A stretch of DNA of 64,000 nucleotides from an uncultured Planctomycetota bacterium (GCA_964493415.1 CAZBND010000005.1:39076-103075), one strand, 5' to 3'. Counted from the first letter of the stretch, positions 1 to 64,000 are shown. The notes: generated by a model not told the origin, from the sequence alone. A program made the numbers and translations.

Positions 1-238
1 GTGAAGCCCTAAGATCTCGTTCCTGAGCGTCGGCAAGAAGGTCCCCGTGGGCAGAAGGCGAGGCCAGGCCAAGCGCTGCGGACAGCCCGACCACGAGCAG
101 GGCGGCGCGTCGCATGCTCCACACAGGCGAGCCAAATCCATGGTATTCTCCCGCCCCTGTACGGTGTAATCCCATCATTCACCTCAACTCCGCAGCGGCT
201 TTGTCAAGCATATCGCATTTCTCACACGCGGGCCGCCG

Positions 239-1600
239 CTATGCTTGCGAGACCAGCTCGTCTTCGAACCGTCGCAGGCGAAGCTCCAGCTCCCCGGCGA
301 CGTCCGGGTATTCCGCCACGACGTTTTCCTGCTCGGCCGGGTCGGTGCTTCGGCGATAGAGTTCAGTCGCGCGCGGCGCTACGTCCTTCGACGGCGGCGC
401 GGCCGGCTTTCCTCTGGGCCAGTACACGAAAGTCCACTCGTCCGTTCTTATGCTGCGCGAAGCGCCTATGCCGGACTTCAAGCTGTGGCAGGCGACGGCG
501 AAGTCGCGCAATGACTCCTCTTCCCCCTCGATGACGGGAAGAATGGAACGGCCGTGCATTTTCTCGGTCGGGCGCACACCGAAGGCGTCCAGCACTGTAG
601 CCGTCAGATCGCATGACTGGAAGAAGCTCGAAAAACGTCGCCCCGCTCCGTGCCCTTCCGGGTGCCTTATCAACAGCGGCACGTGCGCAAGCTCGTCGTA
701 AGGCCATGGGGCGAATTTGCGCCACAGACCGTGCCCCCACGTGCCCTCCCCCAACGGCTCGCCGTGGTCGGACGTGAATATCACCAGTGTGTCTTCCAGC
801 AGGCCGCCGTCTCTGAGATGGTCGATGAAGATGCCTACCCACTTGTCAACCATCGTGCACTCCCCTGCGTAAAGGGCGCGCACGACCTTGGCCTCTCTCT
901 CCGTTATCGAGAATCCGTCCTGGCGGGGAAACGGGCAGATGGGCATGAGCTCGCCGTGATAGTCAGCATCGTACTTCCGCCAGAATTCCTCGGGCGGATT
1001 CCACGGCTCATGGGGGTCGAAAGTGTCGAGCCACAACATGAAAGGCTGAGGCCGGTCGTACTTGTCAATCCACTTGATCGCTGCTTTTATGACCTGCGCC
1101 GCGAGATGGTCCTCGTCCGACCGCCACACCGAGAACTGCTGGACCCATTTGTGAAGGCCGGGGTGATTCACCACACGCCCGGCGGGGTAAATAGGGCCCA
1201 TGTCCACCTCTGCATCGAGCATTTCGTCGGTGAATGCCCAGCCGCTCTGTCCGCGAATGAACTCCACGTGGTCGAACCACTGAGTATACCCATGCCCCAT
1301 CGTGAACATCGGCATGGAGTCGCTGATCAACGACGTATAAACGTTGGCGTCGAAAAGGCTGCGGGCCAGCCGCCCATCCTCCGGACGCATGTCCTCCCAA
1401 CCGCGCCACGGGAAAGTGAACCGCCCCGTGAAGGCGGCGGTGCGTTGAGGAAGGGTAGGAAGACCTTCGGTGTAGGCGTTGTCTATGACGGCGCATTCTT
1501 TGCCGAACGCATCCAGCCTGGGAGTCTCGATCCAATCGTTGCCGTTGAAGCCGAAGTGGTCCCAACGCCAACTATCGCAAAGAATCACTATTACATTCAA
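239..1600 (-). CDS. Alkaline-phosphatase-superfamily hydrolase (sulfatase/NPP-like), paralog A; no signal peptide
   Basis: N-terminal metal-binding block VIVILCDSWRWDHFG aligns with the sulfatase ADDLGYGDLG block. FTSDHGE motif present. The nucleophile position reads T-L-P-Q-R (LPTLPQRTAAFTGR), not C/S-x-P-x-R. The GKxHxG block is absent. Confidence 0.7.
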   Translation of the reverse strand: MNVIVILCDSWRWDHFGFNGNDWIETPRLDAFGKECAVIDNAYTEGLPTLPQRTAAFTGRFTFPWRGWEDMRPEDGRLARSLFDANVYTSLISDSMPMFTMGHGYTQWFDHVEFIRGQSGWAFTDEMLDAEVDMGPIYPAGRVVNHPGLHKWVQQFSVWRSDEDHLAAQVIKAAIKWIDKYDRPQPFMLWLDTFDPHEPWNPPEEFWRKYDADYHGELMPICPFPRQDGFSITEREAKVVRALYAGECTMVDKWVGIFIDHLRDGGLLEDTLVIFTSDHGEPLGEGTWGHGLWRKFAPWPYDELAHVPLLIRHPEGHGAGRRFSSFFQSCDLTATVLDAFGVRPTEKMHGRSILPVIEGEEESLRDFAVACHSLKSGIGASRSIRTDEWTFVYWPRGKPAAPPSKDVAPRATELYRRSTDPAEQENVVAEYPDVAGELELRLRRFEDELVSQA

Positions 1601-1639
1601 TCATGCCTCCCTGAACGCAGCTGCACGAAGCCAGCGACA

Positions 1640-4600
1640 CTACGGACCAACCAACGCGCCGGCCGAATTGTTCACCTCCGTGATCTCGTCAATCGCGCCT
1701 TCCGGGTCCACCACTGCGTAGATCGTGTGCTCCCGCCCCTCCATATCGTACGGGAACCCCAGCCGAACCGTCTTCGGGTCGAGGTCTATCGGGGCCGCGA
1801 TATGGGGAATGGTCTGCCTGCCTATCTCCTTTCCCCCGGCGGCAGGGTCGCCATCATAGACGATCACGTCCACGTCGCGAGCCGGCTGAGAGCCCACGTT
1901 ATGTACTTTCACTATGAGCTGCTCGCTGGAGGCTGAGAATATGACGTCCTCTCGCGAGATGCCCAAATCCGGCAGCAGCTTCGTGTGCGCGCCGCGGCTG
2001 AGGCGGCTCACCTCCACAACAAACTGCCGTCGCGGCGGAAGCGTGAAGCTGATCGGCACGCCGCGCTGTGGCAGCGTCCACTCATCCACGGACGCTTCGA
2101 CGTCAATCGTCCCGTCTCCCGTTTGGTCGAAGCCCGTCCGCACCAAATAGACGCTACCGGGAGCAAGAACCCAGGGTCTGATGCCAAGCTCCGCAGGCGT
2201 TTCCGTCATGCTGTAGAGCACGACTCTCAGGTTTCGCTCATCACTCACGAGGCACGCGGCAACGCAGTCGCGCGTAAGCCCGGTGTAGGTAACCGCAGCG
2301 TGCTGGGTGCCTCCCGCGCCGTAGCCCGTCAGGGCCCTGAACGGATCGAGCATTCCCGGGATGTATATGCGGTCGGTGGCAAGCGAATCAGCGGTGACGA
2401 CCGGCCAACGCCTTCGCGCTTCGCGGTTGAGAATGGCGCATCCACGCTCTACCGCGTCGAGCGTGGTGACGGGCTCGGGGGTTGCGTCTGCCTTGAGCAT
2501 GTGCTCGATCCGCTGCCAGCCCGTGATCGCAGACCGCCCCGGCTGCTCAGCACTACCCAAAAGCATCCTGCCTGCCCACGCTGGGGAGCCCGGCTCGGGA
2601 TCCTCGATCGGATTGTCCAGGTAGGACTGAGCAAGTTCCGCCTCGCGTCGCATCGGCTCCAGATACTTCTCCTGCCCGGTGCGTTCGTAGGCCCCGATCA
2701 GCAGATCGACAACCGCCTCCCTATACCCTCCCATGCCCTCCCAGTCGTAGTTCACCGTCCCTGGAGCATGGTTCGCCTTGTACCACGCGGGTGAATCCAG
2801 GCCGCCGATTTCCATGGTCTGGAACGCGAATTCGGCCGGCATCACTCCCTCCGGCTTGCCCTTATCAGTGGACATCGAAGCAGCAAGCCATGCATCGGCC
2901 CACAGGTTGAACAGCCTAGCGAGGGTCGGGCTGCCGTTGTACCAGAGCACACTTCGCGCAGGAAGCGCCGGCCTATAGTTAATGCGAGAATCATTTGCTT
3001 GGTATCCGGTTCCCACGCCGACGGCTCCCAGGAAGTTGGCTCGCATTGCGAAGAAGCCCTTGTCGTTGAAGTCCATCCACAGGTCGCGCATCAGCTTTCC
3101 GGTCTTCATCGACCTTTCAATCCAGACGGGGTTCCCGTAATCCAACAGCATCATAACCGGCAGAGGATCGCCGGTGAACTCACCCGTATGTTCCGTATCG
3201 CCGACTCGGGGGAAGAACCCGCTTTCGGTGTCGACCTCTCCCAAGAACCACGCGCCGTCGCTTAAAAGCCGACAGCCTTCAAGCGTCACAGGCGATGCCT
3301 GCGGAGAGATCGCGCCGAAATTGCCGAAGAATCGCAGGGCCTCGACATCGTCCCCCCAGCCGCCGCCAAGCGATCCGTCGGGGAATTGCTTGTTTTCGAA
3401 CCACCATTCGCACAAGTCGAGCATGCGATTGTAGGCTTCCCACAACTGCGCGGCCCACCCTGGAGCTTGCTCGGCGGGCACATGGTATTCGGGGAACGCC
3501 CAATCAGCCCCCGGGGTCCAATCGTCGTAGAGATACAGCCGCACGTATCGGTTTTCGGGAAATTTCTTCTCCACTTCCCGAAGCATGGCAAAGGCCATCC
3601 CGCCGCCCATCATCCACCGGTGGGGCTCGATCATGAAAAGAGCCCGCGCGGCATATACGTTGGCCTTATAGTAATATGGACCCTCACTCATCATCTGGTG
3701 GCACCACGTTACGGCCCGATACAGGCGGAAGTAGGCGTTCTGCCAGTTCGATGCCCTGAACTGGATAGATTTGCTCATGACTTCGGCCGATACGGTGCGG
3801 TTGTTGACCAGGTCGGCGGCTCTTGCAAATATCTCGGTCAACCTCCGCAGCTCCACGGCACGGTAGTCATTCGGGTGCTCCGCCACGTATGAATCCAGCT
3901 CAGTCCCCAGCGTGGGCAGAAGCTCTGCTTCCCTATCGTTCTCAGGATGTCCCGCCAGCCAGGCGTAGCCCTGTGCGCGCGCGTACGCCAGAGCACCGCC
4001 CTCGACGGCGTGGAGCAACTCTTCGGCCTGAGCGAATTCTTGGTGGTTGAAGTGTTCCGCCACCTTCGCCAGCGCTCTGATTTCGGTCTCTTGGGTCCCT
4101 GCCGGAACGCCCGCCGGGTCGAAGCTCAACCCGCTGTCCGTCATCGAAAAAGGCTCCGGGCGGTGCTCATACACTTCAACGCCCATGACGCTGTTCCGCG
4201 TAAACGGCAACCAAAGGTGCCCCGGGCCCTGACTTCGCTTGCCCTTGACCCTCCCCGGCACCAGCCACGAGTCCTGCGGAACGAGAGGGTTTGCCCCAAG
4301 CCACGCGTCGTATTCGCTCTGATCCCCACGGAAGGAGAGGAGTAGACCGCCTTCGGGGAAATCGACATCGAATCGCAGCGGAAGGTAGAAGCCGTAGAAT
4401 AGGATGTCTTCGGGATTACGTCCCTTGATGGCGTATGGAGCGAGGTTCTTCGCTATCAACCGGTCGTTGGCGTAGATGGAAATGGAGCCGAGCGGGTCGA
4501 GCATATTCCCGATCGTCGCCACAACGTGATACCTGCCGGGCGGAAGGTCGATTCGGAACTCCATCACCTTACCACCCTGGACGCCGTCGCGATTCAGAGG

Positions 4601-4891
4601 GGTGACGTTCCTGTCGTAGAGAATGTCCCTGAAGATATGCCAGTGAGCCTCGCGTTCGGGAGTGTCCGTCGTAAATCCCGTGAGACCCGTACCAATCCAA
4701 CCGTACCCAACCTCGGCCGAGTACGTGTTTTCGGACGTAACGCGGACATAACCTGGAGCCACGGGCGAGCCTTCGGTCCCCATGTCGAACCTTAAGGGTA
4801 CGAAGTCCCCGGTAGCTCCAGCAAAGACACCCCCTCCCACAAACAAGAAAAGCAAAAGCGCCAGTCCTACGATACGCGATTCAGCAAACAC
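1640..4891 (-). CDS. Large secreted protein, paralog 1 of 3 (~1083 aa); N-terminal beta-sandwich-like region, central conserved core, C-terminal CARDB-like domain; candidate glycan-active enzyme
   Basis: GTG start preceded by GGGAGG. Signal peptide MFAESRIVGLALLLFLFVGGGVFAGA. Blocks shared with the ORFs at 17090-20305 and 22074-25310 include FDMGT..SPVAPGY, WW.ENKQFPDGSLGGGWGDDVE, ANDSRINYR and LWYN.SPTLA. The C-terminus (VHNVG...VVDP.GEIDEITE.NN) is CARDB-like. Confidence 0.75.
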   Translation of the reverse strand: MFAESRIVGLALLLFLFVGGGVFAGATGDFVPLRFDMGTEGSPVAPGYVRVTSENTYSAEVGYGWIGTGLTGFTTDTPEREAHWHIFRDILYDRNVTPLNRDGVQGGKVMEFRIDLPPGRYHVVATIGNMLDPLGSISIYANDRLIAKNLAPYAIKGRNPEDILFYGFYLPLRFDVDFPEGGLLLSFRGDQSEYDAWLGANPLVPQDSWLVPGRVKGKRSQGPGHLWLPFTRNSVMGVEVYEHRPEPFSMTDSGLSFDPAGVPAGTQETEIRALAKVAEHFNHQEFAQAEELLHAVEGGALAYARAQGYAWLAGHPENDREAELLPTLGTELDSYVAEHPNDYRAVELRRLTEIFARAADLVNNRTVSAEVMSKSIQFRASNWQNAYFRLYRAVTWCHQMMSEGPYYYKANVYAARALFMIEPHRWMMGGGMAFAMLREVEKKFPENRYVRLYLYDDWTPGADWAFPEYHVPAEQAPGWAAQLWEAYNRMLDLCEWWFENKQFPDGSLGGGWGDDVEALRFFGNFGAISPQASPVTLEGCRLLSDGAWFLGEVDTESGFFPRVGDTEHTGEFTGDPLPVMMLLDYGNPVWIERSMKTGKLMRDLWMDFNDKGFFAMRANFLGAVGVGTGYQANDSRINYRPALPARSVLWYNGSPTLARLFNLWADAWLAASMSTDKGKPEGVMPAEFAFQTMEIGGLDSPAWYKANHAPGTVNYDWEGMGGYREAVVDLLIGAYERTGQEKYLEPMRREAELAQSYLDNPIEDPEPGSPAWAGRMLLGSAEQPGRSAITGWQRIEHMLKADATPEPVTTLDAVERGCAILNREARRRWPVVTADSLATDRIYIPGMLDPFRALTGYGAGGTQHAAVTYTGLTRDCVAACLVSDERNLRVVLYSMTETPAELGIRPWVLAPGSVYLVRTGFDQTGDGTIDVEASVDEWTLPQRGVPISFTLPPRRQFVVEVSRLSRGAHTKLLPDLGISREDVIFSASSEQLIVKVHNVGSQPARDVDVIVYDGDPAAGGKEIGRQTIPHIAAPIDLDPKTVRLGFPYDMEGREHTIYAVVDPEGAIDEITEVNNSAGALVGP

Positions 4892-5114
4892 TGCAAAGCC
4901 TCCCTGGAAGATGTCCCACTTGCTCTGAGCCAGGCCGGAATCCAGATCCGGCGTTCGGTCAACGCCGTAAACTTAATTTCTGCGGGGGCTGTTGTCAACA
5001 AGCCTGCCGCTGCAATACCTCCCGCGTCCCGCAGGCCAGCCGCTCATACGAGTAGCTTGACGCCTATGAAACCAGCGACTATGCTGCACGGGCCAGCAGT
5101 CCGTCAGCACAGAT

Positions 5115-7076
5115 GTGGAGAAGCTTATGCGCGGCCGGGAAACACAGGCCCACGAGTTCCCATTGTGGGTGAAGGCAGAAGGGATATACGCAGCTAGTTC
5201 CCACGAGCCGCTGAAGTTCTATCGACGCATCGGCAATAACCCCGAATGGCGCGAGCAATGGTACTACGCGCATCGCACTGAAGAGTTCGCCAGGGAGATG
5301 GCGGATGCCGGGTTCAACCACGTCAACTTCGCCTTCTTCAAAGGGTTCGGTCTGGAGGAGGAACGCGAAGAGATCGACGATCTCGCAAAGCGAATCCCGG
5401 TCTTCCACAAACACGGCATCAAGGTGCGCGCGTACATCCAGTTCGGTTCACTGATGTACGAGACGTTCCTGAAGGAAGTGCCTGAGGCGAGAGACTGGTG
5501 CAGGCGAGATCCCCAGGGCCGCATAATCACTTACCGCTGGGGCAACTTGTATTGGAGATGGCGTCCTTGTCACAGCAAGCCGGGGTTCCGCGCCTATCTC
5601 AAGAAGTGCGTTGACCGCGCCATCGAAATCGGCGTCGACGCCATCGGCTTCGACAACGTCAAGCAAGGATGGGGAGGAGACTACCACGACTTCTGCTATT
5701 GCGAAACCTGCCGGTCGCTGTTTCGAAGCTACCTGGTCAACAACTTAGCCGGCCGCGCGGACCTCATCGGGATAAGTACATTCGAGAATGTGGAACCTCC
5801 TTTGCAGCATCACGTCAACGACGTCATCTGCCAGGCATGGGCGCGATTCCAGGACGAGCGCCTTCGCGACAACGTGCGCGAGATGTACGAATACGCCAAG
5901 AGCAAGAAGCCGGACGTGCTGATCAACACTAACGGCTTGCCGGCCCACGTATCAGGTGACTCCACGGACACAAGCACATGGGAAGGCCACTACTCGCCGC
6001 GAATCGAAAACGATGAAATCATCTGCGGAGCCCATGCTTATAAGCACGGGAACGACCGGGACATCTATGTTTACGCGTCGGTTGTCGCTCCTGAATTCAG
6101 TGAAGAAGACCTGAATTCGCCGGAGAGTGCAGGGCTGCGAACGATGAAGCTCGGCGTTGCTTGCGCCACGGCATTCGGCGGTCACGGCGTTTTCGTCCCC
6201 GCGATTATGTCGAAGATGCGTGGCGCGAAGTTCCCACTGGACGCGCCGGCGTTCGCAGAGACCTGCCGCCGCTACTTCGGCTTCCTGAGACAGCACCGGC
6301 GGCTCTTTTATCCTCTCGAATCCGCGGCCAACGTGGCTATCTATCTCAACTGGCCGTCCTGGACTCTGGACCGGGAACGTGTGACACCTGTCCACAACCT
6401 CGTGGAGCAGCTCTTCATAAGACACCATGTTCTTTTCGACATTTTCTATCTGAGGCCGCCGGAAAGCCTGCGAAAATATGACCTGTTGGTTTTTCCCGAG
6501 ATCAGATGCATGTCTGACCGCGAGTTGGGTGACATCACCAAGTTCATCCAAGCAGGGGGCGCGGTGCTGTCGTTGGGCCAGACTTGTCAGTGCGACGAGC
6601 ACTTCAGAGAGCGGCGGGCGGCCGGGTTGACGAAAGCTCTGAGCCACGGAGGGCAGAAAGTAAAATCTCTGCGAATCCCGCATGAGGCGTTGGAGCCGGG
6701 AGGCTGGAGGACGTTTGGCAGCCTTATCGAGGTAGCGCGCGACCTGTTGGGCGAAAAAGGTCTGCCGATCGAATTCGACGCGCCTGACACTTTAGCAGTC
6801 GATGCGTACAGGATACGAGGAACCGGCAAATCGACCGTTAGCCTGCTCAACTTCGATCCCGATCAGAAGGCGAAGGCCGTCGTGCTGCGGCTTTCAGGCA
6901 AGCGGTTCGGAGATGTCAAGCGCGCCTGGTGCGCGAGCCCCGACAGTCACTCGGCGGAACTTTCCCCACTGCCTGTCAAATCAGACCTGGAGGTTGCCGC
7001 ATTCACTGTCCCCGAAGTGGATATCTTCTCGATCGTAGTCACAGAAGGTTCCGCGTCTCGGCATGGAGCCGATTAG
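5115..7076 (+). CDS. GH42-like glycoside hydrolase (TIM barrel, beta-galactosidase-like) with a CxCxxC zinc-site-like motif
   Basis: 653 aa, matching GH42 length and architecture. N-terminal region (NPEW..W..EEFAREMADAGFNHVNF) resembles the GH42 catalytic barrel. A CHSKPG...CYCETC Cys cluster is present. Transcribed divergently from paralog 1. Confidence 0.5.
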   Translation: MEKLMRGRETQAHEFPLWVKAEGIYAASSHEPLKFYRRIGNNPEWREQWYYAHRTEEFAREMADAGFNHVNFAFFKGFGLEEEREEIDDLAKRIPVFHKHGIKVRAYIQFGSLMYETFLKEVPEARDWCRRDPQGRIITYRWGNLYWRWRPCHSKPGFRAYLKKCVDRAIEIGVDAIGFDNVKQGWGGDYHDFCYCETCRSLFRSYLVNNLAGRADLIGISTFENVEPPLQHHVNDVICQAWARFQDERLRDNVREMYEYAKSKKPDVLINTNGLPAHVSGDSTDTSTWEGHYSPRIENDEIICGAHAYKHGNDRDIYVYASVVAPEFSEEDLNSPESAGLRTMKLGVACATAFGGHGVFVPAIMSKMRGAKFPLDAPAFAETCRRYFGFLRQHRRLFYPLESAANVAIYLNWPSWTLDRERVTPVHNLVEQLFIRHHVLFDIFYLRPPESLRKYDLLVFPEIRCMSDRELGDITKFIQAGGAVLSLGQTCQCDEHFRERRAAGLTKALSHGGQKVKSLRIPHEALEPGGWRTFGSLIEVARDLLGEKGLPIEFDAPDTLAVDAYRIRGTGKSTVSLLNFDPDQKAKAVVLRLSGKRFGDVKRAWCASPDSHSAELSPLPVKSDLEVAAFTVPEVDIFSIVVTEGSASRHGAD

Positions 7077-7705
7077 AAAAGCGTATAGATGAACGGCGCC
7101 AGGGCGGAACTTTGGACGAAGAAGAGAAGAAGGCCCAAGATGACCAGGACCACCAACACCGGCACCAATACAAAGTGCCTGCGTCTGATAAAGAACCCAA
7201 GGACGATCATGGGCAATACCATCATCCGCAACGCTCGCCGCGACCCGGAAAGGTCTGCCAACATGACGATCGTCTCTTTGGGAGTCCATCCCTCCATTCC
7301 ATCAGGTGGGTCGCTCTTCCAGGCGTAGATCGGGTGGGAACCCTTGCTCACGCGCATCAACTTCCCCACCGGCCAGAAGAGAACAAAGTAGATCAAGGTA
7401 AGGAGAATCACAAAGACGAAGTTTCCGATAGCTCTGGACAGCCTGCGCACGGTCCTCTCGGGCAGGGACCACGCGGAGGGGAACACGACGGTGAGAATGA
7501 CGCCGCCCGCACCGAATATCATAATTCCCTTCCAAAGCACATCCTTCGCCCCGACTACGAGGAAGTAGTTGACGGAGCCGACGAGAAGCATCAAGCTGCT
7601 GACAAGCAGTCCGAACACTATCTGACTTCTCAGTAGGTGCCTGGCCCGCCGGCCGGCCAAGCGCTCCAAGTACCCTTGCGCCTCAGTCAAGGTCGAACCT
7701 CCCAA
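7073..7705 (-). CDS. Small polytopic membrane protein of unknown function, co-operonic with the carbamoyltransferase (possibly SxtJ/SxtK-like)
   Basis: Four or more hydrophobic helices. Its start overlaps the carbamoyltransferase stop by about 20 nt. Confidence 0.55.
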   Translation of the reverse strand: MGGSTLTEAQGYLERLAGRRARHLLRSQIVFGLLVSSLMLLVGSVNYFLVVGAKDVLWKGIMIFGAGGVILTVVFPSAWSLPERTVRRLSRAIGNFVFVILLTLIYFVLFWPVGKLMRVSKGSHPIYAWKSDPPDGMEGWTPKETIVMLADLSGSRRALRMMVLPMIVLGFFIRRRHFVLVPVLVVLVILGLLLFFVQSSALAPFIYTLF

Positions 7706-9524
7706 GCCACTCGGCTCGCTCCCTTTCGTTCATGGGCCGTCTTTTCTGCTCCTCTCTAAGGAGTAAACGGTCGCCCACCACGAGACGGTCGATCTCTGTC
7801 GCCATGAAACAGCGATAGGCATCCCCCACGGTGTTCACAATGGGTTCACCCCGGACGTTGAAGGACGTGTTGATGACGACGGAACACCCCGTCAGTTCCT
7901 TGAAGGCCCGCAAGACTCCGTGGATGAAGGGGTTGCGCTCTCTGTCGACAGTCTGAATACGCGCGGAGTAGTCGACGTGAGTGACCGCCGGCACGTCGGA
8001 GCGAGGCACCTTCAGAAGATCGATCCCCCATAGTTCTTTTTCTTCCTCCGTGAGCGCTCGCCACCTCCCCTCGACAACGGGGTAAGCCAGCAGCATGTAG
8101 GGGCTCTCCTGGCGGGCGTCGAAGTAGTCCCCAGTATCTTCGAGCAACACCATGGGGGCGAACGGTCGAAAACTTTCCCGGAACTTGATCTTCATGTTCA
8201 TGTGCGACTGCATTTTCGGAGAACGTGCATCCCCCAGGATGGATCGTGCTCCAAGGGCACGCGGCCCCCACTCCATCCGCCCGCGCGCGATGGCCACCAC
8301 CTTACCGTCCGCGATCATGCGGGCCATCTCGCGCTGAAGCTCGACCTCCGGAAGTGTCCGCCACACTCCCCCCAGGCTGCGCAAAATCCTGTCGTGTTCA
8401 TCGCATGCCGGCGGTATGTCCGGTCCCAAGAACGACCCCTCCATGCTGTCTTGCGAAGCGGGCGCTCGTCCGTTCCCCAGAACGCTGTGCCACATCCACA
8501 ACGCCGCTCCCAAGGCTCCGCCGGCGTCCCCGGCGGCAGGCTGTATCCACAATTTGTCGAAAGGATTGTTCACAGAAAGCCGGCCGCAAGAGACCACGTT
8601 CAGCGCGACTCCGCCTGCAAGCACGAGATCCTTCATGCCCGTTTCATCGTGCACATGCCGAGCCATCTTCTCCACGACCTCGTTGAGCACCTCCTGTACA
8701 CTTGCCGCCAAGTCCATCTCGCGCTGGGTGATGAGAGTCTCGGGCTTCCGAGGCGGGCCGCCGAATACCCTCTCGAATGCCTTGCCGGTCATGGTGAGCC
8801 CACCCAGGTAATTGAAATACTTCTGGTTAAGCCGGACAGAACCATCGTCCTCGACTGAGACGAGCTCGTTCCGAATAGTGTCCGCGTAGATAGGCCTCCC
8901 GTACGGGGCCAAGCCCATGAGCTTGTACTCGCCGCTATTGATCTTGAAGCCCGTGAAGTATGTGAAGGCCGAGTACAACAATCCAAGGGAATTGGGAAAG
9001 CGAAAGTGCCTCTTCAGCTCAACCTTATTTCCTCGCCCGATACCGTAGGTTGCGGTCGACCACTCCCCCACGCCGTCAATGGTGAGAATCGCCGCTTCCT
9101 CGAAAGGGGAAGGGAAGAAGGCGCTGGCGGCGTGAGAGAGGTGGTGATCGCAGAACGACACCCTCTTGCCAATGCCCATCTCGCCGGCTATGTTGCGCTC
9201 CATCCAGATGTTCTTGGTCAGCCAGGGCGGCATGGCCGCGAGGTAGCTCCTGATGCTGCGTGGGGCTGTGAGATGGTATGTCGTCAGGAGCCTCTCGAAC
9301 TTGACCAGCGGGTTCTCGTAAAAAATGACATGGTACAGATCGTTCTCATGCACTCCCGCCTCGTCCAGGCAATAGGCTATAGCCTTGTGGGGGAAAGAGG
9401 AATCGCCCTTTACACGGGAGAAGCGCTCTTCCTGGGCGGCCGCCACGATACGCCCGTCCCTCAACAACGCCGCCGCCGAATCGTGATAATAGGCCGATAT
9501 GCCAAGAATCAAGCAGCTCTTCAT
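7683..9524 (-). CDS. NodU/CmcH-family O-carbamoyltransferase
   Basis: N-terminus MKSCLILGISAYYHDSAAALLRDGRIVAAAQEERFSRVKGDSSFP is the hallmark of carbamoyltransferases (YrdC/Kae1-like N-terminal domain plus HypF-like C-terminal domain). 613 aa. Confidence 0.85.
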   Translation of the reverse strand: MKSCLILGISAYYHDSAAALLRDGRIVAAAQEERFSRVKGDSSFPHKAIAYCLDEAGVHENDLYHVIFYENPLVKFERLLTTYHLTAPRSIRSYLAAMPPWLTKNIWMERNIAGEMGIGKRVSFCDHHLSHAASAFFPSPFEEAAILTIDGVGEWSTATYGIGRGNKVELKRHFRFPNSLGLLYSAFTYFTGFKINSGEYKLMGLAPYGRPIYADTIRNELVSVEDDGSVRLNQKYFNYLGGLTMTGKAFERVFGGPPRKPETLITQREMDLAASVQEVLNEVVEKMARHVHDETGMKDLVLAGGVALNVVSCGRLSVNNPFDKLWIQPAAGDAGGALGAALWMWHSVLGNGRAPASQDSMEGSFLGPDIPPACDEHDRILRSLGGVWRTLPEVELQREMARMIADGKVVAIARGRMEWGPRALGARSILGDARSPKMQSHMNMKIKFRESFRPFAPMVLLEDTGDYFDARQESPYMLLAYPVVEGRWRALTEEEKELWGIDLLKVPRSDVPAVTHVDYSARIQTVDRERNPFIHGVLRAFKELTGCSVVINTSFNVRGEPIVNTVGDAYRCFMATEIDRLVVGDRLLLREEQKRRPMNERERAEWLGRFDLD

Positions 9525-11041
9525 GGACGGACGGCCTCCTCGTGGAAGGTCACTTCGAGCGCGACATAGCCATCTGCGCTTGCGTCCTTTCGCGCCAGCA
9601 CAAACCGCAAGGTATTAACGTTCATGGCAAACGCCTCAGTGCCCAACGGCCAACGGATATTTTCCCCCTCGCGTCGCCCAAGGTGATAAAGCTTACCTGG
9701 GTCATATCCCAGCGACCTGTCGACAGCGCTCAGGTACGCTTCTGCGGCCTCGAGGTCGGGCCCTAACAAGCTCAGCTCCTTCACGGCAACGGGAAGTTCA
9801 AAACTCACGAGAACGTGCTTCCTCCCCACGGGAAGGCTCGGGGTGTACGCAGGGTCCGTCGGACACGTAACCCGCCATCGTCCCTCACGCATGGGGACAA
9901 CTTGAATCGAAGAAGGCATCCAGTCATTTATCGCCGGCGACAGGGTCGGCGGCGGCGAAGAACGCTTCCCCAACACCGAAGGGTAGTAGCTTTCAAGAAC
10001 ATTCGCCGCCTTCTGCGCATAGAAATGGGTACAGATGGGTCCGGGGTGCCCATTTGCCGGGTTGATTCCCCATTTCAAAGGAGTGGCGGGACCGTAAGAG
10101 GTCGGGGAGTACTTGTCAATGAAGTCGCCAAGGATGTCGTGGAACGGGATCGCAGCCCTTTCGAAGAGCTGCCCCACTTTCTCGTAGCGTGAACTCAAAC
10201 CGGGATCCGGCGCATTCGGCAGAGTAATTGCGAACATCGGCACGCCGAGAGCTTCTTGCTCCTCTCCCAGCCGGCGGACGACCTCCTTGTAGGCGTCGAA
10301 GTTCTCCCCTTCGAGAAGCGCATGCTCCCAGATATCCATGGGGTTCTTTCCGGCAGTGTCTCCCGCGAAATGCGCGGCCATTCGCTTCGCGAAAAGCCGC
10401 TTTTCGACAAGATAGCTAATGTTTGGAAAGAGCCTCGATAGAGCTTTGTCGACAGGGCCGGGAGTGAATCGTTTGTAGTTGTGGGGGATTACGCCCATGT
10501 CTGGGTCGTTGCTCACATACCCGACGATTATTAGGTCCGGGTCGAGCCCTCTCAGGTTCTCATCGTTGCGCAACCACCACAACTGATCCTTGGTGCCGGC
10601 GCCGGACGCGCCCGCGGCCGCCACTTCGACATCCCAGTACCCTCGACGCTTGAGTTCCCTATCGAGTTGACGCCACCATATATCGTTTGCATTCGCGTAC
10701 CCGTCGCCCCAAACATAGGAATCCCCCAGGACGACAATCCTTCGGCGATGCCCCTTCCCTTCCGGGTAGGGCATCCCCGCTGACGTCCATACCGAGCCCT
10801 GCATTTTGACTTTCGCAAGATTGTTCCGTTCGATTATGGAGTTCTCCTGTTCCCAGGCCCTCGTGTCCAGCAGGCCCAGTCCCTGCGTTGCGCCGATGAC
10901 GACTTCCAAGCCCACCAAAATAACGACCAGCCCCGCGCACAGCAGTCCCAGGTAGCCCAGCGCCATAAGAGGCAGGACTGCATAGGATTTCCGCTTGATT
11001 GTAATAGAGAACGCAGCTTTGCAGTATGTGATGTCGTTCAC
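9521..11041 (-). CDS. Membrane-anchored SGNH/GDSL-family hydrolase (esterase/acyl-transfer)
   Basis: N-terminal TM helix followed by a GDS block (IVVLGDSYVWGDG). A later DPD.. block is typical of SGNH hydrolases. 4-nt overlap with the downstream carbamoyltransferase. Confidence 0.7.
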   Translation of the reverse strand: MNDITYCKAAFSITIKRKSYAVLPLMALGYLGLLCAGLVVILVGLEVVIGATQGLGLLDTRAWEQENSIIERNNLAKVKMQGSVWTSAGMPYPEGKGHRRRIVVLGDSYVWGDGYANANDIWWRQLDRELKRRGYWDVEVAAAGASGAGTKDQLWWLRNDENLRGLDPDLIIVGYVSNDPDMGVIPHNYKRFTPGPVDKALSRLFPNISYLVEKRLFAKRMAAHFAGDTAGKNPMDIWEHALLEGENFDAYKEVVRRLGEEQEALGVPMFAITLPNAPDPGLSSRYEKVGQLFERAAIPFHDILGDFIDKYSPTSYGPATPLKWGINPANGHPGPICTHFYAQKAANVLESYYPSVLGKRSSPPPTLSPAINDWMPSSIQVVPMREGRWRVTCPTDPAYTPSLPVGRKHVLVSFELPVAVKELSLLGPDLEAAEAYLSAVDRSLGYDPGKLYHLGRREGENIRWPLGTEAFAMNVNTLRFVLARKDASADGYVALEVTFHEEAVRP

Positions 11042-11212
11042 CAGCCCCTCTTCCTAATGTGGACAAGGCCCCTGGCAAACACGACTAAACTGACGGAATA
11101 AGGCGATTTTCGGTCGCAATTTGGCGGCGGTTCCAGGTTGGTGGGTTCTAGGAATTTTGGAAACCCACGAACGGCGTCTGCCCATAAACGATTGCGCCGT
11201 AAGGAGAAAGGT

Positions 11213-11301
11213 TGGTGCCGAAGGGGGGATTCGAACCCCCAAGGGCATGAATGCCCACTAGGTCCTGAACCTAGCGCGTCTGCCAGTTCCGCCACTTCGG
11301 C
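11213..11301 (-). tRNA. tRNA-Leu (anticodon CAG), class II with long variable arm
   Basis: Reverse complement is GCCGAAGTGGCGGAACTGGCAGACGCGCTAGGTTCAGGACCTAGTGGGCATTCATGCCCTTGGGGGTTCGAATCCCCCCTTCGGCACCA. A 7-bp acceptor stem pairs with CTTCGGC. Anticodon loop is TTCAGGA. T-loop is GGTTCGAATCC. CCA is encoded. Confidence 0.85.
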
Positions 11302-11445
11302 TGTTGAACAGATATTATAGTGCCCTTCCCCCGTTGGTCAAGTGCGTCGCCCACACCCGGTTTCTTCTCGTGCGTCGGGTGTTGCTTGACTTGGGTTCCC
11401 TCTCGACTAATATGTGAGTGTACGATGCTTTCAAGGAGGCTGACA

Positions 11446-12750
11446 ATGATTGCTGGTAAGACGCTGGTTCCGCTCGTATTGGCGTTCGCTGCCTTACAGC
11501 CCACGATCATCCTGCCCGCGGAGGATGTGACCATTCAGTTCTGGACGACCGAGGTGGAGCAGGATCGCATGGAAACCCAAAACGCCGTGGCGCGAGAGTT
11601 CGAGAAGTCGCACCCGGGAATCAGCGTCAAGGTCGTTCCGGTGACGGAGGACCGCCTCAACGAGAAGGTGGCCAGTGCGAAGGCAGCGGGACTGCTCCCG
11701 GACGTCATTCGGCTGGGTCTGGAGTACGTTCGAGGTTACATGGATGACGGCCTTCTCGACCCCGCGGCGGCGACAACCGTGATTGACGAACTCGGAGAGG
11801 AAACATTCTATCGTGGACCTCTGGAGTTGGTGAGTCTGCCATCGGGAGGATTTGCGGCCGTGCCCATAGACGGCTGGGCCCAGGGAATCTGGTACAGAAA
11901 GGACTGGTTCGCCCGAAGGGGACTGCTCGAACCCAACACGTGGGACGATATCCTAAAAGGTGCGGCCGCTTTCTATTCCCCAAAGGAGCTCCAATACGGC
12001 ATCGTTGTGGGAACTGATCCCGGACAGCCGTACACGCAGCAGACTTTCGAGCACGTCGCCCTGAGCAACGGCGCAAGATTGTTCGATTCCGAGGGCGGTC
12101 TGAACATAGATGATGCGAGGATGAAGGAGGCGTTCGCGTTCTACAAGAAGCTCGCTGACCTGGGACCCCCCGGCCACAACTTCTGGCAGCAGGCCAGGCA
12201 GAACTACCTGACCGGCCGCGTTGCCATGATCTTCTATTCGCCGTACATAATCGACGACATAGCGGGACTCGTTGAAGACCAGGACGTCGCCGTAGAGGAG
12301 CTGCCCCAGAAGACGGGGTTCGTCTCTACCATAACAGGGCCGCACGGGGACAAGGCGAGCTACGGCCAAGTGGTCAGCTTGGGAATACTCAAGGGCGCAC
12401 ACACGAAGGCCTCGCAGGAATGGGTCAAGTTCCTTCTCACCGATGCCTACGCCCGGTGGTGCTTCATGACCCCTGGGGGTAAAACCCCCGTCCGGAACAC
12501 GATCTCCGAAGACTGGCGGAAACACGAAATCTTTTCGTATTACGCCCCGGGCATGGCGGAAAGGCTCAGCGCCGGGATGGACGAGATGAAAAGATGGGGA
12601 TACGTCGGCTCCAATTGGTTTCCCCTCATGAAAGACATTTACGGGATGAAGGTGGTGCCGGAGCTTGTGGGGTCTTTGGCGCGGGGCAAGGTGACTCCAA
12701 TGGAAGCGGTGGAGCTGCTGCGAATCCGCATCGACGAACTCCGGGACTAG
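11446..12750 (+). CDS. Sugar ABC transporter substrate-binding protein (family 1 extracellular solute-binding protein)
   Basis: ATG at 11446 preceded by AAGGAGG, with a signal peptide (MIAGKTLVPLVLAFAALQ). Overall SBP_bac_1-like composition. The upstream in-frame extension from 11320 is rejected because it lacks an RBS and is Cys-rich. Confidence 0.85.
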   Translation: MIAGKTLVPLVLAFAALQPTIILPAEDVTIQFWTTEVEQDRMETQNAVAREFEKSHPGISVKVVPVTEDRLNEKVASAKAAGLLPDVIRLGLEYVRGYMDDGLLDPAAATTVIDELGEETFYRGPLELVSLPSGGFAAVPIDGWAQGIWYRKDWFARRGLLEPNTWDDILKGAAAFYSPKELQYGIVVGTDPGQPYTQQTFEHVALSNGARLFDSEGGLNIDDARMKEAFAFYKKLADLGPPGHNFWQQARQNYLTGRVAMIFYSPYIIDDIAGLVEDQDVAVEELPQKTGFVSTITGPHGDKASYGQVVSLGILKGAHTKASQEWVKFLLTDAYARWCFMTPGGKTPVRNTISEDWRKHEIFSYYAPGMAERLSAGMDEMKRWGYVGSNWFPLMKDIYGMKVVPELVGSLARGKVTPMEAVELLRIRIDELRD

Positions 12751-12754
12751 GGAT

Positions 12755-13648
12755 ATGGGTGTCCGCCTGGGAACGCTTAGACAACGCGAGGAGGCGTTGG
12801 CTTACCTTCTGGTGTTTCCCGGCCTCCTCGTAGTCCTCGGGGTGGTTCTATTCCCTGTCATCTACAATATCTGGATGAGCTTCCATGACCTTACGCTGGC
12901 CAATTTGGGCGAGCGCGCTCCTTTTGCCGGACTGGACAACTATCTCAAGGTCATACGCGACCCGGACTTCCTCTCGTCGCTCCTCATAACGGGAGGATAT
13001 GCCGTCGCTGCGGGCCTGATGTCCATCTTGGTCGGGCTGGCGGCGGCTTTGCTGCTGAATGTTCGAATGCCGATGCGTAATGTGTTCCGGGCCAGCTTCC
13101 TTTTCCCCTACGTGGCGCCGTTGATCTCGGTCGTCTACATCTGGAAATGGATTCTCGACCCCCAGGCAGGCGTGGCCAACTGGCTGCTTATGAAGGGCGG
13201 GATAATCTCCGCGCCGATGGACTGGCTGACCAATAGCAGCACCGCCCTTCTCTCGGTCATCCTGTTTCAAGGGTGGCGCTACTTCCCCTTTGCCATGCTC
13301 CTGATCCTCGCCAGGCTCCAGGCTATACCGACGGACTTGCACGAGGCCGCAGCCGTCGACGGCGCAAATAGATTCCAGCAGTTTATTAACATCACCCTGC
13401 CCGAATTGCGATACGTCCTGGGGATTGTGTTCCTCTTGAGGTTCGTGTGGACCTTCAACAAATTCGACGATGTCTTCCTTCTCACCAGCGGAGCCGCCAA
13501 CACCAAAGTGCTCCCCATATTAACGTACCGCTATGCAATCGGGACCGGACAGCTCGGCGTAGGCGCCGCCTGCTCCATGTTCTTGTTCATCGTCCTCGTC
13601 GCATTCATCCTCGTATATCATCTGAAGGTTTTCCAATGGGGAAAGTAG
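12755..13648 (+). CDS. Sugar ABC transporter permease (MalF/UgpA-type)
   Basis: Six TM helices. The EAA-like loop is AAAVDGANRFQQFINITLPELR. Confidence 0.85.
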   Translation: MGVRLGTLRQREEALAYLLVFPGLLVVLGVVLFPVIYNIWMSFHDLTLANLGERAPFAGLDNYLKVIRDPDFLSSLLITGGYAVAAGLMSILVGLAAALLLNVRMPMRNVFRASFLFPYVAPLISVVYIWKWILDPQAGVANWLLMKGGIISAPMDWLTNSSTALLSVILFQGWRYFPFAMLLILARLQAIPTDLHEAAAVDGANRFQQFINITLPELRYVLGIVFLLRFVWTFNKFDDVFLLTSGAANTKVLPILTYRYAIGTGQLGVGAACSMFLFIVLVAFILVYHLKVFQWGK

Positions 13649-14478
13649 CCCGAAGAGTCCTAGTCCTGGTGGCGCTGCTCGCTTTTCTCTTTGTGGTCCT
13701 CTTCCCGCTCTATTGGATGGTCATCTCATCAACGAAGAGCTTCAGAGAGCTCTTCAGCACAACCCCTGTGTTCTGGCCCAGCACTTTCACGGCAAAGGCG
13801 TACAAGGCGGTGCTGACCAGCCCCGGCGAGGACATCCCCGACCTCCTGGACGCGCTGCGAAACAGTCTGATGGTCGCGGGCGGCACGGTCTTCTGCTCTC
13901 TACTCCTCGGAACTCTGGCCGCGTACGCCATAGCGAGGCTCAGATTTCGGGGAAAGGCCCTGATAACAGGCCTGGTGCTCGTGGTCTATCTCTTTCCGGC
14001 CATTTTGCTGATGGTTCCGCTTTTCGCGATGTTCGCGAAGGCGGGATTGCACAACAAGCTGAGCGGCCTGATCGTGGCCTATGTGGCGCAGACGTTGCCG
14101 GTCAGTTTGCTGATGCTCGGAAATTACTTCAGAAGCATCCCGGCGGAGATAGAGGACGCCGCGCTGGTCGACGGGTGCAGCAGGCTGGGGGTGATCTGGA
14201 GGGTCACCATTCCTCTTTCCGTCCCCGCCATCGCATCGGTTGCACTCTATGTGTTTGTGATCGCGTGGAACGAATTCCTCTTTGCGTACATTCTGCTGAC
14301 CGACACGAAGAAGTTCACTGCCCCCGTCTGGATTTCTTATCTCTACTCCCAGCTTCATACCCCCTGGAATCAGGTCATGGCCGCCAGCGTCCTGGTCACG
14401 GTCCCCGTGATCGTACTCTTCGTCTGGTTCGAGAAGTACATGGAACAGGGACTTACGGCGGGTGGTGTCAAGGGGTGA
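13636..14478 (+). CDS. Sugar ABC transporter permease (MalG/UgpE-type)
   Basis: Starts at the internal ATG 13636 (MGKVARRVLVLVALLAF), overlapping the upstream stop codon. The EAA loop is DAALVDGCSRLGVIWRVTIP. No ATPase gene is present locally. Confidence 0.85.
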   Translation: MGKVARRVLVLVALLAFLFVVLFPLYWMVISSTKSFRELFSTTPVFWPSTFTAKAYKAVLTSPGEDIPDLLDALRNSLMVAGGTVFCSLLLGTLAAYAIARLRFRGKALITGLVLVVYLFPAILLMVPLFAMFAKAGLHNKLSGLIVAYVAQTLPVSLLMLGNYFRSIPAEIEDAALVDGCSRLGVIWRVTIPLSVPAIASVALYVFVIAWNEFLFAYILLTDTKKFTAPVWISYLYSQLHTPWNQVMAASVLVTVPVIVLFVWFEKYMEQGLTAGGVKG

Positions 14479-14513
14479 CTACTGGGCGCATGTGGTAAGC
14501 AAGAGTCCGCAGT

Positions 14514-16952
14514 TCAGATGTATCCCATCGCTCTAAACTGCTGCATCTTTCTTTCGACCTCTTCCCTCGGCACGATGTCGCGCGCGCCACTTTCGTAACC
14601 CTCCCGACGCGGAGGCTCTGTCTCGCCGCCGAGGCGATAAAGATACAGCTCGGGCTCAAGCGCATACAGCAGAGAAGGAATCCTTACGTTGAATCCGGTG
14701 AACTCGCGGGCGTTCGCAGGAAGACCAAAGAGAAGCGAACCCGCTTTCAGCTCCCACGAGCCGAGCCGCAGCCGCTTCGGCCCCCTGACGCCGGTCACGG
14801 TTGAATCCAAAAAGAGCCTTGCGTCATCAGGTTCCACGCGGAAGAAAACCGTGTCCTCCCAATACTCCTCGGCCAGGGCGAATTTGATACGCTGCCGATT
14901 GGCGCTGACCGTCACGGCATCCTCATGCTCAAGCGTCATCGGCATGACATCACGAAACTCGCCGTCCGTTGTAATCATCCCCCGCACAGACAGCCTTTGG
15001 TGGGTGGGGGAAACAAACCGCAAGTAGAATCCTCTTCGCAAGTACCGGTCTTCGATTTCGGTCCTGAATCTGGCAGCGAGCCAGGGATTCTCCTCAGCGA
15101 GATTCACCTCTTCTCTTGGGTCGCTCCCCAGGTCGAAGAGCATCTGCTCGACCCGGGGCGAGACCCGCAGTATGTACTTGTATCCTCCATCCCTCACCGC
15201 GTAAATCCTGTGGAGAAAGCCTGCCTTGTCTGTTGAGACGTAGTTTTCGAGATGGTGGAAAAGCTTCGTGCCGCTCTCGTCATTTTCAAGATCGGCAAAA
15301 GCCGTTCCGGGTAAATCGCCCGGCGCGGTCAAGCCCAGCGCGTCAGCAATCGAGGGAAACAGATCGATCTGGCTCACGGGTGACGCGATGCGCGTCCCCG
15401 CAAATCGTCCGTCCGGGTATTTGACGATCAGGGGGATACGAAGAACCTCATCGTAGAGCGTCTTGCCGTGGTCCCACCCTAGCGCTATATCGGCATCCCC
15501 GGGATGGTCCCACATGGCCTCACCGTGGTCAGCAAGGAATACCACCATCGTGTTATCGTACAGCCCCAACTCCTCGAGCTTCGTCAGCACTTTGCCGAAC
15601 TCGGTGTCGGTAAACCGAATCAGCCCGTCGTAGAGGGACTTCACGTGCTCGATGTCCCTATCCGGCAGATTGCTCCATCCGTCTCCGAAATACGGGATGT
15701 CACCTGTTATTGGTCCACTGTAGTCCGGGTCAAACATCGTTGCATATTCTCCCGGAGGCTTGTATGGCGAATGGACGTCGTTGGTGTGAACGTAGAGGAA
15801 GAAAGGCTCAGTCTTGTGCGCCTCTATCCAGGGGAAGATGCTTTCGTTGAGATCGGCGGCAGTAGCCACGGCAGCCGGCCTCCCCCAGTCCAGATACGCG
15901 CCGCCGTCAAAGCCCTGCGTCAGGTTCGATTCGGGCATAAATGCAAAAGGATGCGCCACTATCTGCCATGTCGTCCAGCCGTTCTCTTGAAGCAACTCGG
16001 CCAACGTCGTGAACTTGTCCTCGAGCATGGACGAGAAATGTATCACCTGGTGAACATCCGGCTCGAGTCCGGTAAAGATCGAGCTCAGGGCAGGCAGTGT
16101 CCAACTCGAAGTCGAGTACGCTTTCTCGAACACAACCGCCTCTTGGGAGAACGCATCTATCATGGGACTCGTGGCCCGACCATAGCCGTAGCAACCCAAG
16201 TGGTCCGCCCGAAGGGCATCGACAAGGTAAACGATCACGTTGGGCTTGCCCGCGCGACGCTCCCTGGGCGCGATGGCGGGGACAGAAACCAAGCAGCTCC
16301 CGGTTGCGCCGGGACCGTCGTCAGGCTTAAAGCGAAACGATATTTCAACCTGGTCGCCGCCCGTGGCTTCCACCGGCATTCTGACGGGCAGCCAGCCTGC
16401 CGCGTGATGCTCGGCGGTAAGCACTTTGGCGAGAGAGGCTTTCTCAACGCCGCCGGGCGAGCTGATCGTCGCTGTGAACAGAACCGTCTCCCCGAAGTCC
16501 CACGGTTCGGGGTCGTCCCCCAGCGACAAAGAGAACAAGATGTCGTGACCGTCCGGGACCCGCCCAGTCAGGACCAGTTCCCCGGGATTCGGCACCTCGA
16601 AGGCGTTCCTCATCGCCCCTCCAAGGTAAACCCTGCGGTAGTCGGTTCCCGACGATTGCCGGAGAATCGCCCACCCTCGCGACCGGATGTCGTCCGCGGT
16701 GGGAGGTCGAGCGTGACCCCACCGATTCATCCACGCCGCATTCTTCCGCACGCGGTCGCTGTCATCACTCGGAAGGCTCAACGGCTTCCTATGCGCATTT
16801 CCCTCAGGTCGGACTCGACTTATCGACTGAATCAGGATGACAGCCAATAGAAGTGCCGCAAGCACACAAGCCCCGATGGCAACGACAACAATCTTCGTCC
16901 GACCGAAAGCACTACTTTGGCTATGCTTGATTGGCAGACTCTCCTCGATCAT
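14514..16952 (-). CDS. Membrane-anchored alkaline-phosphatase-superfamily enzyme, type I phosphodiesterase/nucleotide pyrophosphatase (NPP)-like, with long N- and C-terminal extensions
   Basis: N-terminal TM helix. VIVYLVDALRADHLGCYG matches the NPP D-x-x-R-x-D block. SSWTLPALSSIFTGLEPDVH parallels the NPP Thr-nucleophile block T-F-P-N-H-Y-S-I-V-T-G-L-Y-P-E-S-H. FLADHGE is present. 812 aa. Confidence 0.7.
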   Translation of the reverse strand: MIEESLPIKHSQSSAFGRTKIVVVAIGACVLAALLLAVILIQSISRVRPEGNAHRKPLSLPSDDSDRVRKNAAWMNRWGHARPPTADDIRSRGWAILRQSSGTDYRRVYLGGAMRNAFEVPNPGELVLTGRVPDGHDILFSLSLGDDPEPWDFGETVLFTATISSPGGVEKASLAKVLTAEHHAAGWLPVRMPVEATGGDQVEISFRFKPDDGPGATGSCLVSVPAIAPRERRAGKPNVIVYLVDALRADHLGCYGYGRATSPMIDAFSQEAVVFEKAYSTSSWTLPALSSIFTGLEPDVHQVIHFSSMLEDKFTTLAELLQENGWTTWQIVAHPFAFMPESNLTQGFDGGAYLDWGRPAAVATAADLNESIFPWIEAHKTEPFFLYVHTNDVHSPYKPPGEYATMFDPDYSGPITGDIPYFGDGWSNLPDRDIEHVKSLYDGLIRFTDTEFGKVLTKLEELGLYDNTMVVFLADHGEAMWDHPGDADIALGWDHGKTLYDEVLRIPLIVKYPDGRFAGTRIASPVSQIDLFPSIADALGLTAPGDLPGTAFADLENDESGTKLFHHLENYVSTDKAGFLHRIYAVRDGGYKYILRVSPRVEQMLFDLGSDPREEVNLAEENPWLAARFRTEIEDRYLRRGFYLRFVSPTHQRLSVRGMITTDGEFRDVMPMTLEHEDAVTVSANRQRIKFALAEEYWEDTVFFRVEPDDARLFLDSTVTGVRGPKRLRLGSWELKAGSLLFGLPANAREFTGFNVRIPSLLYALEPELYLYRLGGETEPPRREGYESGARDIVPREEVERKMQQFRAMGYI

Positions 16953-17089
16953 ACGGCATTCCGCCCGCCGGTACGTAGCTCAGAGCACCGCAGCTCCGTG
17001 GTGATCGCCCTCGGTTCGACTCGGCAGCAAGTTCAACGCGCATCCGGCCACCGGGCTCCTGCACACAGCCGTCTCTGCCGGCTCCGCCG

Positions 17090-20000
17090 CTACATCCCGA
17101 CCGCCAGTGCGGACTTGTTGTTCGATTCTGTTATCTCGTCTATCTCCCCGTCCGGGTCGACGACAACTAGGATATCACGGGGAGGCGATTCCAGAGTCCA
17201 CGGAATGCCGACGCGCAGAGTTTGTGGCAAAAGGTCCAGCGGAGCAGGCAGCTTGATCCCCACACCCCTGCCCACTTCGGTCATGCCGCTCTCGCCCACA
17301 TCGTACACAGCTACCGAGAATCGTGTCGCCTCCGCCGAACCGATGTTGTGGACTCTCACCTTCACGAGTCTGCTGAGTTGCTCGTACTCGACGTCCTCAG
17401 GACTGATGGCGAGGTCCGGCAGCAGCGAGGGCGCATCGCCCGAAGCTATCTGCTTAAGCTCAACGATGTAGGGCGTTCGCGGAGGCAGCGTCACGGGAAC
17501 GGGCTGGCCGCGGAACCTTATGCGCTGCTGCCCCGTCCCTGCGATCTCGTCGGGCTCGCCGTTCTCGTCCAAGTCGGGCCCGTACATCAGCTCATACGAA
17601 GCCCCCGGCTCCAGCAGCCACGGCCGAATGCCGCACTCCCGTTCCTTCGCCCGGAAATTGTACAGTGCAACCTTGAGCTGCTTTGTCCCGGATGTCAGCA
17701 CGACAGCAGCGAACTGGCGTCCTGGACCCACGTAGGTCACTTGAGGGTCCAGCCCGCCGGACGCACCCGCCGCGGTCATTGCCGTGTACGCCGCGTGAAG
17801 CCCCGGCCAGCCTATGCGGTCGGTGGCCAACGCGTCCGTGGTGGAAATCGGCCAGCGCTCCCGCGCACCTCTGATGCAGGTCTCGTTACGGCGACGCGCA
17901 TCGGGCAAGGACGTCACGCTCGGCTCGCCCCCCTCCCCCAATCCGAGGGTCCGCTGCAAACGCGCCCACAACTGCACGGCTCCCCCAAGTTGCCTCCCCG
18001 CCCATTCGGGGGACCCCGCTTCCGCCTCACCTTCCGACTGCCGTGCCCGCGCGGCCAGTTCCGCTTCGAGCCTCAGCGGCTCGAGGAACGCCCTGTCCCC
18101 GCTGCGCTCGTAAGCGCCCACCAAGAGGTCCGTAATGTAGTCGTGATATCGGCTGTCCCAATCATAGTTGACGGTTCCTCCGGCATGGTTCGCGATGAAC
18201 CACGAGGGTGACTCGGTGCCGCCGATCTCACCGGTTTCGAATCCGATTTCGGAGGGGATTACGCCGCTGGGTTTCCCCTTCTCAGCGGACATTGACGCTT
18301 CCAGCCAAGCTTTCGCCCACCCGTCGAACAGCGCCGCGACCGAGGGATTGCCGCTGTACCACAGGACCGACCGAGCCGGAAGGGCGCATCGGTAGTTTAT
18401 CCGCGAGTCATTCGCCTGGAGCCCCGTGCCCACCCGGGTTGCCCCGACCATGTTGGAGCGGAATAGATATTGACCGCGGTCGTTATGGTCCATCCAGAGA
18501 TCGCGCATGAGCTTCGCCACCTTGAGGCCAAGCTCCGTCCACGTCGGGTTGCCGTAGTCCAGGATCACCATGGTGGGAATAGTGTCGCCCGTCCATTCGC
18601 CCGTGTGCTCGGCGTCGCCCATCCCGCCGAAGAACCCCGCCTCGGGATCCATGTTGGGGGACGCGAGAGCCCCGTTGACTATCCCAGCGCAGAGCTCGAC
18701 CATCTTCTCCGAGGCGTCCGGGCAGATGGAGCCGTATGTGCCGAACAGCCGGAGGATCTCCACGTCGTCTCCCCACCCGCCGCCCACCGATCCATCCGGG
18801 AATTGCTTGTTCTCGTACCACCATTCGCCCAGGTCGAGGCAGCGATTGTACGCCTCGTACACGGCTGCGGCCCACTCGGGCGCCCCCTCCGTGGCCGGAG
18901 AATAGTCGGGATAGTTGGGCCACTCGGGGCCGGGCGACCAGTCATCGTACAGGTACAGCCGGACGAAGCGGTTGTTCGGGAACTTGGTTTCGACCTCTCT
19001 AAGCAGATCGGCGGCCTTGCCGGATGCCATGACCCACCGGTGCGGGTCGAACATGTATAGCCCGCGGGCCTCATGAATCTTGGCCTTGAGGTAAACGGGC
19101 TCTCCGCGATGAATGAGGTCCAACTTCCCTATGCCCCTGAAAACCCGCCAGTAACCGTTCTCCCACGACGTATCCGCATGCCGCAAATCCGGGGGCAGGG
19201 CCATCTGATCCGAGAATGAGACCGCTCTATGCAGTATCGAATCTATGCCCTGATTGAAATTGACAAGAACCTCCAACAGATGCTCCGCCCGTTCATCTCC
19301 CGGATTCGCCTTGTTGTAGGCCTCAACCGCGGCGATCGCCTTCGGCGCAAGTTCCAGCTCCCGCTCGTAGTCGGGATTGCCTGCCAGGAACGCGTAGGCC
19401 CTGGCTTTCGCATATCCAAGCAGCGCGTCGCTTATGCCGTCCAGCTTCCGCTCCGCCTCAACGAATCGCTGGACGTTATACGCCTGCAGTGCTTGCTCAA
19501 TCGTGCCAACCTGCGGAACGCTGGCAGAGGCGGGAATCGCAGTGCGATCCAGCACCAGCGCGCCGTCAGCTTCAACTATCGGCTCGGGCGCGTAACGATA
19601 GACCTCTACTCCGAGAACGCTGTTTGTCGTAAACGGCAGGCCGATATCCCTGTAGGGCGCATGGGGCTTCAGCCGTCTTCCCTGTCTGACGAGCCAGGAT
19701 TCGGGCGAGGGCTTCTGCTCCTCCTCCGCCAACCACTTGTCATAGTCTGATTGGTCCCCCGCGAAGTTCAGCGCAAGCCCCTCGTTCCCCACGCTCACCG
19801 GGAAACGCACGCGCTGGTAGTAGCCGTACCAGTCCCCTTGGGCCGAGCCGCCCCGCGAAGCCCAGTGCTTGGCGTTGACGTTCTTCACCATCAACTCGCC
19901 GTTGGCGTAAACCGACATGGAGCCCAGGCCCCGCGTCAAATCCCCCAGCGTAACAACCACCACGTAGTCACCCTCACGGAGATCTACCTTGAAGGTCATG

Positions 20001-20305
20001 TCTTCCGTATCGCGAACTCCATCCCGATTCAGGGCGGTCGCGGTCTTATCGAACAAGGTATCCCTGAAGACGAACCAATGCGCCAGTCGGGCGGGTCTTT
20101 CCGACTCGAATGATTCGTGTCCCGTCTCGAGCCACCCGTAGCCGAGTTCAGGGGAATAGAGGGTCCTCCCCTCTACCTTGATAAAGCCGTCTAACACGCG
20201 CGATGTGCCCGTACCCATGTCAAACTTGGCTGGGGCGGAAACGACCGCCCACGCTGAGCCCGCCACAAGCACGGCCACAATCAATATCGCCACTTTCGAC
20301 CTCAT
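17090..20305 (-). CDS. Large secreted protein, paralog 2 of 3; CARDB-like C-terminus
   Basis: The likely start is the second ATG (MRSKVAILIVAVLVAGSAWA), because GGGAGGGGG lies just upstream of it. Same conserved blocks as paralogs 1 and 3. Confidence 0.75.
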   Translation of the reverse strand: MRSKVAILIVAVLVAGSAWAVVSAPAKFDMGTGTSRVLDGFIKVEGRTLYSPELGYGWLETGHESFESERPARLAHWFVFRDTLFDKTATALNRDGVRDTEDMTFKVDLREGDYVVVVTLGDLTRGLGSMSVYANGELMVKNVNAKHWASRGGSAQGDWYGYYQRVRFPVSVGNEGLALNFAGDQSDYDKWLAEEEQKPSPESWLVRQGRRLKPHAPYRDIGLPFTTNSVLGVEVYRYAPEPIVEADGALVLDRTAIPASASVPQVGTIEQALQAYNVQRFVEAERKLDGISDALLGYAKARAYAFLAGNPDYERELELAPKAIAAVEAYNKANPGDERAEHLLEVLVNFNQGIDSILHRAVSFSDQMALPPDLRHADTSWENGYWRVFRGIGKLDLIHRGEPVYLKAKIHEARGLYMFDPHRWVMASGKAADLLREVETKFPNNRFVRLYLYDDWSPGPEWPNYPDYSPATEGAPEWAAAVYEAYNRCLDLGEWWYENKQFPDGSVGGGWGDDVEILRLFGTYGSICPDASEKMVELCAGIVNGALASPNMDPEAGFFGGMGDAEHTGEWTGDTIPTMVILDYGNPTWTELGLKVAKLMRDLWMDHNDRGQYLFRSNMVGATRVGTGLQANDSRINYRCALPARSVLWYSGNPSVAALFDGWAKAWLEASMSAEKGKPSGVIPSEIGFETGEIGGTESPSWFIANHAGGTVNYDWDSRYHDYITDLLVGAYERSGDRAFLEPLRLEAELAARARQSEGEAEAGSPEWAGRQLGGAVQLWARLQRTLGLGEGGEPSVTSLPDARRRNETCIRGARERWPISTTDALATDRIGWPGLHAAYTAMTAAGASGGLDPQVTYVGPGRQFAAVVLTSGTKQLKVALYNFRAKERECGIRPWLLEPGASYELMYGPDLDENGEPDEIAGTGQQRIRFRGQPVPVTLPPRTPYIVELKQIASGDAPSLLPDLAISPEDVEYEQLSRLVKVRVHNIGSAEATRFSVAVYDVGESGMTEVGRGVGIKLPAPLDLLPQTLRVGIPWTLESPPRDILVVVDPDGEIDEITESNNKSALAVGM

Positions 20306-20377
20306 ATGTCCCCCTCCCTTCAAACCTGAAATCCCTTAGCGGCCGGAATCCGACAACACTGCGCGCAACGTCAGCAA

Positions 20378-21814
20378 CTAATCCACGAGCGCCTTCCTCG
20401 ATGCGAGGAACTCCTCAGGCGTGCCGATCTCCCGCAGATACGAGATTAACTTCTCGTTGATATTTCCGGCGACGTCCTTGTGCTCGTCATAAATGTTGCT
20501 GTTCTGCAGGGGATCGTTCCGGTTGTTGAAGAGCATGGGCTTGAGTTCCTGGTCTATAAGCTTCGTGTGCTTCCTCGGAATCCCGTCGACGACCCGGTCC
20601 TCGTAGTCCTCGGTCTGCACGTCCGGAGCCCCGCCGTATATGAAGGTCCATTCGTCCGTGGTCACCGTGCTTCGGGCGTAAGGATTCGCCCCCCTCCATA
20701 GAGAAGGAGATGACACCGCGAGTTCCCGAATCCTCTCGGCCTTCCCGTTCATCAGAGGCACCATCGACTTGCCGTGAACCTCGTCCGGCGCTTCCAGTCC
20801 GCACACGTCCATAATGGTTGCCGTAATGTCCACCGGCTGCACGAGAGCATGAGAGCGCACCTGCTCTTCCTGCCCGGGCATCTTCACGACCAGCGGTATG
20901 TGCGCGATCTCATCAAACAGGGGTATGTACTGCTGGTACTGCGACCGGATCACGGACTTCCCTATGTATCCCCGCTCTCCGATGCAGAACCCATGGTCGG
21001 TCGTAAATATGATCATAGCCTCGTCGTATATCCCGAGCACCTCCAACTTGCGGAGGATATGGCCCACCCAGTGGTCTACCAGCGAGACCTCCCCCCGATA
21101 TCGCGCGCGGCAGTGATTCAGCTCCTCCGGCGTAAGGAAATCGATCTTATCGTACAGCGGGTACTCGATCACCTCGCCTTGGTAGCCCGGGTCGTACATA
21201 TCAACGTACCACTGTGGCGGATCCCACGGCTCGTGCGGATCGAACATGCCCACCCACAGGAAGAAGTCGTCCAGCTTGTAGTTCCTCTCCAGCCAGTGCA
21301 TGGCGCTTGTGGCAACTTTGGCGGGAAGCCAGTCTTCCTCGAATTGACGAAGGGCGTTATTGCGAACGTGCTGGCTGGCGGTGGTGTCGGCGCTGCGCAC
21401 CTTCTCGCGCTTGCAGGGGAAATCCACATGGCGCGGGTCCGTCCGCCACTTGTCCACAGTCTGCCCTCGAATATAGTCCCAGCCGCTGAAGTCGCGGTCG
21501 AAATTGAATCCATGCTGAAATATGTGCGGCGTATCGGAAATCAGCATGGTCGTGTACCCGGCTTCGTTGAGCAGCGACGGCATGGTTTTCGCGTCTCTCG
21601 GCAGCGCCTGCCAGCCGCCACAGGTGAAAGTGTACCGGCCTGTGATGACGTCGGTTCGATGCGGCACTGTCGGAAACGACCCGCAGTACGCGCGGTCGAA
21701 AACGGTCGCCCCCGCACCCAACCCGTCGACATTGGGCGTCTTGACCTCTCTGCTGCCGTACAGGCCCAAATGGTCTCGCCTTAACGTGTCCGAAATGATG
21801 AGCACCACCTTCAA
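20378..21814 (-). CDS. Alkaline-phosphatase-superfamily hydrolase (sulfatase/NPP-like), paralog C; no signal peptide
   Basis: KVVLIISDTLRRDHLG metal-binding block. The nucleophile position reads FPTVPHRTDVITGR (T-x-P-x-R). TTDHGF is present. 478 aa. Confidence 0.7.
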   Translation of the reverse strand: MKVVLIISDTLRRDHLGLYGSREVKTPNVDGLGAGATVFDRAYCGSFPTVPHRTDVITGRYTFTCGGWQALPRDAKTMPSLLNEAGYTTMLISDTPHIFQHGFNFDRDFSGWDYIRGQTVDKWRTDPRHVDFPCKREKVRSADTTASQHVRNNALRQFEEDWLPAKVATSAMHWLERNYKLDDFFLWVGMFDPHEPWDPPQWYVDMYDPGYQGEVIEYPLYDKIDFLTPEELNHCRARYRGEVSLVDHWVGHILRKLEVLGIYDEAMIIFTTDHGFCIGERGYIGKSVIRSQYQQYIPLFDEIAHIPLVVKMPGQEEQVRSHALVQPVDITATIMDVCGLEAPDEVHGKSMVPLMNGKAERIRELAVSSPSLWRGANPYARSTVTTDEWTFIYGGAPDVQTEDYEDRVVDGIPRKHTKLIDQELKPMLFNNRNDPLQNSNIYDEHKDVAGNINEKLISYLREIGTPEEFLASRKALVD

Positions 21815-22073
21815 TCGATTCTCCCTTTCCAGGCTGGTTGCCTACAGAGCCTGATCAAGTCGCTGCGTTCGGAAAACGCCGCGGCGACCAGGCAGCTATT
21901 CTAGCCCTTAGAGGACTGCCTGCCAACCGTGGATTCGCTCGCTGCCGCCACATCCGCTCATCGGACGATTGTGAGTTGACACCCCCGACACTTGCGCTAT
22001 ACTCATGGAGTATTTCCCGTCCTGCGCGCGGATCAGTCGTAACCGGCTTTCAGCAGCAAGGGAGGTTACAGAC

Positions 22074-25000
22074 ATGCGGAAGGTGGACCGTAGGAAGATG
22101 CTCGTTTGTTTGGCGGCATTCTTGGCTGCGTTTACAGCCGCCCGAAGCTGGGCCGCGCCGCTGAAGTTGGACATGGGTACGGCCGATTCGCCCGTGGCCC
22201 CCGGCTTCGTCCGCGTCACAGCGGACCAGCGTTACGATGCCGCAAAGGGCTTTGGCTTCGTCGAAGGACCCTACACTTCGTTCAACACCACAGGTCCGTC
22301 GCCGCATGTCAACTTCGTGAGCCCCAGTTCGGCGACGGTGTACGAAGAGGGCGTGACGGATTTGAACCGCGATGGGCTGTGGTCGGATGGGGATTTGGTG
22401 TTCCGCGCCGACCTTCCCAACGGCAAGTACAGGGTATGGCTCACAATCGGCCACATGAACAAAGTCCTGGGCTCGATACAGGTCTACGCCAATGGGAAGC
22501 TGATAGCCAAAGACATCCAGGTGAGGCACATACGCTGGAGGTCTGGCCAAGATCAGGGCTACGGCTGGTTTCTTCCTATTCGGTTCACTGCGGATATCGA
22601 GCAAGGCTACCTTGAGATAAGGCTGCGCGGAGACGACACAGAGTATCAGAGACTTCTAGCGATTGAAAACGAGAAGCCCAGGCCCGTATCCTACGGAACC
22701 TATCCGGATCACCCTGAGAAAAAGCCCCGCGAGTACACGCTGCTGACAGACATTGGACTCCCCTTCGCCGGGAACTCCATCCTCGGACTGGAGATATACC
22801 CGTATCAGCAGCCGCCGGTGTTGGTGGCGGAAGATTCGCTGAACATCGCCATGACGGGAAGGCTCCCTTCCCCGGAGCTTCAGCAGGCAGTAAGGCTCTT
22901 CAACGCCGGTCGGTATGCCGAAGCTTGCGCCGCCGCCGAGAAGATCGAAGACTCGCATAAGTACGAGCGCGGAATCATATACCTGGCCCTGGCCGGGCGT
23001 CCCGAACTTGATAACGAAAGAGAAATGGTGAAAAAGGCCGAGGCCGATCTCGCCGCCGTTGTGACGGAAAGCCCCGAGGACCATGCAGCCAAGGAGCTGC
23101 TCTACCTGGCGAGGCAGCTCAGAGACGGCGTCGAGCGCTTCCATCACAGAGGGGACGCCGGCGTGAACGGCTACTCCATGGTGAACATGGGTTCCATGTC
23201 CCTCGCCGCCCTCCAGCCGGAGGACCCTGTTTACTGGAAGGGGCAAATATACCGGGCCCGGATATTCTACATGGTTCAGCCGCACCGTTGGAGCTGGGTC
23301 TCGGGTGCCGGGATGGACATCCTCCTCGAGGTCGAGAAGAAGTGGCCCAACAACCGCTTCGTCAAGCTCTACCTCGACGGGGAATGGGAGGAAACGGAGG
23401 ACTGGAAAATCGGAGACTACGTCACGGGCACCGAAGGCGCGCCTGATTGGGCCGTGGCCTGCCGCGATGCGTGGAACCTCAACCTCGACCATGCGGAGTG
23501 GTGGATCGATAACAAGCAGCGCCCGGACGGCTCGCTCGGCGGAGGCTGGGGAGACGACGTGGAATTGATCGTCGATTTCGCGAATTACGTCTTTGTCAGC
23601 GAAGGCGTCCGACCCATCGTGCTCGAAGGGGTGAAGAATCTCGTCGAAGGCAACTGGAAATACTCCGGGATAGACCAGGAGGCGGGCTTCTACTGGGGGA
23701 TTGCCGACGTGGGCCACTCGGCCGAGCCGACCGCCGATACCCTCCCGATGATGATCTTCCTCGATTACGGCAGCCCCGTGTACGTGGAGCGCTGCATGAA
23801 GAGCGGAAAGCTCATGCGGGACCTGTGGACTGCAATCAATCCGAACGGCCATCGGCATTTCCGGTCGGATTACCTGGGCGCGTTCGGCGTAAAAGGAGGA
23901 GCCGTGGCAAACGACGGCTGGCTTAACTACCGTGCCGTCGTGGCTGCGGAGAAAGTGCTCTGGTACAACAGCAGCCCCACACTGGCGAAGCTCTTTGACG
24001 AGTGGGCGACCGCACTGCTTGAAGACACTATGAAGAGCGGGAGAGGCAAACCGGCAGGCGTCATGCCGTCCGTAGTTTCCTTCGCCGATTGCACTTTGGG
24101 AGGTGTGGACTCCCCTACATGGTACACTCCGAACAACGCCGACGGGTTTAACCCCGGGTGGGGACACAACTACTCCAATCCGGCAGGCTACCCGCTGAGC
24201 CTTCTAGGCGGCGCATATGACCGTACCGGCGACGCCCGCTTCCTCGAGCCGTTCCGCATCCAGGCCGAACTCGCCCTCAAGGCCAAGGCAAGCCCCGTCG
24301 AGAAGCCCGAAGAGGGCTCCTTCGAATGGGTGTGTGCGGGCCTTCTCGAATCCGGAGCGCCCGAATTGTGGGAGTTCATCCAGGATAGGCACCTGGGCTC
24401 AGACCCGGCGGGAGCGCGGTTCATGACCCGCGAAGATGCAAGGGAGGAAGCCGACTGGGTACGCCTTAGAATCAAAATGCGCTGGCCCATCGACACGACG
24501 GAGGCCCTCGTGACCGACAGAGTGGGATTCGGGGGGATCACCAATGCCGTGAGGGTTTACACCGGCGGCGGCGTCTTCGTCCGCCAACCCATTGTCAATT
24601 ACGTGGACATCGGCAAGGACTTCGCAGCTTTCCCCCTCCGCGCCGACCGCTCCCATCTGCGCGTGCTGCTCTACAGCTTCTACGACGAAGAGAGGGAAGT
24701 CGGCATCAGGCCGTGGCAACTCGCACGCGGCACCAAGTACAGGATGGCGGCCGGCCCGGACAAGGATGGAGACGAAATTCCCGACGAAGTTATCCAATCC
24801 TCGACCTTTGATTTCGAGCATAGAGGCCAGACCGTCCGCTTCCGGCTTCCCCCAAGAACGGAGACGGTGGTAGTCATCGAGCCGGCCGCAGAGGTTGCCC
24901 TCGGGCATGATACGCTCTCGCCGGACCCGGCCATCGGCGTCGGAGATACAGAGTACTGGAGTGACAGAAATTCCCTGATCGTGCGAGTGCACAACATTGG

Positions 25001-25310
25001 CGCTGCTCCCGTCAAGGACCTCTCCTTGCAGGCGTGGGAGGGCACGCCGGAGGACGGCAGGCTCATCGGCACATCATTCATACCGTACATCGAAGCGCCG
25101 AACGACCTCACCGCACAAACCGTCAGGGTGGCCTTCGGATGGAAGCCGGCGGAGGAGAGCTCGAACACGGTCTGCGTGGTGCTCGATCCGGACGACGAAA
25201 TAGACGAAATCACCACGAAGAATAACCGTTTCGTCTACGAACTCGACCTTCAGTCGGTCTCCCCTGCGGCAGCCAAGCCTAACGAGCAGCAGGCGCAACC
25301 ATCGTCATAG
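22074..25310 (+). CDS. Large secreted protein, paralog 3 of 3; CARDB-like C-terminus
   Basis: ATG 22074 preceded by AGGGAGG. Signal peptide MRKVDRRKMLVCLAAFLAAFTAARSWA. Same conserved blocks as paralogs 1 and 2. Divergent from paralog C. Confidence 0.75.
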   Translation: MRKVDRRKMLVCLAAFLAAFTAARSWAAPLKLDMGTADSPVAPGFVRVTADQRYDAAKGFGFVEGPYTSFNTTGPSPHVNFVSPSSATVYEEGVTDLNRDGLWSDGDLVFRADLPNGKYRVWLTIGHMNKVLGSIQVYANGKLIAKDIQVRHIRWRSGQDQGYGWFLPIRFTADIEQGYLEIRLRGDDTEYQRLLAIENEKPRPVSYGTYPDHPEKKPREYTLLTDIGLPFAGNSILGLEIYPYQQPPVLVAEDSLNIAMTGRLPSPELQQAVRLFNAGRYAEACAAAEKIEDSHKYERGIIYLALAGRPELDNEREMVKKAEADLAAVVTESPEDHAAKELLYLARQLRDGVERFHHRGDAGVNGYSMVNMGSMSLAALQPEDPVYWKGQIYRARIFYMVQPHRWSWVSGAGMDILLEVEKKWPNNRFVKLYLDGEWEETEDWKIGDYVTGTEGAPDWAVACRDAWNLNLDHAEWWIDNKQRPDGSLGGGWGDDVELIVDFANYVFVSEGVRPIVLEGVKNLVEGNWKYSGIDQEAGFYWGIADVGHSAEPTADTLPMMIFLDYGSPVYVERCMKSGKLMRDLWTAINPNGHRHFRSDYLGAFGVKGGAVANDGWLNYRAVVAAEKVLWYNSSPTLAKLFDEWATALLEDTMKSGRGKPAGVMPSVVSFADCTLGGVDSPTWYTPNNADGFNPGWGHNYSNPAGYPLSLLGGAYDRTGDARFLEPFRIQAELALKAKASPVEKPEEGSFEWVCAGLLESGAPELWEFIQDRHLGSDPAGARFMTREDAREEADWVRLRIKMRWPIDTTEALVTDRVGFGGITNAVRVYTGGGVFVRQPIVNYVDIGKDFAAFPLRADRSHLRVLLYSFYDEEREVGIRPWQLARGTKYRMAAGPDKDGDEIPDEVIQSSTFDFEHRGQTVRFRLPPRTETVVVIEPAAEVALGHDTLSPDPAIGVGDTEYWSDRNSLIVRVHNIGAAPVKDLSLQAWEGTPEDGRLIGTSFIPYIEAPNDLTAQTVRVAFGWKPAEESSNTVCVVLDPDDEIDEITTKNNRFVYELDLQSVSPAAAKPNEQQAQPSS

Positions 25311-25343
25311 CCTGCCCGAAGCCCCATTCGGATAACACGACAC

Positions 25344-25378
25344 GAGGCGGACCGGACGGAACTCATCCGGTCCGCCTC
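25344..25378. terminator. GC-rich hairpin between convergent genes (candidate bidirectional terminator)
   Basis: GAGGCGGACCGGA-cggaactca-TCCGGTCCGCCTC is a perfect 13-bp stem. The flanking T-tract is weak. Confidence 0.45.
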
Positions 25379-25449
25379 TGTCGTCGTGAATCCTGGAAAT
25401 GCCCGCGACGCAGCTCGAGTTGCCTGCAAGGACAGGCTTGGCAGGGCGC

Positions 25450-26820
25450 TCAAGGCGTAGCGTTGTTGTCCTGGCCGAACCTTCGGGCAAATGCTCGGTA
25501 CATACCAGTGAGGGGCCGGATTCCCGGAAGCGCGTATATCAACTGGTTCACTCCCAGGTGGCTCACAGGCTTGACCTCGCGCAAACGTCCCAATGTCAAC
25601 ATTCCAGCAAACAGCCTGAGCCCAGCGGAGACCGCAAAGAGCGTTCGAATCTCGTATCCGCCCAAGGGCGGCAGGTGCGACAGCAGCAGCCCCCCCAAGA
25701 ACGGGCTGACTGCGCCGGCGACCCCTCTCAAAACAAGCGAATACGAAATGTAGCGCCCGCGCGTCTCGGGCACGGCGGCATCCAGGATGTAGTTCCACGA
25801 AGCAAGAAAAAACGCCGACCAGCAAATCCCCGCGATGAACTGAAGTAGAGCCAAATAATAAAAGTTGCCGCTTATCGTCCAGAGCGCCGGGATGGCGACG
25901 ATTCCCGGCCACACCACCCTCAGCACCTTTGCATTGCCGAATCGGTCTCCCAGGTGTCCCCAGAAGCGTATGAAAACCAGGTGCGTAACCGAAGCCACGA
26001 GCCCCAGTACGGTGAGACGCGTGTACGACATGCCAAGGTCCCGCAGCATGTACACCTGAAAGAACGGTGCGCAGATACGGGTCGCGAAGATTATCGCGGC
26101 GAAGTATAGCCCGGCGGTCAGCGCGTCGCGGTTCCCGCCCCCGGATAAGTAACGGAGGAAGCTCACCTGCTCCGAAGTGGGCTCTTCGCTCATAGGCGGC
26201 TCGTATTGCACCCAGACGGCTAAGCCTGAAATTGCCCTGAATCCCGCCGCCATGCCGAACACGATCGCGAATCCCATGAATCTTCCGGCGGGATAAGCGT
26301 CCAGCAGCACCGCACAGAAGTATGCGAAGGGCATCGCGAAGAAGCCCGTCACCTGGTCACGCCAGCCGAAGTACCGCGACCGGCTCCCGTCGGGCAGCAG
26401 GTCCGCCATCCAGCTCCCCCACGCACCCATCTGAATCTGCCCGAACGTCGCGTACATGGTAAAAACTATCAGCGCCGCGTAAAACCTTGGCCCGGGGCGA
26501 AGCCCCGAAATCGACAAAAGGCATATCAGCCAAAAGACTTGAAAGAAGACCGCCGCGAGGCAAAGCGGCTTCCTCCGCCCCGTCCTCGCGACAATCCCCG
26601 GCGACACGAGATTCGATAACGACGCCATCACGTAAGGAATCCCGGCAAAGAGGCCGATCTGCTGGTCGCTGAATCCGAGCCTGATGGCGTACGGAACGGC
26701 GAAGCGCTCGACGACGCCGATGGACGCGTAGGCCGCCAGTCCGTCCACCAACGAGAAGAAAAGGGCGCGGTGAATCGGCCGCGATGCCGACCAAGGGGCG
26801 CGCCATCCACGGGGTACCAT
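25450..26820 (-). CDS. MFS transporter
   Basis: Twelve predicted TM segments with an MFS-like loop pattern (e.g. PGIVARTGRRKP after TM2). The start is uncertain; Met at 26820 or 26928. Confidence 0.7.
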   Translation of the reverse strand: MVPRGWRAPWSASRPIHRALFFSLVDGLAAYASIGVVERFAVPYAIRLGFSDQQIGLFAGIPYVMASLSNLVSPGIVARTGRRKPLCLAAVFFQVFWLICLLSISGLRPGPRFYAALIVFTMYATFGQIQMGAWGSWMADLLPDGSRSRYFGWRDQVTGFFAMPFAYFCAVLLDAYPAGRFMGFAIVFGMAAGFRAISGLAVWVQYEPPMSEEPTSEQVSFLRYLSGGGNRDALTAGLYFAAIIFATRICAPFFQVYMLRDLGMSYTRLTVLGLVASVTHLVFIRFWGHLGDRFGNAKVLRVVWPGIVAIPALWTISGNFYYLALLQFIAGICWSAFFLASWNYILDAAVPETRGRYISYSLVLRGVAGAVSPFLGGLLLSHLPPLGGYEIRTLFAVSAGLRLFAGMLTLGRLREVKPVSHLGVNQLIYALPGIRPLTGMYRAFARRFGQDNNATP

Positions 26821-26991
26821 TCTAAGAAGTCTCCGGAACTCATCAGTCGGTCGTGAACCTTCAGGATAACCTAAACCGCAACGATGACAACCTTTCTCGA
26901 CCCGATCATTCAAAACGACCCGCATCACGGCTAACGTTGGCGAACGCGCCCGCGTCGGCCGGAGCCCAGCGCGATTAACTCACTCGCGGGC

Positions 26992-27020
26992 TTGACTACT
27001 ATACCTCTGTATAGTATACT
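26992..27020 (+). promoter_or_regulatory. sigma70-like promoter (TTGACT-17-TATACT) with an embedded palindromic candidate LexA operator, CTATAC-ctct-GTATAG overlapping GTATA-g-TATAC
   Basis: Read directly from the sequence. The -35 is at 26992-26997 and the -10 at 27015-27020. The inverted repeats occupy the spacer and the -10. GGAG lies 6 nt before the lexA ATG at 27037. Confidence 0.55.
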
Positions 27021-27036
27021 CCTGCCGGAGACACGA

Positions 27037-27624
27037 ATGGCCTTGACCGATAGACAGCGAGAGATTCTGGATTTTATCACGGCATACGGTGCGGAGAACG
27101 GCTTCGCGCCCACTGTCCGAGAGGTCGCTGCGGCTTTCGGATACCGATCACCGAAGGCTGCGCACGATCATATGAGGGCCCTGGAGCGAAAGGGGGCCGT
27201 TCGGCGGACGCGCGGCATTGCGAGAGGGCTGGAGTTGCGCGACCGGCAGCCGGCCGGCGTACCCGTGCTGGGGGTGGCTCCAGCCGGGCGGCCACTCCTC
27301 GCCGAGGAGGTCCCCGGAGACATGCTCCCCTCGCCTCTCGGTTTCGGTAACGGCGGAAAGCTCTTCGCGGTGAAGGTCGTCGGTGACAGCATGGAGCCTT
27401 TACTCAGCTCCGGCGATCACGCGGTCATCAGAGCCGAACAGACCGCACAACCCGGGGAGATGGTGGCCGCACGTGTCGAGGGCGAGGTGACGCTGAAGCG
27501 TCTCGCGCGGCGCAAGAATAGGCTGGTGTTGAAGCCCGAGAATCCGTCCTACCCCGTGATTCCCGTCACCCGCGACACCCGGATCATCGGCAAGGTCGTG
27601 GGAATGTACAGGCGCTTCGAGTGA
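27037..27624 (+). CDS. lexA: LexA repressor (S24 peptidase), copy 1
   Basis: N-terminal winged HTH (LTDRQREILDFITAY..NGFAPTVREVA). C-terminal S24 domain (VKVVGDSMEPLL...GEVTLKRL). Ala-Gly cleavage-site context is present. Confidence 0.9.
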   Translation: MALTDRQREILDFITAYGAENGFAPTVREVAAAFGYRSPKAAHDHMRALERKGAVRRTRGIARGLELRDRQPAGVPVLGVAPAGRPLLAEEVPGDMLPSPLGFGNGGKLFAVKVVGDSMEPLLSSGDHAVIRAEQTAQPGEMVAARVEGEVTLKRLARRKNRLVLKPENPSYPVIPVTRDTRIIGKVVGMYRRFE

Positions 27625-28202
27625 GGTCGACGGTGGCCGCCGGGTTCATGCTTGTCGAAACCGAAGGCGCAAGTGCGGAGGTCTCTTCGCGCCTTGCCGC
27701 GCGGCTGGCTGCCGGCGACGACCGCGTGTTCTACCTTGACGGGGAAAACGGATTCCGCGTCTATGCAGCCGCAGAAGAGGCGGAAGCGCAAGGCACGCCC
27801 GCCTTGGATGCGCTGGAGAGAATCCAGGTAGCGCGGGCGTTCACGTGCTTCCAGATGGTGGAGCTTCTGCGCAACGCGGCACGCAAACTTGCCGCAGAAG
27901 ACATAGCCATCCTTGCGGGCCCATGCACCGCGTTCGCCGACGAGAACGTTACAGACCGCGAGGTCAGCTTTTTTCTCGGAAAGGCTCTGGACTCGGCGAA
28001 GCAGCTCTCTTCTCGGACGACCTTGACCTTCCAATCGGGAGAAGACTTAGGCCGCAGACCCTGGCTTCTCTCGCGGCTTCGCGCAGCCGCTGCTGCCTGC
28101 GTCGTCCTTCCGCAGACGGCAAACGTGGGCGAGCTGCTGAGAAAACTGAACAAACGGAGGATTCTCAAGTGGGGCGCACCGCACCCTCTTTCAGCCGAGT
28201 GA
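27621..28202 (+). CDS. Hypothetical protein co-translated with lexA (SulA/ImuA-like by position only)
   Basis: GTG start overlaps the lexA stop (GTGA). 193 aa. No motif recognised. Annotation is by synteny only. Confidence 0.5.
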   Translation: MRSTVAAGFMLVETEGASAEVSSRLAARLAAGDDRVFYLDGENGFRVYAAAEEAEAQGTPALDALERIQVARAFTCFQMVELLRNAARKLAAEDIAILAGPCTAFADENVTDREVSFFLGKALDSAKQLSSRTTLTFQSGEDLGRRPWLLSRLRAAAAACVVLPQTANVGELLRKLNKRRILKWGAPHPLSAE

Positions 28203-28261
28203 TTGATGCAGAGGCCGAACGATGGAGAAAATTCCGCCGCGCCCTGCGCAAGGAGGACCAG

Positions 28262-28420
28262 ATGTTGTTCGACCGCATCTTCCACAGAGCGAGGCGCAAC
28301 GTCCAGGCATGGGCCTACGCCGCGATGCCTCATCCCTTCGAAGCGCTGGTCATGAGTGTGCTGCTGGATCAGGAGAGAGAACTTCGCGAGCTTCGAACAC
28401 GCAGTCAGGCGACCACGTGA
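28262..28420 (+). CDS. Small ORF (52 aa; or 73 aa from GTG 28199), in an alternative frame, coupled to the polymerase gene
   Basis: AAGGAGG lies 5 nt upstream of ATG 28262. Product MLFDRIFHRARRNVQAWAYAAMPHPFEALVMSVLLDQERELRELR is helix-rich and not low-complexity. Its TGA overlaps the polymerase GTG start (GTGA). Confidence 0.45.
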   Translation: MLFDRIFHRARRNVQAWAYAAMPHPFEALVMSVLLDQERELRELRTRSQATT

Positions 28421-30597
28421 CGCGGACGATTCGAGGGCTACTTCTTGACGTGTACCCTACGCCCGAAGGCATGGTGCTGTGGATACGCGTCAGCCGCGAC
28501 GTGCTCAGGCTGGAGGACCGCATCCCCCTCCCCTTCTACCTTGGCGGAAGAGCTTCGGTAAGGACGAGGGCGCTACTGCGGCTTGCAAAGCGCGGGCTCG
28601 TCGGGCGATCACGTCAGACCCGCATGACCGATTTCTGGTCCGGCGAGAAAATAGCCGTCACCGAAGTCATCTGCCCGGGGTACGGTCACCGCAAGGAGGT
28701 CGCCTCGGCGTTGCTCCCGCTCGAGGGCGAACTCGATGTCTACAACTCCGACATCCCGGAGGACCAATACCACCTGTACCTTCGAGGCCTGTTCCCCCTT
28801 GCCGAGGTCGAGGTCGAGGCGTCCGGCTCGACGGTGACCTCCATCGCGCCGACTTCATCTCCCTGGGAAAAGAGGTACGAGTCCCCGGAACTTCCGTGGC
28901 TGGAGCTGGCCGTCGAAGGAGATCGAGGAAGAGGGCTCCGGGCAGGGACCCTTCGACTGCGCACGTGGGCCGGAACCGACATGGAACTGAGCCCCTCTCC
29001 GTCGGCCGAGGCGCTGGAGGCGCTGGCCGCCGTCATGGAGCAAACCGACCCGGACCTGGTGCTGACCGACCGGGGCGACTCGTACCTCCTACCCGAGCTG
29101 GAGACGATGGCGCGACGTAAGGGAATCAATCTTGGGTTGGACCGAGAGCCTCTTCGCGTGGGGGTTCGTCGAGGCGCGCCGGCGCGCAGTTACTTCAGCT
29201 ACGGACGAATTGTCCACAAGGACGCGAGCTTCGAACTCGCGGGCCGCATCCACGTGGACCGCAGCAACTCCTTCATCTACCGGCAGTGCGGGCTCGACGG
29301 TCTGGTGGAGTTCGCGCGAATCAGCAAGCTGCCGCTCCAGCGGGCGGCGCGCGGCTCACCGGGAACCGCCATAAGTTCCATGCAACTGGATCAGGCGGTG
29401 CGCGACGGTATCTTGGTCCCCTATCGCAAGTCGCGGGTAGAGGACTTCAAGTCCGCCGCGCGACTATTGGCAGGCGACAAGGGCGGCTTGATATTCATGC
29501 CGCCTCCGGGACTGCACGCGCGCGTCGCGGAGATCGACTTCCAGTCCATGTATCCCAGTCTCATGGCGCTTCACAATATATCTCCCGAGACAGTAGGATG
29601 TGAATGCTGCACCGGCTCCGACGTTCCGGAACTGGGCTATCACATCTGCAAGCGCAGGAGGGGCTTGGTTCCCCGCGTCCTCGCGCCCCTTCTCGAGAGG
29701 AGAGCCTTGTATAAAGCCAGGGCCACATCCGGCGACGGGAGCCCGAGAGAGCCGTACGCCAGCCGGCAAGCCGCGCTGAAATGGATGCTGGTAACCTGTT
29801 TTGGCTATCTGGGATACAAGAACGCGCGCTTTGGGAAGATCGAGTCGCACGAGGCCGTGACAGCGTTCGGGCGAGAGGCCCTGCTCGCTGCGAAGGAAAT
29901 CTGCGAGTCGCGCGGATACGAAGTGCTCCACGCCATGACCGACTCGCTCTGGATCAAGCCCCTGGGGCAGGACGCGGAGAATCTCAATTCCCTCTGCGCG
30001 CGGATAACCAGCATGACGGGCGTGAGCATGCGCGTGGAAGCGCGCTACAGGTGGGTGGTCTTCCTCCCGTCGCGAGCGGACCCCGGGAGACCCGTCCCCA
30101 ACCGCTTCTTCGCCGCCACTGAGGACGGTCGGCTGAAGGCACGAGGCCTCACGTTGCGTAGGGGCGACACCCCGGAGTTCATAAGGGATGCGCAACATAA
30201 GCTTCTCGATCTTCTCGCTCGCGCAGCCGATCCCCTGCAACTGCGCGAAATCGCCGCGACCGAGGGGGCCGCCTTGGCCGAAGCCTTTCACTTCGCGCTC
30301 ACCTCGGGTGAGGTCCACCCGGACAGCCTCCTGATCGAGCGAAGGATGTCCAAAGAGTTGAGCGATTACGCGAACGAGACCATGGCTCAATCCGCGGCCC
30401 TGCAGCTTGAGAAGGCCGGAAGGCGCGTGAGACCAGGACAGAGCGTCCGGTACTTGATTTGTCGAGACTCTCCAGGTAGCCGCGAAGCACACGCAAAACC
30501 GTACGAGTTAGTGGGCCCTGATGACGGCTACGACGCAGCCAAATACCGCGAGATGCTCCGGCAAGCTGTCAAGGAGGCCCTGCTTTACGAACGATAA
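28417..30597 (+). CDS. Family-B DNA polymerase (PolB/Pol II-like) lacking recognisable 3'-5' exonuclease motifs
   Basis: Motif A is IDFQSMYPS. Motif B-like is KWMLVTCFGYLGYKNARFG. Motif C-like is LHAMTDSLW. The N-terminus LLDVYPTPEGMVLWIR is PolB-like. No Exo I (DIE), II or III motifs were found. I favour the GTG start at 28417, but the ATG at 28222 is possible. Confidence 0.7.
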   Translation: MTRTIRGLLLDVYPTPEGMVLWIRVSRDVLRLEDRIPLPFYLGGRASVRTRALLRLAKRGLVGRSRQTRMTDFWSGEKIAVTEVICPGYGHRKEVASALLPLEGELDVYNSDIPEDQYHLYLRGLFPLAEVEVEASGSTVTSIAPTSSPWEKRYESPELPWLELAVEGDRGRGLRAGTLRLRTWAGTDMELSPSPSAEALEALAAVMEQTDPDLVLTDRGDSYLLPELETMARRKGINLGLDREPLRVGVRRGAPARSYFSYGRIVHKDASFELAGRIHVDRSNSFIYRQCGLDGLVEFARISKLPLQRAARGSPGTAISSMQLDQAVRDGILVPYRKSRVEDFKSAARLLAGDKGGLIFMPPPGLHARVAEIDFQSMYPSLMALHNISPETVGCECCTGSDVPELGYHICKRRRGLVPRVLAPLLERRALYKARATSGDGSPREPYASRQAALKWMLVTCFGYLGYKNARFGKIESHEAVTAFGREALLAAKEICESRGYEVLHAMTDSLWIKPLGQDAENLNSLCARITSMTGVSMRVEARYRWVVFLPSRADPGRPVPNRFFAATEDGRLKARGLTLRRGDTPEFIRDAQHKLLDLLARAADPLQLREIAATEGAALAEAFHFALTSGEVHPDSLLIERRMSKELSDYANETMAQSAALQLEKAGRRVRPGQSVRYLICRDSPGSREAHAKPYELVGPDDGYDAAKYREMLRQAVKEALLYER

Positions 30598-30669
30598 GTA
30601 TTAGATAGTGCCCGAGGGTTGCCCGGGCGCTTGAGGCAGGCGGGCGACCGCAGACGACGACAGCAAGCG

Positions 30670-30697
30670 TTGACGCGAGCCGGAAAGAGGGTATAAT
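30670..30697 (+). promoter_or_regulatory. sigma70-like promoter TTGACG-16-TATAAT upstream of the HD-GYP gene
   Basis: Read directly from the sequence. Followed by an out-of-frame ATG (30715) with AAGGAGAGG, then the real start at 30750 with AGGGAGG. Confidence 0.5.
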
Positions 30698-30749
30698 AAT
30701 CCTGCAAGGAGAGGATGGCGGGCAGCGGCGCTTCCGACAGGGAGGCCGT

Positions 30750-32471
30750 ATGCCGCAAGCGGAAGAAGTCGAGGACCCCGCAGGTTACAACACTCTCGCA
30801 AAGGTCCACGAGCAATTGGCAGACGCTCATAGGGACCTGCGTGAGGCGTATAGCCAGCTTGAGTGCTCCAATTTCAGTCTCGCCGAGAAGGCCCGCCGGC
30901 TCAAAGCCCTTTTCGAGCTTGCGAAGTCCGTGACGTCCGACCTGGAGCTCGGAAAGACCCTGGAGCACACCATCAACATCACCTGCCACCTTCTCGGCAC
31001 TGACTGCTGCTCAATCCGCATCCTCAACGAGCAGCGCACCGAGCTGCTCATGCGCGCCTCGACCGGCCTCTCAAGGGCTTACCTGCAAAAGGGAAGCGTC
31101 AAGGTGGGCGAGAGCGTCGCAGGCATCGTCGTGCGGGAGGGAAAGCCCCGCATCGTTCGTGACATGCAGTACAACTCCAATTACCGATACCCCGAATACG
31201 CCGCTTCAGAAGGCTTGCGTTCCCTCTTATGCGTCCCGCTCTTGGCCAAGGGAAGCGTCATCGGCGTGTTGACCGTGTACTGGAAACAGCTACACGAGTT
31301 CAGCGACGAAGAAGTCGCGATGATGGAGGCGGTCGCCGATCTCAGCGGCGTCGCCATCGCGGCGGCCAACACGCACGAAAGTCTGGAGAGAGCCCATAAG
31401 CAGCTATCCTCGCTGTATTCCCTCACGCGCGACATCTGCTCTCCGCTGACGCTCGACAGGGTCCTCGATATAGTTAAAGAGGTCATTGCCGCGGAGCTGA
31501 GCGTCGAGCGTGTCGCCATATTGCTGAGGGAACGCGCAAGCGAGCTCGTCGTCAGAGCGGTGTCGGGCCCTGAGGATGGGCTTAAATTGGGCCGCGTGGT
31601 CCGAATCGGAGAGGGGGTCTCCGGCTGGGTCGCACGCGACGGGAGGTCCGTGCTGATCAACGATGTTTCCTCCATGGAACAGAGACCGCACGGCTGGAGA
31701 CGACTCAGGTCCGTCCTCTCGGTCGCCTTAAAGGCCCGGGGCGAGGTCCTCGGGGTCATCACCGTGGCGAATCGGCTTAGCAGGGAGGGGTTCACCGAAG
31801 CAGATAAGGATTTCCTGGAAGCGCTGGCCGGCGGCGCGGCGATGTCCATCCATGCCGCAGGCCTATACTCGCAGTTGCAGCGAAACTACGTGGATATCGT
31901 CACCAGCCTGGCGGTCGCACTGGAGACCCGCGACCATTACACCAAGGGGCATTCCGAGAGGGTAAGCTGGCTCGCCAGCGAAACCGCGCTTGCCATGGGG
32001 CTCGACGACGATACGGTCAGATTCCTCGAACAGGCCGGCAGGTTGCACGACATTGGCAAGATAGGCTGGACCGACATCATCCTGGGCAAGAACGGCCCAC
32101 TTACAGAAGCGGAATGGGATCAGGTGAGGCAGCATCCTGTCGTCGGCAGCCAGATCGTGGGAGCCGCAGACATCATCTCCGGCGTCGCGCCTCTGGTCCT
32201 TGCCCACCACGAACGTATTGACGGCTCAGGCTATCCGAACAAGCTCAAAGGAGACGACATCCCCGTAGGCGCGCGGATTGTGGCAGTCGCCGACTCCTAC
32301 GACGCGATGCGTTCAGAAAGGCCGTACAGGGCCGCACCAAAGACCGAGAGAGAAACGAGGGCGGAGTTGATAAGAAGCGCGGATGTCCTCTTCGACCCAG
32401 TGATCGTGGAGGCGTTCCTGAGGACCCTGAGAAAAGTCCCCGCGGAGCAATGGGAACGCGAATCGAGGTAG
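30750..32471 (+). CDS. GAF-GAF-HD-GYP domain protein (putative c-di-GMP phosphodiesterase or signal transducer)
   Basis: C-terminal HD-GYP hallmarks include HSERVSWLA, RLHDIGKIG, LAHHERIDGSGYP and VADSYDAMRSERPYR. Two GAF-like regions lie N-terminal. Confidence 0.85.
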   Translation: MPQAEEVEDPAGYNTLAKVHEQLADAHRDLREAYSQLECSNFSLAEKARRLKALFELAKSVTSDLELGKTLEHTINITCHLLGTDCCSIRILNEQRTELLMRASTGLSRAYLQKGSVKVGESVAGIVVREGKPRIVRDMQYNSNYRYPEYAASEGLRSLLCVPLLAKGSVIGVLTVYWKQLHEFSDEEVAMMEAVADLSGVAIAAANTHESLERAHKQLSSLYSLTRDICSPLTLDRVLDIVKEVIAAELSVERVAILLRERASELVVRAVSGPEDGLKLGRVVRIGEGVSGWVARDGRSVLINDVSSMEQRPHGWRRLRSVLSVALKARGEVLGVITVANRLSREGFTEADKDFLEALAGGAAMSIHAAGLYSQLQRNYVDIVTSLAVALETRDHYTKGHSERVSWLASETALAMGLDDDTVRFLEQAGRLHDIGKIGWTDIILGKNGPLTEAEWDQVRQHPVVGSQIVGAADIISGVAPLVLAHHERIDGSGYPNKLKGDDIPVGARIVAVADSYDAMRSERPYRAAPKTERETRAELIRSADVLFDPVIVEAFLRTLRKVPAEQWERESR

Positions 32472-32571
32472 CCGCTTCGCGATCGGCTCTGCACGTGCTC
32501 GGGCAACCGTTTGTTTGGGGCGCAAGCCGTTGGATGCTTCAGCGGCTTGCGCCTCGGCGGGGGGAGGAGAG

Positions 32572-33597
32572 ATGATATTCCGCTCTCGTGCGCCGGTCAG
32601 GATCGACTTCGCAGGAGGCTGGACGGATGTGGCCCTCTTCGCGAAAGAGCCTCCCGGCGCCGTGGTCAATGCCGCCATCAACGCTTTCTCTTACGCAACG
32701 CTCATCCCCGACCGCCAGGGAATGCGCGGTGAATCCGGCGTGCAGATATATTCGAGCGACTACGACACCTACGTCGAGGCCGAGGACATCAGAAAGCTCG
32801 AGTACGACGGCAACCTCGACCTCGTCAAGGCGGCGATAAGACGCCTGGGCGTGGAGGGCGGGTTCAGAATAATTACCCAATCAACCGCGCCTGCCGGGAG
32901 CGGGCTCGGGACTTCCGCATCCATGGGCGTCGCGCTCATTGGCGTCTTGAGCAAGTATGCGGGGAAGGCACTGCTGCCGTACGAAGTCGCCGAAATGGCA
33001 AGCGCGATAGAACGCGAGGAACTCGGCATCCGAGGCGGCAAGCAGGACCATTACTCAAGTGCTCTGGGTAACTTCAGGTTCCTGGAATTCGTGGAAGAGA
33101 ACGTGCAACAGTCCCCTCTCGACATCTCTTCGGACACGCTTCTGGAACTCGAGAAGAACATGGTGTTGTGCTACACGGGCAAATCCCGTCTGTCGGGAGA
33201 CATTCACAAGAACGTAGCGGAGGCGTACATTTCCGGCGACGGGCAAACCACACAGGCTATAGACGGCCTCAAGCGGGCCGCAATGGAGATGAAGACGGCT
33301 CTGCTTCGCGGGGACCTCCGGGAATACGCCACGTTGATGGAGGAAAACTGGAGGCTCCAGAAACTCCTCCACCCTTCGGTCACCAACGACCACATCCAGA
33401 AGCTCATGTCGCTGGCGCATCAGCAAGGGGCGCTTGCCGGCAAAGCGTGCGGGGCGGGAGGGGGAGGATGCCTCCTCTTCTATTGCAGCTACGACACACA
33501 GCACCAGGTCAGAAAGGCCCTCGAGGCTCAAGGCGTCCGCATAATTGACTTCCAGTTCGAGCCTCAAGGACTGAGGACGTGGTCCGTTCCGCGATAG
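32572..33597 (+). CDS. GHMP-family sugar kinase (HddA/fucokinase-like)
   Basis: RIDFAGGWTD is the N-terminal motif. PAGSGLGTSAS is the GHMP ATP-binding motif. GGKQDHYSSALGNFRFLEF is HddA-like. ATG 32572 is preceded by GGGGAGGAG. Confidence 0.8.
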   Translation: MIFRSRAPVRIDFAGGWTDVALFAKEPPGAVVNAAINAFSYATLIPDRQGMRGESGVQIYSSDYDTYVEAEDIRKLEYDGNLDLVKAAIRRLGVEGGFRIITQSTAPAGSGLGTSASMGVALIGVLSKYAGKALLPYEVAEMASAIEREELGIRGGKQDHYSSALGNFRFLEFVEENVQQSPLDISSDTLLELEKNMVLCYTGKSRLSGDIHKNVAEAYISGDGQTTQAIDGLKRAAMEMKTALLRGDLREYATLMEENWRLQKLLHPSVTNDHIQKLMSLAHQQGALAGKACGAGGGGCLLFYCSYDTQHQVRKALEAQGVRIIDFQFEPQGLRTWSVPR

Positions 33598-33609
33598 GCG
33601 TTGCCGCGG

Positions 33610-34590
33610 TCACGACCCGCGAGCCGCCTGTGCCGAGGTGTCCGCCGCGAACAACATGAGCGCGGAGCCGCCGTTATCCTCCAGCTCTGCCGCGAAGCCC
33701 GAGACGTCCGGCTTCCATGCGAGTGTAGGACATCCGCGCCTTACTATCTCGGGCACGTCCACGACGGGCTTCGTCGCGCCCTTCTCCAAGTCGATGAGCC
33801 ATACCCGCCCCCCCTCTTCTGTGAGCAGGCTCGTCAGGCCAAGCCAGGCAAGGGGATTGAAGCTAAGGCTGTGAACACCTTCGAGCGGCGCTATCGGCCC
33901 CGAATCCTGCTCCCACGCTCCTTCTCGGAGGGCGCGAACGTCGATCGCCCCCACATTCTTGTAGGCAATTCGTTTAGAATCCGGCGAGAACGCCGCGCAG
34001 AGCCCGTGAAACCGCGCTTCCCGCTCGCCCGTAATTCTGATAACGAACAGGCGTGCCCCGCCTTCGTAGTTGCAGACGGCCAGCTTGCTGGAATCGGGCG
34101 ACCAGACCGCGCTGCCCCCCAGTGCCTCAACAGCCAGGTTCAACGGCGACCCGCCATCCGAGTCGCACGCCCAAAAGTGCGCGCGCTTCCTCCTTAGCTC
34201 AGCGTCCTCTACCCGCATGCACTGGAAAGCCACCTTGTTGCCATCGGGAGATTCCAGGGGCGAATGCTTGGGCGCACGGGCGACAAGCCGGTCTCGCACG
34301 ACGATTTCTCGTTCCTCACCTCTCTCCAGATCGTGCCGGAGCAGCATGCCTCCGCGCGAGAAAAGGAGTGACCGCCCGTCGTGAGAGACAGAAGGGGTCG
34401 CCCCTTCACTTACGGTACGTTCTTTGGCGGATCGGACGTCTAGAACACAGATGTTCTTACCCGCCCTGACGTAGCAGAGCCGTTGCCCTTCCGGAAACCA
34501 GCAGAGATTCGTTATTCCGACGGGGTCCGACGCGATCCGTACAGGTGAGCGAAAGCGAATCATTCCCTCTTTGCCATCCATAAGAAGCAC
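33610..34590 (-). CDS. WD40-like beta-propeller repeat protein (TolB-like blades), no obvious signal peptide
   Basis: Repeated SPDG/SPDS blade motifs (SPDGNKVAF, SPDSSKLAV, SPDSKRIAY). Confidence 0.65.
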   Translation of the reverse strand: MLLMDGKEGMIRFRSPVRIASDPVGITNLCWFPEGQRLCYVRAGKNICVLDVRSAKERTVSEGATPSVSHDGRSLLFSRGGMLLRHDLERGEEREIVVRDRLVARAPKHSPLESPDGNKVAFQCMRVEDAELRRKRAHFWACDSDGGSPLNLAVEALGGSAVWSPDSSKLAVCNYEGGARLFVIRITGEREARFHGLCAAFSPDSKRIAYKNVGAIDVRALREGAWEQDSGPIAPLEGVHSLSFNPLAWLGLTSLLTEEGGRVWLIDLEKGATKPVVDVPEIVRRGCPTLAWKPDVSGFAAELEDNGGSALMLFAADTSAQAARGS

Positions 34591-34674
34591 CTAATCGCGC
34601 ACTGAATACGACGGCGGTTCCGCCGCGAGGTGGGAGTATAGCAGACTGCAAACCACCCGATCAAGGCGAGCCGG

Positions 34675-35943
34675 TTACTCGTACCTGAGCGCCTCGATCG
34701 GGTCGAGGTTGGCCGCCTTCCAGGCAGGATAGAGCCCGAACACGATTCCCACAAGCGCGGATATCCCGAAGGCGGTCATAACGGACCATGCCGTCACTAT
34801 CGTCTTCCAAGCCGCAGCGACGGAGACCACTCCGGCACCTGCGACTCCCAGCAAGACGCCGGTCCCTCCCCCGATGCAGGCCAGCACGACCGTCTCGATG
34901 AGGAATTGAGACACGATGTCTCCTCGCGTGGCTCCTATCGCTCGTCGAATGCCGATGTCTCTGGTACGCTCAGTAACGGTGGCGAGCATGATGTTCATGA
35001 TCCCGATCCCCCCGACGAGCAGAGATATGCTGGCAATTGAGCCCATTACAACGTTGAAGATGTTCTGCGTTTGTTGGCTCTGTCGGAGAAGCTCTTGCGG
35101 CACAACTATCTCGTAGTCGGGCTCGGGATGGCTACGTTGGAGGATCTTCCTGATAACGTCGGAAGTCGGTTCCACAAGATCGGTATCAGCCAGTTTGACG
35201 AGGAACTCATCGGCTTCAATCTTCGCGAACTCCGCCGATCCGGAGCTCCGCTGGTACGAGAATACCCCGAACCGCTTCAACGCGGTCGAGAGCGGCACGT
35301 AGACATCTCGGTTGACGTCACGGCCGGCGAGTAGCGCGCCGCCGCCCGTGGCGCCCCGTGGCGCCAGCACACCGACGATTATGTAATCTTCACTGCCGAT
35401 CCGCAGCCCTTCCCCCAAGGGATTCTTATATGGGAACAATTGTCTTCTGATCGAATCACCTAGGATGCACACGCGATTGAAGTGCTCTATGTCCGAATCC
35501 GTGATGAAGCGCCCACGTTCGAGTCCGGCTTGGCCGGCTTGCCGGTACAAGGGAACCGTTCCCAAGGCGCGCCCGTCAACCCGCTTACCCCTGTACCATA
35601 TATCCTTCCGGCAGTCGCGAACCGGCACCAGCATCTCGATGCCGGGCAGGACCGTCTTCAGGTGCTCGGCATCATCGAAAGTCAGCCCGTACTCTATCAC
35701 CCAGCTATCCTGCGCCTGCGGCGTGACCCCCACAGGGGGCTTCACGCTGCGCACGATGATGGTATCGGTGCCGAGGAGCTTCAACTGGTTCATCGCTTCC
35801 CAGCGCGCGCCCTCCCCAATCGAAAGCATCGAAACCACCGCCCCGACGCCAAATATAATTCCGAGCCCCGTCAGGCCCGAGCGCATCTTGTGCAGCGACA
35901 GGCTTCTTAAGGCCAGCTTGATCATCTCGACGAAACGAAACAT
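34675..35943 (-). CDS. ABC transporter permease, FtsX/MacB/DevC-type
   Basis: N-terminal TM helix, large periplasmic domain, then a C-terminal 3-TM bundle with MNIMLATVTERTRDIGIRRAIGATRGDI. Confidence 0.85.
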   Translation of the reverse strand: MFRFVEMIKLALRSLSLHKMRSGLTGLGIIFGVGAVVSMLSIGEGARWEAMNQLKLLGTDTIIVRSVKPPVGVTPQAQDSWVIEYGLTFDDAEHLKTVLPGIEMLVPVRDCRKDIWYRGKRVDGRALGTVPLYRQAGQAGLERGRFITDSDIEHFNRVCILGDSIRRQLFPYKNPLGEGLRIGSEDYIIVGVLAPRGATGGGALLAGRDVNRDVYVPLSTALKRFGVFSYQRSSGSAEFAKIEADEFLVKLADTDLVEPTSDVIRKILQRSHPEPDYEIVVPQELLRQSQQTQNIFNVVMGSIASISLLVGGIGIMNIMLATVTERTRDIGIRRAIGATRGDIVSQFLIETVVLACIGGGTGVLLGVAGAGVVSVAAAWKTIVTAWSVMTAFGISALVGIVFGLYPAWKAANLDPIEALRYE

Positions 35944-35945
35944 TG

Positions 35946-36674
35946 CTACGCTCCCCGCTCGAAGCGGGATTCGTTCTCAGCCTGAGCGGAAGAACCATTC
36001 ACTATCATCCCGTCGCTTATGCGGATCACCCTGTCCGCCCGGCTTCCTATGGCCGGGTCATGGGTCACCGTCACGATTGACCTCCCACGGGAATGGAGCT
36101 CGGCAAAGACCGCGAGAATCTCCTCGCCCGTCTTACTGTCCAGGTTGCCGGTCGGCTCGTCGGCAAGGATGAGCACCGGATCGTTGACGAGCGCTCTTGC
36201 TATGGCGGTGCGTTGGGCCTCGCCACCCGACAGTTGTGTCGGCCTGTGCTGCGCCCTCCCCCCCAGCCCCACCATGTCAACCAACTCCATACTGCGCTTG
36301 TATCGTTCCCTCGGAGGTACACCCATGTAGAAAAGAGGCATCTCAACATTCTCGCGTACGGTCAGGTGGGAAATCAGATTGTAAGCCTGGAACACAAACC
36401 CCAGCTTCTGATTCCTCACGGAAGAGAGTTCGCGATCTGACAGGCGGCTCACATCCCTCCCGTCCAGGAAGTATCTCCCGGCAGTGGGCTTATCGAGGCA
36501 TCCGAGAATGTGCAAAAGAGTAGACTTCCCCGATCCGGAGGGCCCCATGATCGCAGCGTACTCTCCGGGAACGACGGAGACGTCCACGCCCCGCAACGCG
36601 TGAACCGGTACGCCGCTGCGGGCGTAGGTTTTCTTCACGCTTCGTAATCGGGCAATTGGCTCTGTCACTCGCAT
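35946..36674 (-). CDS. ABC transporter ATP-binding protein (MacB/LolD/DevA-type)
   Basis: Walker A GPSGSGKST, signature LSGGEAQRTAIARAL and Walker B ILADEPTGNLD. Confidence 0.9.
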   Translation of the reverse strand: MRVTEPIARLRSVKKTYARSGVPVHALRGVDVSVVPGEYAAIMGPSGSGKSTLLHILGCLDKPTAGRYFLDGRDVSRLSDRELSSVRNQKLGFVFQAYNLISHLTVRENVEMPLFYMGVPPRERYKRSMELVDMVGLGGRAQHRPTQLSGGEAQRTAIARALVNDPVLILADEPTGNLDSKTGEEILAVFAELHSRGRSIVTVTHDPAIGSRADRVIRISDGMIVNGSSAQAENESRFERGA

Positions 36675-36745
36675 CGCCTTCGACTCAGCTGCGGCAAGGG
36701 TCTTCGGCTCGCACGAAGATAGGGCTATCTGCCGGCATGGCGCAT

Positions 36746-38527
36746 TCAGCGCCTTCCGCCGCCGGCTGGACCACCTACATTCGCCTCTGCAACCGCACTC
36801 TCCGGCTCCGCCGTCTGCTCCCGGTCGCCGACTTCGGGGAGCAAGCCGAGCTGCTTAAGGTCCGGAACAAGAGCTATCATCTCCCCTTCCTCAAGCCCCT
36901 CCTTTATCTCCACGAAGCTCTCACTGGAAACACCTGTTTCGACCTGCCGCGGCTCCGCCGCGCCGTTCTTGTACACCACGCAGACCTTTGCGCCGCCCTG
37001 TTCTTGGACCGCGTCGATGGGAACGTAGGTCACGTCGGTCGCCTCTCCTACGTGTATCTCCACTTTGGCGGTCATTCCGGGCTTCAGCCGTTCGTCCTCT
37101 TCGTCGACGGTGATCTCCACGGGAAACACCTTGACCTCCGTACTGGAGTACCAGCTTGCCTCCTTCGCCAGCTTAGCGATATCGCTGACTTTCCCGTGGA
37201 ATTTCGCATCGGGGTACGCGTCGAGTGTTATTGTCGCTTCTTGGCCCTTTTGTACGCGGTTTATGTCCACCTCGTGCACCTGAACCGAAGCCTGCATGAC
37301 GGAGAAATCCGGCAAAGTGATCAGAGTTCTGCCGGGATAGGCGGTGGCCCCGACCTTGATGTCCTCATCGCTCGAGGAACGATAGCGGCTGCTTCGCTGC
37401 TCCCCAATTATGACTAAGCCCGGGCCTGGCGCTCGTATCGTCATCTTGTCCATCTCTTTGCGGAAGTCGTCAAGCGTTCTGTTCGCCCTGTCCAGCCTGA
37501 CCTTGGCTTCGCTCACCGCCACCTGCCTCTGGGTCAGTTGCGAGGCGGCCTTGCTCCTTTCGGCCTCCAGGTCATTTCGCGCCTTCACCAGATCGTTCAC
37601 CTTCTTTCGGACATCCTGCAGGAGCGTATACTTCTTGGTAAGGTCCCTGGCAAGCATGGCGGTCGCGAGCGCGTTTTCCCGCTCCTCGACTTCGAATGCG
37701 GCTTCCTCCCGCTCCTTCTGCGTGGCGAAGTCCTTCTTCGTCAGTTCTTCTGTCGCAGCCAGGTCCTCTCTGGCCCATCCCAGCTCCTTCTCCGCTCTCC
37801 TCACGGCCAACTCGGCTTCCCGAATTTTCTGAAATGCCTCACCGGTCTGGCTGAAGTAGCTTATTAACCCGTCGCCAACCTGCGCCGACCCGGCCGTCGC
37901 CAGCAGGGGAGTGAAGTCCAGCATTTCAAAATCCTCAGCGCTGGCCTTCGACAGGGCAGTGATCGCGTCTTCGCTTAGCGACGTGCCCAGGTACCGCTCC
38001 AGCTCGATGGCGCTCAGCTCCAGCTTCAGTTGGGCGTCGTTTAACGCCGTCTGGTTGTTCAGCGTCTGGATGTTGTAGTTCTCATTCGCCATGGCAAGCG
38101 CGGCCTTTTCAGATTCCACCTTCATCTCTTGGTCGGCTATTTTCGGCTCCAGGTCGGACGAATCCAACTCCACGAGCACGTCGCCCGCCTTCACCAATAC
38201 TCCCGCTTCGACTATCGACTTGATCTTGTAAGAGGAGTTCGTCTCCGGAGCGACCTTAATGGGGTTCTTCGAGGTGATCTCGCCCATCTCGGTGAGCCGG
38301 ATGGGGATGTTGCCACGCCTCACCCTGACAAGTGTGGGGGCGGCCCGCCCGCCTTGGCCGGACCCGAATTGGGTCTTGACGACGAGGGCCAGAATGGCCG
38401 CCGCGAGCACGGCCGCGCCTATAAGGAGAGCCTGCGGCTTGCCGAACCTTCGCCTCTCGGCCGGCCGTTCTTCTTCAGGCTCCTCCGCTCTCGCTCTTCG
38501 GCGATTCAGCACGATCCGGTCTTCCAT
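36746..38527 (-). CDS. HlyD-family membrane-fusion/periplasmic adaptor protein, unusually long (593 aa) with extended coiled coils
   Basis: N-terminal TM anchor, long heptad-rich region, then a C-terminal beta-barrel/lipoyl-like MFP region. Confidence 0.75.
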   Translation of the reverse strand: MEDRIVLNRRRARAEEPEEERPAERRRFGKPQALLIGAAVLAAAILALVVKTQFGSGQGGRAAPTLVRVRRGNIPIRLTEMGEITSKNPIKVAPETNSSYKIKSIVEAGVLVKAGDVLVELDSSDLEPKIADQEMKVESEKAALAMANENYNIQTLNNQTALNDAQLKLELSAIELERYLGTSLSEDAITALSKASAEDFEMLDFTPLLATAGSAQVGDGLISYFSQTGEAFQKIREAELAVRRAEKELGWAREDLAATEELTKKDFATQKEREEAAFEVEERENALATAMLARDLTKKYTLLQDVRKKVNDLVKARNDLEAERSKAASQLTQRQVAVSEAKVRLDRANRTLDDFRKEMDKMTIRAPGPGLVIIGEQRSSRYRSSSDEDIKVGATAYPGRTLITLPDFSVMQASVQVHEVDINRVQKGQEATITLDAYPDAKFHGKVSDIAKLAKEASWYSSTEVKVFPVEITVDEEDERLKPGMTAKVEIHVGEATDVTYVPIDAVQEQGGAKVCVVYKNGAAEPRQVETGVSSESFVEIKEGLEEGEMIALVPDLKQLGLLPEVGDREQTAEPESAVAEANVGGPAGGGRR

Positions 38528-38542
38528 TTGAGTTCACACTCC

Positions 38543-40039
38543 TCACCAGCTGATTTCCGTATCGACGTAGAGAGTGCCGACGACACGCCTGAGTTGAAGC
38601 TTGGCGATGAGAAAATCGACCAATGCCGCATTGTAGGCGTCTTCGGCACTGATGAAATCATTCCGGGCGTCGTCAAAATCACGTTGTGTTATCTCTCCCT
38701 GTTCCAGGCTAAGCTCGGCAAGCTCCAGCAGACTGGCGGCGCGTTTCCTGTTAAGCTCTTGGATCTTCAAGCTGTAGTCGGCTCTCTCCGAGTCACGCAC
38801 CGCGCTCCTTACCTCCAGCACTATCTCGTCCGCCAGCCGCTTGACGCTTCGCTCGCGCTGAACGTACGACAGTACCGAAAGCGACACATTCGCTCGCTCC
38901 ACAGTGCGATCAAGCGGCAATTCGAGGGTCAAGCCGCTGGAGAAATAAGGGCTGCCCGCAGCCTGCTCGGTGAAACTTTCCGCCGAGGTACTCGGAACCG
39001 TGTATGAGGCGTCGAAATCAAGCCTTGTCCGAAGGGAGTCCCTCGTGATCGCCAGTCGCCGCTTCTCATCTTCGAGCCTGTCTCTTGCGGTGATCAAGTC
39101 CAACCTACGCACAAGAGCGGTCTCGATGCTCTTCTTCGTATCAACCTCGAGAGGCGCGTACTCCAGCCTTTCCTCCACAAGCTCAACGGGCGTCTGAATG
39201 TCGATGCCGAGGTCCAGTTTGAATTGATCGAGAGTCAGGCGGTAGCCCTGCTCGGTGGCGTTAAGGTCATCCTGAGCATTGTAGAAATTCACCTCTGCCG
39301 TGAGGGCGTCTATCTTGCCCTTTCCCTGGGTCTTTCCCAGGCCGAGGTCAAAGCGCTCGCGCATCATGTTCATCGAGAACTGCGCACTCTCCAGCGCCTT
39401 CTTTCGGCTCTCGACTCGGCGCTTCCGTTCAAGCAGCCGCCAGTAGCGGCTTGCGATCTCGATGGCGAAGTCCTGCTTGAAAAGCTCAAAGTCTCTTTCA
39501 GCATATGTCACCTGGCGTTCAGCGTCGGTCAGCGACTCTCTCCCCACAAGAATTCCCGCGCCCTGCAACAGCGGCTGAGTGAAGTTGAGCCTGAAAGATG
39601 ACTGGAAGGAATCGGAACTCTCGGGTTCGCCCAGGTACAGGTGCGAAGTGTCCGCAGAGCCGCTGACGCTTCCCCCGCGGCCGAGGTTCTTGCTCAAGCC
39701 GAGTTCCGCGCTTGTGCTCACTTGGTCATCCATCCCCGGCCCCCCTGTGAACCTGCTCGATATGAGATTGGAGGGATTTGTGGTGAAGAAGTGGCGAGTC
39801 TTGGTGAGCGCAAGAACTGACTGCTCGATCCCTTCCTTCTCTCGCAAGAAGAACGGGTTGTTCTGCGTCGCAAGGCGCAGGCAGTCTTCGAGAGAAAGCA
39901 TGACCGGCTCTTCTGCTTGGCTTGGGTCAACGTCCGCAGGCCCCGCCGCCGGTGCACTCGGCAGGAATGGAAACGCGACGCACCCCATGATCAGGGTCAG
40001 CACGATGCTCTTTTTTTGGAACCTCAACTCTACCCCCAA
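38543..40039 (-). CDS. TolC-like outer-membrane efflux protein
   Basis: Signal peptide, two OEP-type repeats, and coiled-coil/beta-strand alternation. Heads the MFP-ATPase-permease operon. Confidence 0.75.
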   Translation of the reverse strand: MGVELRFQKKSIVLTLIMGCVAFPFLPSAPAAGPADVDPSQAEEPVMLSLEDCLRLATQNNPFFLREKEGIEQSVLALTKTRHFFTTNPSNLISSRFTGGPGMDDQVSTSAELGLSKNLGRGGSVSGSADTSHLYLGEPESSDSFQSSFRLNFTQPLLQGAGILVGRESLTDAERQVTYAERDFELFKQDFAIEIASRYWRLLERKRRVESRKKALESAQFSMNMMRERFDLGLGKTQGKGKIDALTAEVNFYNAQDDLNATEQGYRLTLDQFKLDLGIDIQTPVELVEERLEYAPLEVDTKKSIETALVRRLDLITARDRLEDEKRRLAITRDSLRTRLDFDASYTVPSTSAESFTEQAAGSPYFSSGLTLELPLDRTVERANVSLSVLSYVQRERSVKRLADEIVLEVRSAVRDSERADYSLKIQELNRKRAASLLELAELSLEQGEITQRDFDDARNDFISAEDAYNAALVDFLIAKLQLRRVVGTLYVDTEISW

Positions 40040-40160
40040 TGTGTCTTATGCCGCCGCTGCCCGTCAAATCTCTCCCTACTCGAAATTATACGTCAGGCAG
40101 CGTGCTACATGCGGAGGAATGGTGTAAAAATTTGTAAGTCGGCCTGCCTTCTTTCCCCTG

Positions 40161-40547
40161 TCAAAGCTTCCCAATGAATCCTTCGTCCGGCTCGAATCCG
40201 ACAACCGAGCCTTCCGGCCCGTACCTCAGCACGAATCTCCCCAAGCCAGGCAGGAAAGCCTCACCCTTGCGGCGGAGAATCGCCGCGATCTTGTCAGGCA
40301 CCGCTTCCATGACTTTCTTGATCACTTCTTGCGAGACATGGCTCGGACTACCATTCCCGCTCTCAGACGCGGCGCGAAGCCGTTCCAACTCCTCTTCAAT
40401 TGATTCTCGCAGAGCCCGTTCCTTGCCGCGCGTGAGCTGCTCGGCCTCCATGCGCTCGCGCAGAGTGGTGACCTCTGATTTCAGCGCAAGAATCCGGTCG
40501 ATTGCAACTTTGACCTTTGCAGGGTCAATTCGTTCCTGCTCAGCCAC
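40161..40547 (-). CDS. Hypothetical coiled-coil protein
   Basis: ORF with a charged heptad-rich N-terminus. The C-terminus is FLPGLGRFVLRYGPEG. Confidence 0.4.
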   Translation of the reverse strand: MAEQERIDPAKVKVAIDRILALKSEVTTLRERMEAEQLTRGKERALRESIEEELERLRAASESGNGSPSHVSQEVIKKVMEAVPDKIAAILRRKGEAFLPGLGRFVLRYGPEGSVVGFEPDEGFIGKL

Positions 40548-40556
40548 CTCTCCACC

Positions 40557-40895
40557 CTAAGAAAGGGCCTCCATGATCTCGTCGAAAGCCTCGCGGGCTT
40601 CCTGTACGCTGTTGGCAAGCTCTTCCTTCGCGCCCACAGCTTCCTCGGCGGCGGCCTTCGATTCCGCCAATTGTTTAGACAGATCCTCGATTCGCTCTGA
40701 AGCCTCCTCCAGACGCCCTTTCAACTCCTCCCTTTCCTGCTCCAGCTCTTTCACGCGCCCCCTGAGCCGGGTCGCAGCGTCCAGCAGTCGCTGCTTCTGC
40801 CCGACCATCTCCCGCAATTTCCCAATGCTTTCCTCCAAGGCTTCCGCCGTGAGATTCCTCCCGCCAACGTTGTCGCTCATCGTCTTCTCCTCCAC
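40557..40895 (-). CDS. Hypothetical coiled-coil protein (E/K/R-rich)
   Basis: ORF adjacent to and co-directional with the previous one. Confidence 0.4.
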   Translation of the reverse strand: MEEKTMSDNVGGRNLTAEALEESIGKLREMVGQKQRLLDAATRLRGRVKELEQEREELKGRLEEASERIEDLSKQLAESKAAAEEAVGAKEELANSVQEAREAFDEIMEALS

Positions 40896-41001
40896 CGTAG
40901 CGCAGCTCTACCGTCCGGAGGTATTTTACATCGTGTGACGCCGTTGACTCAAGGAGGAGTTGCCGGTAGCATGGTAGTTTGGCTGGGCGTCAGGCAGGAG
41001 G

Positions 41002-41670
41002 TTGAGATTGCAGGATTACACGCAAACAGACCCGTGGCGAGTCTTCCGGATCATGGCCGAATTCGTGGAGGGCTTTGAGGAACTCGTCAACGTGGGGCCG
41101 GCCGTCAGCGTCTTTGGGTCGGCCAGGTCAACGCCCGAGGACAAGTATTACGAGCGCGCCGTGAAGCTTGGCCGCCTGCTGGCCAAGAACAAATTCGCCG
41201 TCGTCACCGGCGGAGGCCCCGGAATTATGGAGGCCGCGAACAAAGGGGCGAAGGAAGCGGGTGGAACCTCGGTCGGATTGAACATCGAGCTACCTGAAGT
41301 TCAAACGCCGAATCAGTACGTGACCAAGCTGCTCAGCTTTCGGTATTTCTTCGTCAGAAAGCTGATGTTCTCGAAGCACTCTATCGCCTTTGTCGTCTTT
41401 CCCGGCGGCCTCGGGACGCTCGACGAGATGTTCGAGGCGCTTACCTTGGTTCAAACGCACCGCATCGGTAAGGCTTCGTTTCCCGTCTGTCTTTTTGGGA
41501 GCGAGTTCTGGACGCCTCTGCTGGATTGGCTGAAGGATAGCCTGCTGGCACGCGGCTACCTCTCGAACAGCGATCTCCTGCTCTTCTCCGTCACGGATTC
41601 GGAGGAAGAGGTGCTGGAGATTATAAAGACCCAATACGATCGTCAAGCCGCCGGCGGGCTCGAGACCTAG
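41002..41670 (+). CDS. LOG-family protein (cytokinin riboside 5'-monophosphate phosphoribohydrolase / TIGR00730)
   Basis: VFGSAR...VVTGGGPGIMEAANKGA...PGGLGTLDEMFE are LOG hallmarks. Confidence 0.85.
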   Translation: MRLQDYTQTDPWRVFRIMAEFVEGFEELVNVGPAVSVFGSARSTPEDKYYERAVKLGRLLAKNKFAVVTGGGPGIMEAANKGAKEAGGTSVGLNIELPEVQTPNQYVTKLLSFRYFFVRKLMFSKHSIAFVVFPGGLGTLDEMFEALTLVQTHRIGKASFPVCLFGSEFWTPLLDWLKDSLLARGYLSNSDLLLFSVTDSEEEVLEIIKTQYDRQAAGGLET

Positions 41671-41701
41671 CCTCCTTCCGGCGGCGATTTTGTAGGAGAA
41701 G

Positions 41702-42733
41702 ATGATGGGCGCAGTTATCGTCGTGGATGCCTTCTGGGGTGACTCGGGGAAGGGAAAGATAGCCGCCCACCTGGCAAGACGGCTCGGCGTGACCTATAGC
41801 GCCAGGGCGGGAACGGGCACCAACGCCGGGCACAGCGTTTACATGGAGAACGGCAAGCTGCTCAAACTGAACCAGCTCCCTGCCGCACTGGTGCAAAAGG
41901 ACTCCCAGGTTCGCGTGGGCAGCGGGGTAGCGGTCGATCCCGAGATATTCCTGCGCGAGCTCGAGGAGTACGAATCGGATTTCGATCTCAAGGGCCGCAC
42001 CAAAGTCGATTACCGCTGTCCCGTCATAACTCCCGAGTTCAGGAAGGCGGAAGCCGAGGACAACGGCCTGGCGCATAAGATAGGTTCCACCAAGAGCGGA
42101 ACGGGGTTCGCCCTCTCGCAGTTCGTCCTCCGAAAGGCAAAGCAGGCGAAAGACATGCCGGAGCTTGAGGGGTTCACGACCGACGTCGCAGCCGAAATGA
42201 ACGAGGCCTGCGATCGAGGCGAGACTGTACTCATCGAAAGCAGCCAGGGGACGTGGCTCTCTCTCGCTCTTACTCCCGACTATCCCTACTGCACTTCGGA
42301 CAACTGCACGGCAGCCGCCAGCGCCGACGATGTGGGACTTAACTGGAAGCACATTGAAGAGGTTGTGATGCTCGTAAAGGCGGTGCCGAGCCGGGTCGGC
42401 GAAGGACCTCTACCTTTCGAGATATCAAAGGAGGAGATAGAGGATCGAGGAATAGCAGAGTACGGCGTCACCACCGGGCGGCCGAGGAGAAAGGCGAGCC
42501 AGATATCGTGGCCTCACCTCCGATACTCGGTAATGTTAAACGGCCCCACGCAGATAGCGCTCACATTCTGCGACCACCTCGACCCCGACGTGGTTGGAAT
42601 CCGGGATCAGGGCAAGCTCACAAGGAAAGTCATGAGTCTTGTGGAGCGCATCGAGGACGAGTGCGGCGTTCCGGTCACCCTGGTGGAAACAGGCAAGACC
42701 CTTGACTGCATAGTCAAACTCGACCGCCGCTAG
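41702..42733 (+). CDS. purA: Adenylosuccinate synthetase, short (archaeal-type, 343 aa) form
   Basis: The P-loop VVDAFWGDSGKGKIAAHLA matches the PurA QWGDEGKGK motif. Its length matches the short archaeal clade. Confidence 0.7.
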   Translation: MMGAVIVVDAFWGDSGKGKIAAHLARRLGVTYSARAGTGTNAGHSVYMENGKLLKLNQLPAALVQKDSQVRVGSGVAVDPEIFLRELEEYESDFDLKGRTKVDYRCPVITPEFRKAEAEDNGLAHKIGSTKSGTGFALSQFVLRKAKQAKDMPELEGFTTDVAAEMNEACDRGETVLIESSQGTWLSLALTPDYPYCTSDNCTAAASADDVGLNWKHIEEVVMLVKAVPSRVGEGPLPFEISKEEIEDRGIAEYGVTTGRPRRKASQISWPHLRYSVMLNGPTQIALTFCDHLDPDVVGIRDQGKLTRKVMSLVERIEDECGVPVTLVETGKTLDCIVKLDRR

Positions 42734-42736
42734 CCC

Positions 42737-43795
42737 CTACACTTCGCCAAGCCTGTTGCGTATCAGAGTCGCTCGGGCCAAATCCCTCTTTTCCTCTTCG
42801 AGCTTCTTGCCCTCCAGCTTCTGAAGGTGAGCGGGCTGGGTGAGAATGAACAGCTCGTTGAGGCTGTTAATGTGCACGTCCTTAACGAGGCCGAGGTTTA
42901 CGCCCAGGCGTAACTGCGAAAGATACACCATCGCCTCCTGAGAGGAGATCGTCCTGGCGCTCCTGAGCATGCCGTACGCGCGCCACACCCTGTCCTCTAC
43001 GGCGGTGCGGCCGTGCTCCAGCAGGTATTCCCGGGCATTGCGCTCGAACTTTATCAACTGAGGGATCACGCTCTTCAACGACTGGATGATTTCCTCCTCG
43101 GATTTGCCCAGCGATACCTGGTTGGATAGCTGGTAGAGATCGCTGGACGCCTCGGTCCCCTCCCCGTACATCCCCCTGACCGCAAGATTCAGCTTCGCCA
43201 TGGCGGCGAAGACTTTTTTCATCTGTTTTGTCATAACCAGGCCGGGCAAATGGAGCATCACGGACGCTCGCATCCCCGTGCCCACATTGGTCGGGCACGC
43301 TGTCAGGTACCCCAGTTTCGGTGAGAATGCGTAACGAATCCGTTCCTCGAGGAGATTATCGGACCGATTCGCAAGCTCCCAGCACTCGTCCAGCTCGAAG
43401 CCGGAATGGATAACCTGAAGTCGAACGTGGTCCTCTTCGTTCACCATCACGCTGGTCCGCTCGGTTTTTCCGACGGCTACGCCGCGTTTCCCCTTGCCCT
43501 CGGCCAACTCACGGCTTATAAGCTGTCGCTCCTGGAGGTACTGCTTCTCCAGCTCGCCCGCTTGGTCGATGTCTATGTAACGCAGATCGGGTTCGAGACC
43601 GGCTCCAAGAATCCCTTGCTCCAGGAACTTGGCTAGAGCCGCCTGCTGTTCCGGCTTCATGCGGGCGGCAAAAGGGAAATCGGCCACGTTTCGCGCCAGG
43701 CGAATCCGGCTCGACAGCACGATGTCCGCCTCGCTTCCCGAGCCTCTAAGCCATTCGGCTCCGTTGCCGCCCGCCTCACTCGCCGCCACTGCCAA
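42737..43795 (-). CDS. mcsB: Protein-arginine kinase McsB
   Basis: DIVLSSRIRLARNVADFPF, MVNEEDHVRLQ, YLTACPTNVGTGMRASVMLHLPGL, RGMYGEGTEA and ILTQPAHLQ are near-identical to McsB blocks. Confidence 0.9.
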   Translation of the reverse strand: MAVAASEAGGNGAEWLRGSGSEADIVLSSRIRLARNVADFPFAARMKPEQQAALAKFLEQGILGAGLEPDLRYIDIDQAGELEKQYLQERQLISRELAEGKGKRGVAVGKTERTSVMVNEEDHVRLQVIHSGFELDECWELANRSDNLLEERIRYAFSPKLGYLTACPTNVGTGMRASVMLHLPGLVMTKQMKKVFAAMAKLNLAVRGMYGEGTEASSDLYQLSNQVSLGKSEEEIIQSLKSVIPQLIKFERNAREYLLEHGRTAVEDRVWRAYGMLRSARTISSQEAMVYLSQLRLGVNLGLVKDVHINSLNELFILTQPAHLQKLEGKKLEEEKRDLARATLIRNRLGEV

Positions 43796-44288
43796 TCTCC
43801 TTTTCGAGGAGGGATATCTTGTCGCGAAGCTCCGCAGCCTCCTCGTAGTGCTCTTCCGATACCGCGTCCTGAAGGCTCCTGCGCAACTTTATCAGCTCGC
43901 TCAGCCGCGCGGCGGAAGTTCCCGCCTGCGCAGGAGTTTTTCCCGTGTGCTGCGTCGAATGGTGAATCTGCTCGATGATCGGCATAAGCCCCTTCTTGAA
44001 AACCTCGTAGTCATTGGGGCATCCCAGCCTACCCTTGCTCTTGAACTGCCGGAACGTTATTCCGCACCGGGGACATTTGAGCGCAGCCAGCTCCTCGTCG
44101 ATCTCCTGACCCTTCGTTCCTATGAGCCCGCTCAGCACCTCCCCGATATCGATTTTCGGCGCGGAGCTTATCCCCTTGCCGCTGGCGCACTGCTCGCAGA
44201 AGTGATGCTCCTTCTTCTCTCCCACCAGATTGGTAATGTGCACCGTCGCGAGTCGCTTCTTGCATATCTCACAAATCTTGTTGGCCAT
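43776..44288 (-). CDS. mcsA: McsA (zinc-finger plus UVR-domain activator of McsB)
   Basis: Two CxxC pairs (CEICKKR...CEQC; CPRCG...CPNDY). C-terminal UVR motif EEHYEEAAELRDKISLLEKE. Confidence 0.85.
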   Translation of the reverse strand: MANKICEICKKRLATVHITNLVGEKKEHHFCEQCASGKGISSAPKIDIGEVLSGLIGTKGQEIDEELAALKCPRCGITFRQFKSKGRLGCPNDYEVFKKGLMPIIEQIHHSTQHTGKTPAQAGTSAARLSELIKLRRSLQDAVSEEHYEEAAELRDKISLLEKEIGSGGE

Positions 44289-44323
44289 TCCTCACACCTT
44301 TCAGCCGAAAGCGGGTCCCGCCG

Positions 44324-45118
44324 TTAGCCCAGCTTGCCGGCCCGCGAGGCCGTTATGTAGTTAAGGCAGAACTCGTCTTTTCCTAAAAGCGCCTCCATCG
44401 CAATCACCGTCTGCATAACGCTGCGCTCCAATGCATCCATTATAGCCGCATCGAGGCCTGCTCTCATCATCAATGCGAGAAACGTCGCGTTCAACAGCGC
44501 CCGGTTAGGCATCCCGAAGGAGACGTTGCTCAAGCCGCAAACAACATGTATTCCGGGATGAGCCCTTTTGGCGGCCCGAACCGTGTCCAACACCGCTACC
44601 ACGTCGTCCGGCACGGTGCACACCGGCTGGATGAGCGGGTCCACGTAGATATGTTCGACCGGGATCGAAAGCCGCGTCGCTGCTGAGACTGTTCTCTCGA
44701 GTATCTCAAGTCGCCTCTGGACCCCTGTGGGTACACCCTCGTCGTCCATTAGGAGGGCGACGACGGGGGCGGAATTGCCGGCGGCGAGGGCAAGAGTCGG
44801 TTCAAGCCGTGACTCCTCCGCGGTCGCAGAATTGACGAGAGGGGTCTTCTCAGACGCGGCGACGGCTTCCTCCAGCGCCTTCAGGTTCGCGCTGTCCACG
44901 CACAAGGGCAAGTCAACCGCTTTCTGAACGGTCTGGACAAGCCAGACGAGATTCTCCGCTTCTCTCTTCGGATCGCCGCCGGCGTTGACGTCTATCATAT
45001 GAGCGCCCGCGGCGGCCTGTCGCTTCGCCACGCCGCTTATGAACTCCGCATCGCGCGCCTCAATCGCTCGCCTGATTCGGCTCCTCGTCGCGTTAATCCT
45101 CTCCCCGATAACAAGCAT
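44324..45118 (-). CDS. Pterin-binding methyltransferase, methyltetrahydrofolate:corrinoid protein methyltransferase (AcsE/MtrH-like)
   Basis: MLVIGERINAT start. Blocks LCVDSANL, LVNSAT, YVDPLIQP and GLSNVSFG match the MeTr/AcsE pterin-binding TIM barrel. Its length (264 aa) matches AcsE. Confidence 0.6.
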   Translation of the reverse strand: MLVIGERINATRSRIRRAIEARDAEFISGVAKRQAAAGAHMIDVNAGGDPKREAENLVWLVQTVQKAVDLPLCVDSANLKALEEAVAASEKTPLVNSATAEESRLEPTLALAAGNSAPVVALLMDDEGVPTGVQRRLEILERTVSAATRLSIPVEHIYVDPLIQPVCTVPDDVVAVLDTVRAAKRAHPGIHVVCGLSNVSFGMPNRALLNATFLALMMRAGLDAAIMDALERSVMQTVIAMEALLGKDEFCLNYITASRAGKLG

Positions 45119-45121
45119 TCC

Positions 45122-46492
45122 TCACTCCGGTTTGCTCTCGTACCTCTTTTCCCATCTCAGCAAGTCCATCACCGCCGCGAGAGTCGATTTTCCCGACCTT
45201 ATCTCCTCCATGATCCGGTCTTCCTTTTCGAGGCATTCCATCCCTCGATTTGCAAGCTCAACAGCGTCCCCTTTCGGTATGATCATCACTCCGTCGTCGT
45301 CACCTACGACCCAGTCGCCCGGGAATACCCTCACGCCGGAGATCAGCAGAGGGACATTCAGCTCTCCCATACCCCTGGGCTCTCCCGCGTGTGATGTCAC
45401 CAGCCGCGCGAACGCCGGAAACCCCAGCTTCCGGACTGTGTGCGTATCCCGAATCGCTCCGTTTATCACCACGCCCGATATTTTGCGCTCGATTGCGCTG
45501 AGCGTCGCCATCTCGCCCCAGATTGCCGGCGCGACCCCTCCGGCATCGATCACTATCACGTCTCCTTCGCCGGCTTCGTCGATCGCCTCGACCGGTTTGG
45601 CCCAATCGCCGGGATAGGTCCGAACGGTAAAGGCCTTGCCGACCACACGCGCTCCTTGGACGACCGGCTTTATGCCCTCCAGACACGGCGTACGATGCAT
45701 GCCGTCGGATATGTTGGCCGTTGAGACCCGGGAGAAAACTTCCCTGATCTCCTCTCCCGTCACCCGCTTGAAAAGCACCGTCGCTCGCTTCTCTCCGGTT
45801 GCCATGGCCTGCTTGATGGCCCTGGTCGCCTCGGCCGCATCCCTGGCTTTACATATGGCCCCGCCGACGATGACGATATCCGCTCCCGCGGCGACCGCAT
45901 CTGCGGCGCTCTCGGAGTTCATGCCGCCTGCCACCGCGATCGGTATAGTCACCTTCTGTCGAATCTCCCGCAGGACGTCAAAGGGGTCCCCGCCGAGCAT
46001 CTGTTCGTCAATCGCGGTATGCACGCCCACGTGGCCGGCCCCCCACTCCTGCGCCTGCTGTGCCCTCATCACGGGGTCTGAGACCGCCAAGAGGTCCACC
46101 CCTACCTGTATGCCGTAGTTCGCTCCGGCGCGGATGCACTCCTTCACGGTGGAGTCGGTCGCGGCGCCCATGACGGTGGCGTGATGCGCCCCGGCCTTCG
46201 CCGCCGCTTCCACCTCGATTCGCCCCGCATCCATGACTTTAAGGTCCGCGACCAGCGGCACCTTGGGGAAACGCGAACGCAGCTCCCGCACGCACTTCAT
46301 CCCCTCGCTCTTTATCAGCGGCGTGCCCGCCTCCAGCCAGTCCGCGCCGCCGGCCACTGCTTCCTCCGCGGCCCTCAAGGCTCGGTGCAAATCCACATAA
46401 TCCAGTGCAACTTGAAGAATCGGAGCCATGGCCAAATCAACCCCGTACGCTATGACGGAGAATACCTTGCGCAACTGCCGGGCGTCTCCCAT
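45122..46492 (-). CDS. Fusion protein: N-terminal 3-hexulose-6-phosphate synthase-like (OMPDC/KGPDC family), C-terminal RraA-like (RNase E regulator / 4-hydroxy-2-oxoglutarate aldolase-like)
   Basis: ILQVALD...ADLKVMD...VAGGM... is the HPS pattern. The C-terminal half carries RraA-family GD/GA-rich blocks (VVINGAIRD, GDWVVGDDDGV). Confidence 0.6.
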   Translation of the reverse strand: MGDARQLRKVFSVIAYGVDLAMAPILQVALDYVDLHRALRAAEEAVAGGADWLEAGTPLIKSEGMKCVRELRSRFPKVPLVADLKVMDAGRIEVEAAAKAGAHHATVMGAATDSTVKECIRAGANYGIQVGVDLLAVSDPVMRAQQAQEWGAGHVGVHTAIDEQMLGGDPFDVLREIRQKVTIPIAVAGGMNSESAADAVAAGADIVIVGGAICKARDAAEATRAIKQAMATGEKRATVLFKRVTGEEIREVFSRVSTANISDGMHRTPCLEGIKPVVQGARVVGKAFTVRTYPGDWAKPVEAIDEAGEGDVIVIDAGGVAPAIWGEMATLSAIERKISGVVINGAIRDTHTVRKLGFPAFARLVTSHAGEPRGMGELNVPLLISGVRVFPGDWVVGDDDGVMIIPKGDAVELANRGMECLEKEDRIMEEIRSGKSTLAAVMDLLRWEKRYESKPE

Positions 46493-46824
46493 ACGGTGAC
46501 GGCCCGCACGGCAATCGCGGGAGGGAGTTCCGCAGCAATTCGCTCGCAGACGATTCCGGCGATGTTTTCGGTCGTCGGATTCAACACCTCAAATTGCTCC
46601 AGCTCGTTCAGGTTCGCGTGGTCCCACTCGGCGATCGCGCGAGAAAGCAGCGCCCGCGCGTCGTGGAAATCCATCAGCATCCCCTGCCCATTCAAAGCAT
46701 CTCCGCCGAGAGTCAGCCGCACCAGCCAGTTGTGTCCGTGCAGCTTCTCGCACTTGCCTTTGTAGTCCCGCAGGCTGTGCGCCGCCGAAAAATGATCCTC
46801 AACTTCCAGCTCAAACATGCCCAT
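46450..46824 (-). CDS. 6-pyruvoyl-tetrahydropterin synthase / QueD-family protein
   Basis: CEKLHGHNW zinc/catalytic motif. 124 aa. Overlaps the start of the downstream fusion gene by about 40 nt. Confidence 0.75.
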   Translation of the reverse strand: MGMFELEVEDHFSAAHSLRDYKGKCEKLHGHNWLVRLTLGGDALNGQGMLMDFHDARALLSRAIAEWDHANLNELEQFEVLNPTTENIAGIVCERIAAELPPAIAVRAVTVWETPGSCARYSPS

Positions 46825-46990
46825 GCGCCCCCTCTCATTCCATTATCTCAGCGACCCCGTCGCGCTGTCAAGCTCGCACGGCTGCGGCGCATCAGCCTCT
46901 GCCCGCCAAACGTCCTTGACACCGTCGGACGGCACGGATATAACTCCACAGATCGGCGTTGCGGAGCGCCGGTGCCGGGAGCGCTCCTCG

Positions 46991-48487
46991 ATGTATCATC
47001 CTTCCTTTGAAGAATTCAGAAAGCTTGCGCGCACCGAGGGGACGGTTCTAGTCCATCGCCAGCTCCTCGCCGATACCCTTACGCCCGTCTCGGCGTTTCT
47101 CCGTTTGAGCGAAGGGGCGCGCTACGCGTTCCTCCTGGAAAGTGCTTCAGGCGGCGAGACTGTGGGGCGATTCTCGTTCGTCGGCGCCGATCCCCTCCAG
47201 GTTTTCGCTTCACGAGGCAACGACGTCCAATTGCTCCACTCCTCCGGAGAGAAGGAGGAATGGACCGGAGAACCTTTCGCCCAACTGAAGCAGGTCCTGT
47301 CGAGATTCTCCTGCAAGGAGCCCGAGCATCCTGACATGTTCACCGGCGGCGCTGTAGGGTACATATCTTACGATGCGGTTCGCCATATAGAGGACCTCCC
47401 AAATCTTAAGCCCGACAAACTGGGGCTGCCGGAGCTGTATTTTGGCATATATGACACCTTGGTCGTCTTCGACCATCTTCACAAAGTGGTACGGGTCTCG
47501 TGCATGGTCCGCACCGACGAAGCTTCCGCCGCGTCGGCGTACGAACTGGCCTTGGACAAGATCGACAGCGCCGTCGAGCGTCTGCGGCACCCCATCGCTC
47601 TGGTCAGCGACGACGTCCAGGTAAGCGGGCCATTGGACCTTGCATACTCGTCCAACTTCCGCAAAGTGGATTTCGAGGATGCCGTCCGCAGGGCGAAGGA
47701 ATACATCCTGGCCGGAGACGTGTTCCAGGTCGTCCCGTCCCAGCGGCTGGCGGCCACGACCTCCGTGGACGGCCTGGCCATCTATCGCACGCTCCGCGTC
47801 GTCAATCCATCCCCTTACATGTTCTACCTGCGGATGCCCGACGTCTCACTTATAGGTGCGTCGCCCGAGGTGATGGTTAAGGTGGAGAACGGCACCGTCA
47901 CGCTCAGGCCCATCGCCGGAACCCGTAAGCGTGGCGAGACGATCGCCGAAGACAAGGCTCTGGAAAAGGAGCTGCTCGCGGACGAAAAGGAGCGCGCCGA
48001 GCATATCATGCTCGTAGACCTTGCGCGAAACGACGTGGGAAAGGTCTGCGACTTCGCCTCAGTCAAGCTCGACGAATTCATGACGGTGGAGCGATACTCC
48101 CACGTAATGCACCTCACGTCCAACGTGTCGGGCAAGCTCCGTCGGGAATGCGACGCTTTCGACGCGCTGCGAGCTTCCATCCCCGCCGGTACCGTCACGG
48201 GTGCGCCTAAAGTCCGCGCCATGGAGATCATCGAGGAGCTGGAGCCCGAGAAGCGGGGGCCGTATGCGGGTGCTGTCGGAATGCTCGGCTTCGGCGGCGA
48301 CCTCAATACGTGCATCACCATCAGGACAATAACACTTGTCGGCGACATTGCTTACGTACAGGCAGGTGCTGGGATAGTCGCCGACTCCGTTCCCGAAAGG
48401 GAGTACGAGGAGACTCTTAACAAGGCTAAGGCCCTGCTGAAGGCCATTGAAATAGCGGAGCGTCAACTCGGCGCCATAAACGTCTAG
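46991..48487 (+). CDS. Anthranilate synthase component I family (TrpE/PabB)
   Basis: LLESASGGETVGRFSFVG, chorismate-binding C-terminal blocks (GAVGYISYD, PKVRAMEIIEELE, GAGIVADS). Promoter TTGACA-17-TATAAC and a leader hairpin lie upstream. Confidence 0.8.
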   Translation: MYHPSFEEFRKLARTEGTVLVHRQLLADTLTPVSAFLRLSEGARYAFLLESASGGETVGRFSFVGADPLQVFASRGNDVQLLHSSGEKEEWTGEPFAQLKQVLSRFSCKEPEHPDMFTGGAVGYISYDAVRHIEDLPNLKPDKLGLPELYFGIYDTLVVFDHLHKVVRVSCMVRTDEASAASAYELALDKIDSAVERLRHPIALVSDDVQVSGPLDLAYSSNFRKVDFEDAVRRAKEYILAGDVFQVVPSQRLAATTSVDGLAIYRTLRVVNPSPYMFYLRMPDVSLIGASPEVMVKVENGTVTLRPIAGTRKRGETIAEDKALEKELLADEKERAEHIMLVDLARNDVGKVCDFASVKLDEFMTVERYSHVMHLTSNVSGKLRRECDAFDALRASIPAGTVTGAPKVRAMEIIEELEPEKRGPYAGAVGMLGFGGDLNTCITIRTITLVGDIAYVQAGAGIVADSVPEREYEETLNKAKALLKAIEIAERQLGAINV

Positions 48488-48529
48488 ACAGGGAACCAGG
48501 GCCCCGGACAGCCGTAGAGAGGAGAGGAT

Positions 48530-49429
48530 ATGAGCGCCCAGACCATCGACGGGGAAGCGACCGCAGCGAAGATCAAGGAGCAGCTCGTGCCCGACATCGA
48601 CGGGTTGAAAGCCAAGGGCAAGCCCCCACATCTCGTCGCCCTTATGGTCGGCGACAATCCCGCCACGAGAATCTACTCCAACAGTCAGAAGAAAAGCTGC
48701 GAGGAACTGGGCATCGAGTACACGCTGGAGCAGCTCCCCGACGACACAACGGGCCAAGGGCTGGAAAAGCGCATCAAGGAGCTTAATCGCGACGGGTCCG
48801 CCAACGGCATCCTGCTTCAGATGCCCCTTCCGCAGGGAGTCGACGCGCGCGAGCTGCAGGCGATGATCGCGCCCAACAAAGACGTCGAAGGGATGAATCC
48901 CGCAAACATGGGGATGGTAGTGTACGGAAGGCCGCGGCTCGCCCCGTGTACCGCAATGGCGGCGGTGGAGCTCATCAAGGCCACAGGCGTGGAACTCGAA
49001 GGGAAAGAGGTCACCGTCGTTGGCCACAGCGAGATCGTCGGAAAGCCGGTGAGCCTCCTCCTGCTCGACCAATTCTGCACCACTACCGTTTGCCACATCG
49101 CCACGCGGGACCTTGCCCACCATACGAAGAATGCAGAAATACTCGTTGTCGCCGTGGGTAAAGCCGGGCTCATCAAGGGGCAGATGATCAGACCCGGAGC
49201 AATCGTGATCGACGTAGGCATTAACCGTATCACCCTTAAGGACGAAAAGGGCAATCCAGTGCTTACGAGCAAAGGCAAGCCCAAGAAGATTACCGTCGGC
49301 GATGTGGTGTTCGACGAGGCTAAGGAGATTGCATCCCACATTACGCCGGTCCCGGGAGGCGTCGGGCCCGTGACCGTCGCGATCCTTCTCCGGAACACCG
49401 TGGAAGCCGCGAAGATGCAGAGCGAATAA
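48530..49429 (+). CDS. folD: Bifunctional methylene-THF dehydrogenase/methenyl-THF cyclohydrolase
   Basis: Carries the FolD blocks LVGDNPATRIY, NGILLQMPLP and VVGHSEIVGKPV. Confidence 0.9.
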   Translation: MSAQTIDGEATAAKIKEQLVPDIDGLKAKGKPPHLVALMVGDNPATRIYSNSQKKSCEELGIEYTLEQLPDDTTGQGLEKRIKELNRDGSANGILLQMPLPQGVDARELQAMIAPNKDVEGMNPANMGMVVYGRPRLAPCTAMAAVELIKATGVELEGKEVTVVGHSEIVGKPVSLLLLDQFCTTTVCHIATRDLAHHTKNAEILVVAVGKAGLIKGQMIRPGAIVIDVGINRITLKDEKGNPVLTSKGKPKKITVGDVVFDEAKEIASHITPVPGGVGPVTVAILLRNTVEAAKMQSE

Positions 49430-49471
49430 GGGTGCCGCAGTTGTGTTAGAATAGATGTAAGGAGGAGCCCG

Positions 49472-49717
49472 ATGGAGCATACGGTAACACTGCCGCAGCT
49501 TGGAGAAGACGCAGGGGACGAAGCGACCGTGTCGTTCTTTCACTTCGAGGAAGGCGACGAGGTGAAGGAGGGAGACGCCCTGGTCGAGATGGTCACCGAC
49601 AAGGCCGCATTTGACGTTCCCTCGCCCGTGAGCGGAGTCCTGAAGAAGATTCTCGCCGATGAAGACCAAGTCGTGCCGGTGGGCGGCCCGTTGGCGGTGA
49701 TCGAAACCAAGGAATAA
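49472..49717 (+). CDS. Stand-alone lipoyl-binding domain protein (81 aa)
   Basis: EMVTDKA is the lipoyl-lysine motif within a biotinyl/lipoyl hybrid-barrel pattern. Confidence 0.7.
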   Translation: MEHTVTLPQLGEDAGDEATVSFFHFEEGDEVKEGDALVEMVTDKAAFDVPSPVSGVLKKILADEDQVVPVGGPLAVIETKE

Positions 49718-49738
49718 CCTGCACACAGGAGCAGCGCC

Positions 49739-50419
49739 GTGATCATACTCAAGCAGAAAGACTTCGACGAGATCATCGAAGCCCTCTCCGGCGAGCGGAA
49801 AGTTTTCATCGCCGGCTGCACCGACTGCGCCACCACATGCAAAGTTGGAGGGGAAGAAGAACTCGAAAAAATGAAGAAGAAGCTCGAAGGCGCCGGGATT
49901 GAAGTGACCGGAACCTGCGTCTTCGACACGGCGTGCCTTTCCGGAGAGGTGCGCCAGAAAGGAAAGGATAACCAGGAGGCCCTCAAGAACGCCGACAGCA
50001 TTCTGGTGCTCGCGTGCGGAACCGGCGTGCAGACGATAGGGGACCAGCTTGGGTACAGGGTTCACCCCGGCCTGGAGTCTCTTTTCATCGGCGAAGTCGT
50101 GCGACTGGGCAAGTACGAGGAGAAATGCCGGGCCTGCGGAGATTGCGTCCTCGAATACACCGAAGGCATATGCCCCGTCACCAGATGTTCGAAGGGGCTT
50201 CTAAACGGCCCCTGCGGAGGCTACAGCAAGGACGGGAAGTGCGAGGTGGACCCCGAAAAAGACTGCGCTTGGCTACTCATATACGAAAGGCTCAAGGAAC
50301 GTGGCCGCTTGGACAAGATGAAGAAGATGCGGGAGCCGAAGGACTACTCGACAATGTTGTCGCCCAGGCGTCTGGTCTGGGAGAAGCCGAAGGTCAAGGT
50401 CGCAGGAGGGAAGAAGTGA
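49739..50419 (+). CDS. metV: MetV-like Cys-rich small subunit associated with acetogen-type MTHFR
   Basis: About 18 Cys arranged in CxxC-type clusters. Lies immediately upstream of, and overlapping, metF. Confidence 0.6.
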   Translation: MIILKQKDFDEIIEALSGERKVFIAGCTDCATTCKVGGEEELEKMKKKLEGAGIEVTGTCVFDTACLSGEVRQKGKDNQEALKNADSILVLACGTGVQTIGDQLGYRVHPGLESLFIGEVVRLGKYEEKCRACGDCVLEYTEGICPVTRCSKGLLNGPCGGYSKDGKCEVDPEKDCAWLLIYERLKERGRLDKMKKMREPKDYSTMLSPRRLVWEKPKVKVAGGKK

Positions 50420-51291
50420 AACTGCAACAGGCGCTTGAATCCGGGGACTTCGTCATCACGGGAGAGATCGGGCCCCCCAAAGGCACCGACCTCGATCACG
50501 CCCTCGCGGAGGCCAAGGAATATTACACCGACAACGTCGTGGCCGTGAATGTGACCGACCTGCAGAGCTCGGTACTGAGGCTCGGCTCCATGGCGGTCTG
50601 CCACAAGCTCCTGGACATCGGAATAGAGCCGGTTTATCAGATGACCTGCCGCGACCGCAACCGGCTTGCCCTCCAGTCCGACCTCCTCAGCGCGTCTGTC
50701 TTGGGCATCGAGAACGTTCTCGCACTGACCGGCGACCATGTCCCTCTCGGAGATCACCCGCAGGCCAAGCCCGTGTTCGACATCGACTCCGTTCAACTGT
50801 TGCAGGTAATCGATACCCTTCAGCAAGGAAAGGACATGGCCGGCAACGAGCTGGCAGGAGTCCCGAAGTTCTATCCGGGGGCCGTGGTCAGCCCGTGCGC
50901 GGAGCCGCTGGAGCCGCAGTTGTTCAAAATGGAGAAGAAGATTCAGGCGGGAGCGAAGTTCTTCCAGACGCAAGCGGTCTACGACCGCGCAGCGTTCGAG
51001 AATTTCATGGATAAGGTTCGCGGCTTCGGCGTGCCGGTGCTTGTGGGGATCGTCCTCCTGAAGTCGGCAGGCATGGCGAAGTTCATGAACGAAAACGTCG
51101 CAGGCGTTTCAGTGCCCGATGAACTGATAAAGGAGCTCGCCTCCGTCGACAAGAAAGACCGAAAGAAAAAGAGCGTCGAGATCGCCGCAAGGCTCCTACG
51201 CGAAATGAAGGACATGGCCCAGGGGGCTCACATCATGCCCCTCGGATGGGATTCGGAAGTCCCGAAAGTCATAGCAGCAGCCACGGCATAA
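50416..51291 (+). CDS. metF: 5,10-methylenetetrahydrofolate reductase (clostridial/acetogen type)
   Basis: GTG 50416 preceded by AGGAGGG. The MTHFR TIM-barrel blocks FVITGEIGPPKG and CRDRNRLALQSDLL are present. The ORF-track start at 50014 is rejected as an antisense-like low-complexity extension. Confidence 0.8.
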   Translation: MKLQQALESGDFVITGEIGPPKGTDLDHALAEAKEYYTDNVVAVNVTDLQSSVLRLGSMAVCHKLLDIGIEPVYQMTCRDRNRLALQSDLLSASVLGIENVLALTGDHVPLGDHPQAKPVFDIDSVQLLQVIDTLQQGKDMAGNELAGVPKFYPGAVVSPCAEPLEPQLFKMEKKIQAGAKFFQTQAVYDRAAFENFMDKVRGFGVPVLVGIVLLKSAGMAKFMNENVAGVSVPDELIKELASVDKKDRKKKSVEIAARLLREMKDMAQGAHIMPLGWDSEVPKVIAAATA

Positions 51292-51302
51292 TGAGGGATA
51301 AG

Positions 51303-52523
51303 ATGGCGAAGAAGAAACTGCGCCGGGTCGTCTTGGCATACTCAGGGGGACTGGACACCTCGGTCATCCTCCCCTGGCTGAAAGAGACATACGGGTGCGA
51401 GGTGATTGCGTATATCGCCGACGTTGGACAGGGAGAGGAGCTCGATTCCGCGAAAAAGCGGGCTGAAGCCTGCGGAGCAGCCAAGGTGTGCGTCGAAGAC
51501 CTCCGCGAGGAGTTCGTGCAGGACTACGTTTTCCCGGCCTTGAAGGCCGGAGCGGTGTACGAAGGCAGCTATCTACTCGGCACCTCGCTCGCCCGATACA
51601 TCATCGCCGGCAAGCAAGTAGATGTCGCTCACAGGGAGGATGCGGATGCCGTCTGCCACGGCGCTACCGGTAAAGGCAACGATCAGGTTCGGTTCGAGTT
51701 GACCTACATGGCGTTGGATCCGAACCTTGTCGTCATCGCGCCGTGGAAAGATGAAAACTGGAAAATCTCCTCGCGCGAGGACGCCATAGCTTACGCGGCG
51801 CAGCACGAAATCCCCCTTGATGTCTCGACCAAGGATATCTACAGCCGCGACCGGAACATATGGCATCTCAGCCATGAGGGTGCCGACCTCGAATCCCCCG
51901 CCAACGAGCCAACTTCGAACCTCTTCAAGATTTCTAAACCTATCGAGCGGACTCCCGCCAAGCCCAAATACGTCGAGATAGATTTCGAGAAGGGAACACC
52001 CGTCGGGCTCGACGGACGGCCGATGAGCGGCTGCGACCTGGTGAACGAGCTTAACTCCGTGGCGGGCAATCACGGGGTCGGGCAAGTGGACCTGGTCGAG
52101 AATCGCGTCACCGGCATGAAGTCGCGGGGCGTCTACGAGACTCCCGGCGGCACGGTTCTCCACTTAGCTCACAAGAGGCTCGAATCGATCACACTCGATA
52201 AGGCAACAGCGCACTACAAGGAGCTCGTGGCCGTAAAGTACGCCGATCTGGTCTATTCCGGTCTGTGGTTCACTCCCCTCCGCCGAGCGCTCGACGCGTT
52301 CGTCAACTCCACCCAGGAATTCGTGACCGGCACCGTGAAGGTCAAGCTTTTCAAGGGGAATTGCACGCCCGCATCGGTCAAGTCCCCCTACTCACTCTAT
52401 CTCGAGGACTTGGCGAGCTTCGAAATGGGCGACTATGAACCGCAGGATGCCAAAGGCTTTATTTCGCTTTACGGTCTGCCTCTCAAAGTCGTGGGAGCGA
52501 TTCAGAAGCAGAGACCCTCGTAG
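51303..52523 (+). CDS. argG: Argininosuccinate synthase
   Basis: VVLAYSGGLDTSV is the PP-loop. Carries the ArgG blocks ADVGQGEE and GNDQVRFE. ATG 51303 follows GAGGGA. Confidence 0.9.
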   Translation: MAKKKLRRVVLAYSGGLDTSVILPWLKETYGCEVIAYIADVGQGEELDSAKKRAEACGAAKVCVEDLREEFVQDYVFPALKAGAVYEGSYLLGTSLARYIIAGKQVDVAHREDADAVCHGATGKGNDQVRFELTYMALDPNLVVIAPWKDENWKISSREDAIAYAAQHEIPLDVSTKDIYSRDRNIWHLSHEGADLESPANEPTSNLFKISKPIERTPAKPKYVEIDFEKGTPVGLDGRPMSGCDLVNELNSVAGNHGVGQVDLVENRVTGMKSRGVYETPGGTVLHLAHKRLESITLDKATAHYKELVAVKYADLVYSGLWFTPLRRALDAFVNSTQEFVTGTVKVKLFKGNCTPASVKSPYSLYLEDLASFEMGDYEPQDAKGFISLYGLPLKVVGAIQKQRPS

Positions 52524-52545
52524 GATGTAACGGGCCTCCAAAAGA

Positions 52546-52602
52546 CGGGCTCTGCCCCCGCTACCGAATGCAGCAGCCCAGGGCAGAGCCCGTTTCTTCT
52601 TC
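52546..52602. terminator. Bidirectional rho-independent terminator between argG and the convergent isomerase gene
   Basis: GGGCTCTGCCC ... GGGCAGAGCCC is an 11-bp stem, followed by GTTTCTTCTT. Confidence 0.6.
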
Positions 52603-52610
52603 CCTGCGGA

Positions 52611-53447
52611 TTAGACCTGGTCCCTCAACTTCTCCAAGAGAGCCTTTGCCCGCATGATGTCGCCTATTCTATCCGCCCCCCCTTCTCTCTCTATCATGAG
52701 GGGACCCTTGTAGCCGATCTCTTTCAGCTTCGCCACGTATCGCTCCATCCCCACCTCGCCCTCTCCCAGCGGCGTTTCGTGGCCCAGCTTCCCTGCCTCC
52801 GTCGGTCGCTTGCCGTCCTTGACGTGTATGTGGACCACATAGTCCCTGAGCGTTTCCAGCGCCCCGATTGGGTCACCGGAGTCGTACAGGATCATGTTCG
52901 CCGGATCGAAATTGATCTTAACGTTGTCGTTCCCGAGGTCCCTCATGAAGGCAACCATAAGATCGGCCTTCTCCTGGCCTGTCTCCATCGCGAACATCAC
53001 CGACTTCGACCTGCAGTAATCGCTTACCAGCCCTATCGTGCCCAGCAACCGGCGGTAGTCTTCCGAATTCCGATCCTCCGGAATAACGCCTATGTGAGTC
53101 GTTAATATGGGAATGCCGAGTTCGGCGGCGAAGTTCGCGAAGCGCTTCGTCTCCTCGATCCTTTCCTCCAACGTGGCCGGATTTGTCAATCCCACCGTCT
53201 CTTTGACAGCCTGAATGTCCCTGTAACTCTCGCCGGCATAGCCAGCGCAAACCGCCGACGCGAGGACCGAATTGTCCTCAAGCGCCGCCCGCACCTCGTC
53301 CGTTCTCCCTTGGTCGTAGTAGTTCCGCCTGACCGCCCCCTGCAACTGCACCACTTCAATCCCTATCTCCCGAGCCTTCTTTATTGCCTCAACTGCGTCC
53401 TTTATTCCCAATGACGCCAGGAATACCCCAACTTCCATCGGTCGCAT
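52611..53447 (-). CDS. Sugar phosphate isomerase/epimerase (xylose-isomerase-like TIM barrel)
   Basis: Pattern typical of the AP-endonuclease-2/Xyl-isomerase TIM family, with Glu/His/Asp metal ligands (HIHVKD, ETGQE, FDPAN). Confidence 0.7.
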   Translation of the reverse strand: MRPMEVGVFLASLGIKDAVEAIKKAREIGIEVVQLQGAVRRNYYDQGRTDEVRAALEDNSVLASAVCAGYAGESYRDIQAVKETVGLTNPATLEERIEETKRFANFAAELGIPILTTHIGVIPEDRNSEDYRRLLGTIGLVSDYCRSKSVMFAMETGQEKADLMVAFMRDLGNDNVKINFDPANMILYDSGDPIGALETLRDYVVHIHVKDGKRPTEAGKLGHETPLGEGEVGMERYVAKLKEIGYKGPLMIEREGGADRIGDIMRAKALLEKLRDQV

Positions 53448-53480
53448 CTATACTGGCCTCCTTCCTGCTGTCATCAAAAG

Positions 53481-54074
53481 CTACCTGTAACTGCGAAGCA
53501 CGCCGACGACGACCCCTTGGATATCAACCCGGTCTGGAAACATCGGCGGGAGCTTGGGATTCGCCGGTTGCAGCCGAATCCTTCCTCCTTCCCTATAGAA
53601 CTTCTTCAGTGTCACATCGCTCCCGTCAACGAGGGCCACCACGGTCTCCCCATTCCCGGCGACGTTGCGCCGTTCCACTATCACGTAGTCACCGTCCTCT
53701 ATGTGTTCGTCGATCATGGAGTCCCCCCGCACCCGCAGGACGAAGTGATCGTCCGGCCGAGGAAGCATCGCCGCAAGGTCCACCGTCTCGTCTTCCTGAA
53801 CCGCTTCGATCGGCCTGCCCGCCGCAATGTAGCCCAGGAACTTGAGCGACAGCCCGCCTTCCCCCTGGCTCGACCTCAGGACTTTGATCGAGCGAGGCTG
53901 ATAACGCTCGCAGGCGACGTACTGCTTTCGTTCCAAGGCACGCCGGTACTGCAGCGCAGTTACCTCACAAACACGCATGTGCTCGGCAATCTCCCTCAAC
54001 GTCGGAGCGTATCCGTTGCTTGCCGTGTACTTTTCGATGAACTCAAGCACCTTCAGCTGTTTCGGTGTCAACAT
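53481..54074 (-). CDS. lexA: LexA repressor, copy 2
   Basis: LTPKQLKVLEFIEKYTASNGYAPTLREIA is the HTH. RVRGDSMIDEHI...VTLKKF is the S24 domain. Start at the internal Met follows GGAGGAA. Promoter TTGATC-17-TATTAT lies on the minus strand. Confidence 0.85.
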   Translation of the reverse strand: MLTPKQLKVLEFIEKYTASNGYAPTLREIAEHMRVCEVTALQYRRALERKQYVACERYQPRSIKVLRSSQGEGGLSLKFLGYIAAGRPIEAVQEDETVDLAAMLPRPDDHFVLRVRGDSMIDEHIEDGDYVIVERRNVAGNGETVVALVDGSDVTLKKFYREGGRIRLQPANPKLPPMFPDRVDIQGVVVGVLRSYR

Positions 54075-54204
54075 CTCATTCCTCCAGCCCGGAAGTATAA
54101 TAGACCTCGAGGGCGCGGAGATCAATCACCGAACCTCGCCGCTTGACTGAAAATGCCGACGGCATTACAGTATGCTCAGTGGCACACGCGCCAAGGGGGG
54201 ACCA

Positions 54205-54756
54205 ATGCCCGGGGAACTCTTGTCCACAGAGGAGATCTTCGACGGAGAACGTATCTCTCTAAGGCGAGACCGCCTCAGGTACGGCAGCAGCGAAACGACC
54301 CGCGAGGTGGTCGTCCACCCCGGTGCGGCCGCCGCGGTGCCTCTTCTCGACGGCGGGGACGTCCTTCTTGTCAAGCAGTACCGCCACTCCATCGGGGCGA
54401 CCCTCTTCGAAATCCCTGCCGGAACTCTGGAGCCGGGCGAAAGCGCTGATGACTGCATCAGGCGTGAACTGACTGAGGAGGTCGGCTTCCTCGCCGACTC
54501 TCTCCAATTGCTGGTTACGATAGTGCCCTCCCCCGGCGTGATGACGGAAAGAATATCCATCTTCCTCGCCCGCGGAAGGCAGACCGGAAGCCAGAGGCTC
54601 GATCTCGGCGAAGAGCTCATCGTGGCAAGGATGAGTATGACCGAGGCACTTGAGGCCGTGGCCACCGGCGAACTCGTCGATGCCAAGAGCTTTATAGGGC
54701 TCGTCGAGGCGGCAGGTCGGATAGCGCGACGGAACGACCAAGTGGGTGCATCGTGA
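54205..54756 (+). CDS. NUDIX hydrolase (ADP-ribose pyrophosphatase-like)
   Basis: Nudix box GTLEPGESADDCIRRELTEEVG. Confidence 0.85.
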   Translation: MPGELLSTEEIFDGERISLRRDRLRYGSSETTREVVVHPGAAAAVPLLDGGDVLLVKQYRHSIGATLFEIPAGTLEPGESADDCIRRELTEEVGFLADSLQLLVTIVPSPGVMTERISIFLARGRQTGSQRLDLGEELIVARMSMTEALEAVATGELVDAKSFIGLVEAAGRIARRNDQVGAS

Positions 54757-55607
54757 GAAAAGCAAGGGAGCCAATTCGAGGTAGATTCGGAGATTTCAGC
54801 CCGACCGTCGTCGCTCTCCAGGCGATCTGGATCGGCTCATACCTGCTCCACGTCCTTCTGAGGGAGCTGCCCTCGTCGTCGGGGGAAGGGCCGTTCTTGG
54901 ACGCTTTCGCCCTCCACTCGCCGGCGCTCATCTGGGGAGACAAGTGGTGGCAGATGGTCACATACGTCTTCGTTCATGACAAGCTCAGCCTCCTCGTCAT
55001 AAATTGCGTCGTACTGTGGCTGCTCGGGCTTAGGTTGGAGCGCAAACTCGGGGCTGCCAACTTCGCCTGGTTCACAATCGCATGCGGGGTCGCGGCGGCC
55101 GGGGGCAGCCTCAGCGTGGGCCTTCTCCCTTACGGCCCGTCGCCAAGCGGAAGCACAACAATCAGCGGAGGTCTGGGGGCGATTTTGGGTATGGCCGCCG
55201 CATTCGCGATACTGGGGGGTCGCAAGACGATCACCATCACGCCCTTCTTGACACTGCGCGGCAGGGAGCTTGCAGCGGTCGCAGGTGGACTCGCCCTTGC
55301 CATCGCCTTTGTGCGCAACGATGGTGGCCAGTCCGCCCTCGTACTCGCGGGACAACTCATGGGCGCCGCGGCAGGCGCAACCATTGCTTTCGCCAGACCG
55401 AGAGTCGCCGTCCTTGTGGCACGACATCAGAGGGCGGCCAAAGCGCGGCAGGCGGGTCCCGAAAAGGAGACTCGCGAGAAGGTCGATTATCTGCTTGAGA
55501 AGGTGCACAGGGTCGGCTTGGACGGCCTTTCGCGAAAGGAACGTACCTTTCTCAGGAGTGCCAGCAAGCTCTACCGCAGAACAATCGGAAAGAATCTGGG
55601 CAATTGA
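54753..55607 (+). CDS. Rhomboid-like polytopic membrane protein with a C-terminal soluble tail
   Basis: Multiple TM helices, WWQMVTYVFVH and GxSG-like segments. Overlaps the Nudix stop codon. Confidence 0.5.
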   Translation: MRKAREPIRGRFGDFSPTVVALQAIWIGSYLLHVLLRELPSSSGEGPFLDAFALHSPALIWGDKWWQMVTYVFVHDKLSLLVINCVVLWLLGLRLERKLGAANFAWFTIACGVAAAGGSLSVGLLPYGPSPSGSTTISGGLGAILGMAAAFAILGGRKTITITPFLTLRGRELAAVAGGLALAIAFVRNDGGQSALVLAGQLMGAAAGATIAFARPRVAVLVARHQRAAKARQAGPEKETREKVDYLLEKVHRVGLDGLSRKERTFLRSASKLYRRTIGKNLGN

Positions 55608-55653
55608 CTTGGGCGACCGGGGTGCGATCTAGTTTGTCTTTCGGAGGAACACT

Positions 55654-57057
55654 GTGTCCGGTGATGTTGCGTTCCAGAAGTGCATAATCCCGACGTGCGG
55701 ATTCGTTGCCGGCGTCAGCGAAGTCCACCAGGCGTGCCCCCGCTGCGCCAACCTTCTCGACGTGTGCTATGACTGGGACGCATTGGCTGTCCCGCCATCA
55801 ATGACCCATTTCGAGAAACGTTGGGCCGACAGGCTCAACCCTCTTGATTTCAGTGGCGTCTGGCGCTTCCGCGAGCTGCTCTCCTTCGCGCCCGCCCAAG
55901 CAGTGATAAGTATCGGCGAGGGACAAACACTTCTTCGCCGGTGCGAACCGGTCGCGGCCTACGCCGGGATGAAACGGGGCAGCCTCTATCTTCAGTACGA
56001 GGGCCTAAATCCTTCGGGCTCGTTCAAAGACAACGGAATGACTGCGACCTTCACGCACGCTCGGATGGTCGGGGCCGAAAAGGCGGCCTGCGCATCAACT
56101 GGAAACACTTCAGCCTCCGTTGCCCTCTACGCCGCCTGCAGCGGCCTTCTAAGAGCGATAATCTTCATCGGCAAAGGGAAGATCGCCCTCGGCAAGCTCG
56201 TCCAGGCGCTCGACAGCGGCGCTTTGACACTTGAAATCCAGGGCGACTTCGACGACGCCATGAAACGGGTCATGGAGGTTTGCCGGCAAGAAGGTATTTA
56301 CCTCATGAACTCGGTCAACCCCTTCCGCCTCGAAGGGCAGAAGGCGATCATGTACCGGGTGCTGGAGGCGCTTTGCTGGGAGCCGCCGGATTGGATCATC
56401 GTCCCCGGCGGAAACCTTGGCAACAGCTCCGCCTTCGGCAAAGCGTTTCTCGAACTCTCCGAACTCGGGCTCATCCGCCGGATACCCCGACTCGCCGTGG
56501 TCAACTCAGCCGGGGCCAGCACTCTTTACACCCTGATGAACGAACGGGGTCTCCGCTGGAACCGAGGCTCCCCGGACGACCGCATCATAGCGTCGTACTA
56601 CGAGGAGCTCGACCGGACCGGCAAGAGGGCTAAGACGATTGCCAGCGCCATCGAGATCAATCGCCCGGTCAACCTGAAGAAATGCCTCAGGGCTCTCGAG
56701 GTCATGAATGGCGTCGTCTGTCAGGTGACCGACGAAGAGATTCTCGATGCCAAAGCGAAGATCGCGGCGTCGAGCATCGGCTGCGAGCCCGCCTCCGCAG
56801 CTTCGGTCGCCGGCGCCAAGAGGCTCGTCGAAGAAGGCACCATCGGCCCGGACGAAAGGGTCGTCTGCATCCTCACGGGGCACCAGTTGAAGGACCAGGG
56901 CGCCGCGATCACGTATCACGCCCTACCCGAGCGAGAAATGCGCCAGAAGCTGAAGGCCTACGGGGTCAGGCGGGCCTCTTTCAAGAACATGCCCGTTCAG
57001 GTGGCCAACGACCTCGACGCCATAAGAAAAGCCATCGCCGCCGCAAGCGGCACGTAG
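55654..57057 (+). CDS. thrC: Threonine synthase
   Basis: PLP-lysine block [11 protein letters not shown] and Gly-rich [10 protein letters not shown]-terminal Cys4 ribbon. Confidence 0.85.
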
Positions 57058-57070
57058 AGGGGGGTACGAG

Positions 57071-57865
57071 ATGACGGAAATAGGCATAAGCGGCGCGGCA
57101 GGAAGGATGGGCCGGAGAGTGCTTGCCCTCGCCCTGGCCGACGAAGCCTTCGCCGTCAAGGCCGCCGTGGAAGCCGACGGCCACGAGGCGCTCGGCAAGG
57201 ACGCAGCGCGGCTTGTGGGAGTCGCGGATACGGGGGTGATGGTCGAATCTCGACTCGCGAGAAAAGTGGACGTGTTGCTCGATTTCTCCTCCCCCGCCGG
57301 AACACTGAAGCGCCTTGAAGAGTGTCGTCGCCTTGGGGTTGCCATAGTCATCGGCACGACCGGGTTGGGAAAAGGGGAGATGGAAGCCGTCGAAAGGGTC
57401 GCTCGCACGATCCCCTGCCTGGTTTCGGCGAACATGAGCCTGGGGGTGAACCTTCTGACCAAGCTCGTCGCCGAGGCCGCGGCGGCTCTGGGTAATTCCT
57501 ACGACGTCGAGATAATCGAGGCCCATCACAGGATGAAAAAGGACGCCCCCAGTGGAACCGCCTTGCTGCTCGCGAGAATGATCGCCGAATCAAAAGGAAC
57601 CACCCTCGACGATGTCGCAGTTTACGGCAGGTGCGGGCACACCGGCGAGCGCCCCAGGGGCGTCATGGGCATTCACGCTATCCGAGGCGGTGACATTGTC
57701 GGCGACCACACCGTTCTATTTGCAGGAGACGGCGAGCGGATAGAGCTCGTCCACCGGGCGCACAGCCGGGACACGTTCGCCAAGGGAGCCCTGAGGGCCG
57801 CTCAGTTCCTCGCGGGGAAGTCTCCGGGCTTCTATACGATGGACGACGTGCTGGGCATCAAGTAG
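57071..57865 (+). CDS. dapB: 4-hydroxy-tetrahydrodipicolinate reductase
   Basis: GAAGRMG NAD(P) motif. EIIEAHHRMKKDAPSGTA is the DapB signature. Confidence 0.9.
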   Translation: MTEIGISGAAGRMGRRVLALALADEAFAVKAAVEADGHEALGKDAARLVGVADTGVMVESRLARKVDVLLDFSSPAGTLKRLEECRRLGVAIVIGTTGLGKGEMEAVERVARTIPCLVSANMSLGVNLLTKLVAEAAAALGNSYDVEIIEAHHRMKKDAPSGTALLLARMIAESKGTTLDDVAVYGRCGHTGERPRGVMGIHAIRGGDIVGDHTVLFAGDGERIELVHRAHSRDTFAKGALRAAQFLAGKSPGFYTMDDVLGIK

Positions 57866-57875
57866 CCGCGGCGGC

Positions 57876-60800
57876 TCACTTATCTGTGCCAATTTCGCAG
57901 ACCCCCAGCTCTCGATGGACGCACTCCGCACAGTGTTCGGACGGAGCGGCGGCGAACTCGCCCTTCGCTATCGTCTCTGCAATCCTCTCGATCCGCGCAC
58001 CCAGTGCCTCGCCATCCTCCACGCTTACCACCCACTCTGCCGTTTCCCCGGGCGAGGTGAAGCATATGATCGCGCGCACATTCGCCAACGGAACCGAAAA
58101 TGCCTTCGACACGCCCATACAGTACGCGTCAAGCTGGAGCTTGTACTCACTCGCCCTCTTCTCCACTTCGTCCGTCTCAATCCGATCCGTCTTGAAATCC
58201 ACGAGAGCATAGAGGTTCCCGGGCATGACGCAGAGCCTGTCTATCGTCCCGTTCAAGATCGCGCGCCCGGTTCTGAAGCTCACGGGGACCTCAGGCAGAA
58301 CTTGCTCGGCGTTTCCGCTCAGCTCTCCTACCCGGCTCAGATTGACGGCTCGAACTGCATCCAGAGCCTCTGCGCGCAGTGTCTTGCGTTCGCCAGGCGT
58401 CAAGCCCCGCACCTGCTGCACCAGCAGTTCACAAAGATTCTGGAGCTCTTTCTCCGTCTTCCCTAAGGATAGCTGAAGTACTTTGTGAATGAAGCTTCCT
58501 CTCTCCTGCGCCGCGGTTCCGGCAGATCCCATGTCCCCGACCCTCGCCTGCTGCGAGAGGTAGTACGCCTGCGGACAGCGAACGTACTCGGCGAGCGCCG
58601 TCACGCTCAGCTCACGCCTTCCCGCCACCGGGATTGGAGCGGCGAGCCATGAGAACGAGTACGACTGGTCATAGAGATCGGCCTCATCTTTCACCTCCGC
58701 CGCATCCTCTGGAGCGATACTCTCCGACGGCTGTTCATCGAGCCCGACGACGCGCAGCCGAAAAGCAGCCGGAGGCTCTTCACCAACCGTCATGCCCCGA
58801 AGCCCGCAGCTTAGCTCCCCTATGCCGAGAAACGCCAGCGTTTTGATCATCCAGTTCGACGCTGAAGCGACGAGCTTCGCTTCAGGTTTCACCTCACCCG
58901 AAAGGACAAGATGGTCGCGAGCCCGTGTCATTGCGACGTAAAGCAGCCGTTTCTCCTCCGCATCTTCCCGCCTCCGCAGGCGCTCCTCAGCCGCCCGGCG
59001 GAGGGAGCACTTCTCCTCAGCGCTCCGAGCTCCCCCCGAAGGGAGCGCCAGCCCGAGGCCGAGGTCTCGCTCGATCAACAGCGCCCTCTGCGGTCGCTGT
59101 GCCTGCCTCCCCAGGTCGGCGAGAATCACGACGGGAAACTCAAGCCCTTTCGCCGCATGAATGGTCATGATCCTCACGGCATCCTCGCTCTCCAGGTGAA
59201 GGGGGGCCTCGGCCTCGGCGGCGGCGCGTTCCATCTGAAGTTCCAGAACGCGAACGAGGTCGGGCAGCGGACGAAACGGCGTATTCAGCCGGTGAAGCAG
59301 GGATGTCAACTTCCGTATGTTGGCAATCGCCTGGTGCCCTCGCGGACCTGCGGCATAGCTTCCGCATGCGCCGGTCTCGTCCAAAAGCTCCTGAATCAGT
59401 TGTCCGGGGCTCGCCCGGCCCGCCTTTTCAAGCAGCCTCTCGCCCAATTCCTTCATCTGCCTGAGGGCGTTCGCATCGCCTTCCTCGAACTCATCCAGGT
59501 CGCGTAACTCGAGGATTTTGCCCCACAGCGGCAGTCGCCGTCCCGCGAGAGCCAGCCGAAGGAGCGCTTCGTCCGTCGTGGAGAAAAGGGGTGACCTGAG
59601 CATCGACGCCACGGCTAAATCGTTCCAGGGGGACACGACGAATCTGAGGAAATTCACCAGGTCAGTGACTTCCGGTTGTCCGAAGAACCCGATGCCGCCC
59701 GTAAGGACATACGGCACCCCCGATGCCCTCAACGCCCGCTCGAGTTGCTCGAGATGGGTTCTCCCCCGGAGCAAAATGGCTATGTCACTGAACGCCACCG
59801 GGCGAAGTTCCCCGACTTCCCTGTCCCAGACTGCCACAGGGTTCACGTCCACCATCTCGCGAATCCGCGCTGCAATGCACTCACCCTCGCGCGCGAAAGG
59901 CGGACTGCCGGGCGCGCGGAGGGCCGCCAGCACCTCGACCGATCCGCACTCTTCAATCCCTTCTCTGTGCGCCCCGAGTGATTGGAAGGCCGGCTCAAAC
60001 CGCTCGCGCACCACCCGCGGCTCCTCCAACAGACGGTCGAAAAGGAAATCGGTGAAACGGATCATGTTGGGATGAGAGCGGAAGTTGGTGGCCATACGGA
60101 TGACCTTTGGATCCCTGCCTCCCGCACGACCTGCGGCTTTCGCCATCTCCTCGCACGCGCCGCTCAGCAACTCGACATGTGCGTGACGGAACCCGTATAT
60201 GGACTGAAGCGGATCGCCCACGATGAAGAGCTTGTCGCGCGCCAAGCGGTCCCCTTTCGACGCCAGCAGTCTCACGATATTCCACTGAAGAGGGTTGATG
60301 TCCTGGAACTCGTCGACCATTAGGTAACGGTAGCGCGCGCGAACCCTTTCGAGTACCTCGCCGTTGCCTTCCAGGAGTTCGAAGGCCTTCCACTGCAGGT
60401 CCGTAAAGTCGAGCGCACCCTCCTCCCTTTTCCTGCTCTCGTATCTGCTCAAAGCCCAGGAGGCGACTCTCGCAAGACCGGCAAGATGCTCAGCCGCCGC
60501 CCGGTCCGTCTCACCGTCCGCACGGATCGAGAGGAGGGCCGCGTGCGGGGCAATGATCCTCCCCACCTCCATCGCCGCTGATTTGTAGGTCTCCATGTCC
60601 GCGGCGCGCAGGCGCTGCTTGCTCCCCGGAAACCTCCGGCGCGCCCCGCCGGCACCCGTGACGAATAGAGGCACCAAGTCGCGTATCGCCCCAGCCACTT
60701 GCTCTCCTGCCTCCAGCCTCACCCTGGTCTCGCGCACGGCGCCCACCAGCACCGCAATGTTTCCATCCCCGCCGCCCTCCGCCGCAGACTCGATCCTCTT

Positions 60801-61523
60801 CAGCAGGCTCAGCAGATTCGTCTGCTCGGACAGTCCACGCACGGTGCATTCCTGGAGCGCGGAGACCTTCTCCGCCCACTCCGAAACCATCTCATCCGGA
60901 GACGCCGCAGCCGCAGCCACGAGGTCCTTTCGCGAGACTTCCAACGCCGACAATAGCCCCCGCAAGACATCTCTCACATTGCCGGCCGACCACCGTCGCA
61001 GGAGGAACTTCAGCTCGGCGTGGAGGTCGCCGTTCAGCGGGTCCGTGGCTTCCGCAATGGTCTCTTCGAGCATCATTCCTGCGCTCGGCTCATCCAGGGT
61101 TTCGAAATCAGGGCTCACTCCCGCCTCAGGAGAGTACATCCGCAGCAAAGCCGCGCAGAAGGCGTGGATCGTCGAAATCGACGCGGTAGCCAGCTCTTCG
61201 TAGACTTCCGCCCACCGACCGGTATCAGCCCCCCGCCGCCTCTCCCTTACCCCTGCCCGGATGCGCTCCAGCATCTCCGCCGCCGCACGCTCAGTGAACG
61301 TAATTGCCAGGATGTTCCTCACTGAAAGGCTGGGATTCGCATCAAGGATGTCCAGGTAGCGTCGCGTCAGCACCAGAGTCTTGCCGGAACCGGCTCCCGC
61401 GAGGAGCGCGACGTTCGACGAATGGTCCAGCGCGCCGGCCTGCTCGTCCGTAAGTGTGACGCCTGCCATCTTAGTTCCCTCTCGAGCCAACATCCCCCAC
61501 ACCGTAGGAATCCAGCGCGACAT
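57876..61523 (-). CDS. addA: AddA-type helicase-nuclease (UvrD/PcrA-like helicase plus C-terminal PD-(D/E)xK nuclease), with four nuclease-domain Cys
   Basis: Walker A AGAGSGKT and UvrD motifs. Nuclease motifs GTIDRL and LVDFKTD. Cys at RCPQAYY plus HCAECVHRELGVC. The start may be the internal Met (MAGVTL) abutting the addB stop. Confidence 0.8.
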   Translation of the reverse strand: MSRWIPTVWGMLAREGTKMAGVTLTDEQAGALDHSSNVALLAGAGSGKTLVLTRRYLDILDANPSLSVRNILAITFTERAAAEMLERIRAGVRERRRGADTGRWAEVYEELATASISTIHAFCAALLRMYSPEAGVSPDFETLDEPSAGMMLEETIAEATDPLNGDLHAELKFLLRRWSAGNVRDVLRGLLSALEVSRKDLVAAAAASPDEMVSEWAEKVSALQECTVRGLSEQTNLLSLLKRIESAAEGGGDGNIAVLVGAVRETRVRLEAGEQVAGAIRDLVPLFVTGAGGARRRFPGSKQRLRAADMETYKSAAMEVGRIIAPHAALLSIRADGETDRAAAEHLAGLARVASWALSRYESRKREEGALDFTDLQWKAFELLEGNGEVLERVRARYRYLMVDEFQDINPLQWNIVRLLASKGDRLARDKLFIVGDPLQSIYGFRHAHVELLSGACEEMAKAAGRAGGRDPKVIRMATNFRSHPNMIRFTDFLFDRLLEEPRVVRERFEPAFQSLGAHREGIEECGSVEVLAALRAPGSPPFAREGECIAARIREMVDVNPVAVWDREVGELRPVAFSDIAILLRGRTHLEQLERALRASGVPYVLTGGIGFFGQPEVTDLVNFLRFVVSPWNDLAVASMLRSPLFSTTDEALLRLALAGRRLPLWGKILELRDLDEFEEGDANALRQMKELGERLLEKAGRASPGQLIQELLDETGACGSYAAGPRGHQAIANIRKLTSLLHRLNTPFRPLPDLVRVLELQMERAAAEAEAPLHLESEDAVRIMTIHAAKGLEFPVVILADLGRQAQRPQRALLIERDLGLGLALPSGGARSAEEKCSLRRAAEERLRRREDAEEKRLLYVAMTRARDHLVLSGEVKPEAKLVASASNWMIKTLAFLGIGELSCGLRGMTVGEEPPAAFRLRVVGLDEQPSESIAPEDAAEVKDEADLYDQSYSFSWLAAPIPVAGRRELSVTALAEYVRCPQAYYLSQQARVGDMGSAGTAAQERGSFIHKVLQLSLGKTEKELQNLCELLVQQVRGLTPGERKTLRAEALDAVRAVNLSRVGELSGNAEQVLPEVPVSFRTGRAILNGTIDRLCVMPGNLYALVDFKTDRIETDEVEKRASEYKLQLDAYCMGVSKAFSVPLANVRAIICFTSPGETAEWVVSVEDGEALGARIERIAETIAKGEFAAAPSEHCAECVHRELGVCEIGTDK

Positions 61524-64000
61524 CTTCCGCCGACACGGGGAACTCCGCTCCGAACAGCTCTACCTCGTCTCTCCTGCAAACCGTCCCGTATATACAGTTG
61601 CGGCACCCCGCATCGCCGCCCTTGGGCACCGGCGGGAAAAGACCGGAAACCATTCCGTGCGCGTACGAGAGGCTAAACCGCAGCGATTCGAGCAGCGACT
61701 CCCGGAAGTCATCCTCCCCCGTCGTTCTCTTGCTTGGCCCATCCCCGGGCAGCGGGCCGCTGCGCACCGCGAACGAAGGGGCGTTATCTCGCGAATCGCG
61801 AACGCGAAGGTAGGCGGCCGCACGCGGTTCCGCGCCCTGCAAGCCCTTCCGGCGAAGCATCTCCACAGCCGCCAGAAGATAGAGGGAAGGCTGCAAAGCC
61901 GTGCCCCCGCGAACCTCCCCCGGACCGGGCGGACGGCTGCCTCCACTCTTGTAGTCGTAGATTACAACCCCTGAACCGTCAACCATGTCGAGGCGATCTA
62001 TCTTGCCCATGATGCCGACCCGCATCCTGTCGCCGGAGACTGACCCACGAAGCAGCAGCGGCGGCCCGTGCAGCAACTTGTCGGCGCTCCTCGGCGCTGC
62101 CGAAGGGCCGAAATATATCTCGAAATGCGCCGGCGCAAACCCCAGCGCTTCTCGATTCGCCTCCTCGCGCATGAAGGCCTCGACGAAACTCCCTTCCTCT
62201 CCGTATCCTTGTGCTCCCAACAGGTTTTCCCTCATCGAAAGGTAGTAAGCGTCATCGGAACGGTGAGGGAGATTCGAAAGCTCCTCCGCGAGAATTTGCG
62301 TCAACTCTTCAACCGCCGCTGCGAAGCCGTCCGCATCCTCCTCCGGACGCGGAACGGCCTTGAACGTCGTCTTCCCCCGGGATCGAATTAGCCTGCCCGA
62401 CATGAACCGCGCGAGCGCTCTATGCACCGCGCTTCCCCAGTTCAAGGGCGAAACAACCTCCTCCGGCTCTGCGGGGGGCAGAAGCTCCAGCACGTTCTCC
62501 GCAAAGAACCGGAACGGGCACTTTGCATAGGCCTCCAGCCGCGTGACCCCAAAGCAATCTCCTGCAAACCTACTCCTGAGCACGCCGAGGAGGTCGGACG
62601 CGGCGATGGTCCCGTCGTAAGGATTCCGGCCGGGCGAAGACACCCTCGCATCCAGCGCCCCGAAAGCCCGAAGCATACCCTCAGCCTGCTTCGGACAATG
62701 TAGGGCAAACGCAAGCATGGGCGGCGACATCTTCATCTTCGCCGACCCTCGCGACGCCAACTCCCCAAGCCACACACACGCATCGGCTAGAGTCCCGTCC
62801 GCCGGCGGCACTTGGGGAGCTCTCGCACGCTGCATCAGCACCTCGGCCGAACTCTCGATCTCCTCGACGAGCGGACTCCTCAGGAAGGTCGCTCTCAGGT
62901 CGGATGCGGGCCACGAGAGCCGTACCCTCTTACCCGCAGAGGCGACGTAGGAGTGGAAGAGAAAACGGCTCTGCGCCTCGTGGCGCGGCTCTGTCAAGAT
63001 CCCCATCTCCCGAAGCTCTTCCGCGGAATGAAGAGCCATGCTGGATTCCCTCCCGGGGAAGCCGGATTCAGTAGCGCCCACCACGAAGACGTACTCCGCC
63101 GGTATCGTAGCCGACTGCGACCCCCAGTGCAGTTCCACCGCGTCATGCTCCGGCTCGGCCTCATCGATGCGCTCGGACGCCGCCGCCGAACGCAGCATCT
63201 GGTAGTATGTAGAAAGCCCTCTCGCAGAAGGGGAATACTCCCCCAACGCCGCGACGAGGTCTTTCAGAAGGGCGCAGAAGCGCGAGAGCGCCAAAGCGGC
63301 TTCCACTTTCAGCCGCTCCGGCTTCCCGTCCGGCTCTTCGACGCCGAACGCGGACTTCACAATTCCGAAATGCTTGAGTTGCTCCATGTACCTCGTGCAG
63401 AATTCCGAGGGAGGCAGCTCTTCGGAAAGTGACTTGAGCCTGGCAAGCATGTCCAGCAGAACGGCCATCACGTCGCCGTAGCCGGCAGGCCCGGGATTTT
63501 TGCGAAGCAGGTCCACCTCCTGGTCCACCGGATCGGGGTAGTCCGGCTCAACCTCCCCCTCGGTCGCCAGCAGGTCTCTCAACTGTCCCAGCCTCGTGCG
63601 CCACTCCTCGTAACCCTCGATGATGCGCGAGGCGCGCGAAATGCGGTCCACCGTTTCGCGATCCAGCCGTTCTCCCCCCGAACGCACTTCGACGAAAGGC
63701 ATTGATAGAATCCGAAGCACGGCTTGCCGCCTGAAGTTCTGGATCGGCGCCTCCAGCAGCGCAAGCGCAGCCGCTACGATGGGTGATTCATCCAAACGCC
63801 GCCCGGCAGGCACCGAAAGGGGAATTTCGTATCGAGAGAATGTCTCGCGCAGCACGGGCGCGTAAGTTTCCATATCGTTAGCCACAATCTTTACCGACGA
63901 CGGTGCGACCGCCGGGTCAGACAGGAGTATCTTTTTCACGCTCCTGGCAATTGAGTTCGCTTCGTCCTGAACGTCGAACGCCTGCTCCAATTCAACGCGA
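61471..64000 (-). CDS. addB: AddB-type nuclease subunit, 5'-truncated by the window edge
   Basis: PD-(D/E)xK motif VVIYDYKSG. Fe-S Cys set KCPFRFF...CRNCIYGTVC (C-x2-C-x5-C). The N-terminal ATPase part lies beyond coordinate 64000. Confidence 0.75.
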   Translation of the reverse strand, partial: RVELEQAFDVQDEANSIARSVKKILLSDPAVAPSSVKIVANDMETYAPVLRETFSRYEIPLSVPAGRRLDESPIVAAALALLEAPIQNFRRQAVLRILSMPFVEVRSGGERLDRETVDRISRASRIIEGYEEWRTRLGQLRDLLATEGEVEPDYPDPVDQEVDLLRKNPGPAGYGDVMAVLLDMLARLKSLSEELPPSEFCTRYMEQLKHFGIVKSAFGVEEPDGKPERLKVEAALALSRFCALLKDLVAALGEYSPSARGLSTYYQMLRSAAASERIDEAEPEHDAVELHWGSQSATIPAEYVFVVGATESGFPGRESSMALHSAEELREMGILTEPRHEAQSRFLFHSYVASAGKRVRLSWPASDLRATFLRSPLVEEIESSAEVLMQRARAPQVPPADGTLADACVWLGELASRGSAKMKMSPPMLAFALHCPKQAEGMLRAFGALDARVSSPGRNPYDGTIAASDLLGVLRSRFAGDCFGVTRLEAYAKCPFRFFAENVLELLPPAEPEEVVSPLNWGSAVHRALARFMSGRLIRSRGKTTFKAVPRPEEDADGFAAAVEELTQILAEELSNLPHRSDDAYYLSMRENLLGAQGYGEEGSFVEAFMREEANREALGFAPAHFEIYFGPSAAPRSADKLLHGPPLLLRGSVSGDRMRVGIMGKIDRLDMVDGSGVVIYDYKSGGSRPPGPGEVRGGTALQPSLYLLAAVEMLRRKGLQGAEPRAAAYLRVRDSRDNAPSFAVRSGPLPGDGPSKRTTGEDDFRESLLESLRFSLSYAHGMVSGLFPPVPKGGDAGCRNCIYGTVCRRDEVELFGAEFPVSAEDVALDSYGVGDVGSRGN

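Follow-up and report, generated by a model that had tools for sequence, protein, structure and literature searches.

The closest described counterpart of the locus considered here is the class III heat-shock operon of Firmicutes, ctsR-mcsA-mcsB-clpC(-radA-disA), known from Bacillus subtilis, which encodes the protein-arginine kinase McsB and its activator McsA. Outside the Gram-positives, the homologues mentioned are confined to Proteobacteria, with rare cases among archaea, and the activity of such McsB homologues has never been determined (PMC11046695). Other known systems bear on the genes that accompany mcsAB below: the RuMP pair hxlA-hxlB, which encodes HPS (3-hexulose-6-phosphate synthase) and PHI (6-phospho-3-hexuloisomerase), together with the archaeal Fae-HPS and HPS-PHI fusions, and the pterin-binding methyltransferases represented by Moorella MeTr/AcsE, the Desulfitobacterium O-demethylase methyltransferase (4o0q) and the pterin module of MetH. 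Here we describe an mcsA/mcsB pair that forms the 3' end of a run headed by folate/one-carbon (C1) enzymes in an uncultured member of the Planctomycetota. Coordinates refer to the window, that is, the whole 64-kb stretch of DNA analysed.

The locus and its neighbours

Open reading frame (ORF) calls, Pfam and NCBIfam identify five consecutive genes on the minus strand, in the order PTPS/QueD-like, HPS::RraA, methyltransferase homologue (MeTr), McsA and McsB, all of them where an earlier note on this DNA had placed them. The features of the locus are:

41702..42733, plus strand: purA, a short archaeal-type adenylosuccinate synthetase; downstream boundary of the cluster
42737..43789, minus strand: McsB protein-arginine kinase, kinase domain and C-terminal dimerisation domain; the ORF reaches a TTG at 43795
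43776..44288, minus strand: McsA, predicted arginine kinase activator, with a pair of putative zinc knuckles and, at its C terminus, a UVR/coiled-coil region
44324..45118, minus strand: methyl-tetrahydrofolate:corrinoid methyltransferase homologue, pterin-binding TIM barrel (PF00809), 264 aa
44439..44467, minus strand: weak candidate internal promoter (ATGAGA, 17 nt, TATAAT; 10/12 matches) in the 3' end of MeTr, about 150 nt upstream of mcsA
45122..46429, minus strand: 3-hexulose-6-phosphate synthase (N-terminal) fused to an RraA-like/HMG-CHA-aldolase-like domain (C-terminal); the longest ORF extends to 46492
46450..46824, minus strand: PTPS-family enzyme (COG0720) with a CEKLHGH motif; PF01242 at 7.9e-38
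46842..46871, minus strand: sigma-70-like promoter ahead of the five-gene run (TTGACA, 18-nt spacer, TG-extended GATAAT; 11/12 matches)
46916..48487, plus strand: trpE with its own conserved promoter, ATG at 46991; head of trpE-folD-lipoyl protein-metV-metF-argG
46916-46921 and 46939-46944, plus strand: conserved trpE promoter, TTGACA and TATAAC with a 17-nt spacer
48530..52523, plus strand: context genes folD, an 81-aa lipoyl/biotinyl-domain protein, metV (MTHFR C-terminal-like), metF and argG

Gaps within the run are at most 35 nt, inside the 40 nt given earlier; that between MeTr and mcsA is 35 nt (17–28 nt in relatives) and that between HPS::RraA and MeTr is 3 nt. The overlap of mcsA and mcsB, previously put at about 20 nt, is 20 nt from the TTG start and 14 nt from the GTG at 43789; the GTG is the likely start, since it fits both a GGAGA ribosome-binding site and 350-aa homologues. 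Taken at its longest, the HPS::RraA ORF reaches 43 nt into the PTPS gene, but every homologue aligns from residue 22 onward, so that translation probably begins at M22 (46429), leaving a gap of 20 nt.

Like its B. subtilis counterpart, the pair is adjacent and overlapping. The window differs from the Firmicute operon in lacking ctsR and a CtsR box, in having PTPS, HPS::RraA and MeTr in the 5' position, in the absence of an adjacent clpC and in its Gram-negative-type planctomycete host. No homologue of either CtsR or ClpC was detected within the 64 kb, consistent with the initial observation that neither gene is adjacent. On the downstream side purA, first described as divergent, is instead convergent on mcsB, with stop codons 3 nt apart, and it neighbours mcsB in three relatives as well (L001–L003). 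The divergent neighbour of the cluster is trpE, upstream of the PTPS gene, and the order folD-lipoyl protein-metV-metF-argG that follows it is shared with L001 and L003. Cluster and context genes together constitute a folate/C1 neighbourhood of about 10 kb. The proposed pterin/C1 grouping is thus genuine, given this divergent gene set and the linkage of HPS::RraA to MeTr, FchA, core-MetE and PabB/PabC-like genes in unrelated contexts.

Identities of the five proteins

McsB matches PF00217 over residues 70–253 (6e-68), scores 450.8 bits against the ‘protein arginine kinase’ model NF002194 (cutoff 385), and aligns with the solved structures 8wtb_A, 6tv6 and 6fh1 (316 bits) over residues 12–347 of 350, including the dimerisation domain. 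This C-terminal domain is the site of the pArg-binding pocket, and PF27454 (McsB_C) is precomputed on close homologues. The sequence VNEEDH and the catalytic Cys in CPTNVGTG, the NEEDH and Cys motifs being those defined for McsB (PMC11046695), are both present and invariant in 18 relatives; NEEDH, Cys and dimerisation domain are the same as in the B. subtilis operon. McsB is predicted, from sequence, to phosphorylate protein arginines. Because PF00217 is common to phosphagen kinases, and with argG and purA nearby, one could imagine a small-molecule guanidino kinase tied to the neighbouring metabolism; we consider this very improbable, since the protein lacks the phosphagen-kinase N-terminal domain, aligns end to end with McsB structures, passes the arginine kinase cutoff, and is always paired with McsA, ClpC then following in many lineages.

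McsA aligns over its full length with B. subtilis McsA (8wtb_B; residues 4–167, 105 bits), while its score against the equivalog model NF053706 (4.8e-38, 130.8 bits) falls under the cutoff of 210. The features checked were four CxxC motifs in two zinc domains, a coiled-coil/UVR region and a position immediately upstream of mcsB. Two putative zinc knuckles and the coiled-coil/UVR region correspond to those of B. subtilis, the UVR motif is recognized by Pfam, and the adjacency is present. Zinc ligands in McsA have been assigned to C81/C84/C99/C102 (PMC11046695); in the window the fourth ligand, in Z2, is Asp (C-P-N-D) rather than the Cys of CxxC found in the Firmicute system, and CxxD in place of CxxC is common to most planctomycete McsAs.

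The gene at the head of the run had been called QueD-like, and it does pass the QueD model TIGR03367 (96.7 bits, cutoff 89.25), but it is better read as a PTPS-I/III hybrid. Within COG0720, CxxxHGH marks QueD (PTPS-I), ExxHGH marks PTPS-III and CExxHGH the hybrid (PMC5041015), and the window protein, with C-E-K-L-H-G-H, has the hybrid form. So do 25 of the 28 readable cluster-linked PTPS genes, the other three carrying ExxHGH. Its predicted role is to bypass FolB in folate synthesis, to serve as QueD, or both.

The next protein is the fusion it was first taken for. It matches NF005442 (PRK07028, ‘bifunctional HPS/ribonuclease regulator’) across model positions 2–429 of 430 (2e-170; 567 bits, slightly short of the 593 cutoff) and has the same domain order (Pfam OMPdecase/HUMPS followed by RraA-like). 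The HPS domain passes the HxlA model TIGR03128 (206.3 bits, cutoff 200) and retains the OMPDC suprafamily metal/catalytic motif, with E33, D62-x-K64-x-x-D67 and H137 invariant, in keeping with hxlA and the archaeal fusions. KGPDC was considered and rejected, its models scoring far under their cutoffs (91.9 against 250 bits and 66 against 294 bits). In the RraA-like domain (PF03737, 2.2e-44) the query ‘AIRDT’ aligns with ‘GVRDT’ of 3noj; R327 and D328, an Arg-Asp dyad which we take to be the catalytic one of the family's aldolase/oxaloacetate decarboxylase branch, are invariant. The fusion departs from the RuMP and archaeal systems in its RraA-like/HMG-CHA-aldolase-like partner domain and, in Planctomycetota, in having PTPS as its partner gene. 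A PHI homologue was found neither in the 64-kb window nor beside any mcsAB-linked fusion, whereas PHI genes adjoin the fusion in sister clades (about 21 loci in one such clade).

The methyltransferase, described earlier as AcsE-like, is indeed a pterin-binding methyltransferase homologue. It has the whole TIM barrel, passes NF005719 (PRK07535; 321.5 bits, cutoff 259), and has 4o0q (207.6 bits) and then Moorella MeTr 2e7f (172.8 bits) as its best solved relatives. A true AcsE identity was rejected: the AcsE model NF040758 gives 149.2 bits against a cutoff of 370, and no CODH/ACS or corrinoid protein gene was found among the window ORFs scanned. On these model scores it is a generic methyl-THF:corrinoid methyltransferase, not the AcsE of CODH/ACS.

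Recurrence across Planctomycetota

Across a comparison set of 167 related loci, including a Bacillota control (L079), PTPS, HPS::RraA and MeTr each appear again, in other deep lineages, directly upstream of mcsAB, and forms with PTPS only, HPS only or MeTr only are found. Relatives whose McsB is 87% and 73% identical retain the five-gene block intact, and some metagenomic loci (L089, L106) carry PTPS-HPS::RraA-MeTr-mcsA-mcsB-clpC, that is, the window's five genes plus ClpC. In L004, HPS::RraA-mcsA-mcsB stands in completely different flanks. Such retention, complete in these relatives and piecemeal in lineages much further away, is far from what chance would give. That the block has outlasted the shuffling of its flanks in several deep lineages could in itself be a sign of selection for a functional link, one that the account favoured below does not require.

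A PTPS-HPS::RraA-mcsA-mcsB-clpC cluster with radA next occurs in anammox-type lineages (Kuenenia L015, Jettenia L010, Scalindua L009/L063, Avalokitesvara L007); no description of it was found in the literature searched. Its order mcsA-mcsB-clpC-radA is identical to that of Firmicutes, and clpC lies immediately 3' of mcsB in 13 non-Bacillota genome loci and many metagenome loci. The window shares with the anammox type the PTPS with CExxHGH, the order PTPS, HPS::RraA, McsA, McsB, the short gaps and a sigma-70-like promoter before PTPS. It differs in a MeTr gene, either inserted or retained, that separates HPS::RraA from mcsA (also the case in L089, L106 and L112), and in having lost the clpC-radA continuation, where purA instead converges. 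The suggestion of an unusual use of arginine phosphorylation is not favoured, as retention of clpC, then radA, directly after mcsB in anammox and other deep lineages argues for ordinary McsB-to-ClpC use.

Regulation is another matter. The control L079, in which the order is CtsR-McsA-McsB-ClpC and RadA lies further downstream, was the sole tblastn match to a Pfam-verified CtsR query; the window and the other 166 loci gave none, and CtsR was detected at none of the approximately 95 planctomycete/omnitrophote mcsAB loci examined. Regulation may thus be called unusual relative to Firmicutes, as first proposed, but it is normal for the phylum. Inherited across much of the phylum without CtsR at these loci, the five-gene layout represents a known system in a form typical of this lineage, and no isolated peculiarity. 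Arrangements are nested in the McsB tree in a pattern of stepwise loss (a quick neighbour-joining tree without support values or species-tree reconciliation), and the layout is apparently a phylum-level, ancestral one. Divergent trpE lies beside mcsA or PTPS in 27 of 80 genome loci. In the HPS::RraA tree (likewise quick neighbour-joining without support values) the mcsAB-linked genes form essentially one clade.

Expression and the one-carbon link

In the promoter at 46842..46871 the end of the -10 element is 18 nt from the start codon of PTPS. Both hexamers of this promoter are identical in the window, L001 and L003, while the remaining spacer diverges and contains indels. Among 84 loci, sigma-70-like motifs (at least 10/12) precede the chain's first gene in 44% of cases, against 2% in background; upstream of internal mcsA the figure is 11%, with none reaching 11/12. 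A promoter or terminator separating mcsAB from the upstream genes had been named as the observation that would break up the run. Motif scans found no terminator-like sites beyond chance between the five genes and, as an internal promoter, nothing more convincing than the weak candidate at 44439..44467.

If that candidate were active, mcsAB would be driven from 44467-44439 and the upstream genes would form an independent metabolic operon, adjacent without being co-transcribed. The window, L001, L002 and L003 have the same TATAAT, with its rare ATA codon for Ile, and in L038, L040 and L072, where the PTPS-mcsA or MeTr-mcsA gaps are wider, promoter-like motifs lie 58–96 nt before mcsA. Yet the TATAAT coincides with conserved A-A-I-M-D codons of MeTr, and ATA is used there also in MeTr genes that no mcsA follows. 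L003 does not conserve the -35, L089 and L038 lack the motif, and chance would give about one such match in the region; this, together with the lack of a separating terminator and the short MeTr-mcsA gap, makes separate transcription unlikely.

A functional coupling, in which C1/aldehyde enzymes belong with McsAB(-ClpC) to a single stress module, or the enzymes are regulated by McsB, and selection for co-regulation keeps them together, is a doubtful prospect, less likely again than separate transcription. In one version HPS handles formaldehyde, a reactive electrophile harmful to the side chains of Arg, Lys and Cys, while the zinc-thiolate sites of McsA sense stress and McsB marks damaged proteins for ClpC; in the other, McsB phosphorylates arginines of PTPS, HPS::RraA or MeTr and so regulates them directly. 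The persistence of the block, with both flanks exchanged, in several deep lineages would fit, as would the 4-nt overlap between HPS::RraA stop and mcsA start in L004 and the independent occurrence of each of the three genes as sole upstream partner of mcsA. Most Planctomycetia, however, carry mcsAB without any of the three (trpE directly upstream, 27/80 loci). Most HPS::RraA genes outside the planctomycete clade occur with PHI or YjbQ/core-MetE/PabB and no mcsAB, and two within it (L142, L155) have no mcsAB nearby. The signatures of PTPS and MeTr point to folate biosynthesis and methyl transfer rather than detoxification, and no stress operator was found, neither a CtsR box nor CIRCE being matched upstream of any locus scanned.

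The account that we therefore favour as probable is that the window holds, in slightly eroded form, an ancestral operon of Planctomycetota in which McsAB-ClpC plays its usual role and the C1 link is one of inheritance. In such an operon the PTPS-I/III hybrid, HPS::RraA and the methyl-THF methyltransferase would occupy the 5' slot held by ctsR in Firmicutes; spacing and motif scans suggest that the five genes are most likely co-transcribed from the conserved sigma-70-type promoter at 46871-46842, with mcsB presumably translationally coupled to mcsA. McsA-activated McsB would phosphorylate arginines on damaged or regulatory proteins, and the phosphoarginine-tagged proteins, following the canonical mechanism, would be recognized by ClpC-ClpP encoded elsewhere in the genome. 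Lacking CtsR, expression would lie outside the Firmicute class III heat-shock circuit, and control may be post-translational (through McsA, ClpC and a pArg phosphatase) or exerted by another factor. The upstream enzymes may serve folate and C1 supply, PTPS making the pterin moiety, HPS interconverting hexulose-6-phosphate with ribulose-5-phosphate and formaldehyde, and MeTr moving the methyl group of methyl-THF. What ties the C1 genes to mcsAB would then be inherited operon structure and co-expression, not shared chemistry.

The five-gene run and its kinase pair

An ORF scan read against Pfam and NCBIfam profiles finds five ORFs in one direction at 42737–46824 (− strand), confirming the layout described in the earlier note apart from one orientation error: purA, taken there as divergent, converges on mcsB, and it is trpE, on the opposite side, that diverges. 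The absence of ctsR and clpC beside mcsAB, also claimed there, is borne out, and no homologue of either protein was found within the whole 64-kb window.

Genes of the run, in 5' to 3' order, and the convergent neighbour
46450–46824, − strand: PTPS-family protein (PF01242, 7.9e-38)
45122–46492 (longest ORF), − strand: fusion of HPS and an RraA-like domain (NF005442, 2e-170)
44324–45118, − strand: pterin-binding methyltransferase (MeTr) homologue (NF005719, 321.5 bits; cutoff 259)
43776–44288, − strand: McsA (UVR motif; McsA model, 4.8e-38, below the model's cutoff)
42737–43795 (longest ORF), − strand: McsB (NF002194, 450.8 bits; cutoff 385)
41702–42733, + strand: purA, converging on mcsB, stop codons 3 nt apart

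Translation of the fusion most likely begins at M22 (46429), 20 nt beyond the PTPS gene, since the alignments of all homologues and the models start there. For mcsB the most likely start is a GTG at 43789, which gives a 14-nt overlap with mcsA and a product of 350 aa, the length also found in all close homologues; the alternative, a TTG at 43795, would extend the overlap to 20 nt. By our reading of the DNA, 35 nt separate the methyltransferase stop codon from mcsA, which has a good ribosome-binding site. The spacing of the purA and mcsB stops (42731–42739), against 35–45 nt in relatives, means that the convergent transcripts must overlap, or else each end within the gene it runs into; the scan for terminator-like hairpins gave none at this junction.

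Residues 12–347 of McsB align to the solved Bacillus and Geobacillus McsB structures (316 bits), a span that takes in the NEEDH motif, the catalytic Cys and the dimerisation domain, and McsA aligns over its full length to B. subtilis McsA as seen in the McsAB complex structure. A phosphagen kinase is rejected on domain architecture and on the full-length match to the solved McsB structures. The pair bears the sequence hallmarks of the canonical kinase and, one zinc ligand of McsA apart, of its activator. Because of these hallmarks, and because clpC and radA still follow in sister lineages in the Firmicute order, we infer a canonical function: McsA-activated McsB would phosphorylate arginines and thereby mark proteins for the ClpC–ClpP protease, which would have to be encoded elsewhere in this genome, and the system would be missing CtsR-based transcriptional feedback.

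In B. subtilis McsA, the domain that binds McsB has a four-Cys zinc site (PMC11046695). In the window, as in most planctomycete McsAs, an Asp (C-P-x-D) takes the place of the fourth Cys ligand of this Z2 domain, the CxxC being kept by only a minority among the McsA genes of the related loci L004–L167. Two tandem McsA-like genes stand 5' of mcsB in Gemmataceae and Isosphaeraceae (L006, L013, L016, L020, L033, L066, L069).

Distribution and descent of the layout

The one statement on distribution that we found places homologues beyond Gram-positives in some Proteobacteria and, rarely, archaea, none of them ever assayed (PMC11046695, a 2024 structural paper); our literature searches turned up nothing relevant on McsB in Planctomycetes or anammox bacteria, or on a fusion of HPS and RraA. 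Here the named top matches of McsB and of HPS::RraA were all Planctomycetota, including Brocadiia, Gemmataceae and Thermoguttaceae, and McsA and McsB proved widespread in the phylum, occurring also in a few Omnitrophota-labelled genomes. An exact-sequence look-up gave no entry for the window's McsB in the protein collection.

Other genes of the window fit Planctomycetota as well, namely sulfatases, giant CARDB proteins and a MacB/HlyD/TolC-type exporter. Two paralogues of about 1080 aa with a CARDB domain at the end (1640–4891 and 17090–20323, both −) adjoin sulfatase genes (239–1600, 14514–16952, 20378–21814), and since each lies beside one, this looks like a duplicated module. Elsewhere a LexA homologue (26992–27624, +) is directly followed by a small Rad51/RecA-fold protein (27621–28202) and a family-B DNA polymerase (28222–30597); the stretch (26992–30597, +) has the look of a mutagenesis-type cassette under SOS control, with PolB at its centre in the place of ImuB/DnaE2. 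Another LexA homologue is encoded at 53481–54125 (−).

On contigs at 87% and 73% McsB identity the whole neighbourhood is kept, in the order argG-metF-metV-folD-trpE-five genes-purA-LOG-family gene. Between the TolC-like and LOG-family genes of the window are two small coiled-coil ORFs (128 and 112 aa; 40161–40895, −) without family matches, and ORFs of the same sizes hold this position in the close relatives L002 and L003, L003 being contig CAZUUK010000001.1 of the closest assembly, GCA_964622675.1.

Two surveys, both scored by tblastn with the window's proteins as queries, covered 80 species-representative genome loci centred on McsB and 80 metagenome loci centred on HPS::RraA.

Arrangements around mcsAB in the surveyed loci
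PTPS-HPS::RraA-McsA-McsB-ClpC, with RadA after ClpC: Avalokitesvara, Scalindua, Jettenia, Kuenenia and others
PTPS-HPS::RraA-MeTr-McsA-McsB-ClpC (the window's five genes plus clpC): L089, L106; the L112 contig ends within mcsA
HPS::RraA-McsA-McsB only: L004 (4-nt overlap, unrelated flanks), L032, L039
PTPS-McsA-McsB only: L040, L052, L057, L072, L082
MeTr-McsA-McsB only: L038, L065
Divergent trpE directly upstream: 27 of the 80 genome loci (of mcsA in 25, of PTPS in L072 and L082)
IlvE-McsA-McsB-ClpC: Omnitrophota and some basal lineages, with RadA further downstream in L080, L081, L083

The loci with trpE upstream belong mainly to Pirellulales, Isosphaeraceae and Planctomycetaceae. Genes for a LolD-like ABC ATPase and an IlvE-type aminotransferase come before mcsAB in L058, L067, L070, L071, L076, L077, L080, L081 and L083; in the Omnitrophota-like and basal lineages with this pair, clpC follows mcsB wherever the contig reaches.

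A neighbour-joining tree of the fusion protein places the copies linked to mcsAB in what is essentially a single clade, distinct from those linked to PHI and to YjbQ/core-MetE. The arrangements are nested in the McsB tree, rooted on Bacillota: McsAB-ClpC is basal, followed by the full PTPS-HPS(-MeTr)-McsAB-ClpC forms together with the window clade, then by partial forms, and last by the form of Planctomycetia in which trpE adjoins mcsAB. The simplest reading of these quick trees, which carry no support values, is that one ancestral block was eroded stepwise. On this reading the window keeps all three upstream genes and has lost the clpC-radA continuation, and its layout is a lineage-typical, apparently ancestral variant of a known system. 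The interpretation given in the earlier note is partly supported.

Promoters, operators and CtsR

Just 5' of the PTPS gene lies a candidate promoter (46871–46842, −; TTGACA, 18-nt spacer, (TG)GATAAT), whose hexamers are identical in the window and its close relatives L001 and L003 and whose surrounding spacer has diverged, with indels. The back-to-back trpE promoter (46916–46944, +; TTGACA, 17 nt, TATAAC) is conserved in the same alignment; a reading of trpE as a disguised pabB was rejected, as it passed the trpE model and failed both pabB models. Across the 84 loci scanned, promoter-like motifs (score at least 10/12) occur 5' of the chain's first gene in 44%, against 2% of random segments, and 5' of an internal mcsA in 11%, with none at 11/12. 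Terminator-like hairpins occur no more often than expected by chance; the one match between cluster genes on the coding strand is weak and falls at the PTPS/HPS::RraA junction (46460–46441).

A minor rival would have mcsAB driven from within the methyltransferase gene, where the window clade carries a 10/12 candidate (44467–44439; ATGAGA, 17 nt, TATAAT). However, the −10 of this candidate overlaps codons of a conserved A-A-I-M-D peptide motif, its −35 has changed in L003, and its presence is not correlated with an adjacent mcsA. Taken together, promoter conservation, motif frequencies and chance-level hairpins make co-transcription from the PTPS-proximal promoter the best-supported reading of the sequence.

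CtsR was not found at any of the surveyed Planctomycetota and Omnitrophota mcsAB loci. In the Bacillota control, L079, Pfam identifies the ORF 5' of mcsA as CtsR, which as a tblastn query had no other match in the 167 loci or the window. Searches 5' of the first gene in every locus, with mismatches allowed, found neither the CIRCE nor the CtsR-box consensus, and de novo k-mer enrichment there returned only sigma-70 −35/−10 elements (CTTGACA/CTTGACT, TAGAAT) and no palindromic operator. Rfam and tRNA scans of the window gave no riboswitch or leader near the cluster, their sole match being a tRNA-Leu (11213–11301). Among known systems the locus comes closest to the ctsR-mcsA-mcsB-clpC operon of Firmicutes; it shares the kinase module but lacks both of the operon-defining features tested, ctsR first and clpC next. 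The locus would probably work like the Firmicute system without being a member of that operon type.

The C1 genes and their relation to the kinase

PTPS proteins with CxxxHGH are QueD, those with ExxHGH folate-pathway PTPS-III, and those with CExxHGH hybrids for both (PMC5041015). The window protein, previously called QueD-like, reads C-E-K-L-H-G-H and by this signature is probably better termed a folate/queuosine hybrid; among the 28 readable PTPS genes of such clusters, 25 have CExxHGH and three ExxHGH. The HPS domain of the fusion scores above the HxlA model cutoff and retains the D-x-K-x-x-D motif, and KGPDC was rejected because the NCBIfam cutoffs for its models were not reached. Its RraA-like domain aligns to the HMG/CHA aldolase 3noj, including the Arg-Asp dyad, which we take to be the catalytic residues. 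The closest solved relative of the methyltransferase is a Desulfitobacterium O-demethylase methyltransferase, followed by Moorella MeTr; the protein fails the cutoff of the AcsE-specific NCBIfam model, and the label AcsE-like is dropped.

The grouping of formaldehyde and methyl-pterin enzymes proposed for this locus is real and recurs in settings outside it, for away from mcsAB the fusion gene has two further contexts. One is a separate fusion clade in which a SIS-domain, PHI-like gene always lies before it, the two forming a PHI-HPS::RraA counterpart of the RuMP gene pair (L095, L102–L104, L110, L111, L114, L125, L129, L139–L141, L143, L144, L146, L154, L156–L158, L165, L166). The other, outside Planctomycetota, is the run YjbQ(UPF0047)-HPS::RraA-core-MetE-like-PabB-like-(class IV aminotransferase/PabC-like), with FchA and one or two MeTr homologues nearby (L093, L107, L119, L122, L126, L131, L135, L138, L150; L116, L117, L149, L152, L161). 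The conservation of these runs points to a folate/methionine role for the fusion; the UPF0047/YjbQ partner has also been annotated as thiamine-related. In L142 (5450–6464), a high-GC member of the planctomycete-type fusion clade, the place of mcsAB after the fusion gene is taken by genes that, on their translations alone, were judged ThiS-like and ThiG-like.

A formaldehyde-to-methyl-THF chain is plausible and would fit the window's folD-metV-metF genes: HPS would release or consume formaldehyde, formaldehyde and THF would yield methylene-THF, MetF/MetV would convert this to methyl-THF, and MeTr would hand the methyl group on. Between folD and metV-metF lies the gene of an 81-aa lipoyl/biotinyl-domain protein (49472–49717, +), a position conserved in L001 and L003; the protein might serve the MetFV reductase as a carrier or in electron transfer.

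Most likely the C1/folate genes act independently of the kinase and still stand upstream of mcsAB through inherited operon structure. We give a small chance to a functional link, in which proteostasis would be tied to aldehyde/C1 stress or the C1 enzymes would be under pArg control; survival of the block while its flanks turn over speaks for it, but most Planctomycetia retain mcsAB alone, and most of the fusion genes found elsewhere lack mcsAB in their surroundings. It seems improbable that, across Planctomycetota including anammox bacteria, pArg-dependent proteolysis is wired to folate/formaldehyde metabolism, with the PTPS-HPS::RraA(-MeTr) genes, rather than being passengers, either co-regulated with McsAB-ClpC or themselves its direct pArg targets, in a CtsR-independent 'carbonyl/C1 stress and proteostasis' operon kept since the base of the phylum. 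If the C1 link is merely historical, the locus makes a useful annotation and evolution note and brings no new mechanism.

To our knowledge, work on the pArg degradation tag has been confined almost wholly to Firmicutes, whose tagging system has its regulation defined by CtsR. The ancestral planctomycete layout would be a Firmicute-like mcsA-mcsB-clpC-radA core behind folate/RuMP enzymes, and the survey draws attention to the HPS::RraA fusion, which is repeatedly partnered with genes of folate, methionine and RuMP metabolism. Together, locus and survey provide concrete targets for asking how a pArg system is controlled without CtsR, with Kuenenia and Scalindua enrichments and genetically tractable Planctomycetia as the candidates.

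Follow-up and report, generated by a model that had tools for sequence, protein, structure and literature searches.

Organization of the trpE–argG locus

The analyzed window was a stretch of 64,000 nucleotides of DNA from an uncultured, sulfatase-rich Planctomycetota bacterium, which is probably near Phycisphaerae. In this window, the genes trpE, folD, lip, metV, metF and argG are closely spaced on a single strand and constitute one operon (Table 1). The identities of these six genes, as proposed for this place in an earlier note on the same DNA, were corroborated by Pfam and NCBIfam models and by independent gene calls.

Table 1. Features of the trpE–argG operon and of the divergent unit preceding it (positions are those of the window).
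Feature	Position	Strand	Basis
MeTr/MTII-family methyl-THF:corrinoid methyltransferase-like protein ("AcsE-like")	44324..45118	-	NF005719, 321 bits vs 259
3-hexulose-6-phosphate synthase fused to RraA-like domain (HPS/RraA)	45122..46492	-	PF00215 + PF03737
PTPS/QueD-family 6-carboxy- or 6-pyruvoyl-tetrahydropterin synthase	46450..46824	-	PF01242, 8e-38
Divergent intergenic region, PTPS operon (-) / trpE operon (+)	46825..46990	.	ORF map
trpE (anthranilate synthase component I family), first operon gene	46991..48487	+	TIGR00564, 578.5 bits vs 517.7 cutoff
folD (bifunctional methylene-THF dehydrogenase / methenyl-THF cyclohydrolase)	48530..49429	+	PF00763 + PF02882
lip (81-aa stand-alone E2-type lipoyl-domain protein)	49472..49717	+	PF00364, 1.4e-17
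metV (Cys-rich Fe-S/Zn subunit, putative type II methylene-THF reductase)	49739..50419	+	PF12225, 2e-35
metF (TIM-barrel flavoprotein subunit)	50416..51291	+	PF02219, 1.5e-41
argG (argininosuccinate synthase), last operon gene	51303..52523	+	NF001770, 575.8 bits vs 334 cutoff

The longest ORF of trpE begins at 46817, and the Met codon at 46991, where the family alignments begin, was chosen as the start. The TrpE sequence contained the Pfam domains Chorismate_bind and Anth_synt_I_N; its identification as PabB was rejected, since the PabB models failed and TIGR00564 passed. The trpG gene was not adjacent to trpE. NCBIfam models matched FolD at approximately 290 bits, which is under their narrow equivalog cutoffs.

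The metV and metF genes overlap by 4 nt (GTGA), with the GTG start codon of metF lying on the metV stop, which suggests translational coupling. The overlapping junctions previously ascribed to the whole block were retained for this pair only: the genes at the other four junctions are separated by 42, 42, 21 and 11 nt, with a Shine–Dalgarno-like motif ahead of each downstream gene (AAGGAGG before the lip ATG and GAGGG before the ATG of argG). Consequently, argG does not overlap the metF stop, as had been claimed, but begins 11 nt past it, at a start on which the gene callers agree; the NCBIfam alignment to ArgG begins at ORF residue 23, and the apparent overlap arose because the longest ORF (ATG 51246) had been taken. 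On four metagenome contigs with an identical MetV, independent gene calling yielded the same gene set, with MetF of 291 aa and ArgG of 406 aa. No plus-strand terminator above chance level was found in trpE–argG, and no Rfam elements were found. A promoter-like site matching at 11 of 12 positions was located on the minus strand of the divergent intergenic region (46871–46842). The same gene arrangement was seen again in relatives at 56–80% identity and lip is under purifying selection (dN/dS 0.13–0.26), so the arrangement is more than chance.

The minus-strand genes belong to a unit, PTPS-HPS/RraA-MeTr-mcsA-mcsB, that is conserved in Planctomycetota, is separate from the trpE–argG operon and contains no corrinoid protein gene. 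The PTPS/QueD protein passed TIGR03367 (96.7 bits vs 89.25 cutoff), whereas the HPS/RraA protein scored 567 bits on NF005442 (cutoff 593); homologs of the latter adjoin folD/metF in loci L015 and L016. The "AcsE-like" gene reported at a distance of 5 kb is indeed present, approximately 1.9 kb from the trpE start. The CODH_ACS_meth model NF040758 failed on its product (149 bits vs 370 cutoff), and the closest structure was not AcsE but 4o0q (2e-60), followed by Moorella MeTr (9e-50) and MetH (5e-27).

Assignment of MetV and MetF

NCBIfam models of type I MetF failed on the metF product (77 bits vs 294 for TIGR00676 and 30 vs 382 for PRK09432), its best NCBIfam match being the MTHFR half of PRK08645, and its identity to E. 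coli MetF was 22%. Meanwhile, MetV and MetF were each 52% identical to the C. ljungdahlii proteins, and MetF clustered with MetV-partnered enzymes, some of them inside real Wood–Ljungdahl clusters, and not with the ordinary biosynthetic MTHFRs, a grouping that the earlier note had named as contrary to its reading. Across 61 homologs, 12 cysteines of MetV were invariant and one was nearly invariant; the AF2 model (pLDDT 83) had a Rossmann-like N-domain and a Cys-rich C-domain. The neighbours of metVF in the window are folD, lip and argG. By the type II/III/IV classification of MTHFR (PMC8760232), neither RnfC2 (type III) nor HdrCBA/MvhD (type IV) genes lie beside metVF; no Hdr or Rnf domains were found in the window ORFs scanned, and neither hdrA nor an rnfC2-type NADH module adjoins metVF in the window.

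Judged from their sequences, MetV and MetF together are a type II (MetFV) methylene-THF reductase, an NAD(P)H-independent kind that acetogens possess and one far from the E. coli type of MetF, which agrees with the earlier view of the pair as an NADH-independent or bifurcation-linked MTHFR of acetogens and Wood–Ljungdahl organisms. Type II MetFV enzymes are characterized by FMN and two [4Fe-4S] clusters and by activity with reduced ferredoxin but not with NAD(P)H. As in Clostridium ljungdahlii, C. formicoaceticum, Eubacterium callanderi and Thermoanaerobacter kivui, metF (PF02219) and metV (PF12225) adjoin or overlap, the MetV cysteines are conserved and an NAD(P)H-binding subunit is absent, and folD lies upstream of metVF as in clostridial clusters. 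In contrast to these acetogens, the host here degrades glycans and belongs to the Planctomycetota, metVF shares its operon with trpE and argG, and fhs, fchA and acs genes are missing from the vicinity. The metV-metF pairing had been called a hallmark of acetogens and Wood–Ljungdahl organisms, but MetV is not specific to acetogens, since more than 7,600 MetV clusters occur in many phyla.

Wood–Ljungdahl genes in the window and in relatives

None of the genes fhs, cooS, acsB, acsC and acsD was found across the 64-kb window, so the pointer to a Wood–Ljungdahl methyl branch is not supported from it. A phmmer search of the window with CooS, AcsB, AcsC, AcsD and CooC of C. ljungdahlii (the AcsB and AcsC queries being verified against PDB) gave no match, and neither did the Fhs query, even though folD and metVF are present. 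The fhs gene was present in relatives L008, L011 and L013. In two basal members of the MetV clade, namely, the Phycisphaerae MAG L011 and L013, the set fhs, (lip), metV, metF and folD lies beside cooC-cooS-acsB-acsC (AcsB 1e-206; CODH vs PDB 6t7j 2e-209).

These basal loci, the type II nature predicted for the reductase, the clustering of both its subunits with Wood–Ljungdahl-associated enzymes and the MeTr-family protein in the window would be consistent with a functional methyl branch, catabolic or autotrophic, in which the MeTr-like gene is AcsE and CODH/ACS is encoded elsewhere in the genome. Such a branch is nevertheless unlikely: besides the window, the examined flanks of the nearest relatives (L005, L008, L010, L012, L174 and L175) are free of fhs, cooS and acsBCD, the block is in an operon with trpE and argG, and the MeTr-like protein fails the CODH/ACS-specific model and belongs to a unit lacking a corrinoid protein. 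In addition, L175 has both an lpd-lip-metVF unit and a gene for a full 2-oxoacid dehydrogenase E2, the latter suggesting a non-acetogenic lifestyle. A methyl branch of this kind would be compatible with a lipoyl donor.

The lipoyl-domain protein Lip

The strongest lead of the analysis was the lipoyl gene lip. The best NCBIfam and PDB matches of its product were lipoyl domains of E2 proteins, with 45–50% identity per domain. Lip resembles the lipoyl domains of 2-oxoacid dehydrogenase E2 in fold, sequence family and lipoyl-lysine motif (EMVTDKA, in which K44 within TDKA is invariant in the Lip family), but it has neither an E3-binding nor a catalytic domain and is encoded with metVF or lpd-lipB-lipA, not with E1. 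All 101 indexed homologs were stand-alone proteins of 63–99 aa, and the family has a specific acidic loop, LGEDAGDEAT, at the position where LGESVTEGT is usual in E2 domains. The modifiable lysine in a DKA context and the lipoylation genes nearby in homolog loci suggest that Lip is a lipoylated protein. Two other identities were rejected: GcvH, since a GcvH query had no match in the window and Lip matches E2 lipoyl domains, and a full 2-oxoacid dehydrogenase E2, since Lip is 81 aa long and consists of the lipoyl domain alone. Neither gcvT nor gcvP (GCV_T, GDC-P) turned up in the scanned ORFs of the window, and lpd, lipA and lipB were not found in the window.

Lipoyl genes beside metVF

The lip-metV-metF unit is conserved in the Planctomycetota clade, with lip directly upstream of metV at 12 of 16 loci (the window, L005, L006, L009, L011, L012, L091, L092, L093, L097, L174 and L175). 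In several of these relatives, lpd immediately precedes lip (lpd-lip-metV-metF in L012, L097 and L175), and lpd-metV was found in L007; the Lpd of these loci passes TIGR01350. A second lineage (L014–L016) has the order fhs-lip-metV-lpd-lipB-lipA-metF-fchA-folD, its LipB and LipA passing the equivalog cutoffs. GcvH follows straight after metF in L040 and after a fused MetVF in L019 and L024, loci in which neither gcvT nor gcvP turned up when selected flanking ORFs were scanned with Pfam; L034 has the order metF-lpd-gcvH, and Actinomycetota have metV-metF-lpd-lipA. A lipoyl carrier, Lpd or LipA was located within 6–10 kb in 28 of 50 metV+metF loci and in none of 30 loci of metF-less MetV paralogs, the loci in this count being phylogenetically non-independent. 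The parallel with lpdA/gcvH of clostridial Wood–Ljungdahl clusters, drawn in the earlier note, proved to be its most fruitful idea.

A lipoyl carrier and/or dihydrolipoyl dehydrogenase gene beside metVF is likewise found in clostridial, Tepidanaerobacter and Acetobacterium Wood–Ljungdahl clusters, and a link of lpdA/gcvH in such clusters to MTHFR has already been hypothesized in the literature. The carrier there is a GcvH-family H-protein, read as part of glycine synthase, whereas here it is an 81-aa E2-type domain; lip directly precedes metV here, whereas in clostridia lpdA follows metF and gcvH is approximately 9 kb away. Loci L014–L016 differ from these clusters in enclosing LipB and LipA as well.

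Under a shared-substrate explanation, the carrier and Lpd would serve another lipoyl system using methylene-THF, such as glycine synthase, and would pass no electrons to MetVF; this is the mainstream reading for acetogens. It agrees with the published readings for C. ljungdahlii and T. acetatoxydans, with the occurrence of lpdA and gcvH beside an NADH-dependent RnfC2-type MTHFR as well, and with L055, in which a full glycine cleavage set follows metF (metV-metF-gcvT-gcvH-gcvPA-gcvPB). For the locus studied here it is improbable, since Lip is a lipoyl domain of the E2 type and not an H-protein, gcvT/gcvP were absent among the ORFs scanned in the window and around lip-metVF of L016 and in the gene calls of L174 and L175, and the same position is taken by two different lipoyl-carrier families. 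To our knowledge, no E2-type domain serves in glycine cleavage.

Seen from the lip side, the link to metV is weak: of the 80 metagenomic lip genes that are closest, approximately 60 have lipA directly upstream, usually with lipB before it and in many cases also lpd, and only four adjoin metV; in Hydrogenedentes and Abyssubacteria, lip adjoins lipA, hom and thrC. A dominant (lpd-)lipB-lipA-lip context with variable downstream genes, including hom and thrC after lip in other phyla, could indicate a general-purpose small lipoyl protein without a tie to MetVF, placed before metV by lineage-specific genomic drift, and the mycobacterial Lpd-DlaT-AhpD-AhpC chain offers a precedent. This reading is, however, improbable, given that the adjacency lasts down to 56–59% MetV identity, that a second, distant lineage nests a whole lipoyl module inside metV..metF, that GcvH behaves alike elsewhere, and that the paralog-clade loci show no lipoyl genes nearby. 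A general-purpose Lip could act as a lipoyl-assembly relay or as an Lpd-driven dithiol carrier in redox or antioxidant reactions.

Possible electron path to MetVF

The genes for FolD, the predicted type II MetVF and a small E2-type lipoyl protein stand together. The best explanation of the locus as a whole, put forward tentatively, is that Lip may be a dedicated redox partner of MetVF in the chain NADH → Lpd → lipoyl-protein → MetV → MetF, feeding methionine/SAM synthesis. Lpd, presumably encoded elsewhere in the genome, would use NADH to reduce the lipoyl disulfide; two electrons would then move off the dihydrolipoyl arm to the Fe-S/Cys centre in MetV, from which they would go on to the flavin of MetF to turn methylene-THF into methyl-THF. 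An enzyme without an NAD(P)H site would in this way obtain an NADH-level donor. Approximate redox potentials are −0.32 V (NADH), −0.29 V (lipoyl) and −0.20 V (methylene-THF). The operon product here most likely feeds methionine/SAM synthesis, because its neighbours are amino-acid genes (trpE, argG, thrC and dapB) and the 64 kb contain neither fhs nor CODH/ACS; in the basal relatives with CODH/ACS beside the block, this module would work in the Wood–Ljungdahl methyl branch.

Protein-bound dihydrolipoamide, which redox enzymes regenerate or are linked to, acts as a dithiol electron carrier for a non-classical client in the mycobacterial Lpd-DlaT(SucB)-AhpD-AhpC system, where the client is a peroxiredoxin and the carrier DlaT a full E2, and in the sHdr-LbpA system, where the client is an Fe-S heterodisulfide-reductase-like enzyme and the carrier LbpA is GcvH-like. 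The locus studied here differs from both in having no ahpD, ahpC or hdr genes. Reduced ferredoxin is a sufficient donor for MetVF in vitro. A reduced dithiol protein, thioredoxin, drives C. ljungdahlii MetFV at 7.4 U/mg, whereas NADH with DLDH and free lipoamide, which is not a lipoylated protein, gave zero activity (PMC8515935). Öppinger et al. considered LpdA/GcvH an unlikely donor, in part since lpdA and gcvH adjoin the NADH-dependent RnfC2-type enzyme as well. Counted against a lipoyl donor as well are L008 and L013 of the same clade, in which lip and lpd are not nearby, and the gcv set of L055, which is in line with a shared substrate.

An NAD(P)H site is lacking in type II MetVF. Its physiological donor is acknowledged to be an open problem in PMC8760232, which names "a lipoic acid binding cofactor" among the alternatives, and the proposed Lip–MetVF partnership bears on this question. 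In the general case, which is possible but rather doubtful, protein-bound dihydrolipoamide recharged by Lpd and NADH would be the physiological donor of type II MetVF, with a carrier differing by lineage: the small E2-type protein in Planctomycetota and L014–L016, and GcvH in Firmicutes and others. If true, such a donor would account for the unexplained lpdA/gcvH genes in Wood–Ljungdahl clusters and would resolve the energetic dilemma of a ferredoxin-dependent MTHFR in acetogens.

Structure of the trpE–argG Block

Each of the six plus-strand ORFs located at 46.8–52.6 kb of the window had a clear family assignment (see the table). Identification of the first gene as pabB, an idea suggested by its folate-related neighbours, was rejected; the name trpE was kept because the protein passed the TrpE equivalog, whereas the PabB models failed. 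The metV stop codon and the GTG start codon of metF overlapped in the sequence GTGA, as read from the junction itself, and the remaining junctions were spacers of 42, 42, 21, and 11 nt, with a Shine–Dalgarno-like motif before each. The block had thus been described essentially correctly in the earlier note, except for the overlap of argG with the metF stop codon, which was an artefact of choosing the longest ORF (ATG at 51246): the argG family alignment begins at residue 23 of this ORF, and independent gene calls in four metagenome contigs with an identical MetV placed the argG start beyond the metF stop codon and gave a product of 406 aa. In a promoter and terminator scan, plus-strand terminators inside the block were found at chance level only, as were the other counts, with the exception of one strong promoter-like site on the minus strand, which belonged to the PTPS operon. 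In and around the block, an Rfam search detected no RNA elements, riboswitches included, either at the gathering threshold or by E-value. Since neither plus-strand terminators above chance nor Rfam elements were found inside the block, a single operon extending from trpE to argG is the simplest reading.

Positions and assignments of features in the window and in related loci
Feature	Locus	Position	Strand	Assignment or composition
trpE	window		+	TIGR00564, 578 bits (cutoff 518)
folD	window		+	both FolD Pfam domains
lip	window		+	81 aa; PF00364, 1.4e-17
metV	window		+	PF12225, 2e-35
metF	window		+	PF02219, 1.5e-41
argG	window		+	NF001770, 576 bits (cutoff 334)
MeTr-family ("AcsE-like") gene	window	44324–45118	−	NF005719, 321 bits (cutoff 259)
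Gene string with MeTr	window	42737–46824	−	PTPS/QueD–HPS/RraA fusion–MeTr/MTII-like pterin-binding protein–mcsA–mcsB; also in L005, L171, L173
Adenylosuccinate-synthetase-like gene	window	41702–42733	+	343 aa; archaeal-type PRK04293, 346 bits (cutoff 368); PurZ model, 126 (vs. 300)
CARDB paralog	window	1640–4891	−	~1,080–1,100 aa
CARDB paralog	window	17090–20323	−	~1,080–1,100 aa
CARDB paralog	window	22005–25310	+	~1,080–1,100 aa
lexA region	window	26992–30597
lexA region	window	53481–54125
Insertion between lpd and metV	L010	8024–9888		AAA_15/AAA_21 + DUF3696 ATPase (abortive-infection-like), 162-aa ORF
Fused MetV–MetF	L019	9986–12112		one ORF, ~556 aa; GcvH gene immediately after
Fused MetV–MetF	L024	4763–6889		one ORF, ~556 aa; GcvH gene immediately after
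Full-length E2	L175	16506–17867		lipoyl + E3-binding + catalytic domains
Genes downstream of folD	L016 (also L015)	16563–20646		HPS/RraA fusion, UPF0047 protein, 353-aa ORF, trpE-like gene

Type of the Methylenetetrahydrofolate Reductase

Against the type I MetF equivalogs, the window MetF stayed below the cutoffs (77 bits vs. 294 and 30 vs. 382); its best match was the methylenetetrahydrofolate reductase (MTHFR) half of PRK08645. Its identity was 22% to E. coli MetF and 52% to the C. ljungdahlii protein. In MetV, 12 cysteines were invariant and one was nearly invariant, and no RnfC2 or Hdr genes adjoined metVF in the window. By these features, the window MetV and MetF fall into type II of the MTHFR classification by Öppinger et al. 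(PMC8760232). The pair is therefore the reductase type known from acetogens, as had been proposed; MetV itself is not confined to them, as more than 7,600 matching clusters came from many groups, including Planctomycetota, Omnitrophota, Zixibacteria, Chloroflexi, Actinomycetota, and Bathyarchaeia. The AlphaFold2 model of MetV (pLDDT 83) matched only generic Rossmann or periplasmic-binding-protein lobes in a Foldseek search against the PDB, which gave no mechanistic clue, and no solved structure of any MetV homolog was found.

A large clade of MetV-like paralogs from Omnitrophota and Planctomycetia had no metF nearby (loci L017, L027, L029–L030, L035, L038–L039, L041, L043, L045–L048, L051–L052, L057–L059, L061–L063, L067–L070, L072–L073, L076, L078, and L083). 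In L041, such a gene is located between mgsA and nifU, followed by the genes for 5-formyl-THF cyclo-ligase and rny.

Lipoyl Protein and Its Association with metVF

Lip, encoded directly before metV, is an E2-type lipoyl domain. In its family, the lysine of the TDKA motif is invariant and the acidic loop LGEDAGDEAT is family-specific; all 101 of the 101 indexed homologs were stand-alone proteins (63–99 aa), and the dN/dS values of lip (0.13–0.26) indicated purifying selection. Lip was rejected as a biotin carrier, since the motif is TDKA rather than MKM and the best matches were E2 domains, and as GcvH, since the matches were lipoyl domains of the E2 type. A HMMER search with Lip against 1.8 billion representatives, the top of which was dominated by multi-lipoyl E2s, revealed no Lip–MetV fusion. 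In the planctomycete locus L175, a full-length 2-oxoacid dehydrogenase E2 was encoded 6 kb from lpd–lip–metV–metF; thus, the small Lip there is an additional lipoyl protein and not a replacement.

In 12 of the 16 loci of the Planctomycetota clade, the gene immediately preceding metV was lip. The order lpd–lip–metV–metF was present in L012, L097, and L175, and lpd–metV in L007, with the dihydrolipoyl dehydrogenase (Lpd) of these loci passing TIGR01350; the insertion in L010 breaks this otherwise conserved lpd–(lip)–metV arrangement. The distant lineage L014–L016 (MAGs labelled "Clostridia" by their submitters) had the order fhs–lip–metV–lpd–lipB–lipA–metF–fchA–folD, in which the carrier, its reductase, and the cofactor-assembly genes are nested among the reductase genes. 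A different lipoyl carrier, GcvH, was encoded directly after metF in L040 and after a MetV–MetF fusion in L019 and L024; selected ORFs flanking the fusions were scanned with Pfam and included neither gcvT nor gcvP. The orders metF–lpd–gcvH and metV–metF–lpd–lipA were found in L034 and in Actinomycetota, respectively. Overall, a lipoyl carrier, Lpd, or LipA was encoded within 6–10 kb in 28 of the 50 metV+metF loci versus none of the 30 loci of metF-less MetV paralogs (the loci are not phylogenetically independent, and the chance expectation was estimated at a few percent).

Seen from the MetV side, the association of lip with metV was strong; the lip side gave a looser picture. Of the 80 closest lip genes in metagenomes, about 60 had lipA directly upstream, mostly preceded by lipB and in many cases also by lpd, while the gene after lip varied and was metV in four only. 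In Hydrogenedentes and Abyssubacteria, lip occurred together with lipA, hom, and thrC, and in L055 metF was followed by a full glycine cleavage set.

MeTr-Like Gene and the Wood–Ljungdahl Question

The gene called AcsE-like in the earlier note does encode a genuine MeTr-family protein. The protein failed the CODH/ACS-specific model NF040758 (149 vs. 370) and was nearer to PDB 4o0q (2e-60), presumably the MT2 methyltransferase of the Desulfitobacterium O-demethylase, than to the Moorella or Carboxydothermus MeTr (about 1e-49). The string PTPS/QueD–HPS/RraA fusion–MeTr–mcsA–mcsB–clpC (HPS is hexulose-6-phosphate synthase) was conserved in Planctomycetota relatives (51–52% identity) and contained no corrinoid protein gene there. 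Taken together, these data make the gene no evidence for CODH/ACS. Some homologs bear the NCBI name "dihydropteroate synthase", and in Thermatribacter velox (L172) the gene overlaps folC; a role as a folP analog was rejected, as the sequence belongs to the MeTr/MTII/MetH family. The PTPS–HPS/RraA–MeTr trio may be pterin/folate- or formaldehyde-related. With the arrangement downstream of folD in L015 and L016, both of the "Clostridia" MAG lineage, HPS/RraA and trpE are linked to C1-folate genes in two unrelated lineages; the 353-aa ORF in these loci is possibly a core-MetE (weak match to the MetE catalytic domain, E = 1.5e-3).

The block had also been read as an acetogen-style methyl branch. 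With queries from L016 and the C. ljungdahlii cluster (AcsB and AcsC queries PDB-checked), phmmer was run on every window ORF of 50 codons or more and gave no match to fhs, cooS, acsB, acsC, or acsD in the 64 kb; among the larger ORFs of the window, Pfam scans revealed no hdr or rnf. In neighbour-joining trees, the window MetV and MetF fell within a Planctomycetota clade, the two basal members of which hold the block inside real Wood–Ljungdahl clusters (AcsB match 1e-206; CODH vs. PDB 6t7j 2e-209). In the Phycisphaerae MAG L011, acsC, acsB, cooS, an Fe-S/NADH-oxidase-like gene, and cooC are divergent from fhs–lip–metV–metF–folD, and the order in L013 is fhs..metV–metF–folD–cooC–cooS–acsB–acsC. 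No acs genes were found in the 10–20 kb around the block of the nearer relatives L005, L008, L010, L012, L174, and L175. Acetogenesis is not shown by the window but has support in relatives. An anabolic role of the block, namely, the supply of methyl-THF for methionine/SAM, is favoured here by the operon partners trpE and argG, the nearby thrC and dapB genes, and the absence of fhs and acs from the 64-kb window.

Other Genes of the Window

The window was assigned to an uncultured Planctomycetota by its MetV homologs and elsewhere contained sulfatases, glycoside-hydrolase-like proteins, sugar ABC uptake genes, an efflux pump, SOS genes, and thrC and dapB. All three CARDB paralogs combine an agarase/YXIM-like galactose-binding domain at the N-terminus with a CARDB domain at the C-terminus. 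Four sulfatases, a GH42-like protein, and a sugar ABC transporter are encoded among them, which points to a region of sulfated-galactan utilisation. One of the two lexA genes heads a cassette with a Rad51/ImuA-like protein and a family-B DNA polymerase, which looks like an SOS mutagenesis cassette with PolB in place of the usual ImuB/DnaE2. The short adenylosuccinate-synthetase-like protein fell just under the archaeal-type cutoff and matched the PurZ model weakly.

Possible Electron Donor of MetVF

What reduces MetVF-type MTHFR in vivo is a recognised question of acetogen bioenergetics. The type II enzyme lacks an NAD(P)H site, and a ferredoxin donor makes the ATP balance on H2+CO2 negative (PMC8760232). 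Öppinger et al., whose list of alternatives includes "a lipoic acid binding cofactor", modelled an LpdA/GcvH donor and judged it unlikely (PMC8760232). Yi et al. observed no activity of C. ljungdahlii MetFV with NADH, DLDH, and lipoamide, the latter in the free form and not as a lipoylated protein, while reduced thioredoxin, a dithiol protein, did drive the enzyme (PMC8515935). In a 2026 paper, lpdA/gcvH were still read as glycine-synthase genes. On a lipoyl protein acting with MetVF, literature searches yielded no more than the hypotheses of 2021 and the negative test with free lipoamide.

Based on the comparative data on lipoyl genes beside metVF, we propose that electrons may pass from NADH to Lpd, from Lpd to lipoyl-Lip, from the latter to the Fe-S/Cys centre of MetV, and then through the MetF flavin to methylene-THF. 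Such a chain would be thermodynamically downhill (about −0.32, −0.29, and −0.20 V). Comparative-genomic support for a lipoyl-protein donor comes from the carrier fixed before metV, the Lpd/LipB/LipA/Lip module of L014–L016, and GcvH in the same position elsewhere. The new element is the putative coupling of a type II MTHFR with an E2-type lipoyl carrier of its own, which yields a directly testable donor hypothesis, and the loci pinpoint the exact proteins for expression and assay. MetVF with a lipoyl partner is present in polysaccharide-degrading Planctomycetota, within a CODH/ACS cluster in some and an amino-acid operon in others, and these two settings of the unit bear on the reuse of Wood–Ljungdahl modules for anabolism.
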